NCBI RefSeq assembly: GCF_018977255.1
Contig: NW_024704746.1
Location: forward strand, 1 to 52,909
Direction: 5' to 3'
Length of the DNA: 52,909 nt
Origin: Callorhinchus milii
Taxonomy: Eukaryota
The notes beneath the pieces were generated by a model. That model did no database searches and was not told the DNA's origin. It saw nothing but the letters and a program-made list of their open reading frames with translations. The position numbers and the translations under genes were made by a program. Within the stretch, counting starts at the first letter, position 1; each line of letters begins with the position of its first letter. This document shows, one piece after another, positions 1 to 52,909 of this stretch.

Positions 1-515
1 TGAGTGACAGAGAGAGAAAAACAGTGAGTGACAGAGAGAGAGACACTGAGCGACAGAGAGAGACAGTGAGTGACAGAGATAGACAGTGAATGACAGAGAG
101 AGATAGAAAGTGAGTGACAGAGAGAGACAGCGAGTGACAAAGAGAGAGACTGTGAGTGACAGAGAGAGAGACACTGAGCGACAGAGAGAGAGACAGTGAG
201 TGACAGAGAGAGAGACTGTGAGTGACAGAAAGAGACAGTGAGAGACAAAGAGAAAGACAGTGAGTGACAGAGAGAGGAAGTGCGTGACAGAGAGAGAGAG
301 ACAGCGAATGACAGAGGGAGAAAGACAGTGAGTGACAGAGAGAGAGAGACAGTGAGTGACAGAGAGAGAGACAGTGAGTGACAGAGAGAGAGAGAGATAG
401 TGAGTGACAGAGAGAGAGAGAGAGAGAGACAGTGAGTGACAGAGAGAGACAGTGAGTGACAGAGAGAGACAGTGAGTGACAGAGACAGAGAACGAGTGAG
501 TGACAGAAATAGAGA
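1..515. repeat. Simple/minisatellite array (CAGTGAGTGA-CA(GA)n), unit about 20-26 bp
   Basis: Repeated tgagtgacagagagagagacag with a variable GA count, running from the window start. Confidence 0.95.
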
Positions 516-524
516 CATCGTGAA

Positions 525-1135
525 TGCTGGATGCTGCCAGTGCCTGAGGTGAGGAGGCGCTGATGGGAGCCAATCAGGATGGTCTCCGGCTTGCTGACGT
601 TCAGCTGTAGAAAGTTAGCTCTCATCCAGGACTTGATGTCTGACAGACATGGTATCATGTCAGCAATGGTCCTGGAATCGAGGGTAGAGGCAGAGGTAGA
701 GTTGGGTGTCATTTGCGACATGTGGGAGTTGACCCCATGTCTGCGGATGATGTCACCAAGAGGGAGCATATAGAGGTTGAAGAGGATGGAACCAAGAGCA
801 GAGACCTGAGGAACACCGCACAAGACTGAGGGGCTGGAAGCGAAACTGTTGGCGGAGATAAATTGGAGACAGTGTAAGAGGAAAGAACCTTGAAGGTTGA
901 GGTGAGAGGAAGTGGAGGAGGATGGAGTGATCCACTGTATGGATGGCAGCAGAGAGGTCGAGGAGGATGAGAAGGTGGAGGGAGCCCTGGTCACAGATGG
1001 ACAGAATGTTGCTTGTTACTGTGAGCAACAAGGAAACCTGATTGGAGGGCTCATGAAGGCAGTGGTAAGGGAGGAATGAGTGAAGCTGGGAAGCAACTCT
1101 TTCAAGGACCTTGGAAAGAAAAGTGAGGTTGGAGA
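525..1135 (-). mobile_element. L2-clade LINE, degenerate RT fragment
   Basis: The minus-strand ORF 753-1031 gives LLTVTSNILSICDQGSLHLLILLDLSAAIHTVDHSILL, matching the L2 RT motif LLDLSAAFDTVDH. Confidence 0.85.
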
Positions 1136-1199
1136 GATTATATTAAAGTTTATTGTATACTACATTTGCAAATAAATATATATCTTCACAAAAAAAAAC

Positions 1200-1265
1200 A
1201 CAGAGCAGATGGTGCAGAAATCTACCGGCGGCAAAGCTCCCGGCAAACAGCTGGCGACTAAAGCT
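1200..1265 (+). pseudogene. H3: Histone H3 N-terminal tail fragment
   Basis: The frame from 1200 reads [22 protein letters not shown] against canonical H3 [22 protein letters not shown]. The native ATG is missing and the 3' side is fused to L2 sequence. Confidence 0.85.
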
Positions 1266-1267
1266 AC

Positions 1268-1600
1268 TTCATTACATTGAGGCTCGATTATGCAAACTCC
1301 CTGCTTGTCGGCCTCCCCAACTTCTCCCTCCATAGGCTGCAGATCATCCAGAACAACACAGCCCGTGTCCTCTGCCGCGCCAAACTCCTTGGCCCTATCA
1401 CCCCCATCCTCGCCCGGCTCCACTGGCTTCCCAGCAACACAGAGGATACAGTTCAAGACCCTGGTCCTCACCTTCAAAACCCTCCATGGTCTTGCTCCCC
1501 CTATCTCTGCCACCTCCTAACCCTCTACCACACTGTTCGCTCCCTCAGCTCAGCGGGCTCCAGCCTGCTTCACATCACCCGCCTCGCTCGCCCCACTACT
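1268..1600 (+). mobile_element. L2 LINE ORF2 C-terminal fragment
   Basis: RLDYANSLLVGLP...LQIIQN..ARVL...ITPILARLHWLP is typical of the L2 ORF2 C-terminus. Confidence 0.85.
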
Positions 1601-1774
1601 GAAACCTGCTCCACTTCATTCCCCAGAACAATGTTACCTTCCTTGTTGGGCTGGAAGCTGCTGATCCAGAAAGTTCCTATTCCAGAAAACATTCTTTTCA
1701 TTAAATTCACAAAAGGAATTCTGAACTGCATCCAATCAGCCGAAGGAACACCTAACCCTGATTATTCTACATTC

Positions 1775-4423
1775 TTCCCTCTCAAACAAAGCCCTCACCA
1801 TCCACAATCTCATCCTGGATGAACACCTTGACATCCTTGGGCTCATCGAAACCTGGCTCTTCCCCAATGACCCCATTCCCCTAGTGGAAGCTTCCCCTTC
1901 AGGCTACACCTTCCACCACATCCCTGGTCCAAATCAACGTGGCGGGGGGGCGGGTGGGGGAGAGCCTTTATTTCCAAAGCCTCCCTTGGTCTCACCCCCT
2001 ACTCCTCTGGTTGCTTCCCCTCCTTCGAGCACCTCACCCTTTTCCACCCCTCTCTCCTTTTGAAAATCCTCCTTGTTTACCGTCCCCCTAAACGCCCCCC
2101 CCCCCCACCCCGACTCCTTCCACACAGACATCTCCACTCTCCTCTCTTCCCTGTCCCTCTGGTCTGAGCGCCTACTCATAATGGGCAATTTCAACCTCCA
2201 CCTAAATTCCCCCTGCATCACTTCTGCTGATTTCACTGCCCTCCTCTCCTCCCTAAACCTTACCCTACATATAAACTCACCCACCCACAACCGTGGTCAT
2301 ACACTTGACCTAGTCTTCACCCACGGCCTTGACATTTCCGACCTCAGCATAGTGGACAAGGCCATCTCGGACCACTTTTTCATCTCCTTCTCCTCTCACA
2401 TCCCTCTCTCCTCCAATAAGCCCTCAACCATCCTCTACTGCCCTTGGAAAAGGCCACCCCCTGAGACCCTCACAAAGACCCTCACATCATCAAACATCCT
2501 ATCCCTCTGGCCTTCCACCCGCGGAGAACCTGAAGCAGCCGTCCAGCTGCTCCATGATCGCCTCTCCTCCACCTTCAACTCCCTCATCCCCCTGAAATCC
2601 AGGACCATCTCCAAACCCACCCGATCCCCCGGTACAACAACCATCTCCGCCGCCTAAAAACCCCAAACCGGCTGCTCGAACGCAGATGGCGGAAAACTGG
2701 CCTGCCAGTCCACCACCAACTGTGGCTCAAGCATCTCCACAGCTACCGCCGTTCTTTGACACGCACAAAAATGGCCTTCACCTCCAACAATATCTTGGAG
2801 GCTAAACACAACCCTAAAATCCTTTTTTCCACCACCCACTACCTCCTCCGTGCGCCCCCTCAGGCCTCCTCAATCTTCACATCCAATGTCAAGTGCGAGG
2901 AGGTCATGGACTTCTTTTCATCTAAAATATTTAACATCCGCCAGGCAGCCTCATCCACCTGCCCCTTGTCAACCACCACCACACCCTCTCTGCCCCCCTC
3001 GCCTTCCTCATCATCTGCTCCTACCACCATCCCCTTAAACTCTTTCCTCTCCATCTCTCCCTCCCTCTCACCCACCATCACCTCCATAAAACCCACCACC
3101 TACTGCCTCGACCCCCTCCCCACCAACTTCCTGGTCACCCAGCTCCCCCTCCTCAGCTCACGAATGGCTGACATCATCAACCAGTCCCTCTCCTCCAGAT
3201 CAGTCCCTGCCTCCCTCAAAACTGCTGTCATCACCCCCCTCCTGAAAAAACCCTCCCTAGGTCCCTCAAACCCCAGCCATTACTGCCCTATTTCTAACCT
3301 GCCCTCCCTCCCTAAAGTCTTAGAGCATGGAGCCAATCAACTCCACGCACACCACTCCCTCTTCGAACCCCTCCAGTCTGGTTTCTGCCCACAGTACAGA
3401 CTGCGCTTGTGAAAGTCACAAATGACATCCTCTCTATCTGTTACCAGGGCTCCCTCTGCCTCCTTGTCCTCCTGAACCTCTCTGTGGTGTTCGACACAGT
3501 CGATCACACCATCCTCCTCCACCGCTTTTCCTCAGTGGGACCGCACTCGCCTGGTTCGAGTTCTACCTCACAAACCGCCAGCAGTACATCTGCATCTCCT
3601 CCGCTCTCACCCGGTTACCTGCGGGTACCCCAAGGATCAATCCTTGCCCCCCCCTCCTCTTTCTGATCTACATGCTCGCTCTTGAGGATGTCATCTGCAG
3701 ACATAGGGTACATTTCCACATGTATGCGGACAACACCCAACTCTACTTTTCCATCTCTCTTTGCGAATCCCAGTCCCCTGATGTTCTGCCTGTCAGATCT
3801 CAAGGGCTGGATGAGCACAAACGTCCTTCAGCTGAACACTGACAAGACGGAAGCCATATTCTTCGGCTCTTGTCAACGTCTAAAATCTCACGGCTCTCAC
3901 CTCCTCCACTTACCCGACCTCCCCCTAAAACTCTCCGAACTCGTACGCAACCTCGGCATCAGGTTCGACCCCCAATTATCATTCCTCGCCCACATCCGGT
4001 CGTTCACCAACACCGCCTTCTTGCACCTCCAACACATCGCCCGTCTCTGCCAATACCTCTCTCCGAAAGCCACTGAAACCCTAGTTCATTCCTTTGTCAC
4101 CTCTCGGCTATTCTAACGCCCTCCTCGCCGGTCTCCCCTCCACTACCATCCATAAAATCCAGGTCATTCAAAACTCTGCCGCCCGCATTCTCACCCGCAC
4201 CCGATTCCCCCAGTCCTGGCCAGACTGCACTGGCTGCCTGTCCCAGAGAGGATCGACTTCAAGATCCTCACCCGTGTCTTCAAATCCCTCCACTCCTCTG
4301 CACCCCCCGACCTCTCTGACCTCCTCTCTCCTCAAAACAGTACCCGTTGCCTTCGTTCCTCCAGGTCTGGCCTCTACCTCATCCCCCAAGTCCTCTGCTC
4401 CACCCTCGGCAGCTGTGCCTTCG
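1775..4423 (+). mobile_element. Near full-length degenerate L2 ORF2 (APE endonuclease + RT), frameshifted
   Basis: Endonuclease motifs DILGLIETWL, YRPP, IMGNFNLH, PTHNRGHTLDLVF and SDHF; RT motifs CPISNLP, VPQGSIL and YADNTQLY. Several frameshifts; the 3' tail is cut off by a CA-rich repeat at about 4425. Confidence 0.92.
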
Positions 4424-4424
4424 A

Positions 4425-4510
4425 CACACCTGACCTCACACACCCACATACACACCCGACCTCACACACCCACTTACACACCCGAGCTCAGACACCCACC
4501 TACACACCCA
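4425..4510. repeat. ~26-bp CA-rich minisatellite at the left outer edge of the palindrome (mirror at about 19145-19215)
   Basis: About 3.5 copies of acacccgacctcacacacccac(t/c)tac. Confidence 0.8.
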
Positions 4511-4524
4511 ATCTGAGACACTCT

Positions 4525-4915
4525 CCTACAAGGCTGTCCTCGCTGCTGTGTTGTGCTCAGGCCTGTGGCATCCCGGTTGCACAGGACATAGGGCTGTATG
4601 CACTACTGTGTAGTTAAAAAGGTCTGTGGCATCCCTTTTGCTCAGAACAAAGGGTTGTGCACACTGCTGTGGTATGCGCAGGCCTGTGGCGGCTCTACTG
4701 TACAGGACAAAGTACTGCTCATAGTACTGTGGTATGCACAGGCCTGTGATTGCCCTGCTGCACAGGACACAGGCCTGTCTGCATGGCGTTGGTGTGCGAA
4801 GACCTGTGGCAGTCAGCTTGCAATGGACACAGGGCTGTCTGCAATGCTATGGTATGCACAGGTCTGTGGTGGTCTTGTTTCACAGGACACAGGCTGTCCA
4901 CACCGCTGTGGAGGC
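4525..4915. repeat. 60-bp tandem repeat, about 6.5 diverged copies (mirror at about 18740-19130)
   Basis: Successive 60-nt lines start in register (gcctgtggca/ggtctgtggc/ggcctgtggc/ggcctgtgat/gacctgtggc/ggtctgtggt), with a shared caggacacagggctg..tgctgtggtatgc core. Confidence 0.9.
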
Positions 4916-4919
4916 ACGT

Positions 4920-5036
4920 AGGACTTGGCTGTCCTGATGAAGGGTCGTGGATCCAAAACGTTGACTTACTTTCCTTTCTCCATAGATGCTGCCTGACCTG
5001 CTGACTGTTCCCAGCGACTTCTGTTTTTGTCTTCAA
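4920..5036 (+). mobile_element. Penelope-like element terminal fragment with a degenerate minimal hammerhead ribozyme (mirror at about 18619-18735, - strand)
   Basis: gtc-CTGATGA-a-gggtc-gtg-gatcc-AAAAC-gtt-gac is followed by agatgctgcctgacctgctga...ccagc, the flank I recognise from the abundant chondrichthyan Penelope-derived repeat. Confidence 0.7.
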
Positions 5037-5037
5037 G

Positions 5038-7858
5038 CATTCTATTCCTTTCTCCCTCATGTACCTATTTAGCTTCCCCTTAAATATATCTGTGCTATTT
5101 GCCTCCACAAATGTTCCACTTTCCCACTGCTCTCTGTGTGAAGAAATTTCTTCCAACTTCCCTATTTGATCTATTCTTGACTATTTTATGTTGATGGGCC
5201 CTGGTTTTGGTCTCCCCCACAAGTGGAAATATCTTCCTTATGTCTATTCTATCAAAACCTTTCATCATTTTAAAAACCTCTATCAGGCCACCCCTTACCC
5301 TCCTCTTTTCTGAGAAAAGAGTTCAAGTATGTTCAGCCTTTCCTGATAGGTATAACCTCTCAGTTCTGGGATCGAACGCCTTTTGGAAATCTAAATATAT
5401 TACATATATAGTGTAAACATAAATATATTAAATATATAGTGGAGTCCTGTGGCTCAGTGGTTAGAGCACTCGCTTTGCAAGCGAGAGACCTGAGTTCAAT
5501 TCCAGGCAGAGGGCGAAACCTTGGGCAAGTTTCCTTACTCCACACAGAGCCTAATAATAATCCCTCCAAAACCAAAAACAATAATAAATTGGTCATTTTC
5601 AATCTACGACTGTTTGTGGGACATTGCTGTGCGCAATTGGCTGCCGCGTTTGCCCACAAATATATAGTCAATTCACTTTACAGTGTGTTCTGTGAAGCGC
5701 TTTGGGACGTCCTCCCGACGTGAAAAGCGCTATATCAAATGCAAGGATTATTATTATTATTATTATTATTATCTATCGCATTCCCCTTGTCTACTCTTTC
5801 TGTTACCTTCAAATAATTCAATGAGGTTGGTCAAGCATGACCTTTCTTTTTGGAATCTGTACTGACTATTCTTTATTATGTTTTCCATTTCTAGATGTTT
5901 TTCTATTACCTCTTTCAGTAAGGATTCCATTATCTTTCCTACCCCTGATGTTAAGCTGACAGGTCTATAGTGCCCTGGGGTTGTTCTATCTCCCTTTTTA
6001 AATATAGGTATAACATTAGCTATGCTCCAGTCCTCTGGCACTACTCCCTTTTCTATTGAGTTATTATATATGTGTAATAGTGCCTCTGCAATCTTTTCCT
6101 TTGATTCTTTTAATATATGCGGATGCAAACCATCTGGACCAGGGGTTTTATCCTCTCTGAGTTTTGTTAGTTTTTCGATTATATCTCCCCTTTGTATCTT
6201 AAATGTACTTGTATGTATTATTTTTGATCTAGTCTTCTACTGTCATGTCCACCTGATCTATGTCTGTAGAATATTTTACTATTTCTTTTTATATTTCTTG
6301 ATAATTTTATTTCATAATTCCTCTTTGCCTTCCTAATTATTTTTTGGACTATTTTCCTGACCTCTTCGTATTTTTGTTGCTGTTTATGTACCTTGTGAAC
6401 CCTTCTTTCCTGAGTCTCAACGTTTCTCTTATGACGGTGTCTCATTATTATTTAAGCTTTGTCTTGCTTTTTAGCAGAATATATTTCTCCTGGACTATAT
6501 TGATCACTGTTTTAAATGTTTCCCACTGCTGCTCTATCGCTTTGTTGCCAATATTGTTTTCCAGTTTATTTTCCCAAGTTCCATTCTCATCCCCTCAAAA
6601 TCAGCTTTTTCCCAATCTATTACCCTGGTCTTTGTCATACTAATTTCCTTCTCAATCTTTATCTTAAACCTTATTAAGTTATGATCGCTATTGCCTAGAT
6701 GTTCCCCTACTCGTACTTTTACCTGCTCTGGTTCATTTCCCATTACTAAATCCAGCAGGGATTTCCCCCTTCTTGGGCCGCTTACATACTGGGTAAGAAA
6801 AGAGTCCTGTACACATTGAAGGAACTCCATTCCCTTATCCCCTTAAACCTACCTTTTCTCATCAATAAATTTGGGGGTAGTTGAAATCTCCCATGATTTT
6901 TGCTCTATGTCTTTTACTCATTTCCCTAATTTGCTTGCATATTTCTTCCTCTACCCCCATTCCACCATTAGGTGGTCTGTAGAGTACCCCTATTTGTGTG
7001 ATCGATCCTTTCTTATCTTTCATCTCTATCCACACAGATTCTGTTTCTAGCTCACTGTTGGCTACGTCCCTTCTTTCTACTGCCACAATGTTATCCTTAA
7101 CGAGTACAGCTACTCCACCGCTCTTTTTCCCATCTCTATCCTTTTCCCATGTCTATCCTTTCTAAATACGTTATACCCTGCAATGTTTAATTGCCAGTCC
7201 TATTCTTTCTGTAGCCACGGTTCAGTAATCCCAATTATACCTTGTTCCTCACCACAAATTATTACCTCCAGTTTTCCTGTTTTATTTCAGATGCTGTGTA
7301 CATTGCTGCACAGACAGTTTAATTCATCATTATTATAAATTGTTCCTCATTTTATTTTTGACAGCCTTTTTACACTTCTGTTCTATAATTGTATTAATTC
7401 CTTGACCATTTATAATCTCCTTATTTCTTATTTTTGTCTGGCTTGAGTCACTTCCTTCTAATCCCTCCCTGGCCTTTACTAGTTTAAAGCCTTTGCTCTG
7501 TTTATCCTTTCTGCTCGGACTTGGTCCCCTTTCTTCAGGTGGAGCCCATCCTATTTATACAGCTCCATATTGCTGCCAGCGTCCCCATGAAGTGGAACCC
7601 TTCTTTCCCACACCAATCCTTTAGCCACGTGTTAACTTTCCTAATCTGTTTCTCCCTATTCCAGTTCGCACATGGCTCAGGTAATAATCCAGATTATTAC
7701 CCTCGAGGTCCTGTCTTTTAACTTAACTCCTAACTCCTAAAACTCCCTCTGCAGGACCTCCTCCCTGTTTTTTCCTATGTCGTTTATCCCAATATGGACC
7801 ACAACAAGTGGATCTGGCCCTTCCCTTCCAAATTCCTCTTCAGCTCCTTCAGATCTAT
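5038..7858 (-). mobile_element. CR1 LINE (ORF1 esterase end + ORF2 endonuclease/RT), internally deleted and interrupted by a SINE
   Basis: ORF1 PLVVVHIGINDIG; endonuclease YRPPN, IMGDFNYP and GNSDHNLI; RT PGPDGLHPHILKE, NVIPIFKKGD..YRPVSLTS and IYLDFQKAFD, after which it jumps directly to 3' ORF2 sequence. Confidence 0.92.
5441..5771 (+). mobile_element. tRNA(Ala)-derived SINE with a partial Deu-like core and L2-type 3' tail, full length
   Basis: A box tggctcagtgg, anticodon arm ctcgc-tttgcaa-gcgag (TGC), B box gagttcaattcc and a (tta)n tail; inserted within the CR1 RT. Confidence 0.92.
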
Positions 7859-7859
7859 G

Positions 7860-7998
7860 GAGTGCCCGTGGCGGCCTTGCTGCACATAAAACAAGCTGCA
7901 CACACTGCTGTGGTATGCGCTGGGCCAGTTGCACAGGACACGGGGCTGTGCATACTGCTGTGCCTTGCGCAGGTCTGTGGTGGCCGCTTGTACAGGAT
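7860..7998. repeat. Further ~2 copies of the 60-bp repeat (mirror at about 15656-15794)
   Basis: tgcacaggacacggggctgtgcatactgctgtgccttgcgcaggtctgtgg matches the 4525-4915 unit. Confidence 0.8.
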
Positions 7999-8019
7999 TA
8001 TATTATATTGTATTATATT

Positions 8020-8590
8020 ACGGCCCGCTCTGCCTTCCCCCACCTCCGGAACATCGCCTGACTCCTCCCCTCAGGCCACTGATATCCTCATACACCCATT
8101 TGTCATCTCAACGCTTGACTATGAAAACTCCCTCCACAAGCTACAGATCATCCAGAACTCTGCAACTTGTATCCTCTCCTGCACCAGGCTCCGTGAATCC
8201 ATCATCCCCACCCTCGTCCGGCTCCTCAAAATCCTCACTTTCAAGGCCCTCCATGGCCTTGCCCCCTCCTACCTCTCTTCCTCCACTCAGCAGGCTCTGG
8301 CCTGCTCCATGTCTCCTGCCCGGCCTACCCTACCATCGGCGGCTGGGCTTTCAGCCTCTCTGACCCCACTCTTTCGAACTCCATCCCACAATCCCTTCAC
8401 CCTGCTGCCTCCCTTGCTTGCATCATGACCTCCTTTTCAACCGTGCCTTCAGCTACCCTCCAACCTCTCTGCCATCCCTCGTCCCAACCCTACCCCTGCC
8501 ACGGTCGGTTCCTGATCCCCGACAGTTCAGCACTTTGGGATGTCCTCCCGACGTGAAGGTGCTTTACAAATGTAATTTTATTATCGTTGT
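8020..8590 (+). mobile_element. L2 3' fragment with tail (mirror at about 15065-15634, - strand)
   Basis: LDYENSLHKLQIIQNSA..KILTFKALHGLAPSYL, then the tail tttgggatgtcctcccgacgtgaaggtgctttacaaatgtaat. Confidence 0.85.
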
Positions 8591-8861
8591 TTATATTTAT
8601 ATCCCTGTAGTTAATGAACAGCAACTGTTTAGCACAACAACAGAACCAGCAAAATCCTTTCTCCTTTCTGTGAGAACACTGACACTGTGACGAGCTCCTG
8701 TCTCAGAGCCTCCTGTCACTCACTGAGCTGCCAAACAGTCAGACTCTGGGGAACTGCAGCACATAACATGGACAGAGGAAAATCCGCTCCTGCATGTTAT
8801 ACAACTGGGGTATAGTTTGCCAGTTCAAGGCGCTGATTTAATGATAGCATCAGCGGCTCTG

Positions 8862-9178
8862 TGTTAACAACAAAATTATATTTGTAAAGCCCTTATTGCG
8901 TCGGGATGACATCCCAAGGCGCTGGACAGACAGAGTTAAGGACCTGAGCTGAGGGTTAGGGGAGGATGGACGGCAGGTTGGGAAGCAGGAGATCAAAAGT
9001 ACGGTTGAAGAGGAGGTGGGTCTTGAAGGTGGCAAGACGGAGGGACTGCGGGCTGATGTTCCAGAGGGTGGGTGCAGAGCAATGTCCCACCCGCTGATAG
9101 TGGGGCGAGCGAGGCGGGGGGTGTGAAGCAGCCCACAGCCCACTGAACAAACAGGATGGTACAGGGTTAGGAGGTCAG
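8862..9178 (-). mobile_element. L2 3' fragment with tail, fused directly to the truncated H2A (mirror at about 14476-14792, + strand)
   Basis: In the mirror copy it reads tgacctcctaaccc...ccttcaagacccacctcctcttcaaccg...gcgccttgggatgtcatcccgacg...tacaaatataattttgttgtt. Confidence 0.85.
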
Positions 9179-9411
9179 GGGTCGGGGGTGATGCTGGTCT
9201 TCTTGCTGCCCGCCAGCTCCAGCACCTCAGCGATCAGATACTCGAGCACCGCGGCCACATAGACCGGGGCTCCGGCCCCCACGCCATCAGCGTAGTTGCC
9301 TTTACGGAGATGTCTGTGGACGCGGCCCACGGGGAACTGCAGTCCGGCCCGGGAGGAGCGGGACTTGGCCTGGGCCCGGGCTTCACCTCCAGTCTCCCCA
9401 CGTCCTGACAT
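9175..9411 (-). pseudogene. H2A: Truncated histone H2A (78 codons), left-arm copy
   Basis: [78 protein letters not shown]. Five codons are deleted after LELAG; helix 3, the docking domain and the stem-loop are lost. Confidence 0.88.
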
Positions 9412-9734
9412 CTTGACTAAGATTCCGACACCAACCAGAGCGGATTCTGTGCTTAAATAGGCTCCGAGCGTCAGGCCCTTCATTTCCTGCCCAATCAGAT
9501 CTCCTCGCACTGCAGCCCCAGCCCCGGCCCCCACAGCACATCGGGCTCTCAGCCAATCACAGCACAGAGGCTGGGAGGCTGGGGATTGGTTGCCAACCCC
9601 CGGGGTCCCATTGGGGAACCGGTTATGCTAAAGAGGGATGAACGGACTGCTTTGCTGGGATTGGATGGCGATAATATATAAGAGGAGGTTCAGAACACTG
9701 CCCGACACTGTGTCGGTGGTATCAAGAGAGCAGA
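9412..9734. promoter_or_regulatory. Divergent H2A/H2B promoter, left arm
   Basis: H2A TATA-like TATTTAA (9453-9459, - strand), CCAAT at 9491 and 9553, ATTGG at about 9585, 9610 and 9660, and H2B TATATAA at 9675-9681. Confidence 0.8.
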
Positions 9735-10139
9735 ATGGCTGGTGAGGGCAAATCCGAGGGCAAAGCCGCTAAATCCGAGGGCAAAGGAGCGCCCAAAAAA
9801 GGCAGCAAGAAAGCGATTCGCAAACCGCAGACTGCGGGCAAGAAGCGCAGGAGGTCGAGGAAGGAGAGTTACTCCATCTACGTGTACAAGGTGATGAAGC
9901 AGGTCCACCCGGACACCGGCATCTCCTCCAAGGCCATGAGCATCATGAACTCCTTTGTGAATGACATCTTCGAGCGCATCGCGTCCGAGGCTTNNNNNNN
10001 NNNNNNNNNNNNNNNNNNNNNNNNNNNNNNNNNNNNNNNNNNNNNNNNNNNNNNNNNNNNNNNNNNNNNNNNNNNNNNNNNNNNNNNNNNNNNNNNNNNN
10101 NNNNNNNNNNNNNNNNNNNNNNNNNNNNNNNNNNNNNNN
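9735..10139 (+). CDS. H2B: Histone H2B with an atypical N-terminal tail, left-arm copy (3' part hidden by Ns; end inferred)
   Basis: 86 visible codons [26 protein letters not shown]...[45 protein letters not shown], then 162 Ns (9994-10155). The canonical remaining 48 aa plus stop would end at 10139, 30 nt before the stem-loop. Confidence 0.85.
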
Positions 10140-10165
10140 NNNNNNNNNNNNNNNNCATCTACACA

Positions 10166-10211
10166 CAAAGGCTCTTTTCAGAGCCACACACCACCTCTCC
10201 GACAGAGCTGT
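10166..10211 (+). terminator. Replication-dependent histone mRNA 3' stem-loop plus histone downstream element
   Basis: caaaGGCTCT-TTTC-AGAGCCacaca (stem-loop 10170-10185) and the U7-binding-like acagagctgt at 10202-10211. Confidence 0.95.
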
Positions 10212-10731
10212 AGCAAACGCGCCTTAAGCTGTGTGTGCAGTGCCCGTCCCCGCGGGACCACTGCCCTCTGTGGTTCCACAAGAGGGTCCCATCCGCCCTC
10301 AGCGGCGGATCCTCTCGGCCTTCAGCCCCAATGCCGTCAGCATCGTCAACGGTTTGGGAATCTTAAAGCGATTACAAACGATCCGCGTCCTTAATGTTCC
10401 CTTTTACTCGGATCGTGGAAATACTTTTGGGGCTTCTGATCGGTGGGGAAGGACTTTGTTGGGAGGAGCGTTTTGTTTAATTAAACGAAGTATGAAATCT
10501 TGATCGCGCTCCGCATTCAAACCGATTTTCAAGGATATTCAGGTGAAATAGTTGAAAAACATCAAAATCTCTCCTGGTAATGAGATCCGATTAGAAAAAG
10601 AATTAAAATGGCCATCAATCCGTGTAATGAGACGGAGGTAATATTCGCCTCTAAAGGACATTCACATTCACTCTCCTTTGTCTCCGTGAAATTGGCGCTT
10701 TCATCAATGGTCTGGAAAGGCTTCAGAGCCA

Positions 10732-12921
10732 CCGGGTCAGCACAGGGGGCGCCACTGAGCCCCCTCCCCGGGTCAGCACAGGGGGCGCCACTGAGCCCCC
10801 TCCCCGGGGACACCGGGGCAGCACAGGGGGCGCCACTGAGCCCCCTCCCCGGGGACACCGGGGCAGCACAGGGGGCGCCACTGAGCCCCCTCCCCGGGTC
10901 AGCACAGGGGGCGCCACTGAGCCCCCTCCCCGGGTCAGCACAGGGGGCGCCACTGAGCCCCCTCCCCGGGGACACCGGGGCAGCACAGGGGGCGCCACTG
11001 AGCCCCCTCCCCGGGTCAGCACAGGGGGCGCCACTGAGCCCCCTCCCCGGGTCAGCACAGGGGGCGCCACTGAGCCCCCTCCCCGGGTCAGCACAGGGGG
11101 CGCCACTGAGCCCCCTCCCCGGGTCAGCACAGGGGGCGCCACTGAGCCCCCTCCCCGGGTCAGCACAGGGGCGCCACTGAGCCCCCTCCCCGGGTCAGCA
11201 CAGGGGGCGCCACTGAGCCCCCTCCCCGGGGACACCGGGGCAGCACAGGGGGCGCCACTGAGCCCCCTCCCCGGGGACACCGGGGCAGCACAGGGGGCGC
11301 CCCTGAGCCCCCTCCCCGGGGCAGCACAGGGGGCGCCACTGAGCCCCCCTCCCCGGGGACACTGGGGCAGCACAGGGGGCGCCAGTGAGCCCCCTCCCCG
11401 GGGACACCGGGGCAGCACAGGGGGCGCCACTGAGCCCCCCTCCCCTCCCCCAAACCAACGGGGACACTGGTGCAGCACAGGGGGCGCCACTGAGCCCCCT
11501 CCCCGGGGACACTGGGGCAGCACAGGGGGCGCCACTGAGCCCCCTCCCCGGGGACACTGGGGCAGCAAAGGGGGCGCCAGTGAGCCCCCCTCCTCCCCCC
11601 CAAACCAACGGGGACACTGGTGCAGCACAGGGGGCGCCACTGAGCCCCCTCCCCGGGGACACTGGGGCAGCACAGGGGGCGCCAGTGAGCCCCCCTCCCC
11701 TCCCCCAAACCAACGGGGACACTGGTGCAGCACAGGGGGCGCCACTGAGCCCCTCCCCGGGGACACTGGGGCAGCACAGGGGGCGCCACTGAGCCCCCTC
11801 CCCGGGGACACTGGGGCAGCAAAGGGGGCGCCAGTGAGCCCCCCTCCCCCCCCCAAACCAACGGGGACACTGGTGCAGCACAGGGGGCGCCACTGAGCCC
11901 CCTCCCCGGGGACACCGGGGCAGCACAGGGGGCGCCACTGAGCCCCCTCCCCGGGGACACCGGGGCAGCACAGGGGGCGCCACTGAGCCCCCTCCCCGGG
12001 GACACCGGGGCAGCACAGGGGGCGCCCCTGAGCCCCCTCCCCGGGGACACTGGGGCAGCACAGGGGGCGCCAGTGAGCCCCCCTCCCCGGGGACACTGGG
12101 GCAGCAAAGGGGGCGCCAGTGAGCCCCCCTCCCCCCCCCCAAACCAACGGGGACACTGGTGCAGCACAGGGGGCGCCACTGAGCCCCCTCCCCGGGGACA
12201 CTTGGGCAGCACAGGGGGCGCCACTGAGCCCCCTCCCCGGGGACACCGGGGCAGCACAGGGGGCGCCACTGAGCCCCCTCCCCGGGGACACCGGGGCAGC
12301 ACAGGCGGCGCCACTGAGCCCCCTCCCCGGGGACACAGGGGCAGCACAGGGGGCGCTACTTAGCCCCCCTCCCCGGGGACACAGGGGCAGCACAGGGGGC
12401 GCCACTGAGCCCCCTCCCCGGGGCAGTACAGGGGGCGTCCCCTGTGCTGCCCCGGTGTCCCCGGGGAGGGGGCTCAGTGGCGCCCCCTGTGCTGCCCCGG
12501 TGTCTCCGGGGAGGGGGCTCAGTGGCGCCCCGGTGTCCCCGGGGAGGGGGCTCAGTGGCGCCCCCTGTGCTGACCCGGGGAGGGGGCTCAGTGGCGCCCC
12601 CTGTGCTGACCCGGGGAGGGGGCTCACTGGCGCCCCCTGTGCTGCCCCAGTGTCCCCGGGGAGGGGGGCTCAGTGGCGCCCCCTGTGCTGACCCGGGGAG
12701 GGGGCTCAGTGGCGCCCCCTGTGCTGCCCCGGTGTCCCCGGGGAGGGGGCTCAGTGGCGCCCCCTGTGCTGACCCGGGGAGGTGGCTCAGTGGCGCCCCC
12801 TGTGCTGACCCGGGGAGGGGGCTCAGTGGCGCCCCCTGTGCTGACCCGGGGAGGGGGCTCAGTGGCGCCCCCTGTGCTGACCCGGGGAGGGGGCTCAGTG
12901 GCGCCCCCTGTGCTGACCCGG
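10732..12921. repeat. GC-rich minisatellite (36, 45 and ~60-bp unit variants) whose orientation flips at 12436/12437
   Basis: Core cagcacagggggcgccactgagccccctcccc plus gggt (36 bp), ggggacaccgggg (45 bp) or a ccccaaaccaac insert (~60 bp); units are reverse-complemented after 12437. Confidence 0.97.
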
Positions 12922-13441
12922 TGGCTCTGAAGCCTTTCCAGACCATTGATGAAAGCGCCAATTTCACGGAGACAAAGGAGAGTGAATGTGAATGTCCTTT
13001 AGAGGCGAATATTACCTCCGTCTCATTACACGGATTGATGGCCATTTTAATTCTTTTTCTAATCGGATCTCATTACCAGGAGAGATTTTGATGTTTTTCA
13101 ACTATTTCACCTGAATATCCTTGAAAATCGGTTTGAATGCGGAGCGCGATCAAGATTTCATACTTCGTTTAATTAAACAAAACGCTCCTCCCAACAAAGT
13201 CCTTCCCCACCGATCAGAAGCCCCAAAAGTATTTCCACGATCCGAGTAAAAGGGAACATTAAGGACGCGGATCGTTTGTAATCGCTTTAAGATTCCCAAA
13301 CCGTTGACGATGCTGACGGCATTGGGGCTGAAGGCCGAGAGGATCCGCCGCTGAGGGCGGATGGGACCCTCTTGTGGAACCACAGAGGGCAGTGGTCCCG
13401 CGGGGACGGGCACTGCACACACAGCTTAAGGCGCGTTTGCT

Positions 13442-13487
13442 ACAGCTCTGTCGGAGAGGTGGTGTGTGGCTCTGAAAAGAGCCTTTG
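13442..13487 (-). terminator. Histone stem-loop plus downstream element, right-arm copy
   Basis: ggctctgaaaagagcc at 13468-13483 is the reverse complement of the stem-loop; acagctctgt at 13442-13451 is the reverse complement of the downstream element. Confidence 0.95.
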
Positions 13488-13513
13488 TGTGTAGATGNNN
13501 NNNNNNNNNNNNN

Positions 13514-13918
13514 NNNNNNNNNNNNNNNNNNNNNNNNNNNNNNNNNNNNNNNNNNNNNNNNNNNNNNNNNNNNNNNNNNNNNNNNNNNNNNNNNNNNNNN
13601 NNNNNNNNNNNNNNNNNNNNNNNNNNNNNNNNNNNNNNNNNNNNNNNNNNNNNNNNNNNAAGCCTCGGACGCGATGCGCTCGAAGATGTCATTCACAAAG
13701 GAGTTCATGATGCTCATGGCCTTGGAGGAGATGCCGGTGTCCGGGTGGACCTGCTTCATCACCTTGTACACGTAGATGGAGTAACTCTCCTTCCTCGACC
13801 TCCTGCGCTTCTTGCCCGCAGTCTGCGGTTTGCGAATCGCTTTCTTGCTGCCTTTTTTGGGCGCTCCTTTGCCCTCGGATTTAGCGGCTTTGCCCTCGGA
13901 TTTGCCCTCACCAGCCAT
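13514..13918 (-). CDS. H2B: Histone H2B with an atypical N-terminal tail, right-arm copy (3' part hidden by Ns; end inferred)
   Basis: The visible translation is identical to the left copy; Ns at 13498-13659. Confidence 0.85.
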
Positions 13919-14242
13919 TCTGCTCTCTTGATACCACCGACACAGTGTCGGGCAGTGTTCTGAACCTCCTCTTATATATTATCGCCATCCAATCCCAGCA
14001 AAGCAGTCCGTTCATCCCTCTTTAGCATAACCGGTTCCCCAATGGGACCCCGGGGGTTGGCAACCAATCCCCAGCCTCCCAGCCTCTGTGCTGTGATTGG
14101 CTGAGAGCCCGATGTGACGTAGAGACAGGGGGCTGGGGCTGCAGTGCGAGGAGATCTGATTGGGCAGGAAATGAAGGGCCTGACGCTCGGAGCCTATTTA
14201 AGCACAGAATCCGCTCTGGTTGGTGTCGGAATCTTAGTCAAG
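13919..14242. promoter_or_regulatory. Divergent H2B/H2A promoter, right arm, with a CRE/ATF-like TGACGT
   Basis: Mirror of the left promoter, but it has TGACGT at 14115-14120, which the left arm lacks. Confidence 0.8.
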
Positions 14243-14479
14243 ATGTCAGGACGTGGGGAGACTGGAGGTGAAGCCCGAGCCAAGGCCAAGTCCCGCTCCT
14301 CCCGGGCCGGACTGCAGTTCCCCGTGGGCCGCGTCCACAGACATCTCCGTAAAGGCAACTACGCTGATGGCGTGGGGGCCGGAGCCCCGGTCTATGTGGC
14401 CGCGGTGCTCGAGTATCTGATCGCTGAGGTGCTGGAGCTGGCGGGCAGCAAGAAGACCAGCATCACCCCCGACCCCTGA
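14243..14479 (+). pseudogene. H2A: Truncated histone H2A (78 codons), right-arm copy
   Basis: [33 protein letters not shown]...[15 protein letters not shown], with the same deletion and L2 fusion as the left copy. Confidence 0.88.
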
Positions 14480-15796
14480 CCTCCTAACCCTGTACCATCC
14501 TGTTTGTTCAGTGGGCTGTGGGCTGCTTCACACCCCCCGCCTCGCTCGCCCCACTATCAGCGGGTGGGACATTGCTCTGCACCCACCCTCTGGAACATCA
14601 GCCCGCAGTCCCTCCGTCTTGCCACCTTCAAGACCCACCTCCTCTTCAACCGTACTTTTGATCTCCTGCTTCCCAACCTGCCGTCCATCCTCCCCTAACC
14701 CTCAGCTCAGGTCCTTAACTCTGTCTGTCCAGCGCCTTGGGATGTCATCCCGACGCAATAAGGGCTTTACAAATATAATTTTGTTGTTAACACAGAGCCG
14801 CTGATGCTATCATTAAATCAGCGCCTTGAACTGGCAAACTATACCCCAGTTGTATAACATGCAGGAGCGGATTTTCCTCTGTCCATGTTATGTGCTGCAG
14901 TTCCCCAGAGTCTGACTGTTTGGCAGCTCAGTGAGTGACAGGAGGCTCTGAGACAGGAGCTCGTCACAGTGTCAGTGTTCTCACAGAAAGGAGAAAGGAT
15001 TTTGCTGGTTCTGTTGTTGTGCTAAACAGTTGCTGTTCATTAACTACAGGGATATAAATATAAACAACGATAATAAAATTACATTTGTAAAGCACCTTCA
15101 CGTCGGGAGGACATCCCAAAGTGCTGAACTGTCGGGGATCAGGAACCGACCGTGGCAGGGGTAGGGTTGGGACGAGGGATGGCAGAGAGGTTGGAGGGTA
15201 GCTGAAGGCACGGTTGAAAAGGAGGTCATGATGCAAGCAAGGGAGGCAGCAGGGTGAAGGGATTGTGGGATGGAGTTCGAAAGAGTGGGGTCAGAGAGGC
15301 TGAAAGCCCAGCCGCCGATGGTAGGGTAGGCCGGGCAGGAGACATGGAGCAGGCCAGAGCCTGCTGAGTGGAGGAAGAGAGGTAGGAGGGGGCAAGGCCA
15401 TGGAGGGCCTTGAAAGTGAGGATTTTGAGGAGCCGGACGAGGGTGGGGATGATGGATTCACGGAGCCTGGTGCAGGAGAGGATACAAGTTGCAGAGTTCT
15501 GGATGATCTGTAGCTTGTGGAGGGAGTTTTCATAGTCAAGCGTTGAGATGACAAATGGGTGTATGAGGATATCAGTGGCCTGAGGGGAGGAGTCAGGCGA
15601 TGTTCCGGAGGTGGGGGAAGGCAGAGCGGGCCGTAATATAATACAATATAATATAATCCTGTACAAGCGGCCACCACAGACCTGCGCAAGGCACAGCAGT
15701 ATGCACAGCCCCGTGTCCTGTGCAACTGGCCCAGCGCATACCACAGCAGTGTGTGCAGCTTGTTTTATGTGCAGCAAGGCCGCCACGGGCACTCCA

Positions 15797-18617
15797 TAGA
15801 TCTGAAGGAGCTGAAGAGGAATTTGGAAGGGAAGGGCCAGATCCACTTGTTGTGGTCCATATTGGGATAAACGACATAGGAAAAAACAGGGAGGAGGTCC
15901 TGCAGAGGGAGTTTTAGGAGTTAGGAGTTAAGTTAAAAGACAGGACCTCGAGGGTAATAATCTGGATTATTACCTGAGCCATGTGCGAACTGGAATAGGG
16001 AGAAACAGATTAGGAAAGTTAACACGTGGCTAAAGGATTGGTGTGGGAAAGAAGGGTTCCACTTCATGGGGACGCTGGCAGCAATATGGAGCTGTATAAA
16101 TAGGATGGGCTCCACCTGAAGAAAGGGGACCAAGTCCGAGCAGAAAGGATAAACAGAGCAAAGGCTTTAAACTAGTAAAGGCCAGGGAGGGATTAGAAGG
16201 AAGTGACTCAAGCCAGACAAAAATAAGAAATAAGGAGATTATAAATGGTCAAGGAATTAATACAATTATAGAACAGAAGTGTAAAAAGGCTGTCAAAAAT
16301 AAAATGAGGAACAATTTATAATAATGATGAATTAAACTGTCTGTGCAGCAATGTACACAGCATCTGAAATAAAACAGGAAAACTGGAGGTAATAATTTGT
16401 GGTGAGGAACAAGGTATAATTGGGATTACTGAACCGTGGCTACAGAAAGAATAGGACTGGCAATTAAACATTGCAGGGTATAACGTATTTAGAAAGGATA
16501 GACATGGGAAAAGGATAGAGATGGGAAAAAGAGCGGTGGAGTAGCTGTACTCGTTAAGGATAACATTGTGGCAGTAGAAAGAAGGGACGTAGCCAACAGT
16601 GAGCTAGAAACAGAATCTGTGTGGATAGAGATGAAAGATAAGAAAGGATCGATCACACAAATAGGGGTACTCTACAGACCACCTAATGGTGGAATGGGGG
16701 TAGAGGAAGAAATATGCAAGCAAATTAGGGAAATGAGTAAAAGACATAGAGCAAAAATCATGGGAGATTTCAACTACCCCCAAATTTATTGATGAGAAAA
16801 GGTAGGTTTAAGGGGATAAGGGAATGGAGTTCCTTCAATGTGTACAGGACTCTTTTCTTACCCAGTATGTAAGCGGCCCAAGAAGGGGGAAATCCCTGCT
16901 GGATTTAGTAATGGGAAATGAACCAGAGCAGGTAAAAGTACGAGTAGGGGAACATCTAGGCAATAGCGATCATAACTTAATAAGGTTTAAGATAAAGATT
17001 GAGAAGGAAATTAGTATGACAAAGACCAGGGTAATAGATTGGGAAAAAGCTGATTTTGAGGGGATGAGAATGGAACTTGGGAAAATAAACTGGAAAACAA
17101 TATTGGCAACAAAGCGATAGAGCAGCAGTGGGAAACATTTAAAACAGTGATCAATATAGTCCAGGAGAAATATATTCTGCTAAAAAGCAAGACAAAGCTT
17201 AAATAATAATGAGACACCGTCATAAGAGAAACGTTGAGACTCAGGAAAGAAGGGTTCACAAGGTACATAAACAGCAACAAAAATACGAAGAGGTCAGGAA
17301 AATAGTCCAAAAAATAATTAGGAAGGCAAAGAGGAATTATGAAATAAAATTATCAAGAAATATAAAAAGAAATAGTAAAATATTCTACAGACATAGATCA
17401 GGTGGACATGACAGTAGAAGACTAGATCAAAAATAATACATACAAGTACATTTAAGATACAAAGGGGAGATATAATCGAAAAACTAACAAAACTCAGAGA
17501 GGATAAAACCCCTGGTCCAGATGGTTTGCATCCGCATATATTAAAAGAATCAAAGGAAAAGATTGCAGAGGCACTATTACACATATATAATAACTCAATA
17601 GAAAAGGGAGTAGTGCCAGAGGACTGGAGCATAGCTAATGTTATACCTATATTTAAAAAGGGAGATAGAACAACCCCAGGGCACTATAGACCTGTCAGCT
17701 TAACATCAGGGGTAGGAAAGATAATGGAATCCTTACTGAAAGAGGTAATAGAAAAACATCTAGAAATGGAAAACATAATAAAGAATAGTCAGTACAGATT
17801 CCAAAAAGAAAGGTCATGCTTGACCAACCTCATTGAATTATTTGAAGGTAACAGAAAGAGTAGACAAGGGGAATGCGATAGATAATAATAATAATAATAA
17901 TAATAATCCTTGCATTTGATATAGCGCTTTTCACGTCGGGAGGACGTCCCAAAGCGCTTCACAGAACACACTGTAAAGTGAATTGACTATATATTTGTGG
18001 GCAAACGCGGCAGCCAATTGCGCACAGCAATGTCCCACAAACAGTCGTAGATTGAAAATGACCAATTTATTATTGTTTTTGGTTTTTGGAGGGATTATTA
18101 TTAGGCTCTGTGTGGAGTAAGGAAACTTGCCCGAGGTTTCGCCCTCTGCCTGGAATTGAACTCAGGTCTCTCGCTTGCAAAGCGAGTGCTCTAACCACTG
18201 AGCCACAGGACTCCACTATATATTTAATATATTTATGTTTACACTATATATGTAATATATTTAGATTTCCAAAAGGCGTTCGATCCCAGAACTGAGAGGT
18301 TATACCTATCAGGAAAGGCTGAACATACTTGAACTCTTTTCTCAGAAAAGAGGAGGGTAAGGGGTGGCCTGATAGAGGTTTTTAAAATGATGAAAGGTTT
18401 TGATAGAATAGACATAAGGAAGATATTTCCACTTGTGGGGGAGACCAAAACCAGGGCCCATCAACATAAAATAGTCAAGAATAGATCAAATAGGGAAGTT
18501 GGAAGAAATTTCTTCACACAGAGAGCAGTGGGAAAGTGGAACATTTGTGGAGGCAAATAGCACAGATATATTTAAGGGGAAGCTAAATAGGTACATGAGG
18601 GAGAAAGGAATAGAATG
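15797..18617 (+). mobile_element. CR1 LINE, mirror copy
   Basis: ORFs 15720-15917, 16568-16792, 16824-17120 and 17526-17885 have the same translations as the left-arm CR1. Confidence 0.92.
17883..18214 (-). mobile_element. tRNA-derived SINE, mirror copy
   Basis: Reverse complement of 5441-5771, with one substitution and a 1-bp indel seen. Confidence 0.92.
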
Positions 18618-19450
18618 CTTGAAGACAAAAACAGAAGTCGCTGGGAACAGTCAGCAGGTCAGGCAGCATCTATGGAGAAAGGAAAGTAAGTCAACGTTTT
18701 GGATCCACGACCCTTCATCAGGACAGCCAAGTCCTACGTGCCTCCACAGCGGTGTGGACAGCCTGTGTCCTGTGAAACAAGACCACCACAGACCTGTGCA
18801 TACCATAGCATTGCAGACAGCCCTGTGTCCATTGCAAGCTGACTGCCACAGGTCTTCGCACACCAACGCCATGCAGACAGGCCTGTGTCCTGTGCAGCAG
18901 GGCAATCACAGGCCTGTGCATACCACAGTACTATGAGCAGTACTTTGTCCTGTACAGTAGAGCCGCCACAGGCCTGCGCATACCACAGCAGTGTGCACAA
19001 CCCTTTGTTCTGAGCAAAAGGGATGCCACAGACCTTTTTAACTACACAGTAGTGCATACAGCCCTATGTCCTGTGCAACCGGGATGCCACAGGCCTGAGC
19101 ACAACACAGCAGCGAGGACAGCCTTGTAGGAGAGTGTCTCAGATTGGGTGTGTAGGTGGGTGTGTGAGCTCGGGTGCGTAGGTGGGTGTGTGAGGTCGGG
19201 TGTGTAAGGTGAGTGTCTGACAGAGAGAGAAACAAGTACTTGCATTTTTGTAGCATTTCAAACTGACAACAACAGCCACAATAACAACAAATTACATTTG
19301 TATGGCACCTTATCACATCAGGAGGATGTCCCAAGTCATAATGAGCTGCCCAACTCAAAGCTGCCCCACACAAGCGAGTCCCCCACACCCGCTCCCAGCA
19401 AATCTCTTCTTAAACACCTCTGGCTTTTGAATAAAAATCAAAACACACAG

Positions 19451-19772
19451 ATAATAATAATAATAATAATCCTTGCATTTGATATAGAGCCTTATCACGT
19501 CTTCTAGATGTCCCAAAGCGCTTCACAGAATAGACTGTAAAGTGAATTGACTGTATATTAGTGGGCAAACGCGGCAGCCAATTGCGCACAGCAGTATCCA
19601 CAAACAGTCATGGATTGAAAATGATCAATTTATTATTGTTTTGTTTTAGACGGATTATTATTAGGCTCTGTGTGGAGTAAGGAAACTTGCCCAAGGTTTC
19701 GCCCTCTGCCTGGAATTGAACTCCGGTACCTCGCTTGCACAGCGAGTGCTCTAACCACTGAGCTACAGGACT
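19451..19772 (-). mobile_element. tRNA-derived SINE, same family
   Basis: (taa)n tail through to ctctaaccactgagctacaggac. Confidence 0.92.
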
Positions 19773-19959
19773 TACAGATAAGAAACCACAAAGTAAATAA
19801 AACCTTTCTCTAAAACAACACATCAGGCCTACCTTCTACACTCGTCCTGACCAATTCTTGCTCTTCCAAAATTCGGATTTCAACTGTGTTTTTATATGAA
19901 AGGATCCTTTAATGTTCGTATGTTTTCCTCCTATTCTTATATTGTTGTGTTTTTCTCAA

Positions 19960-20875
19960 ACAACAACAACAAGATTACAGTTATATAGTGCCTTTCACGT
20001 CAGGAGGACGTCCCAAGGTGCTGGGCAATGCACAGCATTTCAGACCTGAGCTGGGGTGGGTGGGTCGGGGGACTTGGAGCAGGCCGAAGCCGGCTGAGCG
20101 GAGGGAGTGGGTGGGTTGGTAGGGGGATAAGTCAGAGGGGCGAGGCCATGGAGGGCTTTGTAGATGAGGACAAGGATCTTGAACTGGATCCTCTGAAGGA
20201 TAGGGAGCCAATGGAGTCGGGCGAGAGTGGAGGAGATGGGGTCACGGAGTTTGGTGCGGGAGAGGACACGGGCTGCAGAGGTCTGGATTATCTGCAGCTG
20301 TGGAGGGAGGAGTTGGGAAGGCCGACACGCAGGGAGTTTGCATAGTCGAGCCTGGAGGTGGTGAAGGCTTGAACCAGAGTTTCAGGGGCCTGGGGTGTGA
20401 GGTAGTGGCGGAGTCGGGCGATGTTACGGAGGTGAGGGAAGGCAGAGCGGGTCATGGCTTGGATGTAGGGAAGCAATGACAGTTGAGGGTTGAACAGGAC
20501 CCCCAGGTTCCTGACTGCTGGTGAGTTGAAGTGTGTAACCATGGAGGTTGATGCTACCAGAGCCTGAGGTGCTGAGGCGCTGGCGTGAGCCAATCAGGAG
20601 GGCCTCAGTCTTGTTCACATTCAACTGTAGGACGTTTGCCCTCATCCAGGACTTGATGTCCGACAGACAGTCTGTCAGGACAGCAGTGGTCCTGAGGGTG
20701 GAGGCAGAAAGATAAGAGTTGGGTGTCATCCGCATATATGTGGAAGTTGACTCCATGTCTGCGGATGATGTCACCAAGGGGGAGCATGTAGATATTAAAG
20801 AGGAGACAAGGGCAGAGCCCTGGGGGACCCCAGACATGACAGTGCGGGGGCTGGAGGAGGAACCGTTAGAGGCAA
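19960..20875 (-). mobile_element. L2 RT-to-3' fragment
   Basis: [27 protein letters not shown] and SRLDYANS motifs, with a (caa)n tail. Confidence 0.9.
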
Positions 20876-20979
20876 CAAAGTCCTACAGATTCACTGTTTC
20901 TGCTGCAAATATCTCCTCTCTTCAGCCACAATCAGACGTTTCAGCACAAAATCTGTCGCCGGGGTCTGACATCACAATC

Positions 20980-21510
20980 ATGATCAATGCATTCATCACA
21001 GGTTCAACTATGTAAACTACCTGTTTGACGGCTTCCCCAACTCTTCCCTCTTCAGGCTGCAGATTATTCAAAACTCTGCAGCCTGTGTATTCTCCTGCAC
21101 CAGGCTGCGTGACCCCATCCTTGCCTGGCTCCACTGGTTCCCCATTACTCAAGATGCTGGTCCTCAACTTCAAAGCCCTCCACAGTCTTGCTCCTCCCTG
21201 CCTCTGTGACCTCCTAACCCGTTACCAACCAGTCCCTCAACTCAGTGGGCTCCGGCCTGTTTCGCGTTCCCCACCTCGTCCGCCCCACCATTGGTGGGAG
21301 GGCTTCAGCCTGTCTGCCTCTGGAACTCCATCCCAGTCCCTCCACCTCACCCTCTTCCTTGCCTCCTTCAAGACCCGTCTCAAGACCCCTTCGGTCACCC
21401 TCCTTTCCCCCTGTCCTCCACCCCTCCTGATTCCAACCACCAGCTCGAAACTGTCCAGTGCCTTGGTACATGAAAGGCACTATACAAATTTAATTTGTTG
21501 TTATTGTTGT
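20980..21510 (+). mobile_element. L2 3' fragment
   Basis: cttcaaagccctccac...cctccttcaagacccgtctcaagaccc...tatacaaatttaatttgttgtt. Confidence 0.8.
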
Positions 21511-21699
21511 CCTGCTTATTTTGCTAATGTTCCTGAGTCTCAGCCCCCTTGCCACAGATTCTCCAAGTAGAGGAAAATATTTTTTCTTCTTTACTTCATC
21601 ATATCCATTCAAATTCTTAAAGGCTTCGATCATATCCCCACTCAATCGTCTCCAGATATTCTAAACAGCAATGCTTCGTTCAATGCATTCAAGTCTTCT

Positions 21700-21840
21700 G
21701 AGACGCTCCCTTCCCCTCCCTTCTTCCCCCCCTGACCCCCAGCTCGGGTCTGAAATGCTGTCACTGTCCAGCGCCTTGGCACATCCTCCCGATGTGAAAG
21801 GCGCTATACACATGTAATCTTGTTGTTGTTGTTGTTGTTG
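21700..21840 (+). mobile_element. L2 3' tail ending in (gtt)n
   Basis: ctgtccagcgccttggcacatcctcccgatgtgaaaggcgctatacacatgtaatct(tgt)n. Confidence 0.8.
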
Positions 21841-22792
21841 CATTCTTTGCTGTTGCCATTTTACCAGTTGCCATGATTCTGATTGACTGCAACCACCTAT
21901 TTGTTGAGAAGACGCACATCAACAACAACAACAAGATTCCATTTATAGAGCGCCTTTCACGTTGGGAGGACGTCCCATGTATGTAACAAAACGCTTTGCT
22001 TGGTGTGCATGACATCACAAATATTATCTTGGATTTGTGAACCAGCTATCTTCATGTTGCCAACAACTCTCATCCTTACTAATTATGCACTCAGCAGGAT
22101 GTTAAAGGAAGGCAGGTGGCTAGATAAGACATGAATCTTCTGATTTCAGTTTCAGTATTCTTTGGATGGGGTAAATTTACTTCATACTCTACCAGTCTCT
22201 CCTCAGCAGATGACAGAAGTTCCAGCTCATGATTTCAGCACCAAAGATGACCACAAGAGCAGTGTAACTGAGTTACACGCTGGAACCAGGGTGAAATTTG
22301 TTGTTGCTGATAATTTGATTCAGATGTTTAGCTATAATGAGGAAATAAGTCAATGCGGGCCAAAGGGAGACATGATTTTAATCTTTAATCATTGTTTCAT
22401 AAGTTATCAAGTGCCGTCATTTACTGTCTATGGAATCAACCCCATCACAATCTTTTAACAACAGTATCTTGGAGCATTTAACAGTGACAGAGCCTGTTGC
22501 TGAGCAGGGGGGAGGGAGAACCGATGAGCCGGATGGCCTCCTTCTGTGTTGTATAATTCTATAATTGTATGATTTCCATTTTTATTTCATTTGGAGTAAT
22601 TCAATATACACTCAGAAATATAATCGAGGCCACAAAACATCCTCTCCTCATGATCTGATTAACCTTGCATGGTATACAACTCAGTCCTTGATTTCTATTC
22701 ACTTGACCCCGCCAACTTCCCACACACACACACACCTACCTCGCAAAACATAGCCTTTCAGATGCTCATCTGAACCACTAGGTGGACCTTTA

Positions 22793-23114
22793 AATAATAA
22801 TAATAATAATCCTTGAATTTGATATAGCGTTTTTCACGTCTTCTTGATGTCTCAAAGCGCTTCACAGAATATACTATAAAGTGAATTGACTGTATATTTG
22901 TGGGCGAACGCGGCAGCCAATTGCGCACAGCAATGTCCCACAAACAGTCATGGATTGAAAATGACCAATTTATTATTGTTTTGTTTTGGAGGGATTATTA
23001 TTATGCTCTGTGTGGAGTAAGGAAACTTGCCCAAGGTTTCGCCCTCTGCCTGGAATTGAACCCAGGTGTTTCGCTTGCAAAGCGAGGGCTCTGACCACTG
23101 AGCTACAGGACTCC
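22793..23114 (-). mobile_element. tRNA-derived SINE, same family
   Basis: Full-length reverse copy ending in gagctacaggactcc. Confidence 0.92.
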
Positions 23115-24037
23115 ACTAAATGCAAGAGAGAAGTTTTCCACTTTATCTGTTAACTATTCCATTTTCAGTGTTCCCTTCAGGACTGTGAAAAATATTAAGG
23201 TCCTAAGTGCTAAGGTTATTTAGAAAATTTAAATATAATGTGAAAATTTCCTTTATTGCATATTGACCAATATTCTAATTTATTTTGCTTCTCTCCCAAA
23301 CTTGACACTTGTAGTTCACACATTTCCTAACGAAGCAGGAACATGTAACATACTCCCAGCTGTGTTATAAACTCAGCCGCTCGGTGCATTATGAGAGCTG
23401 CCAGGGTGATTAGATCATCCACGTGATGCCTCACATCAATGAACCTGCAGCATTAATCAGTCTTATGTTAACTTGGGAGCTCTTGTTAGAAAATGCAGAA
23501 CTGGGAATGGGAGAGGGAGATAGCATGGAATTATTCCTCATTTGTTGACTAATAGGATGTAAAAAAGGTTCACTCAGAGTGTGTGAAAAACACACTCATT
23601 AAGATTTAATATGTTCAATAATGCAAGCAAACTTTCCATTCTATGCTTATTAGAAGCGCTCTGGGATATGATTGTTTATGGGACATTATAGTGGCAATTT
23701 ACGTATTGCCCCCCAAAATAAGTCACCCCACTTTACAATACATCGTGTGAAGCCCTTTGAGATGTCTCAATGATATGATAAGGTGCTATATCGAATTCAA
23801 AGTTTATTATTATTACTCCATGTGAAGGGCACTATACAAACGCAAGTTGTTGTTGTTCTTATAGGTGTGTAACAAATATTGCAAGGCGATGGATTCTGTT
23901 TTGTGATATTTCTTAACAAATTTGAGTGGAGTTTATTTTCATAAAGGAAGATCAGCAAGGAACTGCTGAACGGATGTAGCTCCTGAAGATGAGTTTGAGC
24001 AAGAAAAGGGTTGGCAAATAAATTGATGACGCTTTTA

Positions 24038-24100
24038 GCATTCTCCTTATTCCTTACGATGCTCATCAATCATGAGCGTTGTAAGGAATAAGGAGAATGC
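24038..24100. repeat. 29-bp inverted repeat (hairpin) with a 5-nt loop
   Basis: gcattctccttattccttacgatgctcat-caatc-atgagcgttgtaaggaataaggagaatgc; 27 Watson-Crick pairs plus 2 G-T pairs. Confidence 0.92.
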
Positions 24101-24153
24101 AGCAGTGAGTGAGATGCCATAGCAATCTNNNNNNNNNNNNNNNNNNNNNNNNN

Positions 24154-24710
24154 GGGGGGGTGGGGGGGGGGGTGTGAGGGGGGTTGAGGGGGGGGGGGGT
24201 GAGGGGTGGAGGGGGGTGTGGAGGGGGGTAGGGGGTGTGGGGGTGTGAGGGGGTGTGAGGGGGTGTTAGTGGGTGTGAGGGGGTGTGAGGGGGGGGGGGG
24301 GGGTGGGGGTGTGAGGGGGTGTTGGGGGGGCTGAGGGGGGGGGGTGGGGGGGGTGAGGGGGGGGGGGGGGGGGGCTGAGGGGGGGGGCTGAGGGGGGTGG
24401 GGGGGGTGAGGGGGTGGGGGGTGTGAGGGGGGGTTGAGGGGGTGTGAGGGGGGTGAGGGGGGGTGAGGGGGGTGTGAGGGGTGTGGGGGGGGGGTGTGGG
24501 GGGTGTGAGGGGTGGGGGGTGTGAGGGGTGGGGGGGTGAGGGTGTGAGGGGGTGTGAGGGGTGGGGGGTTGGGGGTGTGGGGGGTGTGAGGGGGGGTGTG
24601 GGGGGGCTGAGGGGGGGCTGAGGGGGGGGGGGGGGGTGAGGGGGGTGGGGGGGTGAGGGGGGGGCTGAGGGGGGTGGGGGGGTGAGGGGGGGTGGGGGCT
24701 GAGGGGGGTA
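24154..24710. repeat. G-rich low-complexity array ((G)n-TGTGA/TGA/CTGA), next to a 25-N gap (24129-24153)
   Basis: Continuous G runs separated by tgtga/tga/ctga; homopolymer lengths are probably unreliable. Confidence 0.9.
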
Positions 24711-25400
24711 CAGGCCGCTGTGTACACTATGTACTGAGCGCTATGTCGGGGCTGTGCACTCACCGCGGCTCAGACTGACTGACAGACAGACTGACTGCCG
24801 GGAGGGGGTCACGTGTTAAACCTGCCGTAAAGGCGGCTTCTGTTTCCCTTTGCGACACCGTGACCAGCAAAAACAGCCCGACCCGACCCCCGGCCCCCGG
24901 ACCCCCGGCCCGGCCCGGCCTGACCCCCCGCCCCGCCCCGCCCCGCCCCGGCCTCACACACACCCGGGCGGGCCTGGCGGGCGGGGCCGGGGCTGCCGTC
25001 ACCCCCTCCCCCCGGGTCTCAGGTTGTTTTTATTTCCAGGGAGAGCTCCACGAGGCCTTAGCGGCCTCTCCCCCCCCCCGGCCCCGCCCCCGCCCCTCCC
25101 CCCGCCGCCGGGGCCACTGCACAGACAGCACAATGGCGGCCATGGACCGGGAGATGATTCTCGCTGATTTTCAGGTGCGATCTTTACCATTTAAAAGCCT
25201 TTCTGTGTGTCCTCCCCTCCGCCCCCTGTCCCTGCCCTCCTCGGGCCTCTTTTGCCCCGTGTCTCTCCCCCGCCATTGCCTCCTGTGTCGGGCGGCGGCG
25301 GCTCGGTGCGGTGCGGTGCGGCGCGGCGCGGCCCCGGGCCGCTCCTGTCATGTCCCCGGGTTTGTGTGACCGCAGTGATTCCCGGGGGTGTCGGGCTGTT
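24710..25400. promoter_or_regulatory. CpG-island promoter of FAF1
   Basis: Very high GC and CpG content, tandem GC boxes (ccccgccccg, about 24925-24950 and 25080-25100), E-box GTCACGTG at 24808-24815, and a YY1-like aatggcggc over the ATG. Confidence 0.85.
25133..25174 (+). CDS. FAF1: FAS-associated factor 1, coding exon 1
   Basis: MAAMDREMILADFQ followed by a GT donor (cag|gtgcga); matches the vertebrate FAF1 N-terminus MDREMILADFQ. Confidence 0.95.
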
Positions 25401-26089
25401 AAGGCTACTCGCTCATTCCTGCCATTTTACTGTGAGATGGTGTGAGTGTGAGGGCGGAGGGAGGGAGAGAGAGAGAAAGGTTGGAGTGGAGGAACACAAA
25501 TTATTTTTGTTTTGGTTCATAGGTTTGACTGGAATTTTCTCTATTGTCTCTCTCTCTCTCTCTCTCTCTCGCGGGTTTCAATAATAAAACCAACACCGCT
25601 CGTTTTTTTTAAAAAAGAAAGAAAACCCTCGACAGTCAACAGTTTATGAGTTGAAAGCAGCGGCTTAGTCATCATCACAGAGAAAAACACCGACAAAAGT
25701 CATCCACAGACTGGGAGTACAGTTCATCTGTGGATGATGACACATTACCTCTTATAATCTCTGTGCCCCTCTCTCTTCCCCCCCACCCGCCGCTGATCTG
25801 AGAGCAAGAAATTCGCTTTCAGCAATTTCTTGGTTTTAGTTTCTTGTACAGTAAACAGTTCTACAAATATTGTGGTTTGATCGTTGCTCAGTTTTGGCAT
25901 GTAAACAATCCAATCAATACAGACTCCTAAATTTCAATCCCTGATTTATCAGTTGTGGAAAATCACTGCACCAGTTGCCCCACATTGATGGATTTGAATC
26001 ATTGTCCGATAGCATTTGAGGAACATACTTTATTCTGTGATGAACTTGTTGTTTCATATTTTTAATTCATCACCATTTTGTTGGTCAGT

Positions 26090-26630
26090 CGGGTGTCTGA
26101 CACGTGCGGAAACCCATCACATGTTTAAGAGTATCCAAACCAAGCTAAGATTTTTATGGATCCCACCAACACATGGAAATCCCAGAGTTAGATTGTTGGA
26201 ATGGAATGCACTCTCTCTGGAGGAACACATTCTGTATACCTAATTCCAGAGAGTATTAGGCACAGGTTGGCAAGAACTAAGGCTTGGGGACCCCAGAGTG
26301 TGCATTGGGGTAACTGCTGGAGTTTAATTAGCTAAAACCAGATAGCTTGGCATTGATATTGCTGTCCAACAAACTTTCCCGCTGCTTGTCCAGATAGGCC
26401 ACCCCACCGTTCGGGCTTTGGCTTGCAGGGTTAACGGGAGTTGAGTGTGATGACTCCCTCCCCCCAGTGACTGGTCTGCCCTTCCAGGAACTGCTGATGA
26501 GCCAGGCTGTGCAGTCATCAGCAGTGCCCTAGAGTACTCCGAACTTGCCTAACTCAGGAACCGAACTAGAGACCATCATACTAGGGCTGGCTCGATTCTG
26601 ACATTCCATTGCCAGGCATGTCACCTCTTG
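26090..26630. mobile_element. Old unclassified interspersed repeat, copy 1
   Basis: Shares blocks ttaagagtatccaaaccaa, catggaaat, ggggtaactgctggagt, ctttccc.ctgc.tgtccag and gggctttggct with 31190-31680 and, reversed, with 33510-34060 and 51700-52050. Confidence 0.7.
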
Positions 26631-27194
26631 CTTACTGCTACGCTAGTACATAATCCTGATGTTACATTACAGAGTTCAAAAATCTCCAGATCCAACCCAT
26701 GATTCAAAGGAGAAAATCTACAACTAGCAGTACTGAATTCAATCTTCAAATAGAAGTGGTCTTTAGTTTTACCTGACCATTGTTACATTTTACTAAATTT
26801 CTAGTGGTAACACTGAGGTATAGTACAATGTTTATATTAGTGCTGTATGTTGTAATTTCCATGTTTGTGTTTACAAAATATTATTTTGTTTTGGGCTCTA
26901 TCCCTATGTTCTGCAGCCTTTAATGTAAATGTTTACAGTAAATTAGAAATACATTTTAGAAATGAAATCCTGTTTATTACAAATGACGATATATGTTCTT
27001 AATATAATTTTTATTGCTTTAACTGGGATTTTACAGTCCTAATGTCCATGGTGCTGCAATTTTAACTTTTGAGCATACCTGGAAGGTGGCAGTTTCTGGC
27101 AATGTAGTATTTTACCTTGCAGTAAGTAGGAACCTGGTTATTAGTCAATTGGCAGATCGCTTTTCCGTGGGTAACAAACCTTTCAAAAAAAAAA

Positions 27195-27368
27195 TAATAA
27201 TTTGGTCACTCAATCCAAGACTGTTTCTGGGACACTACTGTGCACAATTGGCTGCCGCGTTTTGCTCACAAAATTTACAGTCAATACACTTTGAAGTATA
27301 TTCTGAGAAGTGCTTTTAGATGTCTCGAAGACGTGATGAGGTGCTACATCAAATGTAAGTATTATTAG
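27195..27368 (+). mobile_element. SINE 3' half, diverged
   Basis: gggacactactgtgcacaattggctgccgcgtt...catcaaatgtaagtattatt. Confidence 0.75.
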
Positions 27369-28969
27369 TTCCTCTCTTCACTCCTAAAAATGCTACTGTA
27401 TGGTTCAAAGGATTTATATTTTCCGTTATCTTGCTTAATATCAATTCATATTTGTGCCCAATCTATCAGTGAGGACAGTGTGACATCACACTTGAGACTG
27501 ATGCCATTCTCACCTGTTGTCCACACAAAAGCAAGTTGTAGAAGGAGAGGCTGGACAGCAATCCAGAGAGGCAACCGCGGCTGATTGTTTTGCTTCTTAG
27601 CCACTGCTTCTAATCCCAGTTGTAACAACCTCCCAGGAGGAAAGTTGATGGGCCTCTGGGTCCTTTACTCTCCTTTCCATCGAGGTATCTATGTAAATTC
27701 TACCACCGTCGTCTGATAGCAATTAATTCAGCCCACATCAGGGATTTAACCTGAAACCCTCTGGCTCTGTGTGACTCAATGTGAAATCCCATTAAAAAAA
27801 ATGGTAAGTATATTAACATTTATTTGTGACATGCTGCATTTGGTCTATGGAAATATATTTCTGGTTTGATGTAAACATTTACATTTAACAATTGCATCAT
27901 TCATATTTAGAAACCATGACAAAGTAATATTTTGCATTGGGTGCTTCCTTATTGGGAGTGAACTTTATTAATTGAGCTTTCAATGGAGCTGAAAGCATTT
28001 TATTGTCAAAGCTCGACAGCTGGATTGAAAAGCATCTGTGTGACGGACCAGTTGTACCATAAGTGACCAATATTGCATGATTCTCCCCCAAATTATTCCA
28101 TGTATTCATTAAGAAATACTGTGAGTCAGTTTAGGTAATAGGATATTAATATATGTAATTAGCATATCTCTTAAGAATTTTAATTTTTCCTTGATTAGAA
28201 TTGTATTTATGTGAAGGAAGTGAGAGTGAAGAGGAAATTAATGTGGAAATGTTCAAGTTACATAGGAAAGGGTACTTCCAGTTGTATCCGTTTGTAATAT
28301 ACTGACGTAGACCAATGAGGGAGAGTATTTTGCTAGGCATCCTCTGTGGGAAGTTTGAATAAATATCTTTGACGAAAAAAGTAACCAGGTGCTTGCTCAG
28401 GTTGAAGGCTGATTTGCAAATCTTAGTTACTTTCTTGGGTGTCTTCCAGTTTGTGGAAGGTGCAGTATTGGTTACCTTCCAAGATGCGAACCAGCATCAA
28501 GGCTGGCGGTATAAAGAGATTTCAGGAGAACATTGGTCATAGTGATTTTGGTAAAAACTTGCATATCTGTCATTTTATTGCATATTTGGTCATGTGTTCT
28601 GCATTTTCATTCAGCTTGTAAATATCTTCATTCAAATACTAAAGTAGGTGGTTAGGTTTGTGAACTGAGAATAAATATAGAATAGTTCAAATATTTCACA
28701 GGGGCGGTCTGCGACGAGCATAGAAATAAACATGTACTTGTCCCACACTGTGTGTGGAATTTAAATTTTTGTGTTTGTATACATTCCATATCGTTAATGA
28801 GGTATATTCAATGTTAATTAGTTTTGGACGTGAGAAGCATTTGTTTCTTTGAATACAGACGCATCTCATAATCAATCATACAATCTTGGAATCTGACCGT
28901 AACTATTTAACTACCCTTGCTAGGTGTGCCTAATAGGCTAATAATTTCAAACGATTATAATTCTACATA

Positions 28970-29500
28970 CAATAACAACAGCAGCAAAATTACATTTGTA
29001 TAGCGTCTTTCATGTCGGGAGGACGTCCCAAGGCGCTGGACAGTTACGGACCTGAGCTGAGGGTCTGGGTGGGGGAGGGTGGAGGGCAGGGATGGAGATT
29101 CAGCGGGTGGGTGCAGAGTCGAACCTCGATGTAATAAAGGCGTGTATGAGGGTCTCGGGGGCCTGCGGTGTGAGACAGTGGCAGAGCCGGGTGAGGTTGC
29201 GGAGGTGGGGAAGGCAGAGCGGGTCATGGCACAGATGTGGGGTAGAAAGGATAGTTGAGGGTCCAAGGTTCCGGACTGGGTTAGTGAGGTGGAGTGTGCG
29301 GCCAGAGATGGTGATGCTGTCAGCGCCTGAGGTGAGGAGGTGCTGACGGGAGCCAATCAGGAACCTCGGTCTTGTTGATGTTCAACTGAAGAAAGTTCAC
29401 TCTCATCCAGGACTTGATGTCTGACAGACAGTCTGTCAGGACAGCAATGGTCCTGGAGTCAAGGGTGGAGGCAGAGGTAGAGTTGGGTGTCATCCGCAGT
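28970..29500 (-). mobile_element. L2 fragment with internal deletions and tail
   Basis: [25 protein letters not shown] on the - strand, with an L2 tail at about 28975-29045. Confidence 0.85.
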
Positions 29501-30199
29501 GGTCCTGGAGTCAAGGAATTAATCTGTCCATGTGCTGTGGTACCAAGGTTTCTTCAGAAACAAACTAAAAGGACACTACCACACTGACCATAAGGTTGCA
29601 GACTAGGATAAGGTCCTGAATTTATTGACATTCAACATGCTGTTGGCACAATATTTTACAGAATCAAAGTGAATGTCACAATAGGTATTTTGCCCGTTTA
29701 AAGCCACTCAGTCCATTTAAATCTGTTTTCAGATTTTAGGCTCAAAGTACCAAAGTAATGCTTTGTTTTTTTACACGTGACTTTTCACTTTCCAATTGAA
29801 CTTTGTGTTTCTGTGACTCTCTTCCTGCCCAGACTTGCCCTTCCAAACAGAATGCAAATAATGAGAAATGACATTTCAATGTTTTGATGAGCAGATTCTG
29901 ATCTATATAGGAAACATTTTTATAAAGACATTTGAGGTAAATTAATTTTATCTTTATTTTCACGTTTAATGAGGATGCCTTGTCAGACTAAGACTGTAGT
30001 TTTGTTTGTCTACTTGGCACATGTGCAAAGTCTTCATGTGCAGCAGTCTACAGGTATTCAATTCAAAACTGGCCTTGAAGAGCTGCTCTCCCAATTTGTT
30101 ATTGAACAGAATGTTAGTCTGTCAATGACCAGGCTGCTGCATTGGTTTAAAATGGTCGATGATTTAAAGGTAATCTACTCACTCCCCGTGTTTAAGAGT

Positions 30200-30862
30200 C
30201 ACCTCCACTCCCTCTAAACTAAAACCTGGACCCTTGAGCGCAGATGGCATAAAATCCAGCCTCACAATGCACCGCCAGCTGTGGCTCGAGGATCTCCGCA
30301 ACTATTGCCTCACCCTCTCGCAGCCCAAACTACCTTTTACTCCAAAACCATTTTGGAGGCCAAAAACAACCCAAAGGCACTGTTCTCCACCATCCACCAG
30401 CTCTTTCATGAACCCTCCCAACCTGCCTCCATCCTCCTCTTAACGCTGAATGCAAAGTGGTCCCAGACTGCTTTATATCAAAGATTGAAAACATCCGCTT
30501 GGCTGCATTCTCCTCCCCTACATCCCCTTCCCCATCCCCCAGACATCTACACCACCCACTTCTTCCGCCATGGCCCCTACCACTCCTCCCCATACACTCC
30601 TTTGTCCCGATAACTCCCACCTCCCTCTTGGCCACCATCTCTCAGATGAAGCCCACCATCTGCTGCCTTGACCCACTCCCCACCCAACTGCTGGTCACCC
30701 AACTCCCTCTCCTCTCTCCGTTCCTTTTCAGTCTTCAGGTCGTGCCTTCCTACTATGCCTGCGGTCACCTCCCAAGGCTTGGCATTGTGCACTGTCACTG
30801 TCAAGCTCTCTGGGATGCTACCCTGCATGAGGGGTGCTATATAAATGGAAGTTGTTGTTGTA
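30200..30862 (+). mobile_element. L2 ORF2 linker fragment joined to a 3' tail
   Basis: ILEAKNNPKALFSTI and MKPTICCLDPLPTQLL, homologous to 2756-3412. Confidence 0.8.
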
Positions 30863-31189
30863 ATTTTAAAGTATTATGCTGCCTCTGGAATTTGCCGAGT
30901 CTAAACTGCAATTGCTAATTATGATAATAATAATCCTTGCATTTGATATATGTAATCCTTATCACGTGTTTGAGCAGCTCAAAGAGCTTCACAGAATACA
31001 CTGTAAAGTGAATTGACTGAACATTGTGTGGGTGAAATTATCCAGTTCTTTGAGGCAAGGATTGGGGGTACATCCCATGACTTTTTTAAACATGTGTAAG
31101 AATGGCAATGCATTGTCACGTAGTGCAACATCTTCTTGCCTCCAATAATGGTTTGATTTTGGTAATCCGGGTGATAGATGCATGCAGAT

Positions 31190-31680
31190 AACATACTTAA
31201 GAGTATCCAAACCAAACTGAGAGTTTCATGCATCCCATCTATACATGGAAATTCCATAGATGTTTATTGGAACGGAATGCACACTCTCACCCTGGTCTAC
31301 TAATTCTGGAAAGTATTGGCGCAGTTAGCAAGCAGCAAGGCTTGGGGGCCGCAAATTATAGGTTGGGGTATTGCTGGAGTCTATAACCAGTTAAAACTGC
31401 GTAGCATGATATTAAAGACACTGCCTCGCAAGCTTTCCCACTGCCTGTCCAGCTAAGACCACCCTACCTATTAGGGCTTTGGCTCGCAGAGTTAATGGGA
31501 GCTGAGTGGGACAAGTCCCTGTCCTCAGTAACTGCCCGATAAGCTAGGCTGGCTGTACTGTCATCAGTAGTGCCCCGGAGAACTGCGGACCCACTTGACC
31601 CAGGAACTGACTGCTGAGACCGCTCACAGTGGTTGAGCTTGATTTCTGACATTCCACTGCCAAACATGTCATCTTGGAGC
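31190..31680. mobile_element. Old unclassified interspersed repeat, copy 2
   Basis: Collinear similarity with 26090-26630. Confidence 0.7.
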
Positions 31681-31954
31681 CAGTTCAGCTCCAAGGAGTC
31701 CCCGCTTACCTTCCCCATTAGTTGGTCATTTCACATCCAACAAGTGCGGGTTTGAGCCCTTACAAGGTGGATGTCGGGTATCACAAATTCACTGCTCAGC
31801 ATGAAATGTGAGTGAGCATTGAGCATCATCTTGTCCGTAGCTTGAACATGCACCCTTCCCACTGACAACAACAACTTGCGTTTATATAGCACCCCTCAGT
31901 AAGTAGAAATTGTTAGTCGATTGGTGGATTGCTTTTCTGGGGGTAATTATTCCT

Positions 31955-32135
31955 TCAAAAAAATTATAAATTGGTCACTCAATCCACGACTTTGTGGGAC
32001 GCTGCTGTGCACAATTGGCTGCTGCATTTCACCCACAAAGTATGCAGTCAATTCACTTCACAGTATATTCTGTAAGCGCTTTGAGACATCTCAAAGATGT
32101 GCTAAAGAGCTATATCAAACGCAAAGATTATTATT
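31955..32135 (+). mobile_element. SINE 3' half, diverged
   Basis: tttgtgggacgctgctgtgcacaattggctgc...gctatatcaaacgcaaagattattatt. Confidence 0.75.
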
Positions 32136-33509
32136 TGTTTTTTTTCTATAAAATGAAAGTTTTATGAGTTTAATGCAACGAGATGTTTTGATGGGTAGCT
32201 CACAATTGTGGTTGTCAATCACATACTGCTTCTTCCAATCAGGGATCAGTGCTAACAATATAGCATTTTAATTTTATTTTGATTTCTGTGGGTGGTTAAA
32301 GTAGGAACCTTTGTATTTCATCTTTGTTATGTGGGGAAATAACATATATTGCATGCAGATGTTTTTACTTTTAATTTGTGAGTTTGTTTAGTACAATCTT
32401 ATGCTCTCAGAGATTTCATACTGTGTTGCCCACCAGGAAGCTCGTAGAAAGATTCTGGTTCGTGCCACCCAATGAGGGCTCAAATTTGCGCCTGTCAGAT
32501 TTCAAATGACAACTGGTGTCTGTATTCCGTGGTGGGGGGGTGAAGCGTGGTGACCTTGGTGTCCTTGGCTCTGGCCCCTCCCAGTGGCTATCCTCACTAC
32601 CCTGCAGGAAGCCCACACAACTCGAGTGGATGACTTATTCACTTGAGCTGCTCCCTGACCTATAGTGCCTTTTTGGTCTAGTGCCTTGACCAATGACTAT
32701 TTATTTGGGAGTTTGGTAAGAGTTGGAGGTATTGCTGTGGGTGTAATCGCAGTGAAACCTAATCATGTACGTGCATATCCATGCAAATGTAATAATAATA
32801 ATAATTTTGGCATCTCATCACATTGAGATGTCTCAAAGCACTTCATGAAATAAACTTTAAAATGGATTGACTATATTTTGTGGGTGAAACGTGGCAACAA
32901 TTTGCACACAGCAGCGTCCCACAAAAGGTCATGGATGGAGTGACCAATTTTTTGGAATTGAATCCTTCCTGTCATGTATATTCAGACAATCAATGGATTG
33001 TGATCAGCAATGGGAATTCTGGTTCTTTTGCCAACGTTAGCCTGAGGAGTTTCACCATTTCTTACCTGAATTGCTAGAACACTTAACAGTGAAAAAACAT
33101 GTCCACTTCTATAAAAATTCTCCTCTTATCTGATTACTAAATTACTAAATTAATATGATCAATGGAATCTACAGGTTGATTCTTCTGCTATCTATTTGTG
33201 CCAGAAACAGATATATTCAAAAGGAACTATGCGAAAAAACAAAGTATGCCGGCTAACAAATTGAACAAGCAATTTGTTATTTCAGACAACTTTGTAAGTT
33301 TAATTAGTTATAATTTAAATTATTCAGGTAGCATGTAATACATTGTTGCATTCAGTGTTCTCATTCAAAGTGCAGTTGGGTATACACACTGCAACTTAAG
33401 ATCTATTTCTGTCTTTTTGCCAATAATGCCTCGTGACTAGTCTCCTGGGGTGGGGTGTGTGTGTGGGGGGGGGCAGGTGGAGGAGTCTCCTTGGAGCTGA
33501 AGTGGCTTC

Positions 33510-34060
33510 AAGGTGACATTCCTGGCAATGCAATGTCGGAATTGAGCGAGCCCTGTGTGACGGTCTCCAGTCCGGTTCCTGAGCCAGGCAGGTCTGCAGT
33601 ATTCCAGCACTCTCACTGCTGATGACAGCACAGCCCAGCCTGGCTCATCGGCAAGACTTGGAAGGACAGCCTTCCTTCCAACACTGGGGTTAGAGAGTCA
33701 TCATACTCAGCTCCTGTTAACCCTACAAGCCACAGCCCTAACAGATAGGGTGGTTCTAGCTGGACAAGCAGTGGGAAAGCTTACTTGTCAGCAATATCAA
33801 TAGTATGCTGTGCAAGTTTAGCTGGTTGGACTCCAGCAGTTACCCCAACCCACACCTTGGCTCTTGCCATCATGCGCTTAGTACTTTCCCGAATTAGGTA
33901 AACATGATACATTTTTTTTCATTCAAAGTGTGCTTTTTCATTCTAACAAAACCCTATCTCTGGGATTTCCCTGTGTAGCTGGGTTATATGGAAATCTCAG
34001 CTTGGTTTGGATACTCTTAAGCATGGTGATAGGTTTCCATGTGTCAGAAATCCGTCAGAC
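33510..34060. mobile_element. Old unclassified interspersed repeat, copy 3 (opposite orientation)
   Basis: cttggtttggatactcttaagcatg and agctggacaagcagtgggaaagc are reverse complements of copy 1/2 blocks. Confidence 0.7.
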
Positions 34061-34273
34061 ACCAAAAAAAATGCTTTTGCTGATAATAAGTACTTGCTGT
34101 TGATCGTAGTATTGTACCTGCAAGCTGTAGCATCTAAATTAGAAAGCTTCTGTGGAATAGATCTGACAACCTCTTGGCACTAAATTCAGAATAGCAAAGA
34201 AGGAAATTGGTGAGCTATCTTCCAACAGGAAATTATAATAATAGTAATCAACTTTGCATTCCATATGCATTCC

Positions 34274-34600
34274 GGAGTCCTGTAGCTCAGTGGTTAGAGC
34301 ACTCGCTTTGCAGGTGAGAGACCTGAGTTCAATTCCAGGCAGAGGGCGAAACCTTGGGCAAGTTTCCTTACTCCACACAGAGCCTAATAATAATCCCTCC
34401 AAAAACCCAAAACAATAATTAAATTGGTCATTTTCAATGTACGACTGTTTGTGGGACATTGTTGTGCGCAATTGGCTGCCGCGTTCGCCCACAAATATAC
34501 AGTCAATTCACTTTACAGTGTGTTCTGTGAAGCGCTTTGGGACGTCCTCCTGACGTGAAAAGCGCTATATCAAATGCAAGGATTATTATTATTATTATTA
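34274..34600 (+). mobile_element. tRNA-derived SINE, full length
   Basis: ggagtcctgtagctcagtggttagagc...(tta)n. Confidence 0.92.
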
Positions 34601-34649
34601 TATCGTGCCATATCATATCGTTGAAACTCTCAAATTACTTCACTGGATT

Positions 34650-34970
34650 TACAACAACAATTTGCATTCATAGAGTGTCTTTGATGTCAAGACGAGACCC
34701 AAGGCACTGAACTTTACTGTGAAATGGAGTGACTCTGTATTTCTAGGGGAATGCGGCAGTACAATTGCACACAGCAATGTCCCACAAACAACCATGAAGT
34801 GAGTGAGCAATTTTATTTGGGGAATGTTGGCCAGGACACCGGGGGAAACTCCCTTCACTTTTCAATGGTGCCATGGCAACTGTAACGTCCACCCGAAAAG
34901 GCAGACAGGACCTCAGTTTTACCGTCTCATCTGAAAGATGGCACCTCTGACACCCCCAGCACTGGATTGG
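34650..34970 (-). mobile_element. Older Deu-domain SINE (SacSINE1/AmnSINE-like), 5'-truncated
   Basis: The reverse strand reads gaggtgccatctttcagatgagacggtaaaactgaggtcctgtctgcc...ggtggacgt...ccatggcac...gggagtt...ggtgtcctggccaacatt...tttgtgggacattgctgtgtgcaa, which I recognise as the Deu domain. Confidence 0.75.
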
Positions 34971-35166
34971 AGTGGTGCAAGTTTTGGCTGAAGGCACGGC
35001 AGCCGATAGTGAAGTGGAGTGCTCAAGAGACTTGCAGGAGGCTGGTGCCAATTGATGAGTAGGGTATAAGCATGTCAGGGAGGTAGGGATGAAATGAATG
35101 AAGACATGATTTGCACTATAAATCCTATGAGGTTCTTTGAGATGTCCTATCGAGAGGAAAGGTGTT

Positions 35167-35488
35167 ATAATAATAATAATCCTTGCATTTGATATAGCAC
35201 TTTTCACGTCGGGAGGGGATGTCCCAAAGCGCTTCACAGAACACATTGTAAAGTGAATTGACTGTATATTTGTGGGCGAACGCGGCAGCCAATTGCGCAC
35301 AGCAATGTCCCACAAACAGTCGTAGATTGAAAATGACCAATTTATTATTGTTTTTGGTTTTGGAGGGACTATTATTAGGCTCTGTGTGGAGTAAGGAAAC
35401 TTGCCCAAGGTTTCGCCCTCTGCCTGGAATTGAACTCAGGTCTCTCACTTGCAAAGCGAGTGCTCTAACCACTGAGCTACAGGACTCC
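35167..35488 (-). mobile_element. tRNA-derived SINE, full length
   Basis: Reverse copy nearly identical to 34274-34600. Confidence 0.92.
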
Positions 35489-35834
35489 ATGATATATCAA
35501 AGGATTATTATTAAAATGTCTTGTGCACATTGTGACCAACTATATTCCTTTTTGGTGTATGTATAATTGAAACTTTGTTATAAGTTTCTTCAAAACTACT
35601 AAGAAAAATTATGACAACTTTAGATCTATTGTTGGAGAGAGAGGTCAACACCCAGTCACTGAAATTGCATCTTAATAGTGTGTCATCCTTGTTCAAAGAT
35701 GTTACTATCCTATGTTTATTCATTTGCTAAAGTGTTTCTATTCCAAGAAAGACATTAGGTAGCCTCCTCAGGAATATTTTATACAATGCAATATTTGATC
35801 CCTTGGAAAATCAGCATATTGTGCTACTATATTG

Positions 35835-36735
35835 TGCCACGTAAAAGGCTGTTGCATGATTAGAGCCCATGGAATTAAAGGTAATATATTAGCATGGATA
35901 GGAGAGCGGATAAACAGAGAGTAGGGATAAATGGGTTCTTCTCAGATTGGCGGGATGTGACTAGTGGAGTGCCACAAGGATCAGTGCTGGGCCTCGGTTA
36001 TTTACAAACTATATCAATGATTTAGGTGAGGAAATAGAACTTAACATATCTAAATTTGCGGACGATACGAAGATAGGTGGGGGAGTAAGCTGTGAGGATG
36101 ACACATGAAGAATGCAAAGGGAAATAAACAGGCTAGGTGAGTGGGCAAGAAGGTGGCAGATGGAGTATAACGTGGTGAAGTGTGAAGTTATTCACCTAAG
36201 TAGTAAAAATAGAAAAGCAGATTATTTTCTAGAGGTGGAGAGACTAAGTAATGTTAGTGTTCAGAGGGATTTGGGTGTCCTTGCACACCAGTCACAAAGA
36301 GTTAGTCTGTAGGTACAGCAAGCAATTAGGAAGGCTAATCTAGAATATTGTGTGCAGTTTTGGTCTCATTATTTAAGAAAGGACATAGAGGGGGGTGCAG
36401 CTTAGATTCACTAGGTTGGTTCCTGGGATGAGGTGGTTGACCCATGAGGAGAGGGTGAGTAAACTAGGTCTGTATTCTCGAGTTGAGTTGAGGAAACATT
36501 TCTTCATTCAGAGGGTGGTGAATTTGTGGAATTCTCTATCCCAGAAGGCTGTGGATGCTCAGTCCTTGAGCATATTCAAGACTGAGGTGGATTTCTAAAG
36601 GATAGAGGGATTAAGAGATATGAGGATACGGTTAAATGGAATTAGGTTAGAAGATCACCCATGATTTTATTAAATTGGAGGGCAGGTTCGAGGGGCCAAA
36701 TGGCTTACTCCTGCTCCTACATCTTATGGTCTAAG
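35835..36735 (+). mobile_element. CR1 LINE 3' part (RT), internally deleted
   Basis: [21 protein letters not shown] and WQMEYNV.KCEVIH motifs; tail ggccaaatggcttactcctgctcctacatcttatgg. Confidence 0.9.
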
Positions 36736-37374
36736 ATCATCATCTATGAATGACGCTTTCTTCAACCTTGCTTTGGCACATCTTATGTAACAAGTACTTT
36801 AATTAATTTACACTGATTTTAAATGTTCTTTTGTCAACCATCTACAATCTTTTAATCTGCTAATTTGCTCGTAGCAACACATTGATGCCAAGCCTGCTTT
36901 CTTTAAATATGTTATTTGAACAGCTTTGGTTATTTTGAAATTGGAGGAATTTTACCTATGGGTGGAGATAATTTGTTTGCAAATTATGGCAGCCTCAGTG
37001 AATTACTTCAATCGATCTTGAAGCAGAACTACTGTAGATCAGGAATCATTGGAGTAAGTGGTCTTTAAATTGCTTAACTTTTATTGCAAACAGAATTCAG
37101 GCAGATCTAGGTTATTAATTGCATCGCATGGGCTCTCATTTGACTTGGCTGAACGACTCAGTCCCTGTAGACACTTAATGTTGAATATTCTAAACCTGTA
37201 CATTTAATGTACAGTGTATCCAAAACTTTAAAAAAAACTAGGATTAAACTAGCAAACTGCCCCCAAAATACTAACTACTCATAAACAGCTTGGAATCCTG
37301 GTATATGATATGAGGGAACAAGTTACAGTTATTTATTTTTGTAGAAATAATCTTCCTCTTTACTTAATCTTCGC

Positions 37375-38512
37375 AGACCTGCTCTTGCCTGGTTCGATTC
37401 CTATCTGTCTCACCATTTCCACTTTATTGCCTCTAATAGTTCCTCCTCCAGCCCCCACACTGTCATGTCTGGGGTCCCCCAGGGCTCTGCCCTTGTCTCC
37501 TCTTTAATATCTACATGCTCCCCCTTGGTGACATCATCTGCAGACATGGGGGTCAACTTCCACATATATGCGGATGACACCCAACTCTTATCTTTCTGCC
37601 TCCACCCTCAGGACCACTGCTGTCCTGACAGACTGTCTGTCGGACATCAAGTCCTGGATGAGGGCAAACGTCCTACAGTTGAATGTGAACAAGACTGAGG
37701 CCCTCCTGATTGGCTCACGCCAGCGCCTCAGCACCTCAGGCTCTGGCAGCATCAACCTCCATGGTGGCACACTTCAACTCACCAGCAGTCAGGAACCTGG
37801 GGGTCTTGTTCAATCCTCAACTGTCATTTCTTCCCCACATTCAAGCCATGACCTGGAATGCCTCCCTCACTTCTGTAACATCACCCGACTCCGCCACTAC
37901 CTCACACCTCAGGCCCCTGAAACTCTTGTTCATACCTTCATCACCTCCAGGCTCGACTGTGCAAACACCCCGCTTGTCGGCCTTTCCAACTCCTCCCTCC
38001 ACAGGCTGCAGATAATCCAGACTTCTGCAGCCCGCGTCCTCTCCCGCACCAAACTCCGTGACCCCATCTCCCCCACTCTCGCCCAACTTAATTGGCTCCC
38101 TATCCTTCAGAGGTTCCAGTTTAAGATCCTGGTCCTCACATACAAAGCCCTCCATGGCCTCACCCCACCCTACCTCTGCGACCTCTTAACCCCCTACCAA
38201 CACCGCTCAGCCGGCTCCGGCCTGCTCCAAGTCCCCCGACCGACCCACCCCACCATTGGCGGGATAGCCTTCAGCCACTCTGCCCCCAACCTCTGGATCA
38301 GTGGTACAGTGATTCCATCCCCCAATCTCGCCGCCTCCTTCAAGTCTCGCCTCAAGACCCTCCTCTTCGACCACGCGATCGGCCATCCCCCTTCCCCTCC
38401 CCTTCCTTTTTCCCCCTTGACCCCAGCTTGGGTCTGAAATGCTGTACACTGTCCAGCACCTTGGGATGTCCTCCCGATATGAAAGGCGCTATACAAATGT
38501 AATCTTGTTTTT
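37375..38512 (+). mobile_element. L2 RT-to-3' fragment
   Basis: [22 protein letters not shown] and FKILVLTYKALHGL motifs, plus tail. Confidence 0.9.
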
Positions 38513-38789
38513 GTAATGTAATACATAGGTAATATAATGTTTATAAACGTGGCTGGAAGATGGCAAACCTTGCAACAAGGAAGGAACAACTGGAGATTGT
38601 GTATGGAAAGTTTTCGTGGAAAATATCTCAAGCCTATAAAAGCAACATTCTCTGATTAGAAGACAATGAGGAGGGTTATCTCCTCTCTTTTCCGCCTCTC
38701 TCCGCACCACACACCCCCTTCCCACCCCCACCCCCCCCCCCAATTTGTGTGTAGGGCGTTTTATAAATGTAAGTTGTTATAATAATAAC

Positions 38790-39022
38790 AATAATAATAA
38801 TCCTTGCATTTGATAAAGCGTTTTTCATGTCTATAAAGTGAATTGACTGTATATTTGTGGGCGAAACGCGGCAGTCAATTGCGCACAGTAGTGTCCCACA
38901 AACAGTCGTGGATTGAAGTGACCAATTTCTTTTTTTTGAGGGATTATCATCAGGCGTGTAGAGTAGGGAAACTTGTCCAAGGTTTTGCCCTGCCAGGTCT
39001 CTCGCTTGCGACGCAAGTGCTT
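38790..39022 (-). mobile_element. tRNA-derived SINE, degenerate and internally deleted
   Basis: (taa)n tccttgcatttgat...gcgcacagtagtgtcccacaaacag...ggtctctcgcttgc. Confidence 0.8.
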
Positions 39023-40664
39023 TAATAAAGTAACTAATTTCATAGCATGTAATGAAAATGTGTCCCAGTCATTGATATGTTTGTAGAACTGCTAATGAAA
39101 TTCATAGGAATTTTAACCACATTACTTTTATCTGGCTGGCATGTGATACTGGGAAACAGCCTGCAATTTATATGTGCATGTTGTATAAAACGTACAGGTA
39201 GGAAAAGTAAATACTGCTTACTTTTTGTGCACATGATAATCTATTTTTAAAATGTTTCATTTAAACTGGATCAGGTCATGAAGGCTCCAGTGCATACTTC
39301 AATTGGACCTCTGTCATGTGCGTTTAACATTGGTATCCAGTGGCATTGCTCCATGGAGTACCATCTGCAGATAAGCAGAATTGGTGGTTCTAATTGCCTG
39401 TTATCAGTGAAAAATGCGAGGATTGCTGTGTGGCACACTTCAATGGCCTACTGAATGGTGTGTGTTCCTCGGGGCCCATTGCCTTCTGAGTGAATGCTAC
39501 ATTCATTTATCAGACATGTGGGCAGTCCTGGCTGAAAATATTTCTCATATTTGCATACTCATAATTGTTTGATTGTTGCTTCATGGCATCAGTGTCGTGG
39601 TATACAGGACACATGAATCCACAGCTAAATGCCCTCTATTCATTTGTACTTCAAAATGACTAATAAAAAAGGAGAATGACGAATGGAGATGTTTACTAAG
39701 AATACTTTTACCAGTGCACTGACCTAGCTCACTAGCCAGTTGAGAGTCAGTTTATTGGATCACTTCTTTTGATGAAAAGCTCATGATTTTACACCCACCT
39801 GTGCAATGTCATCTGAAGTTGAGATGTAGAGAAATTCTACACCACTATCTTCAGTTCTGTCCTCACATTCTTCAGTTTCCTTGGTTTATCAGTTTTAAAG
39901 AGAGTGATATTGCTTAGTGGCTAGATGTCATTTTTAAAAAAATATTTGTTCAGGTGAGTATTTCCTTGAAGCATCACAGTTTAAACAAACGTTTGGTTAA
40001 CATATCACCTTGCAGATATGAATGGCTTTGTACTCCACTGCAGTAGTAAGAGGAAAACAGTCAATGGATATAGATGGAGATGGGGGGTGGGGGGATAAAG
40101 GAGGAAATTGCTCCACTGGTGAAAAATGTGTTCAAACCCCCCCCCCCCCCCCCACACACACATATTGTAATTGTGAATTGGACGATGGGAAACTGTTTCT
40201 AGTCTCGAATCTAATCGGTTTTCTGCTTATATTTCCTTTTGAGATGTCCCTAATGGGAAAGCATAAAATGTTATCATAGAATTTATAAGTTGGTTTCAAT
40301 TTGCTTTTAAGATTATATATCTGTTTTCTAATAACATCTATCTAGGTTTTTAAAGTTTTTGCTGATTAATTTATCAATAGTGTGTCCACAGTAAATATGA
40401 CCCTATTTTGTGCTTACTCTTGGTTCGTTGAGTTATTCCTGTGGAAGGAAATAACGGCAATATTCCTTTGACAGAAACGCAGTGTGTGAAGGCTGCTGAG
40501 AGACTTAGTGAGGTCCATGACATCCTGGCCAACTACTATATACAGTGAAGTTTGTTAAGGGTATTTCTAAAGCATATAAATATACTTCATATTCTTTAGC
40601 AATATTTTGCAAGATGTACTAGTACTTCACTAGAACAGCTCTAGGATGCATGCTTTGCTTTTGG

Positions 40665-41665
40665 GATTGTGTCATTTTAATGGCTTCTTCTCCAGCTCCC
40701 ACACAATTATGTGTGGCGTCCCTCAGGGCTCTGTCCTTTTCAATATCTATATACTTCCCGTTGATGACATCATCCGCAGACATGGGGTCAACTTCCACAT
40801 GTATGCGGTTGACACCCAAATCTACCTCTCTGCCTCCACCCTTGACTCCAGGACCACTGCTGTCCTCACAGACTGCCAGTTGGACATCAAGTCCTGGATA
40901 AGAGCTAACTTTCTGCAGGATCACCCTTCATGGATACACTCTACATCTCACGGAACCAGGGCATCCTGTTCGACCCTCAACTTCATACCCTACATCATGC
41001 CATGACCTGCTCCGCCTTTCCTCACCTTCACAACATTGTCCAACTACGCCATTATCTCACACTGCAGAACGCTGAGACCCTCATATACGCATTTGTAACA
41101 TCCAGGCTCTACTATGCAAACTCACTGTTTGTCGGCCTCCCCAACTCCTCCCTCCATAGGTTGCAGATCATCCAGAACTCTGCAGCTCGTGTCCTCTCCC
41201 ACACTAGGCTCCACGACCCTATAATCCCCATCCTCGTCCAACTCCACTGGCTTCCTATCACACAGAGGATACAGTTCAAGATCCTGGTCCTCACCTTCAA
41301 AGTCCTCCATGACCTTGTTCCCCCCTACCTCTGCAAACTCCTAACCTACTAGCCTGCCCACTCTCCGCTCAGCGAGCTCCGGTCTATTTCACGTTCCCCA
41401 CCTCGCCCCACCCCCACCATTTGTGTGTGGGTGCCTTCAGCCATTCTGCCCCTATCCCGCAGTCCCTCCGCCTCGTCCCTTCCCTTGCCTCCTTCAAGAC
41501 CCGTCTCAAGACCCTCCTCTTCGACCGTGCCTTCGGTCACCCTGCTTTTCCTCCCTGCACCCCACCCTCCCCGATCCCGACTCCCAGCTCGGGTCCGAAA
41601 CACTAATTGTCCAGTATCTTGGGATGTCCTCCCGATGTGAAAGGTGCTATACAAATGTAATTTTG
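40665..41665 (+). mobile_element. L2 RT-to-3' fragment
   Basis: [36 protein letters not shown] and LHWLPITQRIQFKIL motifs, plus tail. Confidence 0.9.
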
Positions 41666-43365
41666 TGGCATGCAGAATTTTCAGATATCAGTATGCTTAT
41701 TTTTGTCCAGGAAAATTGCAAATGAAGTATTAGTTTTTTTTAAACACAAGCACATTAGATGTTTTGGTCTGGTTTCTGTGTATTGCGAAGGGTAGCGAGG
41801 AGGATTTGTGTGTCAAGTACAATGATGCTGAGTTGGGGTGCTTGCCATTTGAACTGTGAGAAGTTCTGATAGCTGCTATCCACCTAACTAATTTTTCCCG
41901 GAGTTATGGTCATCAGGCTCGAGGGGCCAAATGGCCTACTCCTGCTCCTTATGTTCTTATGGTATAGTGCATCGAGACAGTAGAAAGATTAGTGAACATG
42001 TTTAGTTTAAAAAAATCAAGTTGATTTGAGCTTTAACTTTAAAAGGCCTTGGACGTTTGATGCAATAATTTGTATTCTGTATATAAAATCAAAAATTCCC
42101 CTTCTCAGTGAAGCACTAGGTGAGTGCGTTTCTGATTGTCGTCTATTTGTTTCTGGCTTAAATGAGTTGCTGTATCCTCAAGTGTCACCTATTTTATTTG
42201 GTTGTGATGGATGAAGTGAATGTTAGTTTTGTGACTCAAACCGTTTTGTGGTTTTAATTGAATTTGAATAGTGGAAATGTCAACATGTGTGATTATTCTT
42301 CATCTGGCTTGTCAGATAATGGAATAAAATAATTCCAAGAAAACTGAAAAATTTAAACCCCTTTTTGTGGTGCGATTATTAAAGTTTCTTCCAGTATTGT
42401 GTTTTAAAATTCAATTTCATATTTATTCTTGCCCTTGTTTGAGGAAAAACATTAATAAACATTGATCACATGAAAAGCGCCTGTGACTCTTTCACTCATG
42501 GGTTATAGATTCCGTGATTGCCTTGTTGAATATGTTATATTTGTGCTTTGACGCCTCAGATATCCAAATATCTGGTTCATATCGGGCTAATGCCAAGTGA
42601 ATGTAATCAATCTGATTTACATTGGAAACTGCCTAAATTTGTTCAGTACACTGACAAGTGTCGAATCATAAGCAAACTATGTACTGTGCTTTGCTTCAGC
42701 AATGTTTAGATATTAATATCCAGCATTTCTTTCATGTCAAATTCCATCTGAGATTCTTTATGTAATTTAAAGATCCCAAATCCTGTTTTCAGTAAGAATC
42801 TGTACTCTTGTCTTTGACAAACATAAAGTTATGTAGTTGTAATGTTTATGCAGTTCAGTGAATGATTTGCCTTCTCTTTCAGTGGATAGAAAGTTGATAC
42901 AAAATTTATTGTTCTGGTGTATTTCTGTACAGCAAAGATGGAATTGGATCTCAGCAGACTTGGGGAATTAACTTGGTTCCCTCTGCTCTGGTACTGAGCT
43001 GGTGCTCTAATGGATAGCACCACCACGCTGCCCTAAATGATATTACACTCCACAATCTTAAAATCTCACATTATACTAACAGTTTTTGGTGAGGTCGTGG
43101 GTGGAACTGCATTACATGGAGTCACCATAGTCAACACCAACACATTACATATGTGCAGTAACTTTCACATCAGGAGAACACAAGAGGTCTGATGGAGATT
43201 TGCAAATTGTAGAAATTGGCAGAAACGTCACCCTGCAGTAGTAATAAATTTATGAAACATTCATTTCATATATTGAGCAAAGTTATGATTTTTAGTTTTA
43301 TGTTTTTTTGGTATATGTATTTTCCGCAATGCATTTTAATGGTTCACTTTTTCCCCTTTTCCCAG

Positions 43366-43434
43366 GCATGCACTGGTATTGAAAATATTGATGAAGCTAT
43401 TACATTGCTTGAACAGAATAACTGGGATTTAGTG
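43366..43434 (+). CDS. FAF1: FAF1 coding exon 2 (UBA-like domain)
   Basis: Acceptor ttttcccag|, ACTGIENIDEAITLLEQNNWDLV, donor |gtaagt. Confidence 0.97.
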
Positions 43435-44868
43435 GTAAGTACCTCATACCAGTTATGGAACAAATAAATAGGAAATCTTGATTCTTCTGGGGGTGGGGTT
43501 CTCAAATGTTTTCTCACATTCATTCCCCTTCTCCACCCTACACTTGTCAAATAATGACTTACCTCTGCATTGCCTGCTCACAGATGCACTGTGTAGGTAA
43601 ATCACGGTCCCAGTCATCTTGCGTGAAGTTGCTTTACTTTGAACAAAGTATTATTATGAAAGCACCGAAATGTGGAAGTTGGAATGGATTACCAGAAAAG
43701 GTGGTTATGGCTAGAACACAGGATATAGGAAAGCCTTGATGATGGTATGTTGGGCATTAGAAGGATTAGATCAAATGGACAGAAAGGACTTTTTCCATGG
43801 CAATACTTTTGTAATGTCTGAGGGTAGTGTGAAAATGCTTCCTTTCCCACAAAGTGGGAAGTGGAATTTTGCCAACATGCAGTTTGAATTTTCAAGTCCT
43901 AGAATCAAAAGTGGAAAATGTGGGAACTTCTCACACTAATGTTTACTCTTCATAGTTTCCAAATGTGTAAATGTGGCCCAGTTCCAATTGCCAAAAGAGG
44001 TACATGAAGTTACCATGTCTTTGGTTTGTGAGAGTGCCTCTTGAGCAAGTCACTGTCAGTATGGCCCTTGGCCAAAAGTTAGTAAACTGTGATTGAGGCT
44101 TATGTTCAAACAAACAGTAGGGGGCGTCTGCTACATAATAATGTATTTGTTTTGAAATGCGAGTAGATTTTACACTTAAACTGTTCATTAGCAAAACAAC
44201 ATTTGTGCATTGTTTCAATCACAAGCGATCAGTGTAAGAAGATTTTTTAGTTTGTCAATAAGTGAGTATGTAATTTGAATGTAGCACTTGGGTGTTGTGG
44301 TTGAGTTATTTTCTAACAGAATGAATTGAGATTATTTGTTTTCAATCCTAGAGTAGGGTTGTTTCCACACAGTCTTAACAAAAGGCAGCGATGGGGGCAG
44401 GAAATCTTCACAAGAAAGAATTTAAAATCTACAGATATCTCGTCATTAAGTTGTGTTCAAATAGCCGGGATAATCTTTTGAATTAATTGTTTGAAATAGA
44501 AACTTTATTTCATCAGCCTTTTTATACAAATTCTGTGTTGATCTTGAAATATTCCACTAGGACTCAACCTAAGTGTTGAAATGTTACATCATATGGCATG
44601 GGGGTTGTTTGGTATGTGTTTGCGAGAAAGCCAAGAGTGTACTCTATTATAGCATTGCAATATACCAGTACTGTAGTTGGAAACTTTTCCATAATTCAAA
44701 ATTAGTATTTAATGCTAGAAATTAGGTATTCCAGCATAGCATGAACTTGTCAGTTCTAGCATCCACATGATTATTAGATCATATTCTGGTACATGAGTTC
44801 TACAGTGATTATTTTTAATATTTATCAAATTTATTTATTTATTCATCTGTACTTTTTTCTGTTTGCAG

Positions 44869-44915
44869 GCAGCTATCAATGGTGTAATTCCGCAAGAGAA
44901 TGGCATTTTACAGAG
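44869..44915 (+). CDS. FAF1: FAF1 coding exon 3
   Basis: Acceptor tttgcag|, AAINGVIPQENGILQ plus AG, donor |gtaagg (phase 2). Confidence 0.97.
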
Positions 44916-45409
44916 GTAAGGATATTTTTGAGGAGGAACTTTTATAATAAATAATAAGCCTTGCAATTGCGGTGTCATCTTAGAATATGTGGTTTCAAGT
45001 CCCAACGTGGGCCACAAGATTGTGGCCAGAGCCTCTGCTATTTCCACCTTAACTTCCCTCAGCAATCTAGGATGTGTACCATTTTGGTCGGGTGACTTTT
45101 CTACTTGAGCCCTGCTAACCTTTTAAGTACCTCCTCTATTTGTTTTCAATCTTATCCAATTTCTCTACATCCTCCTCCTTTACTGGGACATTGGCAGCAT
45201 CCTCTTTTGTGCAAAGTATTCATTCAGTTCTTCAGCCATGCCCTCTGCCTCTGCAAGAAGATTTCGTTTTTGGTCCCAAAGCCATGATAAGGTGCTGTAT
45301 CAAATGCAAGGATTATTATTAATTCTGCCCAGAACCGGTCCCAATGCCCCAGGAATCTGAAGCCCCCCCCCCTGCACCATTTTTCCAGCCACAAGGAGGC
45401 AATAAAACA

Positions 45410-45730
45410 AAACAACTTGAACTTATATAGTGCCCTCCATGCAGGATAGGGTAAGTTTTCAGACAGGATTTGAAAAAGGGGAGAGAGGGGGCAAGGCAGA
45501 GGGATTGAGGGAGTGTGTTCCAGAGTTTCAGGGCGTAGTGGCTGAAAGTGCGACCTCTGATGGTGGGACGGAGGGTGTGAGGGACGAGTCACACGTGTCA
45601 GTCGAGCGGAGGCCCGGGTGGTGGATTGGCGAGTGAGGAGGTCGGAGAGGGAGGGAGGTGCCAGAGTGAAGGGATTTGAAAACGAGTGTAAGGATCTTGC
45701 GGTCGATCCGTTCGGTGATGGGGAGAAAGT
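45410..45730 (-). mobile_element. L2-like 3' fragment
   Basis: LPITERIDRKILTLVFKSLHS on the - strand; tail near 45410-45445. Confidence 0.7.
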
Positions 45731-47239
45731 GAGCCTGACCAGACCACACCATGCGAGACTCAGGTCTGCGGTTGCAGAAACGCCTACCTACCTGATTTCC
45801 CAATTTCAATAGCATTGCTGCATTTCCCTGCAGACACCTGGGAGTTGTTTGCCCCACTGTGCCATGGCTTTGCCTAAGATTGCCCTCCCTGAGGTGTCAT
45901 CACCCTCACCATCACCCTTCTGTATTCAATACAGAAACCGGTTTGTGAGTGCCACACTCTCGGGGAATTTCTGCTCTGTCTGTCTCTGCTCCCTACCATC
46001 CCACTCACCTTCCTCCTGAACTCTTTGTGGCTGTGGGGTGACCACCGCCTGAAAAATGTGATTTGTAAAGGATTCAGCTTCCCGTATGTACCGTGTTTAA
46101 CATTATAAAACTCTTAATAATTTAATAATAAAATATTAGATTTATTATTCATAATAATCTAATAATAATAGTTCCCAAACTGTGGAACACTCTGCCTCAA
46201 TCTCTCCACCTTGCCCCCTCTCTCCCCTTTTTCAAAACCCACCTGAAAACTTTCCTCTTCAATCGAGTTTACAGCCACCTCCACCCCCCCCCCACCACCC
46301 GACTTGGAGTCAGGCTCCGTCACTGTTAAGCGCTCTGAGACTCTACCCTGTGTGGAGGGCGCTGTATAAGTGCATTTTATTATTATTATTTTATTATTAT
46401 TATATTGTTGTTATTAAAGAGTTGGTAGGACTCCTTGTTCTTCAACAATGTTAAAAAAAATTCAGCAGTTGACTGGCTAGTAGAGCAATGTTTGTTTAGA
46501 TTCACAGAGGCAGAGCTCAGCCTCAGGTTTGCTGTCCAGAGAGATATAAAGTGGAGCTGGCAATTTGACTCCAGTGTAGCAGCACTGCAAGGCATCAGTG
46601 GCCTTGGATTGGGTGTTTTGACTGCTGCTTAGAGGGATACCTACGCTGAGGTTTTTCATCAGAAAAATGTTGGTATCGCACAAGCTGGCAGTCAAAAACC
46701 ATGAACTAGAAATCCAGTGCTACACATCTAACTTCAAGAACCAGGGGTGGGGGAGTCAGCTTTGGTGTCTCTGAGTTCATTCAACATAATAGATAACAAA
46801 TGTCCTGCTAAAATATTTAAATCAGGCCAAATCAGTCATGTGTCAAATTTTGCAAATTTTAATCATATTGAATTTGAAAAATTGCTAGTACTTTTAAGAA
46901 AACTACTAAAGTTATTTTCCTTTTTCCTAATTAGGCCTTTGGGGTAATTATTTATTATTAAAACATTACTGACATTCGAATGCAGTTTCACAATGCACGT
47001 TAACCACCTTGTGCTTAATCTGCCAATCACATTGATTGGTATAGTCCAGGGTTGAGTGCTGTTTTCCAGCGGGTCTGCTGTAACTTCCAGTGCTAAATAA
47101 ATGGTCACCTTTCAGGTTATCAAGTCACTGCATCTTGCTGTCCAAAAACAATTTTACGTATCATTTATTCAATGAGTTGGAAACGCTTGAAGTGAGTAAA
47201 TGAAGGCAACAAGTTATTTTTAACAGTTGTGTGTAACAT

Positions 47240-47385
47240 AACATGTAGGAGCAGGAGTAGGCCATTTGGTCCTTCGAGTCTGCCCCGCCATTCAATCATG
47301 GCTGATCTTCTAGTCTAACTCCAGCTAATACCATATCCCTGTCTTATCCCCATATCCCTTAATCCCTTTTGCAATAAGAAATGTA
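47240..47385 (-). mobile_element. CR1 3' tail fragment
   Basis: gtaggagcaggagtaggccatttggtccttcgagtctgccccgccattcaat is the reverse of the 36690-36730 tail. Confidence 0.8.
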
Positions 47386-47497
47386 CCTAGGCTGGAATAG
47401 TTCTCCTCTGTCTTCACAGAAATTCTGGATGCAATTTAGATACAAACATATTTAGTTTTGGTGCTTATTTATGAAGTTTATTTGAATTCTGTTCCAG

Positions 47498-47706
47498 TGA
47501 ATTTATTAATGCAGAAACCTCCCAAGTTCCAGTGTTCGGCCCTGCCAGCCAGCCTTCTTCCTCCTCCTCGTCCTCTTCGTCCTCAGCCTTTTGTCCAGTA
47601 GTTTCATCTCGGCCGATTGTGGAACGTCAACCAAGAATGCTAAATTTCAGGGTGGAATACCGTGACAGAAATGTGGAAGTGGTAATTGAAGACACAAGCA
47701 CAGTTG
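47498..47706 (+). CDS. FAF1: FAF1 coding exon 4
   Basis: Acceptor ttccag|; (S)EFINAETSQVPVFGPASQPSSSSSSSSSSAFCPVVSSRPIVERQPRMLNFRVEYRDRNVEVVIEDTSTV plus G; donor |gtaagg. The phase fits exons 3 and 5. Confidence 0.95.
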
Positions 47707-49632
47707 GTAAGGTCTCAGATATTAACTTTTTTTCATTCTTCTATCCTTCCATATTTTGTTCAGTTTACATTCTGTCTTCCACTTTCCCTATTTGTATGTA
47801 AACATTATAAACGTATATAACCGTTTTGCCCACAAATATACGGTCAATTCACTTTACAATGTACTCTGTGAAGCACTTTGAGACGTGAAAAGTGCTATAT
47901 TAAATACAAGGATTATTATTATAATTATTATTAAACATGGTGTGTCTCAATAACCAATTCCAATCAGGAAATATGTCTCTAATTTTACAGATTTGGATAT
48001 TTCATGTTGCACACAAGTTCATGCAATATTTTGTGTGTATTTGTGGGTTGAATCTCTGTACATCCCAGGTAGCTCAGTTGGTTGAGCTTAGATCAGAAGG
48101 TTTTGATTTGAATCCAGTTGGATTCACTTAGCTGTTAAACCTTTTAACTACTATCCTCGGAGGGCTGGTAATCAGCACCTCTTTGAGGTACAACTGGCTC
48201 TGGCAAGTTACCTGGCACAGTTAAATAGATTATTTTGGTTGGCTCATCAATAATAATGATCCTTGCATTGCAATCAGATTTGGAGTTGAAATCATGTCCC
48301 CAACCGTGAGAAGTAAAACAGAAGTTTGCACAGTTAACTAGCATTATGCTTGTACAAGTTTAAGGTTGCATCAGCTCTTTATTACTTGCCCACATATTGC
48401 AAGCAGTTCCAAATCACGTTTCGCATGACTAGAATGAAGCTTTACTTGTTGGGCTCATTCGCTGATTAACATCGATTTTAGTTCAAAGCAAGGTAGACAA
48501 GAACTAGGATTTCCTATTATTCGTGTAAATGTGGTGTATGTGTGGGGGTGGGGGGTACAGGCTATTCTCTCCAATTTTCATACAGCAAAGCAATAATGTA
48601 ATGTTGGTGCTAGGGTGTGAGAGCTGTGCTTGAATTTTCGAAAGTTTAGCAATTTTATAGAATTGGGCAGAATCAGAGACATGTACATTAAATAATACAA
48701 TTCTATGAAGCGGGGAAATGTACTTCTATTTGTTTGATAAGCCTACTGTGAATTGCATAGCATGTTAATATTTGTGTCAATATTATCATCAGTGATGAGG
48801 GATATGGTTGTTCTGCTTGAGAGAGACTGTCAAAAAAAGGGACCAAAAACAAAATAACCATGTGTTCAAGTTTGGAGTTTTGTGTCCTGTATCTGAGCAA
48901 TTTTTGCACATTGGTCTTGCCAAGTTTGTGCCCAGGAACTTGCATGGGCGAATTGTTCTGCTTACTGTATTTATGTGGTCTTGTGACAAGCTACTAGCCT
49001 CTTTGAAAGGCTGATCTTATCACATAGATCACAATTAACAGTCTTCAACAAATACCAAATTAATTTACTTGTGAGTTTTTTAAAAAAAGTTATTTATTAA
49101 TGTATTATCAAGTTGAAATTATTTAATTTCCCCATCCCTTTAAAGACTTTAAACTGCACCACAACATCTTTCTATTTTTCTTCCTGATAGCCTTTACAGT
49201 CAATTCACTTTACAGTATGTTCTGTGAAGGGCTTTGAGATGTCTGAAAGACTCGATAAGGCGCTAATATCAAATGGAAGGATTATTATTATTTAATTCTC
49301 TAGGTCACTAAGGTGTATAGCCACTCCTATAAATTCTTGCAATCGCCAATTTAAGCTTGGATAATGAACCACTTCTCTGATCAGAAACAAGCAAAAATCC
49401 ATGGGCTTTCAGAATGATCTTTTTAGTGGGATTATCAAAACACAAAGTGTTTCTCTTCAAATTTTGAACTTTTTTTAACAACAGGACTTTCTTGCCTTTA
49501 GGTAATCCAACTGATTTGTTCCTTTATATATTATCTTTTTTGAAAGTGCTGTACATTTTGTAGCTTTGTTGTACAATTTTAAAGGCAATTGATATATTGC
49601 TAAAATTGATTGATTTTTAAAAAATCTTACAG

Positions 49633-49724
49633 GTGCTATCAAGCAAATTCTAGAAAATGAACTTCAGATTCCTGTATCTCAAATGCAGTTGAAAGGTTGG
49701 AAGTCTCCTGATACAAGCGACAGT
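49633..49724 (+). CDS. FAF1: FAF1 coding exon 5 (ubiquitin-like domain 1)
   Basis: Acceptor cttacag|, (G)AIKQILENELQIPVSQMQLKGWKSPDTSDS, donor |gtaagt. Confidence 0.97.
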
Positions 49725-50120
49725 GTAAGTCTTTGTAACAGTGTGGATTCATACCATTTGATCTGAATTTCACTAGTCAGAAATTAACAGTAATTTGTAC
49801 CTGGCTACTTTTGTACAAATTACAGGTCGTCAATCAGCTAGTCTAATACTCCCCCTTCCTGCTTGCTCACTCTTTAATATCTTTTTCCAAGAGTCTGATT
49901 CCCTTTTAATATATTTTTTGATACCTGAAAGAATTACTAAGTAAGACATGAAATAATTTTGAGATAATTTAAAAGAATTTTATCTCAACTTTAGAACTAA
50001 ATACCATCAGAATAAATACAGAATGTATGTCATTTTAGTTTATTTGAAAATAGTTTTCAGTTAATTCTGAATTTGTCAGATTTAAGGTGATGATACTGCT
50101 CTTTTGTCTCTTATCTGCAG

Positions 50121-50224
50121 ACTATTCTGAGATCTCTCCACTTACCTAAGAATAACAGCCTGTATGTTCTCACACCTGAGCTAGCTCAACCAGGATCAGC
50201 TGGACCTGCAACAAGTCAAGCTAG
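50121..50224 (+). CDS. FAF1: FAF1 coding exon 6 (gene continues beyond the window)
   Basis: Acceptor tctgcag|, TILRSLHLPKNNSLYVLTPELAQPGSAGPATSQA plus AG, donor |gtaaat. Confidence 0.95.
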
Positions 50225-51699
50225 GTAAATTGCTGTGATTAATTCTTATACTTTATATTTAATTTTAATCTATGCTTTAACCCTGGATGTTTGGGTGGTG
50301 CACGTAGTGAACATATTTCCAACCATTATCTATGAGTTTGTAATTGTTTTCTGTTCACATTAGATATAAATATGTGTCAATGTAGGGCCAAGAATATGGT
50401 GTGGCTCAACTGAAAATCCTTTCCTCATGAGGATGACCTTAAATTGAGTGGCCTGACAGTTGTCCTTTGAGGACGATTGGGGTGGTGCGGGAGTGGGGGG
50501 GGCGCGAAATTGGACAGAAGAATTCAGTAACTTGCTAACCGCAGTTTCCACTCCTACTTAGATTGTAGCGCACACTGCAAAAGTCGGCTGTTTTATTATG
50601 GTCTGTTTTCCTGCAGTTGTTGCTCTATTCAATCTATTCAAGTGGATGTCTTAACATTTGTTCATTTTTGTATTAAAATATTTAAAAAATGAGGTAAATA
50701 GTAAGAGATGGAATTGCAGATTTTATTAATCTTAAATGAGAGCCTCAGAATAGCACCAAGAGAATAATTTGATAACTTATCTGTCTGCTCTTGGAAATTG
50801 TGCAGTACATTGGGGACACGGGGGAAGAAATATATGTTGTTTAAAGATGCTGAAAGATGCTTGCAGCCTGTAATTTTTGGAATGCTTCTCGACTAGGCCA
50901 GTAGGTGGGGCCCTATGCTGTTGTTGCATACAAAGCTTTGTGGACAAAACAGAATAATCGGTTTGGCTCCAGCAGAAGTGCTTTTCCTTTTAAACGTTGA
51001 ATAAAAGTAACTGGTTGTAGGAAGTTGATCTTGCTCGGTGCTACTGTGCAGATTTTACTTGAACTCAGCAGAAATCCCTATAACAAGTTATCTTTCATCA
51101 ATGTTTGCATGTTGTGAACAGTATGTAGTGGCAATTGAATTCTGCTGAGTTAAGGAAGGACAGAAAAGATCTAGGAATAAAAATGATATTCATAAACAGT
51201 ATTTTGAAAATTGGAAGCAAAATTAGCTGCTTAAATTGCTACGGGTAACAGACAGTTTCCCTCGAGAAAAATACTGCAATTAAGGCAATAGCAGATGTCC
51301 TGCTGATTTGAAATAGCGCATAACGACGTCATAAGTTTTTTCAGCCCTTCTCTGCTCCCCTAACTTTCTTGCTGTCTTGCAATCTTTTCTCCCTTCTCGT
51401 GGCCAAGGACAAATTCCTCTTCTCTCTTCATAAATCACACCCTCCATCTTTGCTTCTAATTTCAATTACAAAGAGGTAATAGTCCTGCTTGCGAACAAAA
51501 TCTGCTAGGTTGCATATCCCTCCCTTTTACCACCCCTTTCCTCCCCCAGTTGAAGCAAGGTGAATTCCTTCAAAATAAAAACTAGTTGCAGAAGATGAGC
51601 AGATATTACTCCATTACTAGAGATGCAAAAGTGGGAGTTTGATTATTATCTTGGATTTTTTTCATTGTTTTAAAGCTATCTACCTGGTAATTCACTCTC

Positions 51700-52050
51700 C
51701 CCTCTGGCAGTCATGGTAGGTTGGTTCCTGAGCCAGTTAGGTCCACCATATGCCAGGGCCCTGCTGATTCCACGAGCCACCTTGGCTCATTGTCGGGATG
51801 TGGAGGGGCAGACTAGTCCCTGGGAGCTCCTGTTAAAGCTCCCATGCCAAAGCCCTGACAGCTGGACAAGCAGCAGAAAGCTTACCAGACAATGCTCTCA
51901 ATTTCAAGCTATAGTTGGTTAAACTCCGGAGGTACCCGAACACACACTCTGGGTTTCCCCAAGCCTTGACTCTTGACAACCACCAATTAATCTATTACAG
52001 AGTTAGGATAGCAAGCCGTGTCCCTCTAGGGAAGTGTGCACATTCCATTT
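51700..52050. mobile_element. Old unclassified interspersed repeat, copy 4 (same orientation as copy 3)
   Basis: agctcctgttaa..gccaaagccctgacagctggacaagcagcagaaagctta...ccccaagcctt...gtgtgcacattccatt. Confidence 0.65.
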
Positions 52051-52074
52051 CAGACAGATAGATATTTCCATAAA

Positions 52075-52909
52075 ATGACCATAAAACCATAAGATGTAGG
52101 AGCAGGAGTAGGCCTTTCGGCCCCTCGAGCCTGCCCACCATTTAATAAGATCATGGATGATCTTCTAACGTAATTCCATTTACCCTCTCTATCCCCATAT
52201 CCCTTAATCCCTCTATCCTTTAGAAATCTATCAACCTCAGTCTTGAATATGTTCAAGGACTGAGCATCCACAGCCTCTGGGGTAGAGAATTCCACAAATT
52301 CACTACTCTCTGAGTGAAGAAATGTTTCCTCAACTCAGTTCGAAAAGGCTGACCCTTAATCTTGAGACTATGACCCCTAGTTTTAGATTCTCCAACCAGG
52401 GTAAACAGTCTCACGGCATCTACCCCGTCAAGACCTTAAGAATTTTATAGGTTTCTATAAGATCACTTCTAATTCTTCTATATTCTTGAGAATATAGACC
52501 TAGTCTTACTCAACCTCTCCTCATGGGTCAGCCCCCTCATCTCAGGAACTAACCTCTTGAATCTACGCTGCACCCCTAAGGTGAGTATGTCCTTTCTTAA
52601 ATAAAGAGACCAAAACTGCACACAATATTCTAGGTGTGACTCACCAAGACCTTATAAACTGCAGCAAGACTTCCCTAATCTTGTACTCTTTAACCCTTTT
52701 GCAACGAACGCCAACATGGCATTAGCCTTCCTAATTGCTTGCTGTACCCACAGACTAACTTTTTGTGACTGATGTACAAGGACACCAAAATCTCTCTGAA
52801 CACTAACACCATCCAGTCTCTCCCCCTCTAGAAAATAATCCACTTTTCTATTTTTACTATCTAGGTGAATAACTTCACACTTCCCCACGTTATACTCCAT
52901 CTATAGGTG
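52075..52909 (-). mobile_element. CR1 LINE 3' part, same subfamily as 35835-36735
   Basis: MEYNVGKCEVIHL...QRDFGVLVH...AIRKANAML on the - strand; tail ccataagatgtaggagcaggagtaggcc. Confidence 0.92.

Follow-up and report, generated by a model that had tools for sequence, protein, structure and literature searches.

A palindromic pair of elephant-shark H2B genes with a repeat-extended tail, probably dispersed copies of a species-typical replication-coupled subtype

The H2B gene and its flanking signals

The window analysed here is a stretch of 52,909 nucleotides from the elephant shark Callorhinchus milii (contig NW_024704746.1, positions 1 to 52,909). It carries on its forward strand a histone H2B coding sequence of 134 amino acids (9735..10139), the 3' part of which is masked, so that its end is taken from the RefSeq protein record P0002. 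The open frame runs through all 258 visible bases, and the 86 residues they encode are the exact start of this 134-residue C. milii protein (XP_007883036.2, XP_042190856.1 and XP_042191777.1; three accessions on two contigs), which RefSeq names 'late histone H2B.L4-like'. The gene is a real, already annotated elephant-shark H2B, and the length of about 134 residues proposed in an earlier note on this DNA agrees with the record. A length of 134 codons places the stop at 10137-10139, 30 bases 5' of the histone stem-loop, and since both the match to P0002 and this stop position fit, the masked part most likely carries neither a stop nor a frameshift. The masked run has no space beyond 134 codons and a short 3' UTR, which makes the gene intronless. 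The protein matches the Pfam family PF00125 with 89.1 bits, the last 48 residues having been supplied by P0002 and not by the window; the fold is canonical, and the tail is expected to be disordered.

Translation from 9735 yields the N-terminal tail of 41 residues (9735..9857) that the earlier note had described, and the repeats within it lie where that note had placed them. A 16-mer is repeated directly and in frame at 9750-9765 and 9771-9786, and the 9-mer that encodes one EGK unit occurs at 9744, 9756 and 9777, in frame each time. When the 41 codons of the tail were shuffled 3000 times, a direct repeat of 16 bases arose in only 2 shuffles (mean 7.9), and the repeat is therefore not attributable to chance. 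The tail keeps PKKGSKK; neither polyglutamine nor an SP[KR][KR] motif is found in it.

The signals on either side of the gene, namely a TATA box, a stem-loop and a downstream element, are likewise as the earlier note had reported them. A bidirectional H2A-H2B promoter (9412..9734) contains CCAAT/ATTGG elements at 9491, 9553, 9585, 9610 and 9660 and TATA-like boxes at 9453 and 9675, the one at 9675 (TATATA) lying upstream of H2B. No exact octamer is present in this promoter, the best match having two mismatches (at 9625). The octamer drives S-phase transcription of H2B in mammals and is typical of mammalian promoters; we know of no requirement for it in cartilaginous fish. At the 3' end, the stem-loop (10170-10185) and downstream element are matched together by the Rfam model Histone3 at 10165..10211 on the forward strand (E 1.1e-7, six of six stem pairs standard). 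The match is missing from a gathering-score scan of the whole window because its 31.3 bits fall below the gathering score of 34. No AATAAA occurs between this stem-loop and 10730. Stem-loop, downstream element and absence of introns are given as hallmarks of replication-dependent histones in the available text of PMC5011920, according to which such genes produce non-polyadenylated S-phase mRNAs that are cut with U7 snRNA.

The palindrome and the second copy

The H2B gene occurs twice in the window. A second copy, which the earlier note had overlooked, lies on the minus strand at 13514..13918 (read from 13918 to 13514) within a 14.8-kb palindrome (4436..19220). It is identical to the left copy in its visible part, has an inferred end, and is followed by its own stem-loop (13468..13483, minus strand); two histone stem-loops were found in the window, and both belong to H2B copies. 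The arms differ at 14 of 6282 columns, seven of the differences falling in one promoter cluster (9521-9536) and two in H2A; the H2B coding sequence has none where it is visible. The centre of the palindrome is a G+C-rich minisatellite with units of 36/45 bases (10730..12923), whose direction flips near 12430, with 1.7 kb on one side of the turn and 0.5 kb on the other.

It is pertinent to ask whether the second copy could be an assembly fold-back, leaving one locus only, an explanation that would be compatible with the other alternatives discussed below. Arms that are 99.7% identical and a turn that falls, nearly without spacer, within the G+C-rich minisatellite are in favour of such an artefact. 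However, the sequences beyond the two arms differ, and the arm differences are mostly substitutions. Moreover, sequencing run X5 contains the left-arm promoter version, at all seven differences, and run X1 contains that of the right arm. Although these two versions could still be alleles or paralogues, their presence in the runs and the different sequence beyond the arms make a pure fold-back unlikely, and we consider this explanation very improbable.

Through the seven clustered differences (9521-9536 versus 14117-14132), the left-arm promoter has lost a CRE-like TGACGT site, and the left-arm version resembles neighbouring sequence, as in a template switch. The outermost parts of the palindrome arms carry degenerate 60-base tandem repeats (4639-4898 and 18882-19123). 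A sex-chromosome palindrome was also considered and rejected, nothing linking the H2B locus to the holocephalan X candidate; the sole such candidate in the available part of PMC12952989 is a 500-kb scaffold whose orthologues lie for the most part on human 1 and chicken 25.

The broken H2A genes

Both H2B copies adjoin a broken H2A in head-to-head orientation, all within the palindrome (left copy 9175..9411, minus strand; right copy 14243..14479, plus strand). In each arm the H2A reads for 78 codons, carries glutamate in place of lysine at positions 6 and 10, has a five-residue deletion and ends at an early stop, and its C-terminal half and stem-loop are missing. The decay of the H2A partner, recognised in the earlier note, is thereby spelled out. 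The break is real, since a contig of run X1 crosses it without differences (14339-14568). No intact C. milii H2A was seen among the best 120 of 3778 matches, which consisted of doubled gene models from other species.

Outside the palindrome, 18 codons (1215..1268, plus strand; E 2.9e-5 to histone H3 chains) remain as a relic of the N-terminal tail of histone H3. The relic stands isolated amid repeat fragments, 8 kb from H2B.

The tail and fold among other H2B proteins

A search with tail residues 1-46 passed two of 13 candidates, both of them C. milii proteins of 134 residues named 'late histone H2B.L4-like'. The window protein has same-length paralogues at other loci: P0003, which differs from P0002 at three tail residues (7-9) and has four listed accessions on a separate 367-kb contig, and P0004, which differs at residues 7 and 9. 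The seven accessions of P0002 and P0003 do not equal seven genes, because consecutive RefSeq accessions may be transcript variants; two of those of P0002 would correspond to the two copies in the window. A shorter C. milii H2B of 128 residues, P0041, aligns to the 134-residue type with a seven-residue gap in the tail. The EGK unit is present three times in P0002, twice in P0003 and P0004 and once in P0041, so that the threefold repeat described in the earlier note holds for P0002 and not for its paralogues.

As P0041 combines one EGK with the seven-residue gap, EGK is a trait of elephant-shark H2Bs, and the extension amounts to about one duplication of seven residues. Two changed residues give P0002 its third EGK, for which the unit 21 bases further 3' probably served as the template. 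Further, since the same-length paralogues differ at only two or three tail residues, the tail of the window gene does not look special within its species.

Among the alignment rows of PMC8857922 (Supplementary Data S3, the part of that work available to us), one named 'Elephant Shark_H2B' has the P0004 form, two of 134 residues away from the window protein, and sits among plain H2Bs, apart from the H2B.K rows; the label is a row name and involves no expression assay. The lamprey H2B next to it has 133 residues, counted by eye. A second row of the same name, with no further designation there, is far more divergent and has many fold changes, and it would make a stronger case for a true variant than the window gene does. 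Apart from this alignment, our literature searches, limited for subscription papers, returned no discussion of the tail, and none of the papers found takes up the palindrome, the decayed H2A partner or the third EGK.

The wider comparison comprised 67 stored proteins (5 from C. milii, 55 from sharks and rays, 7 from teleosts), to the exclusion of other taxa and of gene models with a long N-terminal extension. As they were drawn from the best 120 of 7390 matches together with cluster members, the set may lack further C. milii H2Bs. All five C. milii H2Bs retrieved have one and the same 93-residue fold, which is shared by none of the 62 shark, ray and teleost rows, the nearest of which differs at three sites. 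In a 26-row tree without mammalian rows, the four full C. milii H2Bs fall on one side of a branch with support of 100/98. The net charge of the tail is +12 in the 134-residue type, +11 to +13 in 53 of the 55 elasmobranchs (the two outliers have +9 and, in a row out of register, +7); in all seven teleosts it is +11. The canonical vertebrate start with which the earlier note had compared the tail proved a wrong comparator, as only 4 of the 55 shark and ray H2Bs begin with MPEPAKSAP; two acidic tail residues are found in 28 of the 55. An SPKK-type motif is in none of the 67 rows.

The replication-coupled H2Bs of sharks and rays resemble the window gene in being intronless, with a stem-loop, a head-to-head H2A and an equal net tail charge, and also in a variable tail start with acidic residues. 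Compared with these forms (123-128 residues), the window protein is 6-11 residues longer and has three or four fold residues typical of C. milii. A tail-only search of 1.84 billion representatives, weak owing to the 50% clustering, gave one match, to a carp H2B over residues 15-46. Neither tail search, both limited in reach, returned relatives of the tail outside C. milii, in keeping with the lineage-specific tail that had been suggested.

Related copies in sequencing runs

Four of the 24 listed sequencing runs were compared with window positions 13760-15100. None of the four, the DNA-like run X1 included, gave a contig matching the coding part of the window H2B, a gap that is probably due to filtering and carries no information on expression. 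In X1, an independent, DNA-like run, a 370-base contig matches the right-arm promoter from 13999 without a difference over 243 bases and runs on into H2A up to 14368, where four differences occur; through two of these, codons 6 and 10 encode lysine. The contig is joined by two forms of the H2B 5' leader, one being identical to the window. From this contig and its joined leaders, it would follow that the promoter, in its other copies, stands between an H2B leader of this kind and an H2A with a normal start. The contrast between the promoter (0 of 243 bases) and the adjacent H2A start (4 of 127) gives a Fisher p of 0.013 with a boundary chosen afterwards, and it offers a hint that the promoter has been kept by selection or conversion.

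The same run holds a decayed H2B paralogue (on 13760-13912) with 13 differences in 153 bases, four of the six listed being amino-acid changes. Depths in X1 are 68.7 for the promoter, 18-22 for window-specific pieces, 41.1 for a paralogous flank and 8.1 for the decayed copy, which would agree with a total of about seven, including the two in the window, although this is not a copy number. Run X5 covers the promoter and intergenic DNA at a depth of 2.8, more like a DNA background. In X12, taken by guess to be RNA, a 61-base contig agrees with the window H2A at 60 of 61 bases at a depth of 22500, and X10-X13 contain 0.22-0.31 of the sampled words; contigs cannot give an RNA level, and these figures do not count as evidence of expression.

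These copies bear on whether the two genes in the window are still at work. The subtype could be live elsewhere while the window copies are silent or dying, intact only since they are young or have been refreshed by gene conversion. The broken H2A beside each, the H3 relic nearby and the decayed paralogue in X1 all speak of ongoing birth and death and would suit this explanation. On the other hand, H2A has been truncated and has taken up several substitutions and a deletion, whereas no fold change is seen in the record of H2B, the promoter is unchanged and the H2B stem-loop is intact. Overall, we regard silent or dying copies as unlikely.

Known H2B variants and the nature of the gene

The sperm H2Bs of sea urchins and hydrozoans carry SPKK/SPKR repeats and resemble the window protein in that a short repeat makes their tail longer. 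The available text of PMC5011920 describes the SPKK forms as binding linker DNA and compacting sperm chromatin. An H2B of this kind was rejected for want of the motif in the window tail, where the added residues are moreover neutral in charge.

H2B.K, an oocyte variant of bony vertebrates whose gene has an intron and in most cases a poly(A) signal and whose tail is polyglutamine according to the accessible portion of PMC8857922, shares with the window protein a near-canonical fold and a divergent tail. By eye, one fold glutamine is common to the window H2B and several H2B.K rows (Supplementary Data S3 of that paper). It was rejected as well, the window gene being without intron and polyglutamine, keeping PKKGSKK and having a stem-loop.

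The third variant considered, H2B.1 (TH2B), arose in mammals and is a germline protein set apart from core H2B chiefly by its tail, with a stem-loop in its gene, so far as the available text of PMC8857922 goes. As an identity it was rejected, given its mammalian origin and the grouping of the window protein with other C. milii H2Bs in the tree without mammalian rows. The window gene could nevertheless be similar to it as a stem-loop gene with a tail divergent from core H2B, and by analogy it could still work like H2B.1.

Orphon histone genes are dispersed copies of cluster genes, and the locus is like them in presenting an H2A-H2B unit and an H3 relic away from a full cluster, in partly decayed form. 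It differs from them in that the unit sits in a 14.8-kb palindrome.

Taken together, the window H2B has four sequence features of replication-coupled genes: the fold, the lack of introns, the stem-loop with downstream element, and multiple copies with H2A head to head. Our preferred reading, to which we would give a probability of about 0.65, is that it is a dispersed, duplicated copy of a multi-copy, species-typical, replication-coupled H2B subtype. This reading stems from the 134-residue tail type at other loci, the fold identical to that of the 128-residue type, the head-to-head H2A, and the stem-loop with its downstream element. Counting against it, P0041 could be the bulk somatic H2B, the promoter is without an exact octamer, the Histone3 score stays under the cut-off, and further C. 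milii H2Bs may be hidden where another species leads the cluster, or may rank below the best 120 of 7390 matches. What the earlier note had proposed, a functional and specialised variant akin to sperm H2B, would thus stand in its first part, as the gene is probably functional, and not in its second: paralogues at other loci, one fold across the C. milii H2B types and the lack of SPKK all speak against it. The opposing view, that the tail belongs to the ordinary H2B of the species, is largely borne out by the paralogues, the fold, the promoter joined to a normal H2A start and, as far as an alignment row can tell, PMC8857922.

Under the dispersed-copy reading, a short duplication near the 5' end would have added about seven residues in the ancestor of the subtype with the net charge unchanged. 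An H2A-H2B unit would then have left the cluster, after which its H2A decayed, the second EGK unit being probably copied from a neighbour 21 bases away, and the unit would subsequently have been duplicated as an inverted repeat. The gene may give a non-polyadenylated S-phase mRNA processed by U7 snRNP and by SLBP. The protein would pair with H2A made at other loci and enter bulk nucleosomes, its extra residues sitting in the flexible part of the tail.

The form of the gene is compatible with a germline bias, since germline H2B.1 also has a stem-loop (PMC8857922, available part). The 134-residue subtype might be biased towards the germline or a developmental stage and work like mammalian H2B.1, leaving the 128-residue type as the bulk somatic H2B. 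Two tail types in one species (P0002, P0003 and P0004 versus P0041), the missing octamer, the CRE-like site in the right-arm promoter and the tail-centred divergence of H2B.1 would be in line with this. Nonetheless, we find it rather doubtful, as the fold is that of the 128-residue type, the net charge of the tail is unchanged, SPKK is lacking and other copies appear to pair with an H2A having normal tail lysines. It is conceivable, if improbable, that chimaeras have evolved a germline- or embryo-biased H2B of their own, independently of H2B.K and H2B.1, through a charge-neutral, lysine-adding tail duplication, with conversion between the arms of an autosomal palindrome keeping two copies intact after the death of H2A. 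A germline bias, if true, would matter more than the dispersed-copy reading, since our literature searches found no H2B variant in cartilaginous fishes.

On the dispersed-copy reading itself the gene matters little: it shows that H2B tail starts can vary freely in cartilaginous fishes and that variants are not well judged against the mammalian tail. The locus is also a neat case of histone-gene birth and death, with an intact H2B pair, dead H2A genes, an H3 relic and a palindrome brought together.

Other features of the window

A spliced gene on the plus strand, with a G+C-rich promoter and first three coding exons at 25133-25174, about 43366 and about 44866, begins about 6 kb beyond the end of the palindrome. 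We take it to be FAF1, the usual head-to-head neighbour of which is CDKN2C. Upstream of its promoter, a near-pure G/T-rich low-complexity tract (24154-24709) follows a run of 25 N and is possibly poorly resolved sequence. Finally, five partial tRNA-like Rfam matches (5447-5509, 18146-18208, 23046-23108, 34280-34342 and 35420-35482) are probably the heads of a tRNA-derived SINE.

Follow-up and report, generated by a model that had tools for sequence, protein, structure and literature searches.

Two questions are raised by this locus of Callorhinchus milii: why a minisatellite reverses its orientation near the centre of a large palindrome, and whether the point of reversal is where the palindrome was born. 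The original prediction proposed that a fold-back or template switch at a micro-palindrome inside the repeat unit had seeded the whole duplication, and that the arrays had later changed asymmetrically. The window (the whole stretch of DNA analysed, 52,909 bp) is vertebrate DNA with many LINE and SINE fragments, and its self-alignment revealed one large inverted duplication of 14.8 kb (4436-19220). The duplicated segment has two copies in the window and is interstitial, as non-mirror sequence continues for 4.4 kb on one side and 33.7 kb on the other. Its parts are as follows.

4436..10729, + strand: left arm, unique part (self-alignment)
12924..19220, - strand: right arm, unique part (self-alignment)
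4424..4530, + strand: CA-rich 26-bp repeat at the left outer boundary (repeat scan, self-alignment)
19125..19220, - strand: mirrored counterpart of the left CA-rich repeat, at the right outer boundary (repeat scan)
10732..12437, + strand: forward minisatellite, 1,706 bp, 39 units of 35-60 bp, the first partial
12436..12921, - strand: reverse minisatellite, 486 bp, 13 units, the first partial, outer-type units only
12526..12558, - strand: truncated reverse unit R10, 33 bp, joined at a GGGGC microhomology
12418..12455, no strand: apex, 19 mirrored pairs, a forward core and a reverse core in GGCGCC register, with T12427 and T12438

The unique sequence amounts to 6.3 kb per arm. The outer arm parts differ at 18 of 5,561 columns (99.68% identity), while the inner parts are identical over 574 of 574 bp. 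All 18 differences are confined to three patches separated by identical blocks of 1,030 and 3,803 bp: seven lie at 4439-4491, in the CA-rich repeat of the outer edge, two (5522 and 5568) inside a SINE, and nine within 9372-9536. Judged from the arm sequences, the pattern fits either arm-to-arm conversion, with patches that escaped it or were imported, or a young duplication that took up patches from paralogues. Because the outer boundary too falls in a tandem repeat (26 bp, CA-rich), both junctions of the duplication lie in repeats. Arm identity drops to about 87% over the last 56 bp at the outer boundary, and degenerate 60-bp repeats (70-74% matches) are found just within this boundary in each arm (4639-4898 and 18882-19123). 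The outer flanks of the two arms differ from each other. A LINE cut at 4423 did not distinguish the original arm from the copy, since two other LINE copies in the window end at about the same point.

Other repeats of the window include a young SINE, roughly 330 bp long and tRNA-like at its head (RF00005 at 5447-5509), of which six copies are 90-97% alike (5432-5766, 17888-18223, 19451-19772, 22793-23121, 34274-34601, and 35167-35497); an Rfam search of the window returned the tRNA-like SINE heads and nothing else. Two of the SINE copies, at 34225-34601 and 35167-35524, are inverted relative to each other and separated by about 570 bp. Three further inverted matches with 86-91% identity, located 16 kb apart at 36158-36730 and 52086-52902, are probably copies of repeat elements. 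A 555-bp G-rich array of about 60 GGGGGTGAG-like copies, followed by a GC-rich stretch with short repeats, occupies 24154-24949, which in its composition may resemble a CpG-island promoter. A GA-rich 20-22-bp repeat with about 23 copies (1-517) is cut by the window start.

Each arm carries a pair of divergently oriented histone genes.

9175..9411, - strand: truncated H2A, 78 codons followed by a stop (PF00125 residues 15-68, 27.5 bits)
14243..14479, + strand: second truncated H2A copy, differing from the left copy at two bases
9735..10185, + strand: H2B variant gene; long N-terminal tail; histone stem-loop (10170-10185) at its 3' end; C-terminal part reads N
13468..13918, - strand: H2B variant gene, second copy, with its stem-loop at 13468-13483

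The truncated H2A is likely a pseudogene. The 86 visible amino acids of H2B equal the first 86 of P0001, a late histone H2B.L4-like protein of Callorhinchus milii, and a search with the H2B tail identified two proteins among 13 candidates, both late histone H2B.L4-like of the same species. P0001 comprises three accessions on two contigs, and P0002, 93% identical over the tail, comprises at least four accessions on one contig; these accessions on further contigs indicate that the H2A-H2B module is one of several copies in the genome. The N-terminal tail (9735-9872 and 13781-13918) holds a repeated KSEGK motif, of which the close variants KTDAK and KTEAK exist, and the H2B could represent a lineage-specific variant family. 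Between the two CCAAT boxes of the H2A-H2B promoter, a 15-bp block differs between the arms (9522-9536 versus 14117-14132; seven differences). The right-arm block holds TACGTCA, which we take to resemble a CRE/ATF site, and the left-arm block is without it; on the strength of this motif, the two H2B copies may be regulated differently. The H2A differences (9372 and 9376 in the left arm, 14278 and 14282 in the right; RAQAK on the left, RAKAK on the right) lie 150 bp from the promoter patch, and together with that patch they bring nine of the 18 arm differences into 165 bp, suggesting a single conversion tract from a paralogue. A literature search, thin on subscription journals, returned no description matching this histone locus, and in PMC8857922 the elephant shark appears merely as a search target for H2B.K.

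The two minisatellite arrays are unequal in length and in make-up. The predicted lengths of about 1.7 kb of forward and 0.5 kb of reverse units agree with the 1,706 and 486 bp measured, giving an excess of 1,220 bp in the forward array; the GC content across 11001-13000 is 0.77 and 0.75. Forward units 0-17 are mainly of 36-bp and 45-bp types, whereas units 18-38 are without the GGTCAG type and include five 59-60-bp units (F18, F21, F23, F26, and F32), a class with zero members in the reverse array. The GGTCAG type occurs in F0-12 and R0-9 and is absent from F13-38. In make-up the reverse array matches forward units 0-17; R7 and F16 have the same sequence, and each is followed by a CCAG-start unit. 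When aligned to forward windows starting at 10732-11098, the reverse array scored 683-765 (best 764.5), against 512.5 for the apex-anchored window. In a unit distance matrix, the neighbours at the apex were not closest kin: R12, a 45-bp unit, is about four events from F38, a 36-bp unit, and R11 about five from F37, whereas R12 and R11 are each one event from ordinary 45-bp units, a type they share with F34. No derived variant was common solely to the apex-side units of both arrays among the 39 forward and 13 reverse units. Collinearity from the flank fails after 80 nt and again after R8/F17. The original prediction had suggested decomposing the arrays into units and aligning them from the apex and from the flanks; the arrays do flip at the CG, but followed outward from the apex the two sides do not mirror each other. 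Because the reverse array resembles the outer forward units and the units at the apex are not sisters, the mirror is anchored loosely from the flanks and not from the apex.

Single-unit changes follow a gradient of their own. Eleven of the 50 whole units carry a change found in no other unit (39 are without one), and they lie 0, 0, 1, 1, 2, 3, 5, 8, 14, 17, and 27 units from the apex, a crowding near it (p=0.001) that persists when the two apex units are left out (p=0.008); this count omits the two partial first units, and among the changes counted are one deletion and two in homopolymer length. Close to the apex, most of the variants are substitutions. T12427 and T12438, presented earlier as deviations sitting right at the apex, belong to this wider gradient and are not special. 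Poor homogenisation of end units would be the simplest cause; repair errors at the hairpin or local consensus errors could alternatively account for the two Ts or for the gradient.

Several other properties of the arrays were recorded. G-quadruplex patterns gave zero matches on both strands of the forward array. As a CTCF-motif minisatellite the array was rejected, with none of nine matches (14-letter core consensus, at most two mismatches) inside it and only the last nine letters fitting by eye. ATG-started frames run from the unique flank into the arrays (10608-11180 and 12356-13045; GSAQGAPLSPLP repeats, 190 and 229 aa); the left one showed no Pfam family above the cut-off, and such frames are likely incidental.

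At the apex itself, the geometry bears out what was first noticed. The quoted letters are found at 12423-12450, the centre lies between C12436 and G12437, and the mirror midpoint of the unique arms, placed earlier at about 11827, falls at 11826.5-11827.5, 610 bp from the apex. With the centre counted in, 19 symmetric pairs precede the breaks at 12417/12456, and both T changes are present as G-T pairs (T12427-G12446 and G12435-T12438). This is the longest such hairpin in the window, the runner-up having 12 pairs. A DNA fold of 12400-12473 yielded a 14-bp stem (12421-12452) with a 4-nt GCGT loop, a 9-nt bulge, and a further 12-bp stem, at -32.6 kcal/mol (z -5.78; none of 200 shuffles as good), compared with a mean of -19.5 and a best of -25.5 for 74-mers of the forward array (n=109). 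Of the two Ts, this fold places T12438 in the loop and T12427, as a wobble, in the stem. The description of the hairpin as spacerless is correct at the join, where no spacer is present, but only locally: exact arm identity ends 80 nt into the array (10808 and 12845), and beyond these points lies a centre of about 2 kb that is imperfectly complementary, 309 of 400 bases still pairing across the apex when 400 nt per side are folded. Cruciform extrusion at such a GC-rich centre (75-77% GC) is predicted to be poor. Nothing points to a function of the apex hairpin, and we propose that it is a by-product of the join rather than a functional element.

This description of the apex rests on one assembled sequence, which raises the question of whether the join is an artefact of library or assembly, in which H2A-H2B modules that are themselves real, being neighbours or paralogues, were fused, or a genuine spacer was lost, through a fold-back chimera or a polymerase skipping across the hairpin. 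A search for sequencing runs holding 12357-13497 listed 13 runs; four of one study (X4-X7) hold 0.70-0.73 of 94 sampled words, and three of another study hold 0.04-0.21. Of the 874 distinct 31-mers of this interval, unique flank makes up 62%, the border 3%, multi-copy array 16%, and single-copy or apex-crossing words 19%, so that the share of words found does not tell which words are missing. From X4-X7, four of these seven runs, 4, 12, 1, and 1 contigs were aligned to 12385-12480. Among the pieces listed, none spans 12385-12480 and none has a strand-change joint, although a gap in such contigs proves nothing. In all four runs a contig continues past 12437 as an ordinary forward unit, and one X5 piece covers 12432-12463 with one letter different, which we read as a CCCC-start unit variant and not as the junction. 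The letters of a 60-bp unit in an X5 contig indicate that the inner forward types exist outside the assembly. A GC-rich snap-back sequence is expected to drop out of amplified libraries. For PCR, such dropout is described in PMC8701086. Fold-back reads make up about 0.55-0.6% of ONT reads from genomic DNA (PMC12870357), and the further H2B accessions of P0001 and P0002 mean that paralogous modules could be misjoined. Even so, a fold-back read mirrors exactly from its apex, whereas the mirror here ends after 19 pairs; differences between the arms form three patches, among them a 15-bp block that was replaced, and the outer flanks that the arms reach are not the same; and the join keeps the unit register with no foreign letters, the near-apex variants being mostly substitutions. 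An artefact is unlikely in our judgement, though by no means negligible.

The hairpin by itself conveys little. Since all units end in the same core, a mirror results whichever two are joined head-to-head at the CG: across 1,369 such joins between forward units (F1-F37), the median was 13 pairs, and 18% gave at least 18, making 19 pairs unremarkable. The register is more informative. Only 1.9% of 200,000 random head-to-head joins reached at least 6 nt of inverted microhomology, and a join in GGCGCC register, beyond this chance level, was likely guided by microhomology, with the qualification that T12438 lies inside the presumed 6-bp overlap and the microhomology is deduced from the unit consensus with one base changed. 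Other words of the unit were left unused at the join, namely the 10-bp palindrome TCCCCGGGGA of the 45-bp unit and a 7-bp stem with an 8-nt loop. A hairpin needs 4-6 unpaired central bases (PMC7999016), which would leave the 6-bp GGCGCC a single pair, so that one copy cannot prime on itself. Any hairpin route must therefore bring two different units together, with asymmetry from the outset, and the join was probably made by the pairing of two different repeat copies. A junction located at a micro-palindrome thus does not identify the seed of a duplication. The earlier claim that fold-back or template switching at the micro-palindrome seeded the duplication stands with respect to the in-register join, whereas the apex as the seed of a symmetric palindrome is not shown, as the apex units are not sisters.

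A symmetric beginning would nevertheless be served by the in-register join. Under this alternative, which we regard as doubtful but worth serious consideration, a near-symmetric palindrome arose at GGCGCC through sister-strand annealing or a template switch at a fork, and the reverse array later lost about 1.2 kb between its own direct repeats by recombination or slippage while the apex was kept. The truncated R10 could then mark the site of the deletion, and R11 and R12 share the 45-bp length of F34; from the unit alone, R10 could reflect a loss of 12 bp only, or else be what a larger deletion in one arm left behind. Precedents exist, as yeast SUL1 amplicons delete one arm between the junction repeat and a distal copy (PMC4689423) and perfect palindromes in mice are soon made asymmetric (PMC8701086), and the earlier statement that asymmetric central loss stabilises palindromes is documented in the same two sources. 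The later asymmetric array change proposed at the outset may hold, since a one-arm deletion between direct repeats can give the same sequence, but it is disfavoured by a reverse array of outer types that aligns better to the outer forward array. Also against a symmetric birth are the missing variant common only to apex-side units, the pairing of a 36-bp F38 with a 45-bp R12, the failure of GGCGCC to form a stable hairpin on itself, and the need for an extra event and for a perfect palindrome with roughly 8-kb arms to survive.

We tentatively favour a join by offset fold-back, with a loop of about 1 kb and asymmetry from birth, as the most plausible among uncertain origins. Each unit holds self-complementary words, and any two units constitute an interrupted inverted repeat. 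A break or stalled fork may have exposed the array as a single strand, upon which a free 3' end in F38 would have paired over 6 nt with GGCGCC in a unit lying about 1 kb behind it in that strand. Primed by the annealed end, synthesis could then have copied the outer array together with about 6.3 kb of flank, so that the new arm would have received outer-type units only and the inner forward units would have been left as an unpaired loop; a second switch or join at the CA-rich repeat presumably terminated the copy. Subsequently, arm-to-arm gene conversion, or youth, would keep the unique arms near-identical, and the arrays would gain and lose units while poorly homogenised apex-side units collect private changes, the two Ts included. 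The anatomy, register, unit make-up, and variant gradient are seen directly, and it is from these that we infer every step of this origin and the conversion.

The attraction of the offset fold-back is that folding onto a distant unit gives the copy only those units outward of the partner, which yields the asymmetry in one step. In its favour count the register beyond chance; the reverse array of outer types only, with R7 identical to F16 and the higher flank-side alignment scores; the missing derived variant common to the apex-side units; and the private variants crowding at the apex, which is what an array end of long standing should show. With 1,220 bp, the excess is within the spacer range of human fold-back inverted duplications (766-70,466 bp, with 2-8 bp of inverted microhomology; PMC3907307), the loops of yeast fold-backs can reach thousands of nucleotides and the stems can be 4 bp (PMC7467729), and the 60-bp unit letters in run X5 count for it as evidence of inner forward types beyond the assembly. 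Against it, symmetric birth with one-arm deletion, or a later central deletion, yields the same sequence; the likeness of reverse and outer forward units could stem from conversion that began in the unique arms and moved inward; the truncation of R10 may be the mark of a deletion; the longer word (10 bp) and the 7-bp stem with its 8-nt loop were left unused; and T12438 lies in the 6-bp overlap, leaving the microhomology to the consensus. With collinearity broken after 80 nt and at R8/F17, the exact partner unit of the fold-back cannot be named.

A later central deletion would make the apex secondary: an older inverted duplication had another centre or a true spacer, subsequently lost through a deletion joined by microhomology. 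A forward and a reverse array have few direct repeats in common, the self-complementary words among them, and such a deletion would therefore also land in GGCGCC register. Junction deletions account for 93% of 118 rearrangements in a mouse transgene palindrome (PMC8701086), human X palindromes often show spacer deletions reaching the inner arm (PMC8327919), and the decayed outer edge of the arms (seven differences, 4439-4491) suggests that the duplication may have a greater age than its arm identity would imply. However, no remnant of another centre is visible, and the many private variants at the apex suggest that the present ends are not recent, though they could be old array ends. On balance, we consider this history improbable, and the offset fold-back retains our preference.

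Comparison with known systems places the locus among microhomology-primed inverted duplications, which it works like. The duplications of Hermetz et al. 2014 (PMC3907307) resemble it in their short inverted microhomology at the junction (2-8 bp there, 6 bp by consensus here) and perhaps in a kilobase stretch left unduplicated between the copies; here this would be the 1,220 bp of extra forward array with unit types absent from the reverse array, although this stretch is tandem repeat and may have changed since. They differ in being megabase events that proceed via a dicentric and lie beside terminal deletions or translocations, whereas the present duplication is 14.8 kb and interstitial; membership in the strict class was rejected, as no adjacent terminal deletion, translocation, or ring lies within the window. 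A further difference is that here a single minisatellite provides the pairing words as well as the loop. Yeast large-loop fold-back inversions (PMC7467729) and ODIRA or tandem inverted duplications with secondary one-arm deletion (PMC4689423) share interrupted short inverted repeats at the junction and later asymmetry via deletion between repeats. An ODIRA amplicon was rejected, since ODIRA is an inverted triplication with an origin (PMC4689423) and two copies are present in the window.

Among palindromes, the 15.4-kb perfect transgene palindrome in mouse (via the review PMC8701086) is similar in total size and in its central asymmetry, which here takes the form of an apex 610 bp off the midpoint and an exact mirror of 19 pairs; it differs in its known perfect start and small deletions, the centre here being a tandem array. 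Mammalian X and Y palindromes (PMC8327919) are alike in having arms more than 99% identical, a protein-coding gene per arm, and an unstable centre, matched by an arm identity of 99.68% over 5,561 columns and by the H2B variant with its 3' stem-loop in both arms, but they are described as exceeding 10 kb, and this palindrome totals 14.8 kb with unique arms of only 6.3 kb, below that size, and no single-copy spacer. PATRRs (PMC7999016) share a palindrome with a repetitive spacerless centre; a PATRR was rejected, as the centre is 75-77% GC, not AT-rich, and its exact mirror is 19 pairs. The literature search, which was thin on subscription journals and is weak evidence of absence, found no description of a minisatellite flip at a palindrome centre, and no nearby earlier finding emerged by sequence, in relatives, or by word.

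The feature is thus a rearrangement scar of a known kind, with the twist that pairing words and loop alike come from the minisatellite. Provided that it is real, the feature offers a natural example from the germ line of an inverted duplication in which one minisatellite provides the junction as well as the buffer. The variant units serve as markers that could separate asymmetric birth from later deletion, which is seldom possible at junctions in unique sequence. More speculatively, and with little confidence at present, minisatellite units with self-complementary words might act as a fold-back substrate with many sites, provide a ready-made loop, and then become a self-adjusting spacer, letting a 14.8-kb palindrome without a single-copy spacer persist in a cartilaginous-fish germ line, with two lineage-specific H2B copies kept identical by arm-to-arm conversion. 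Were this true, the apex position and the array lengths would vary among animals, recording the birth and repair of the palindrome.
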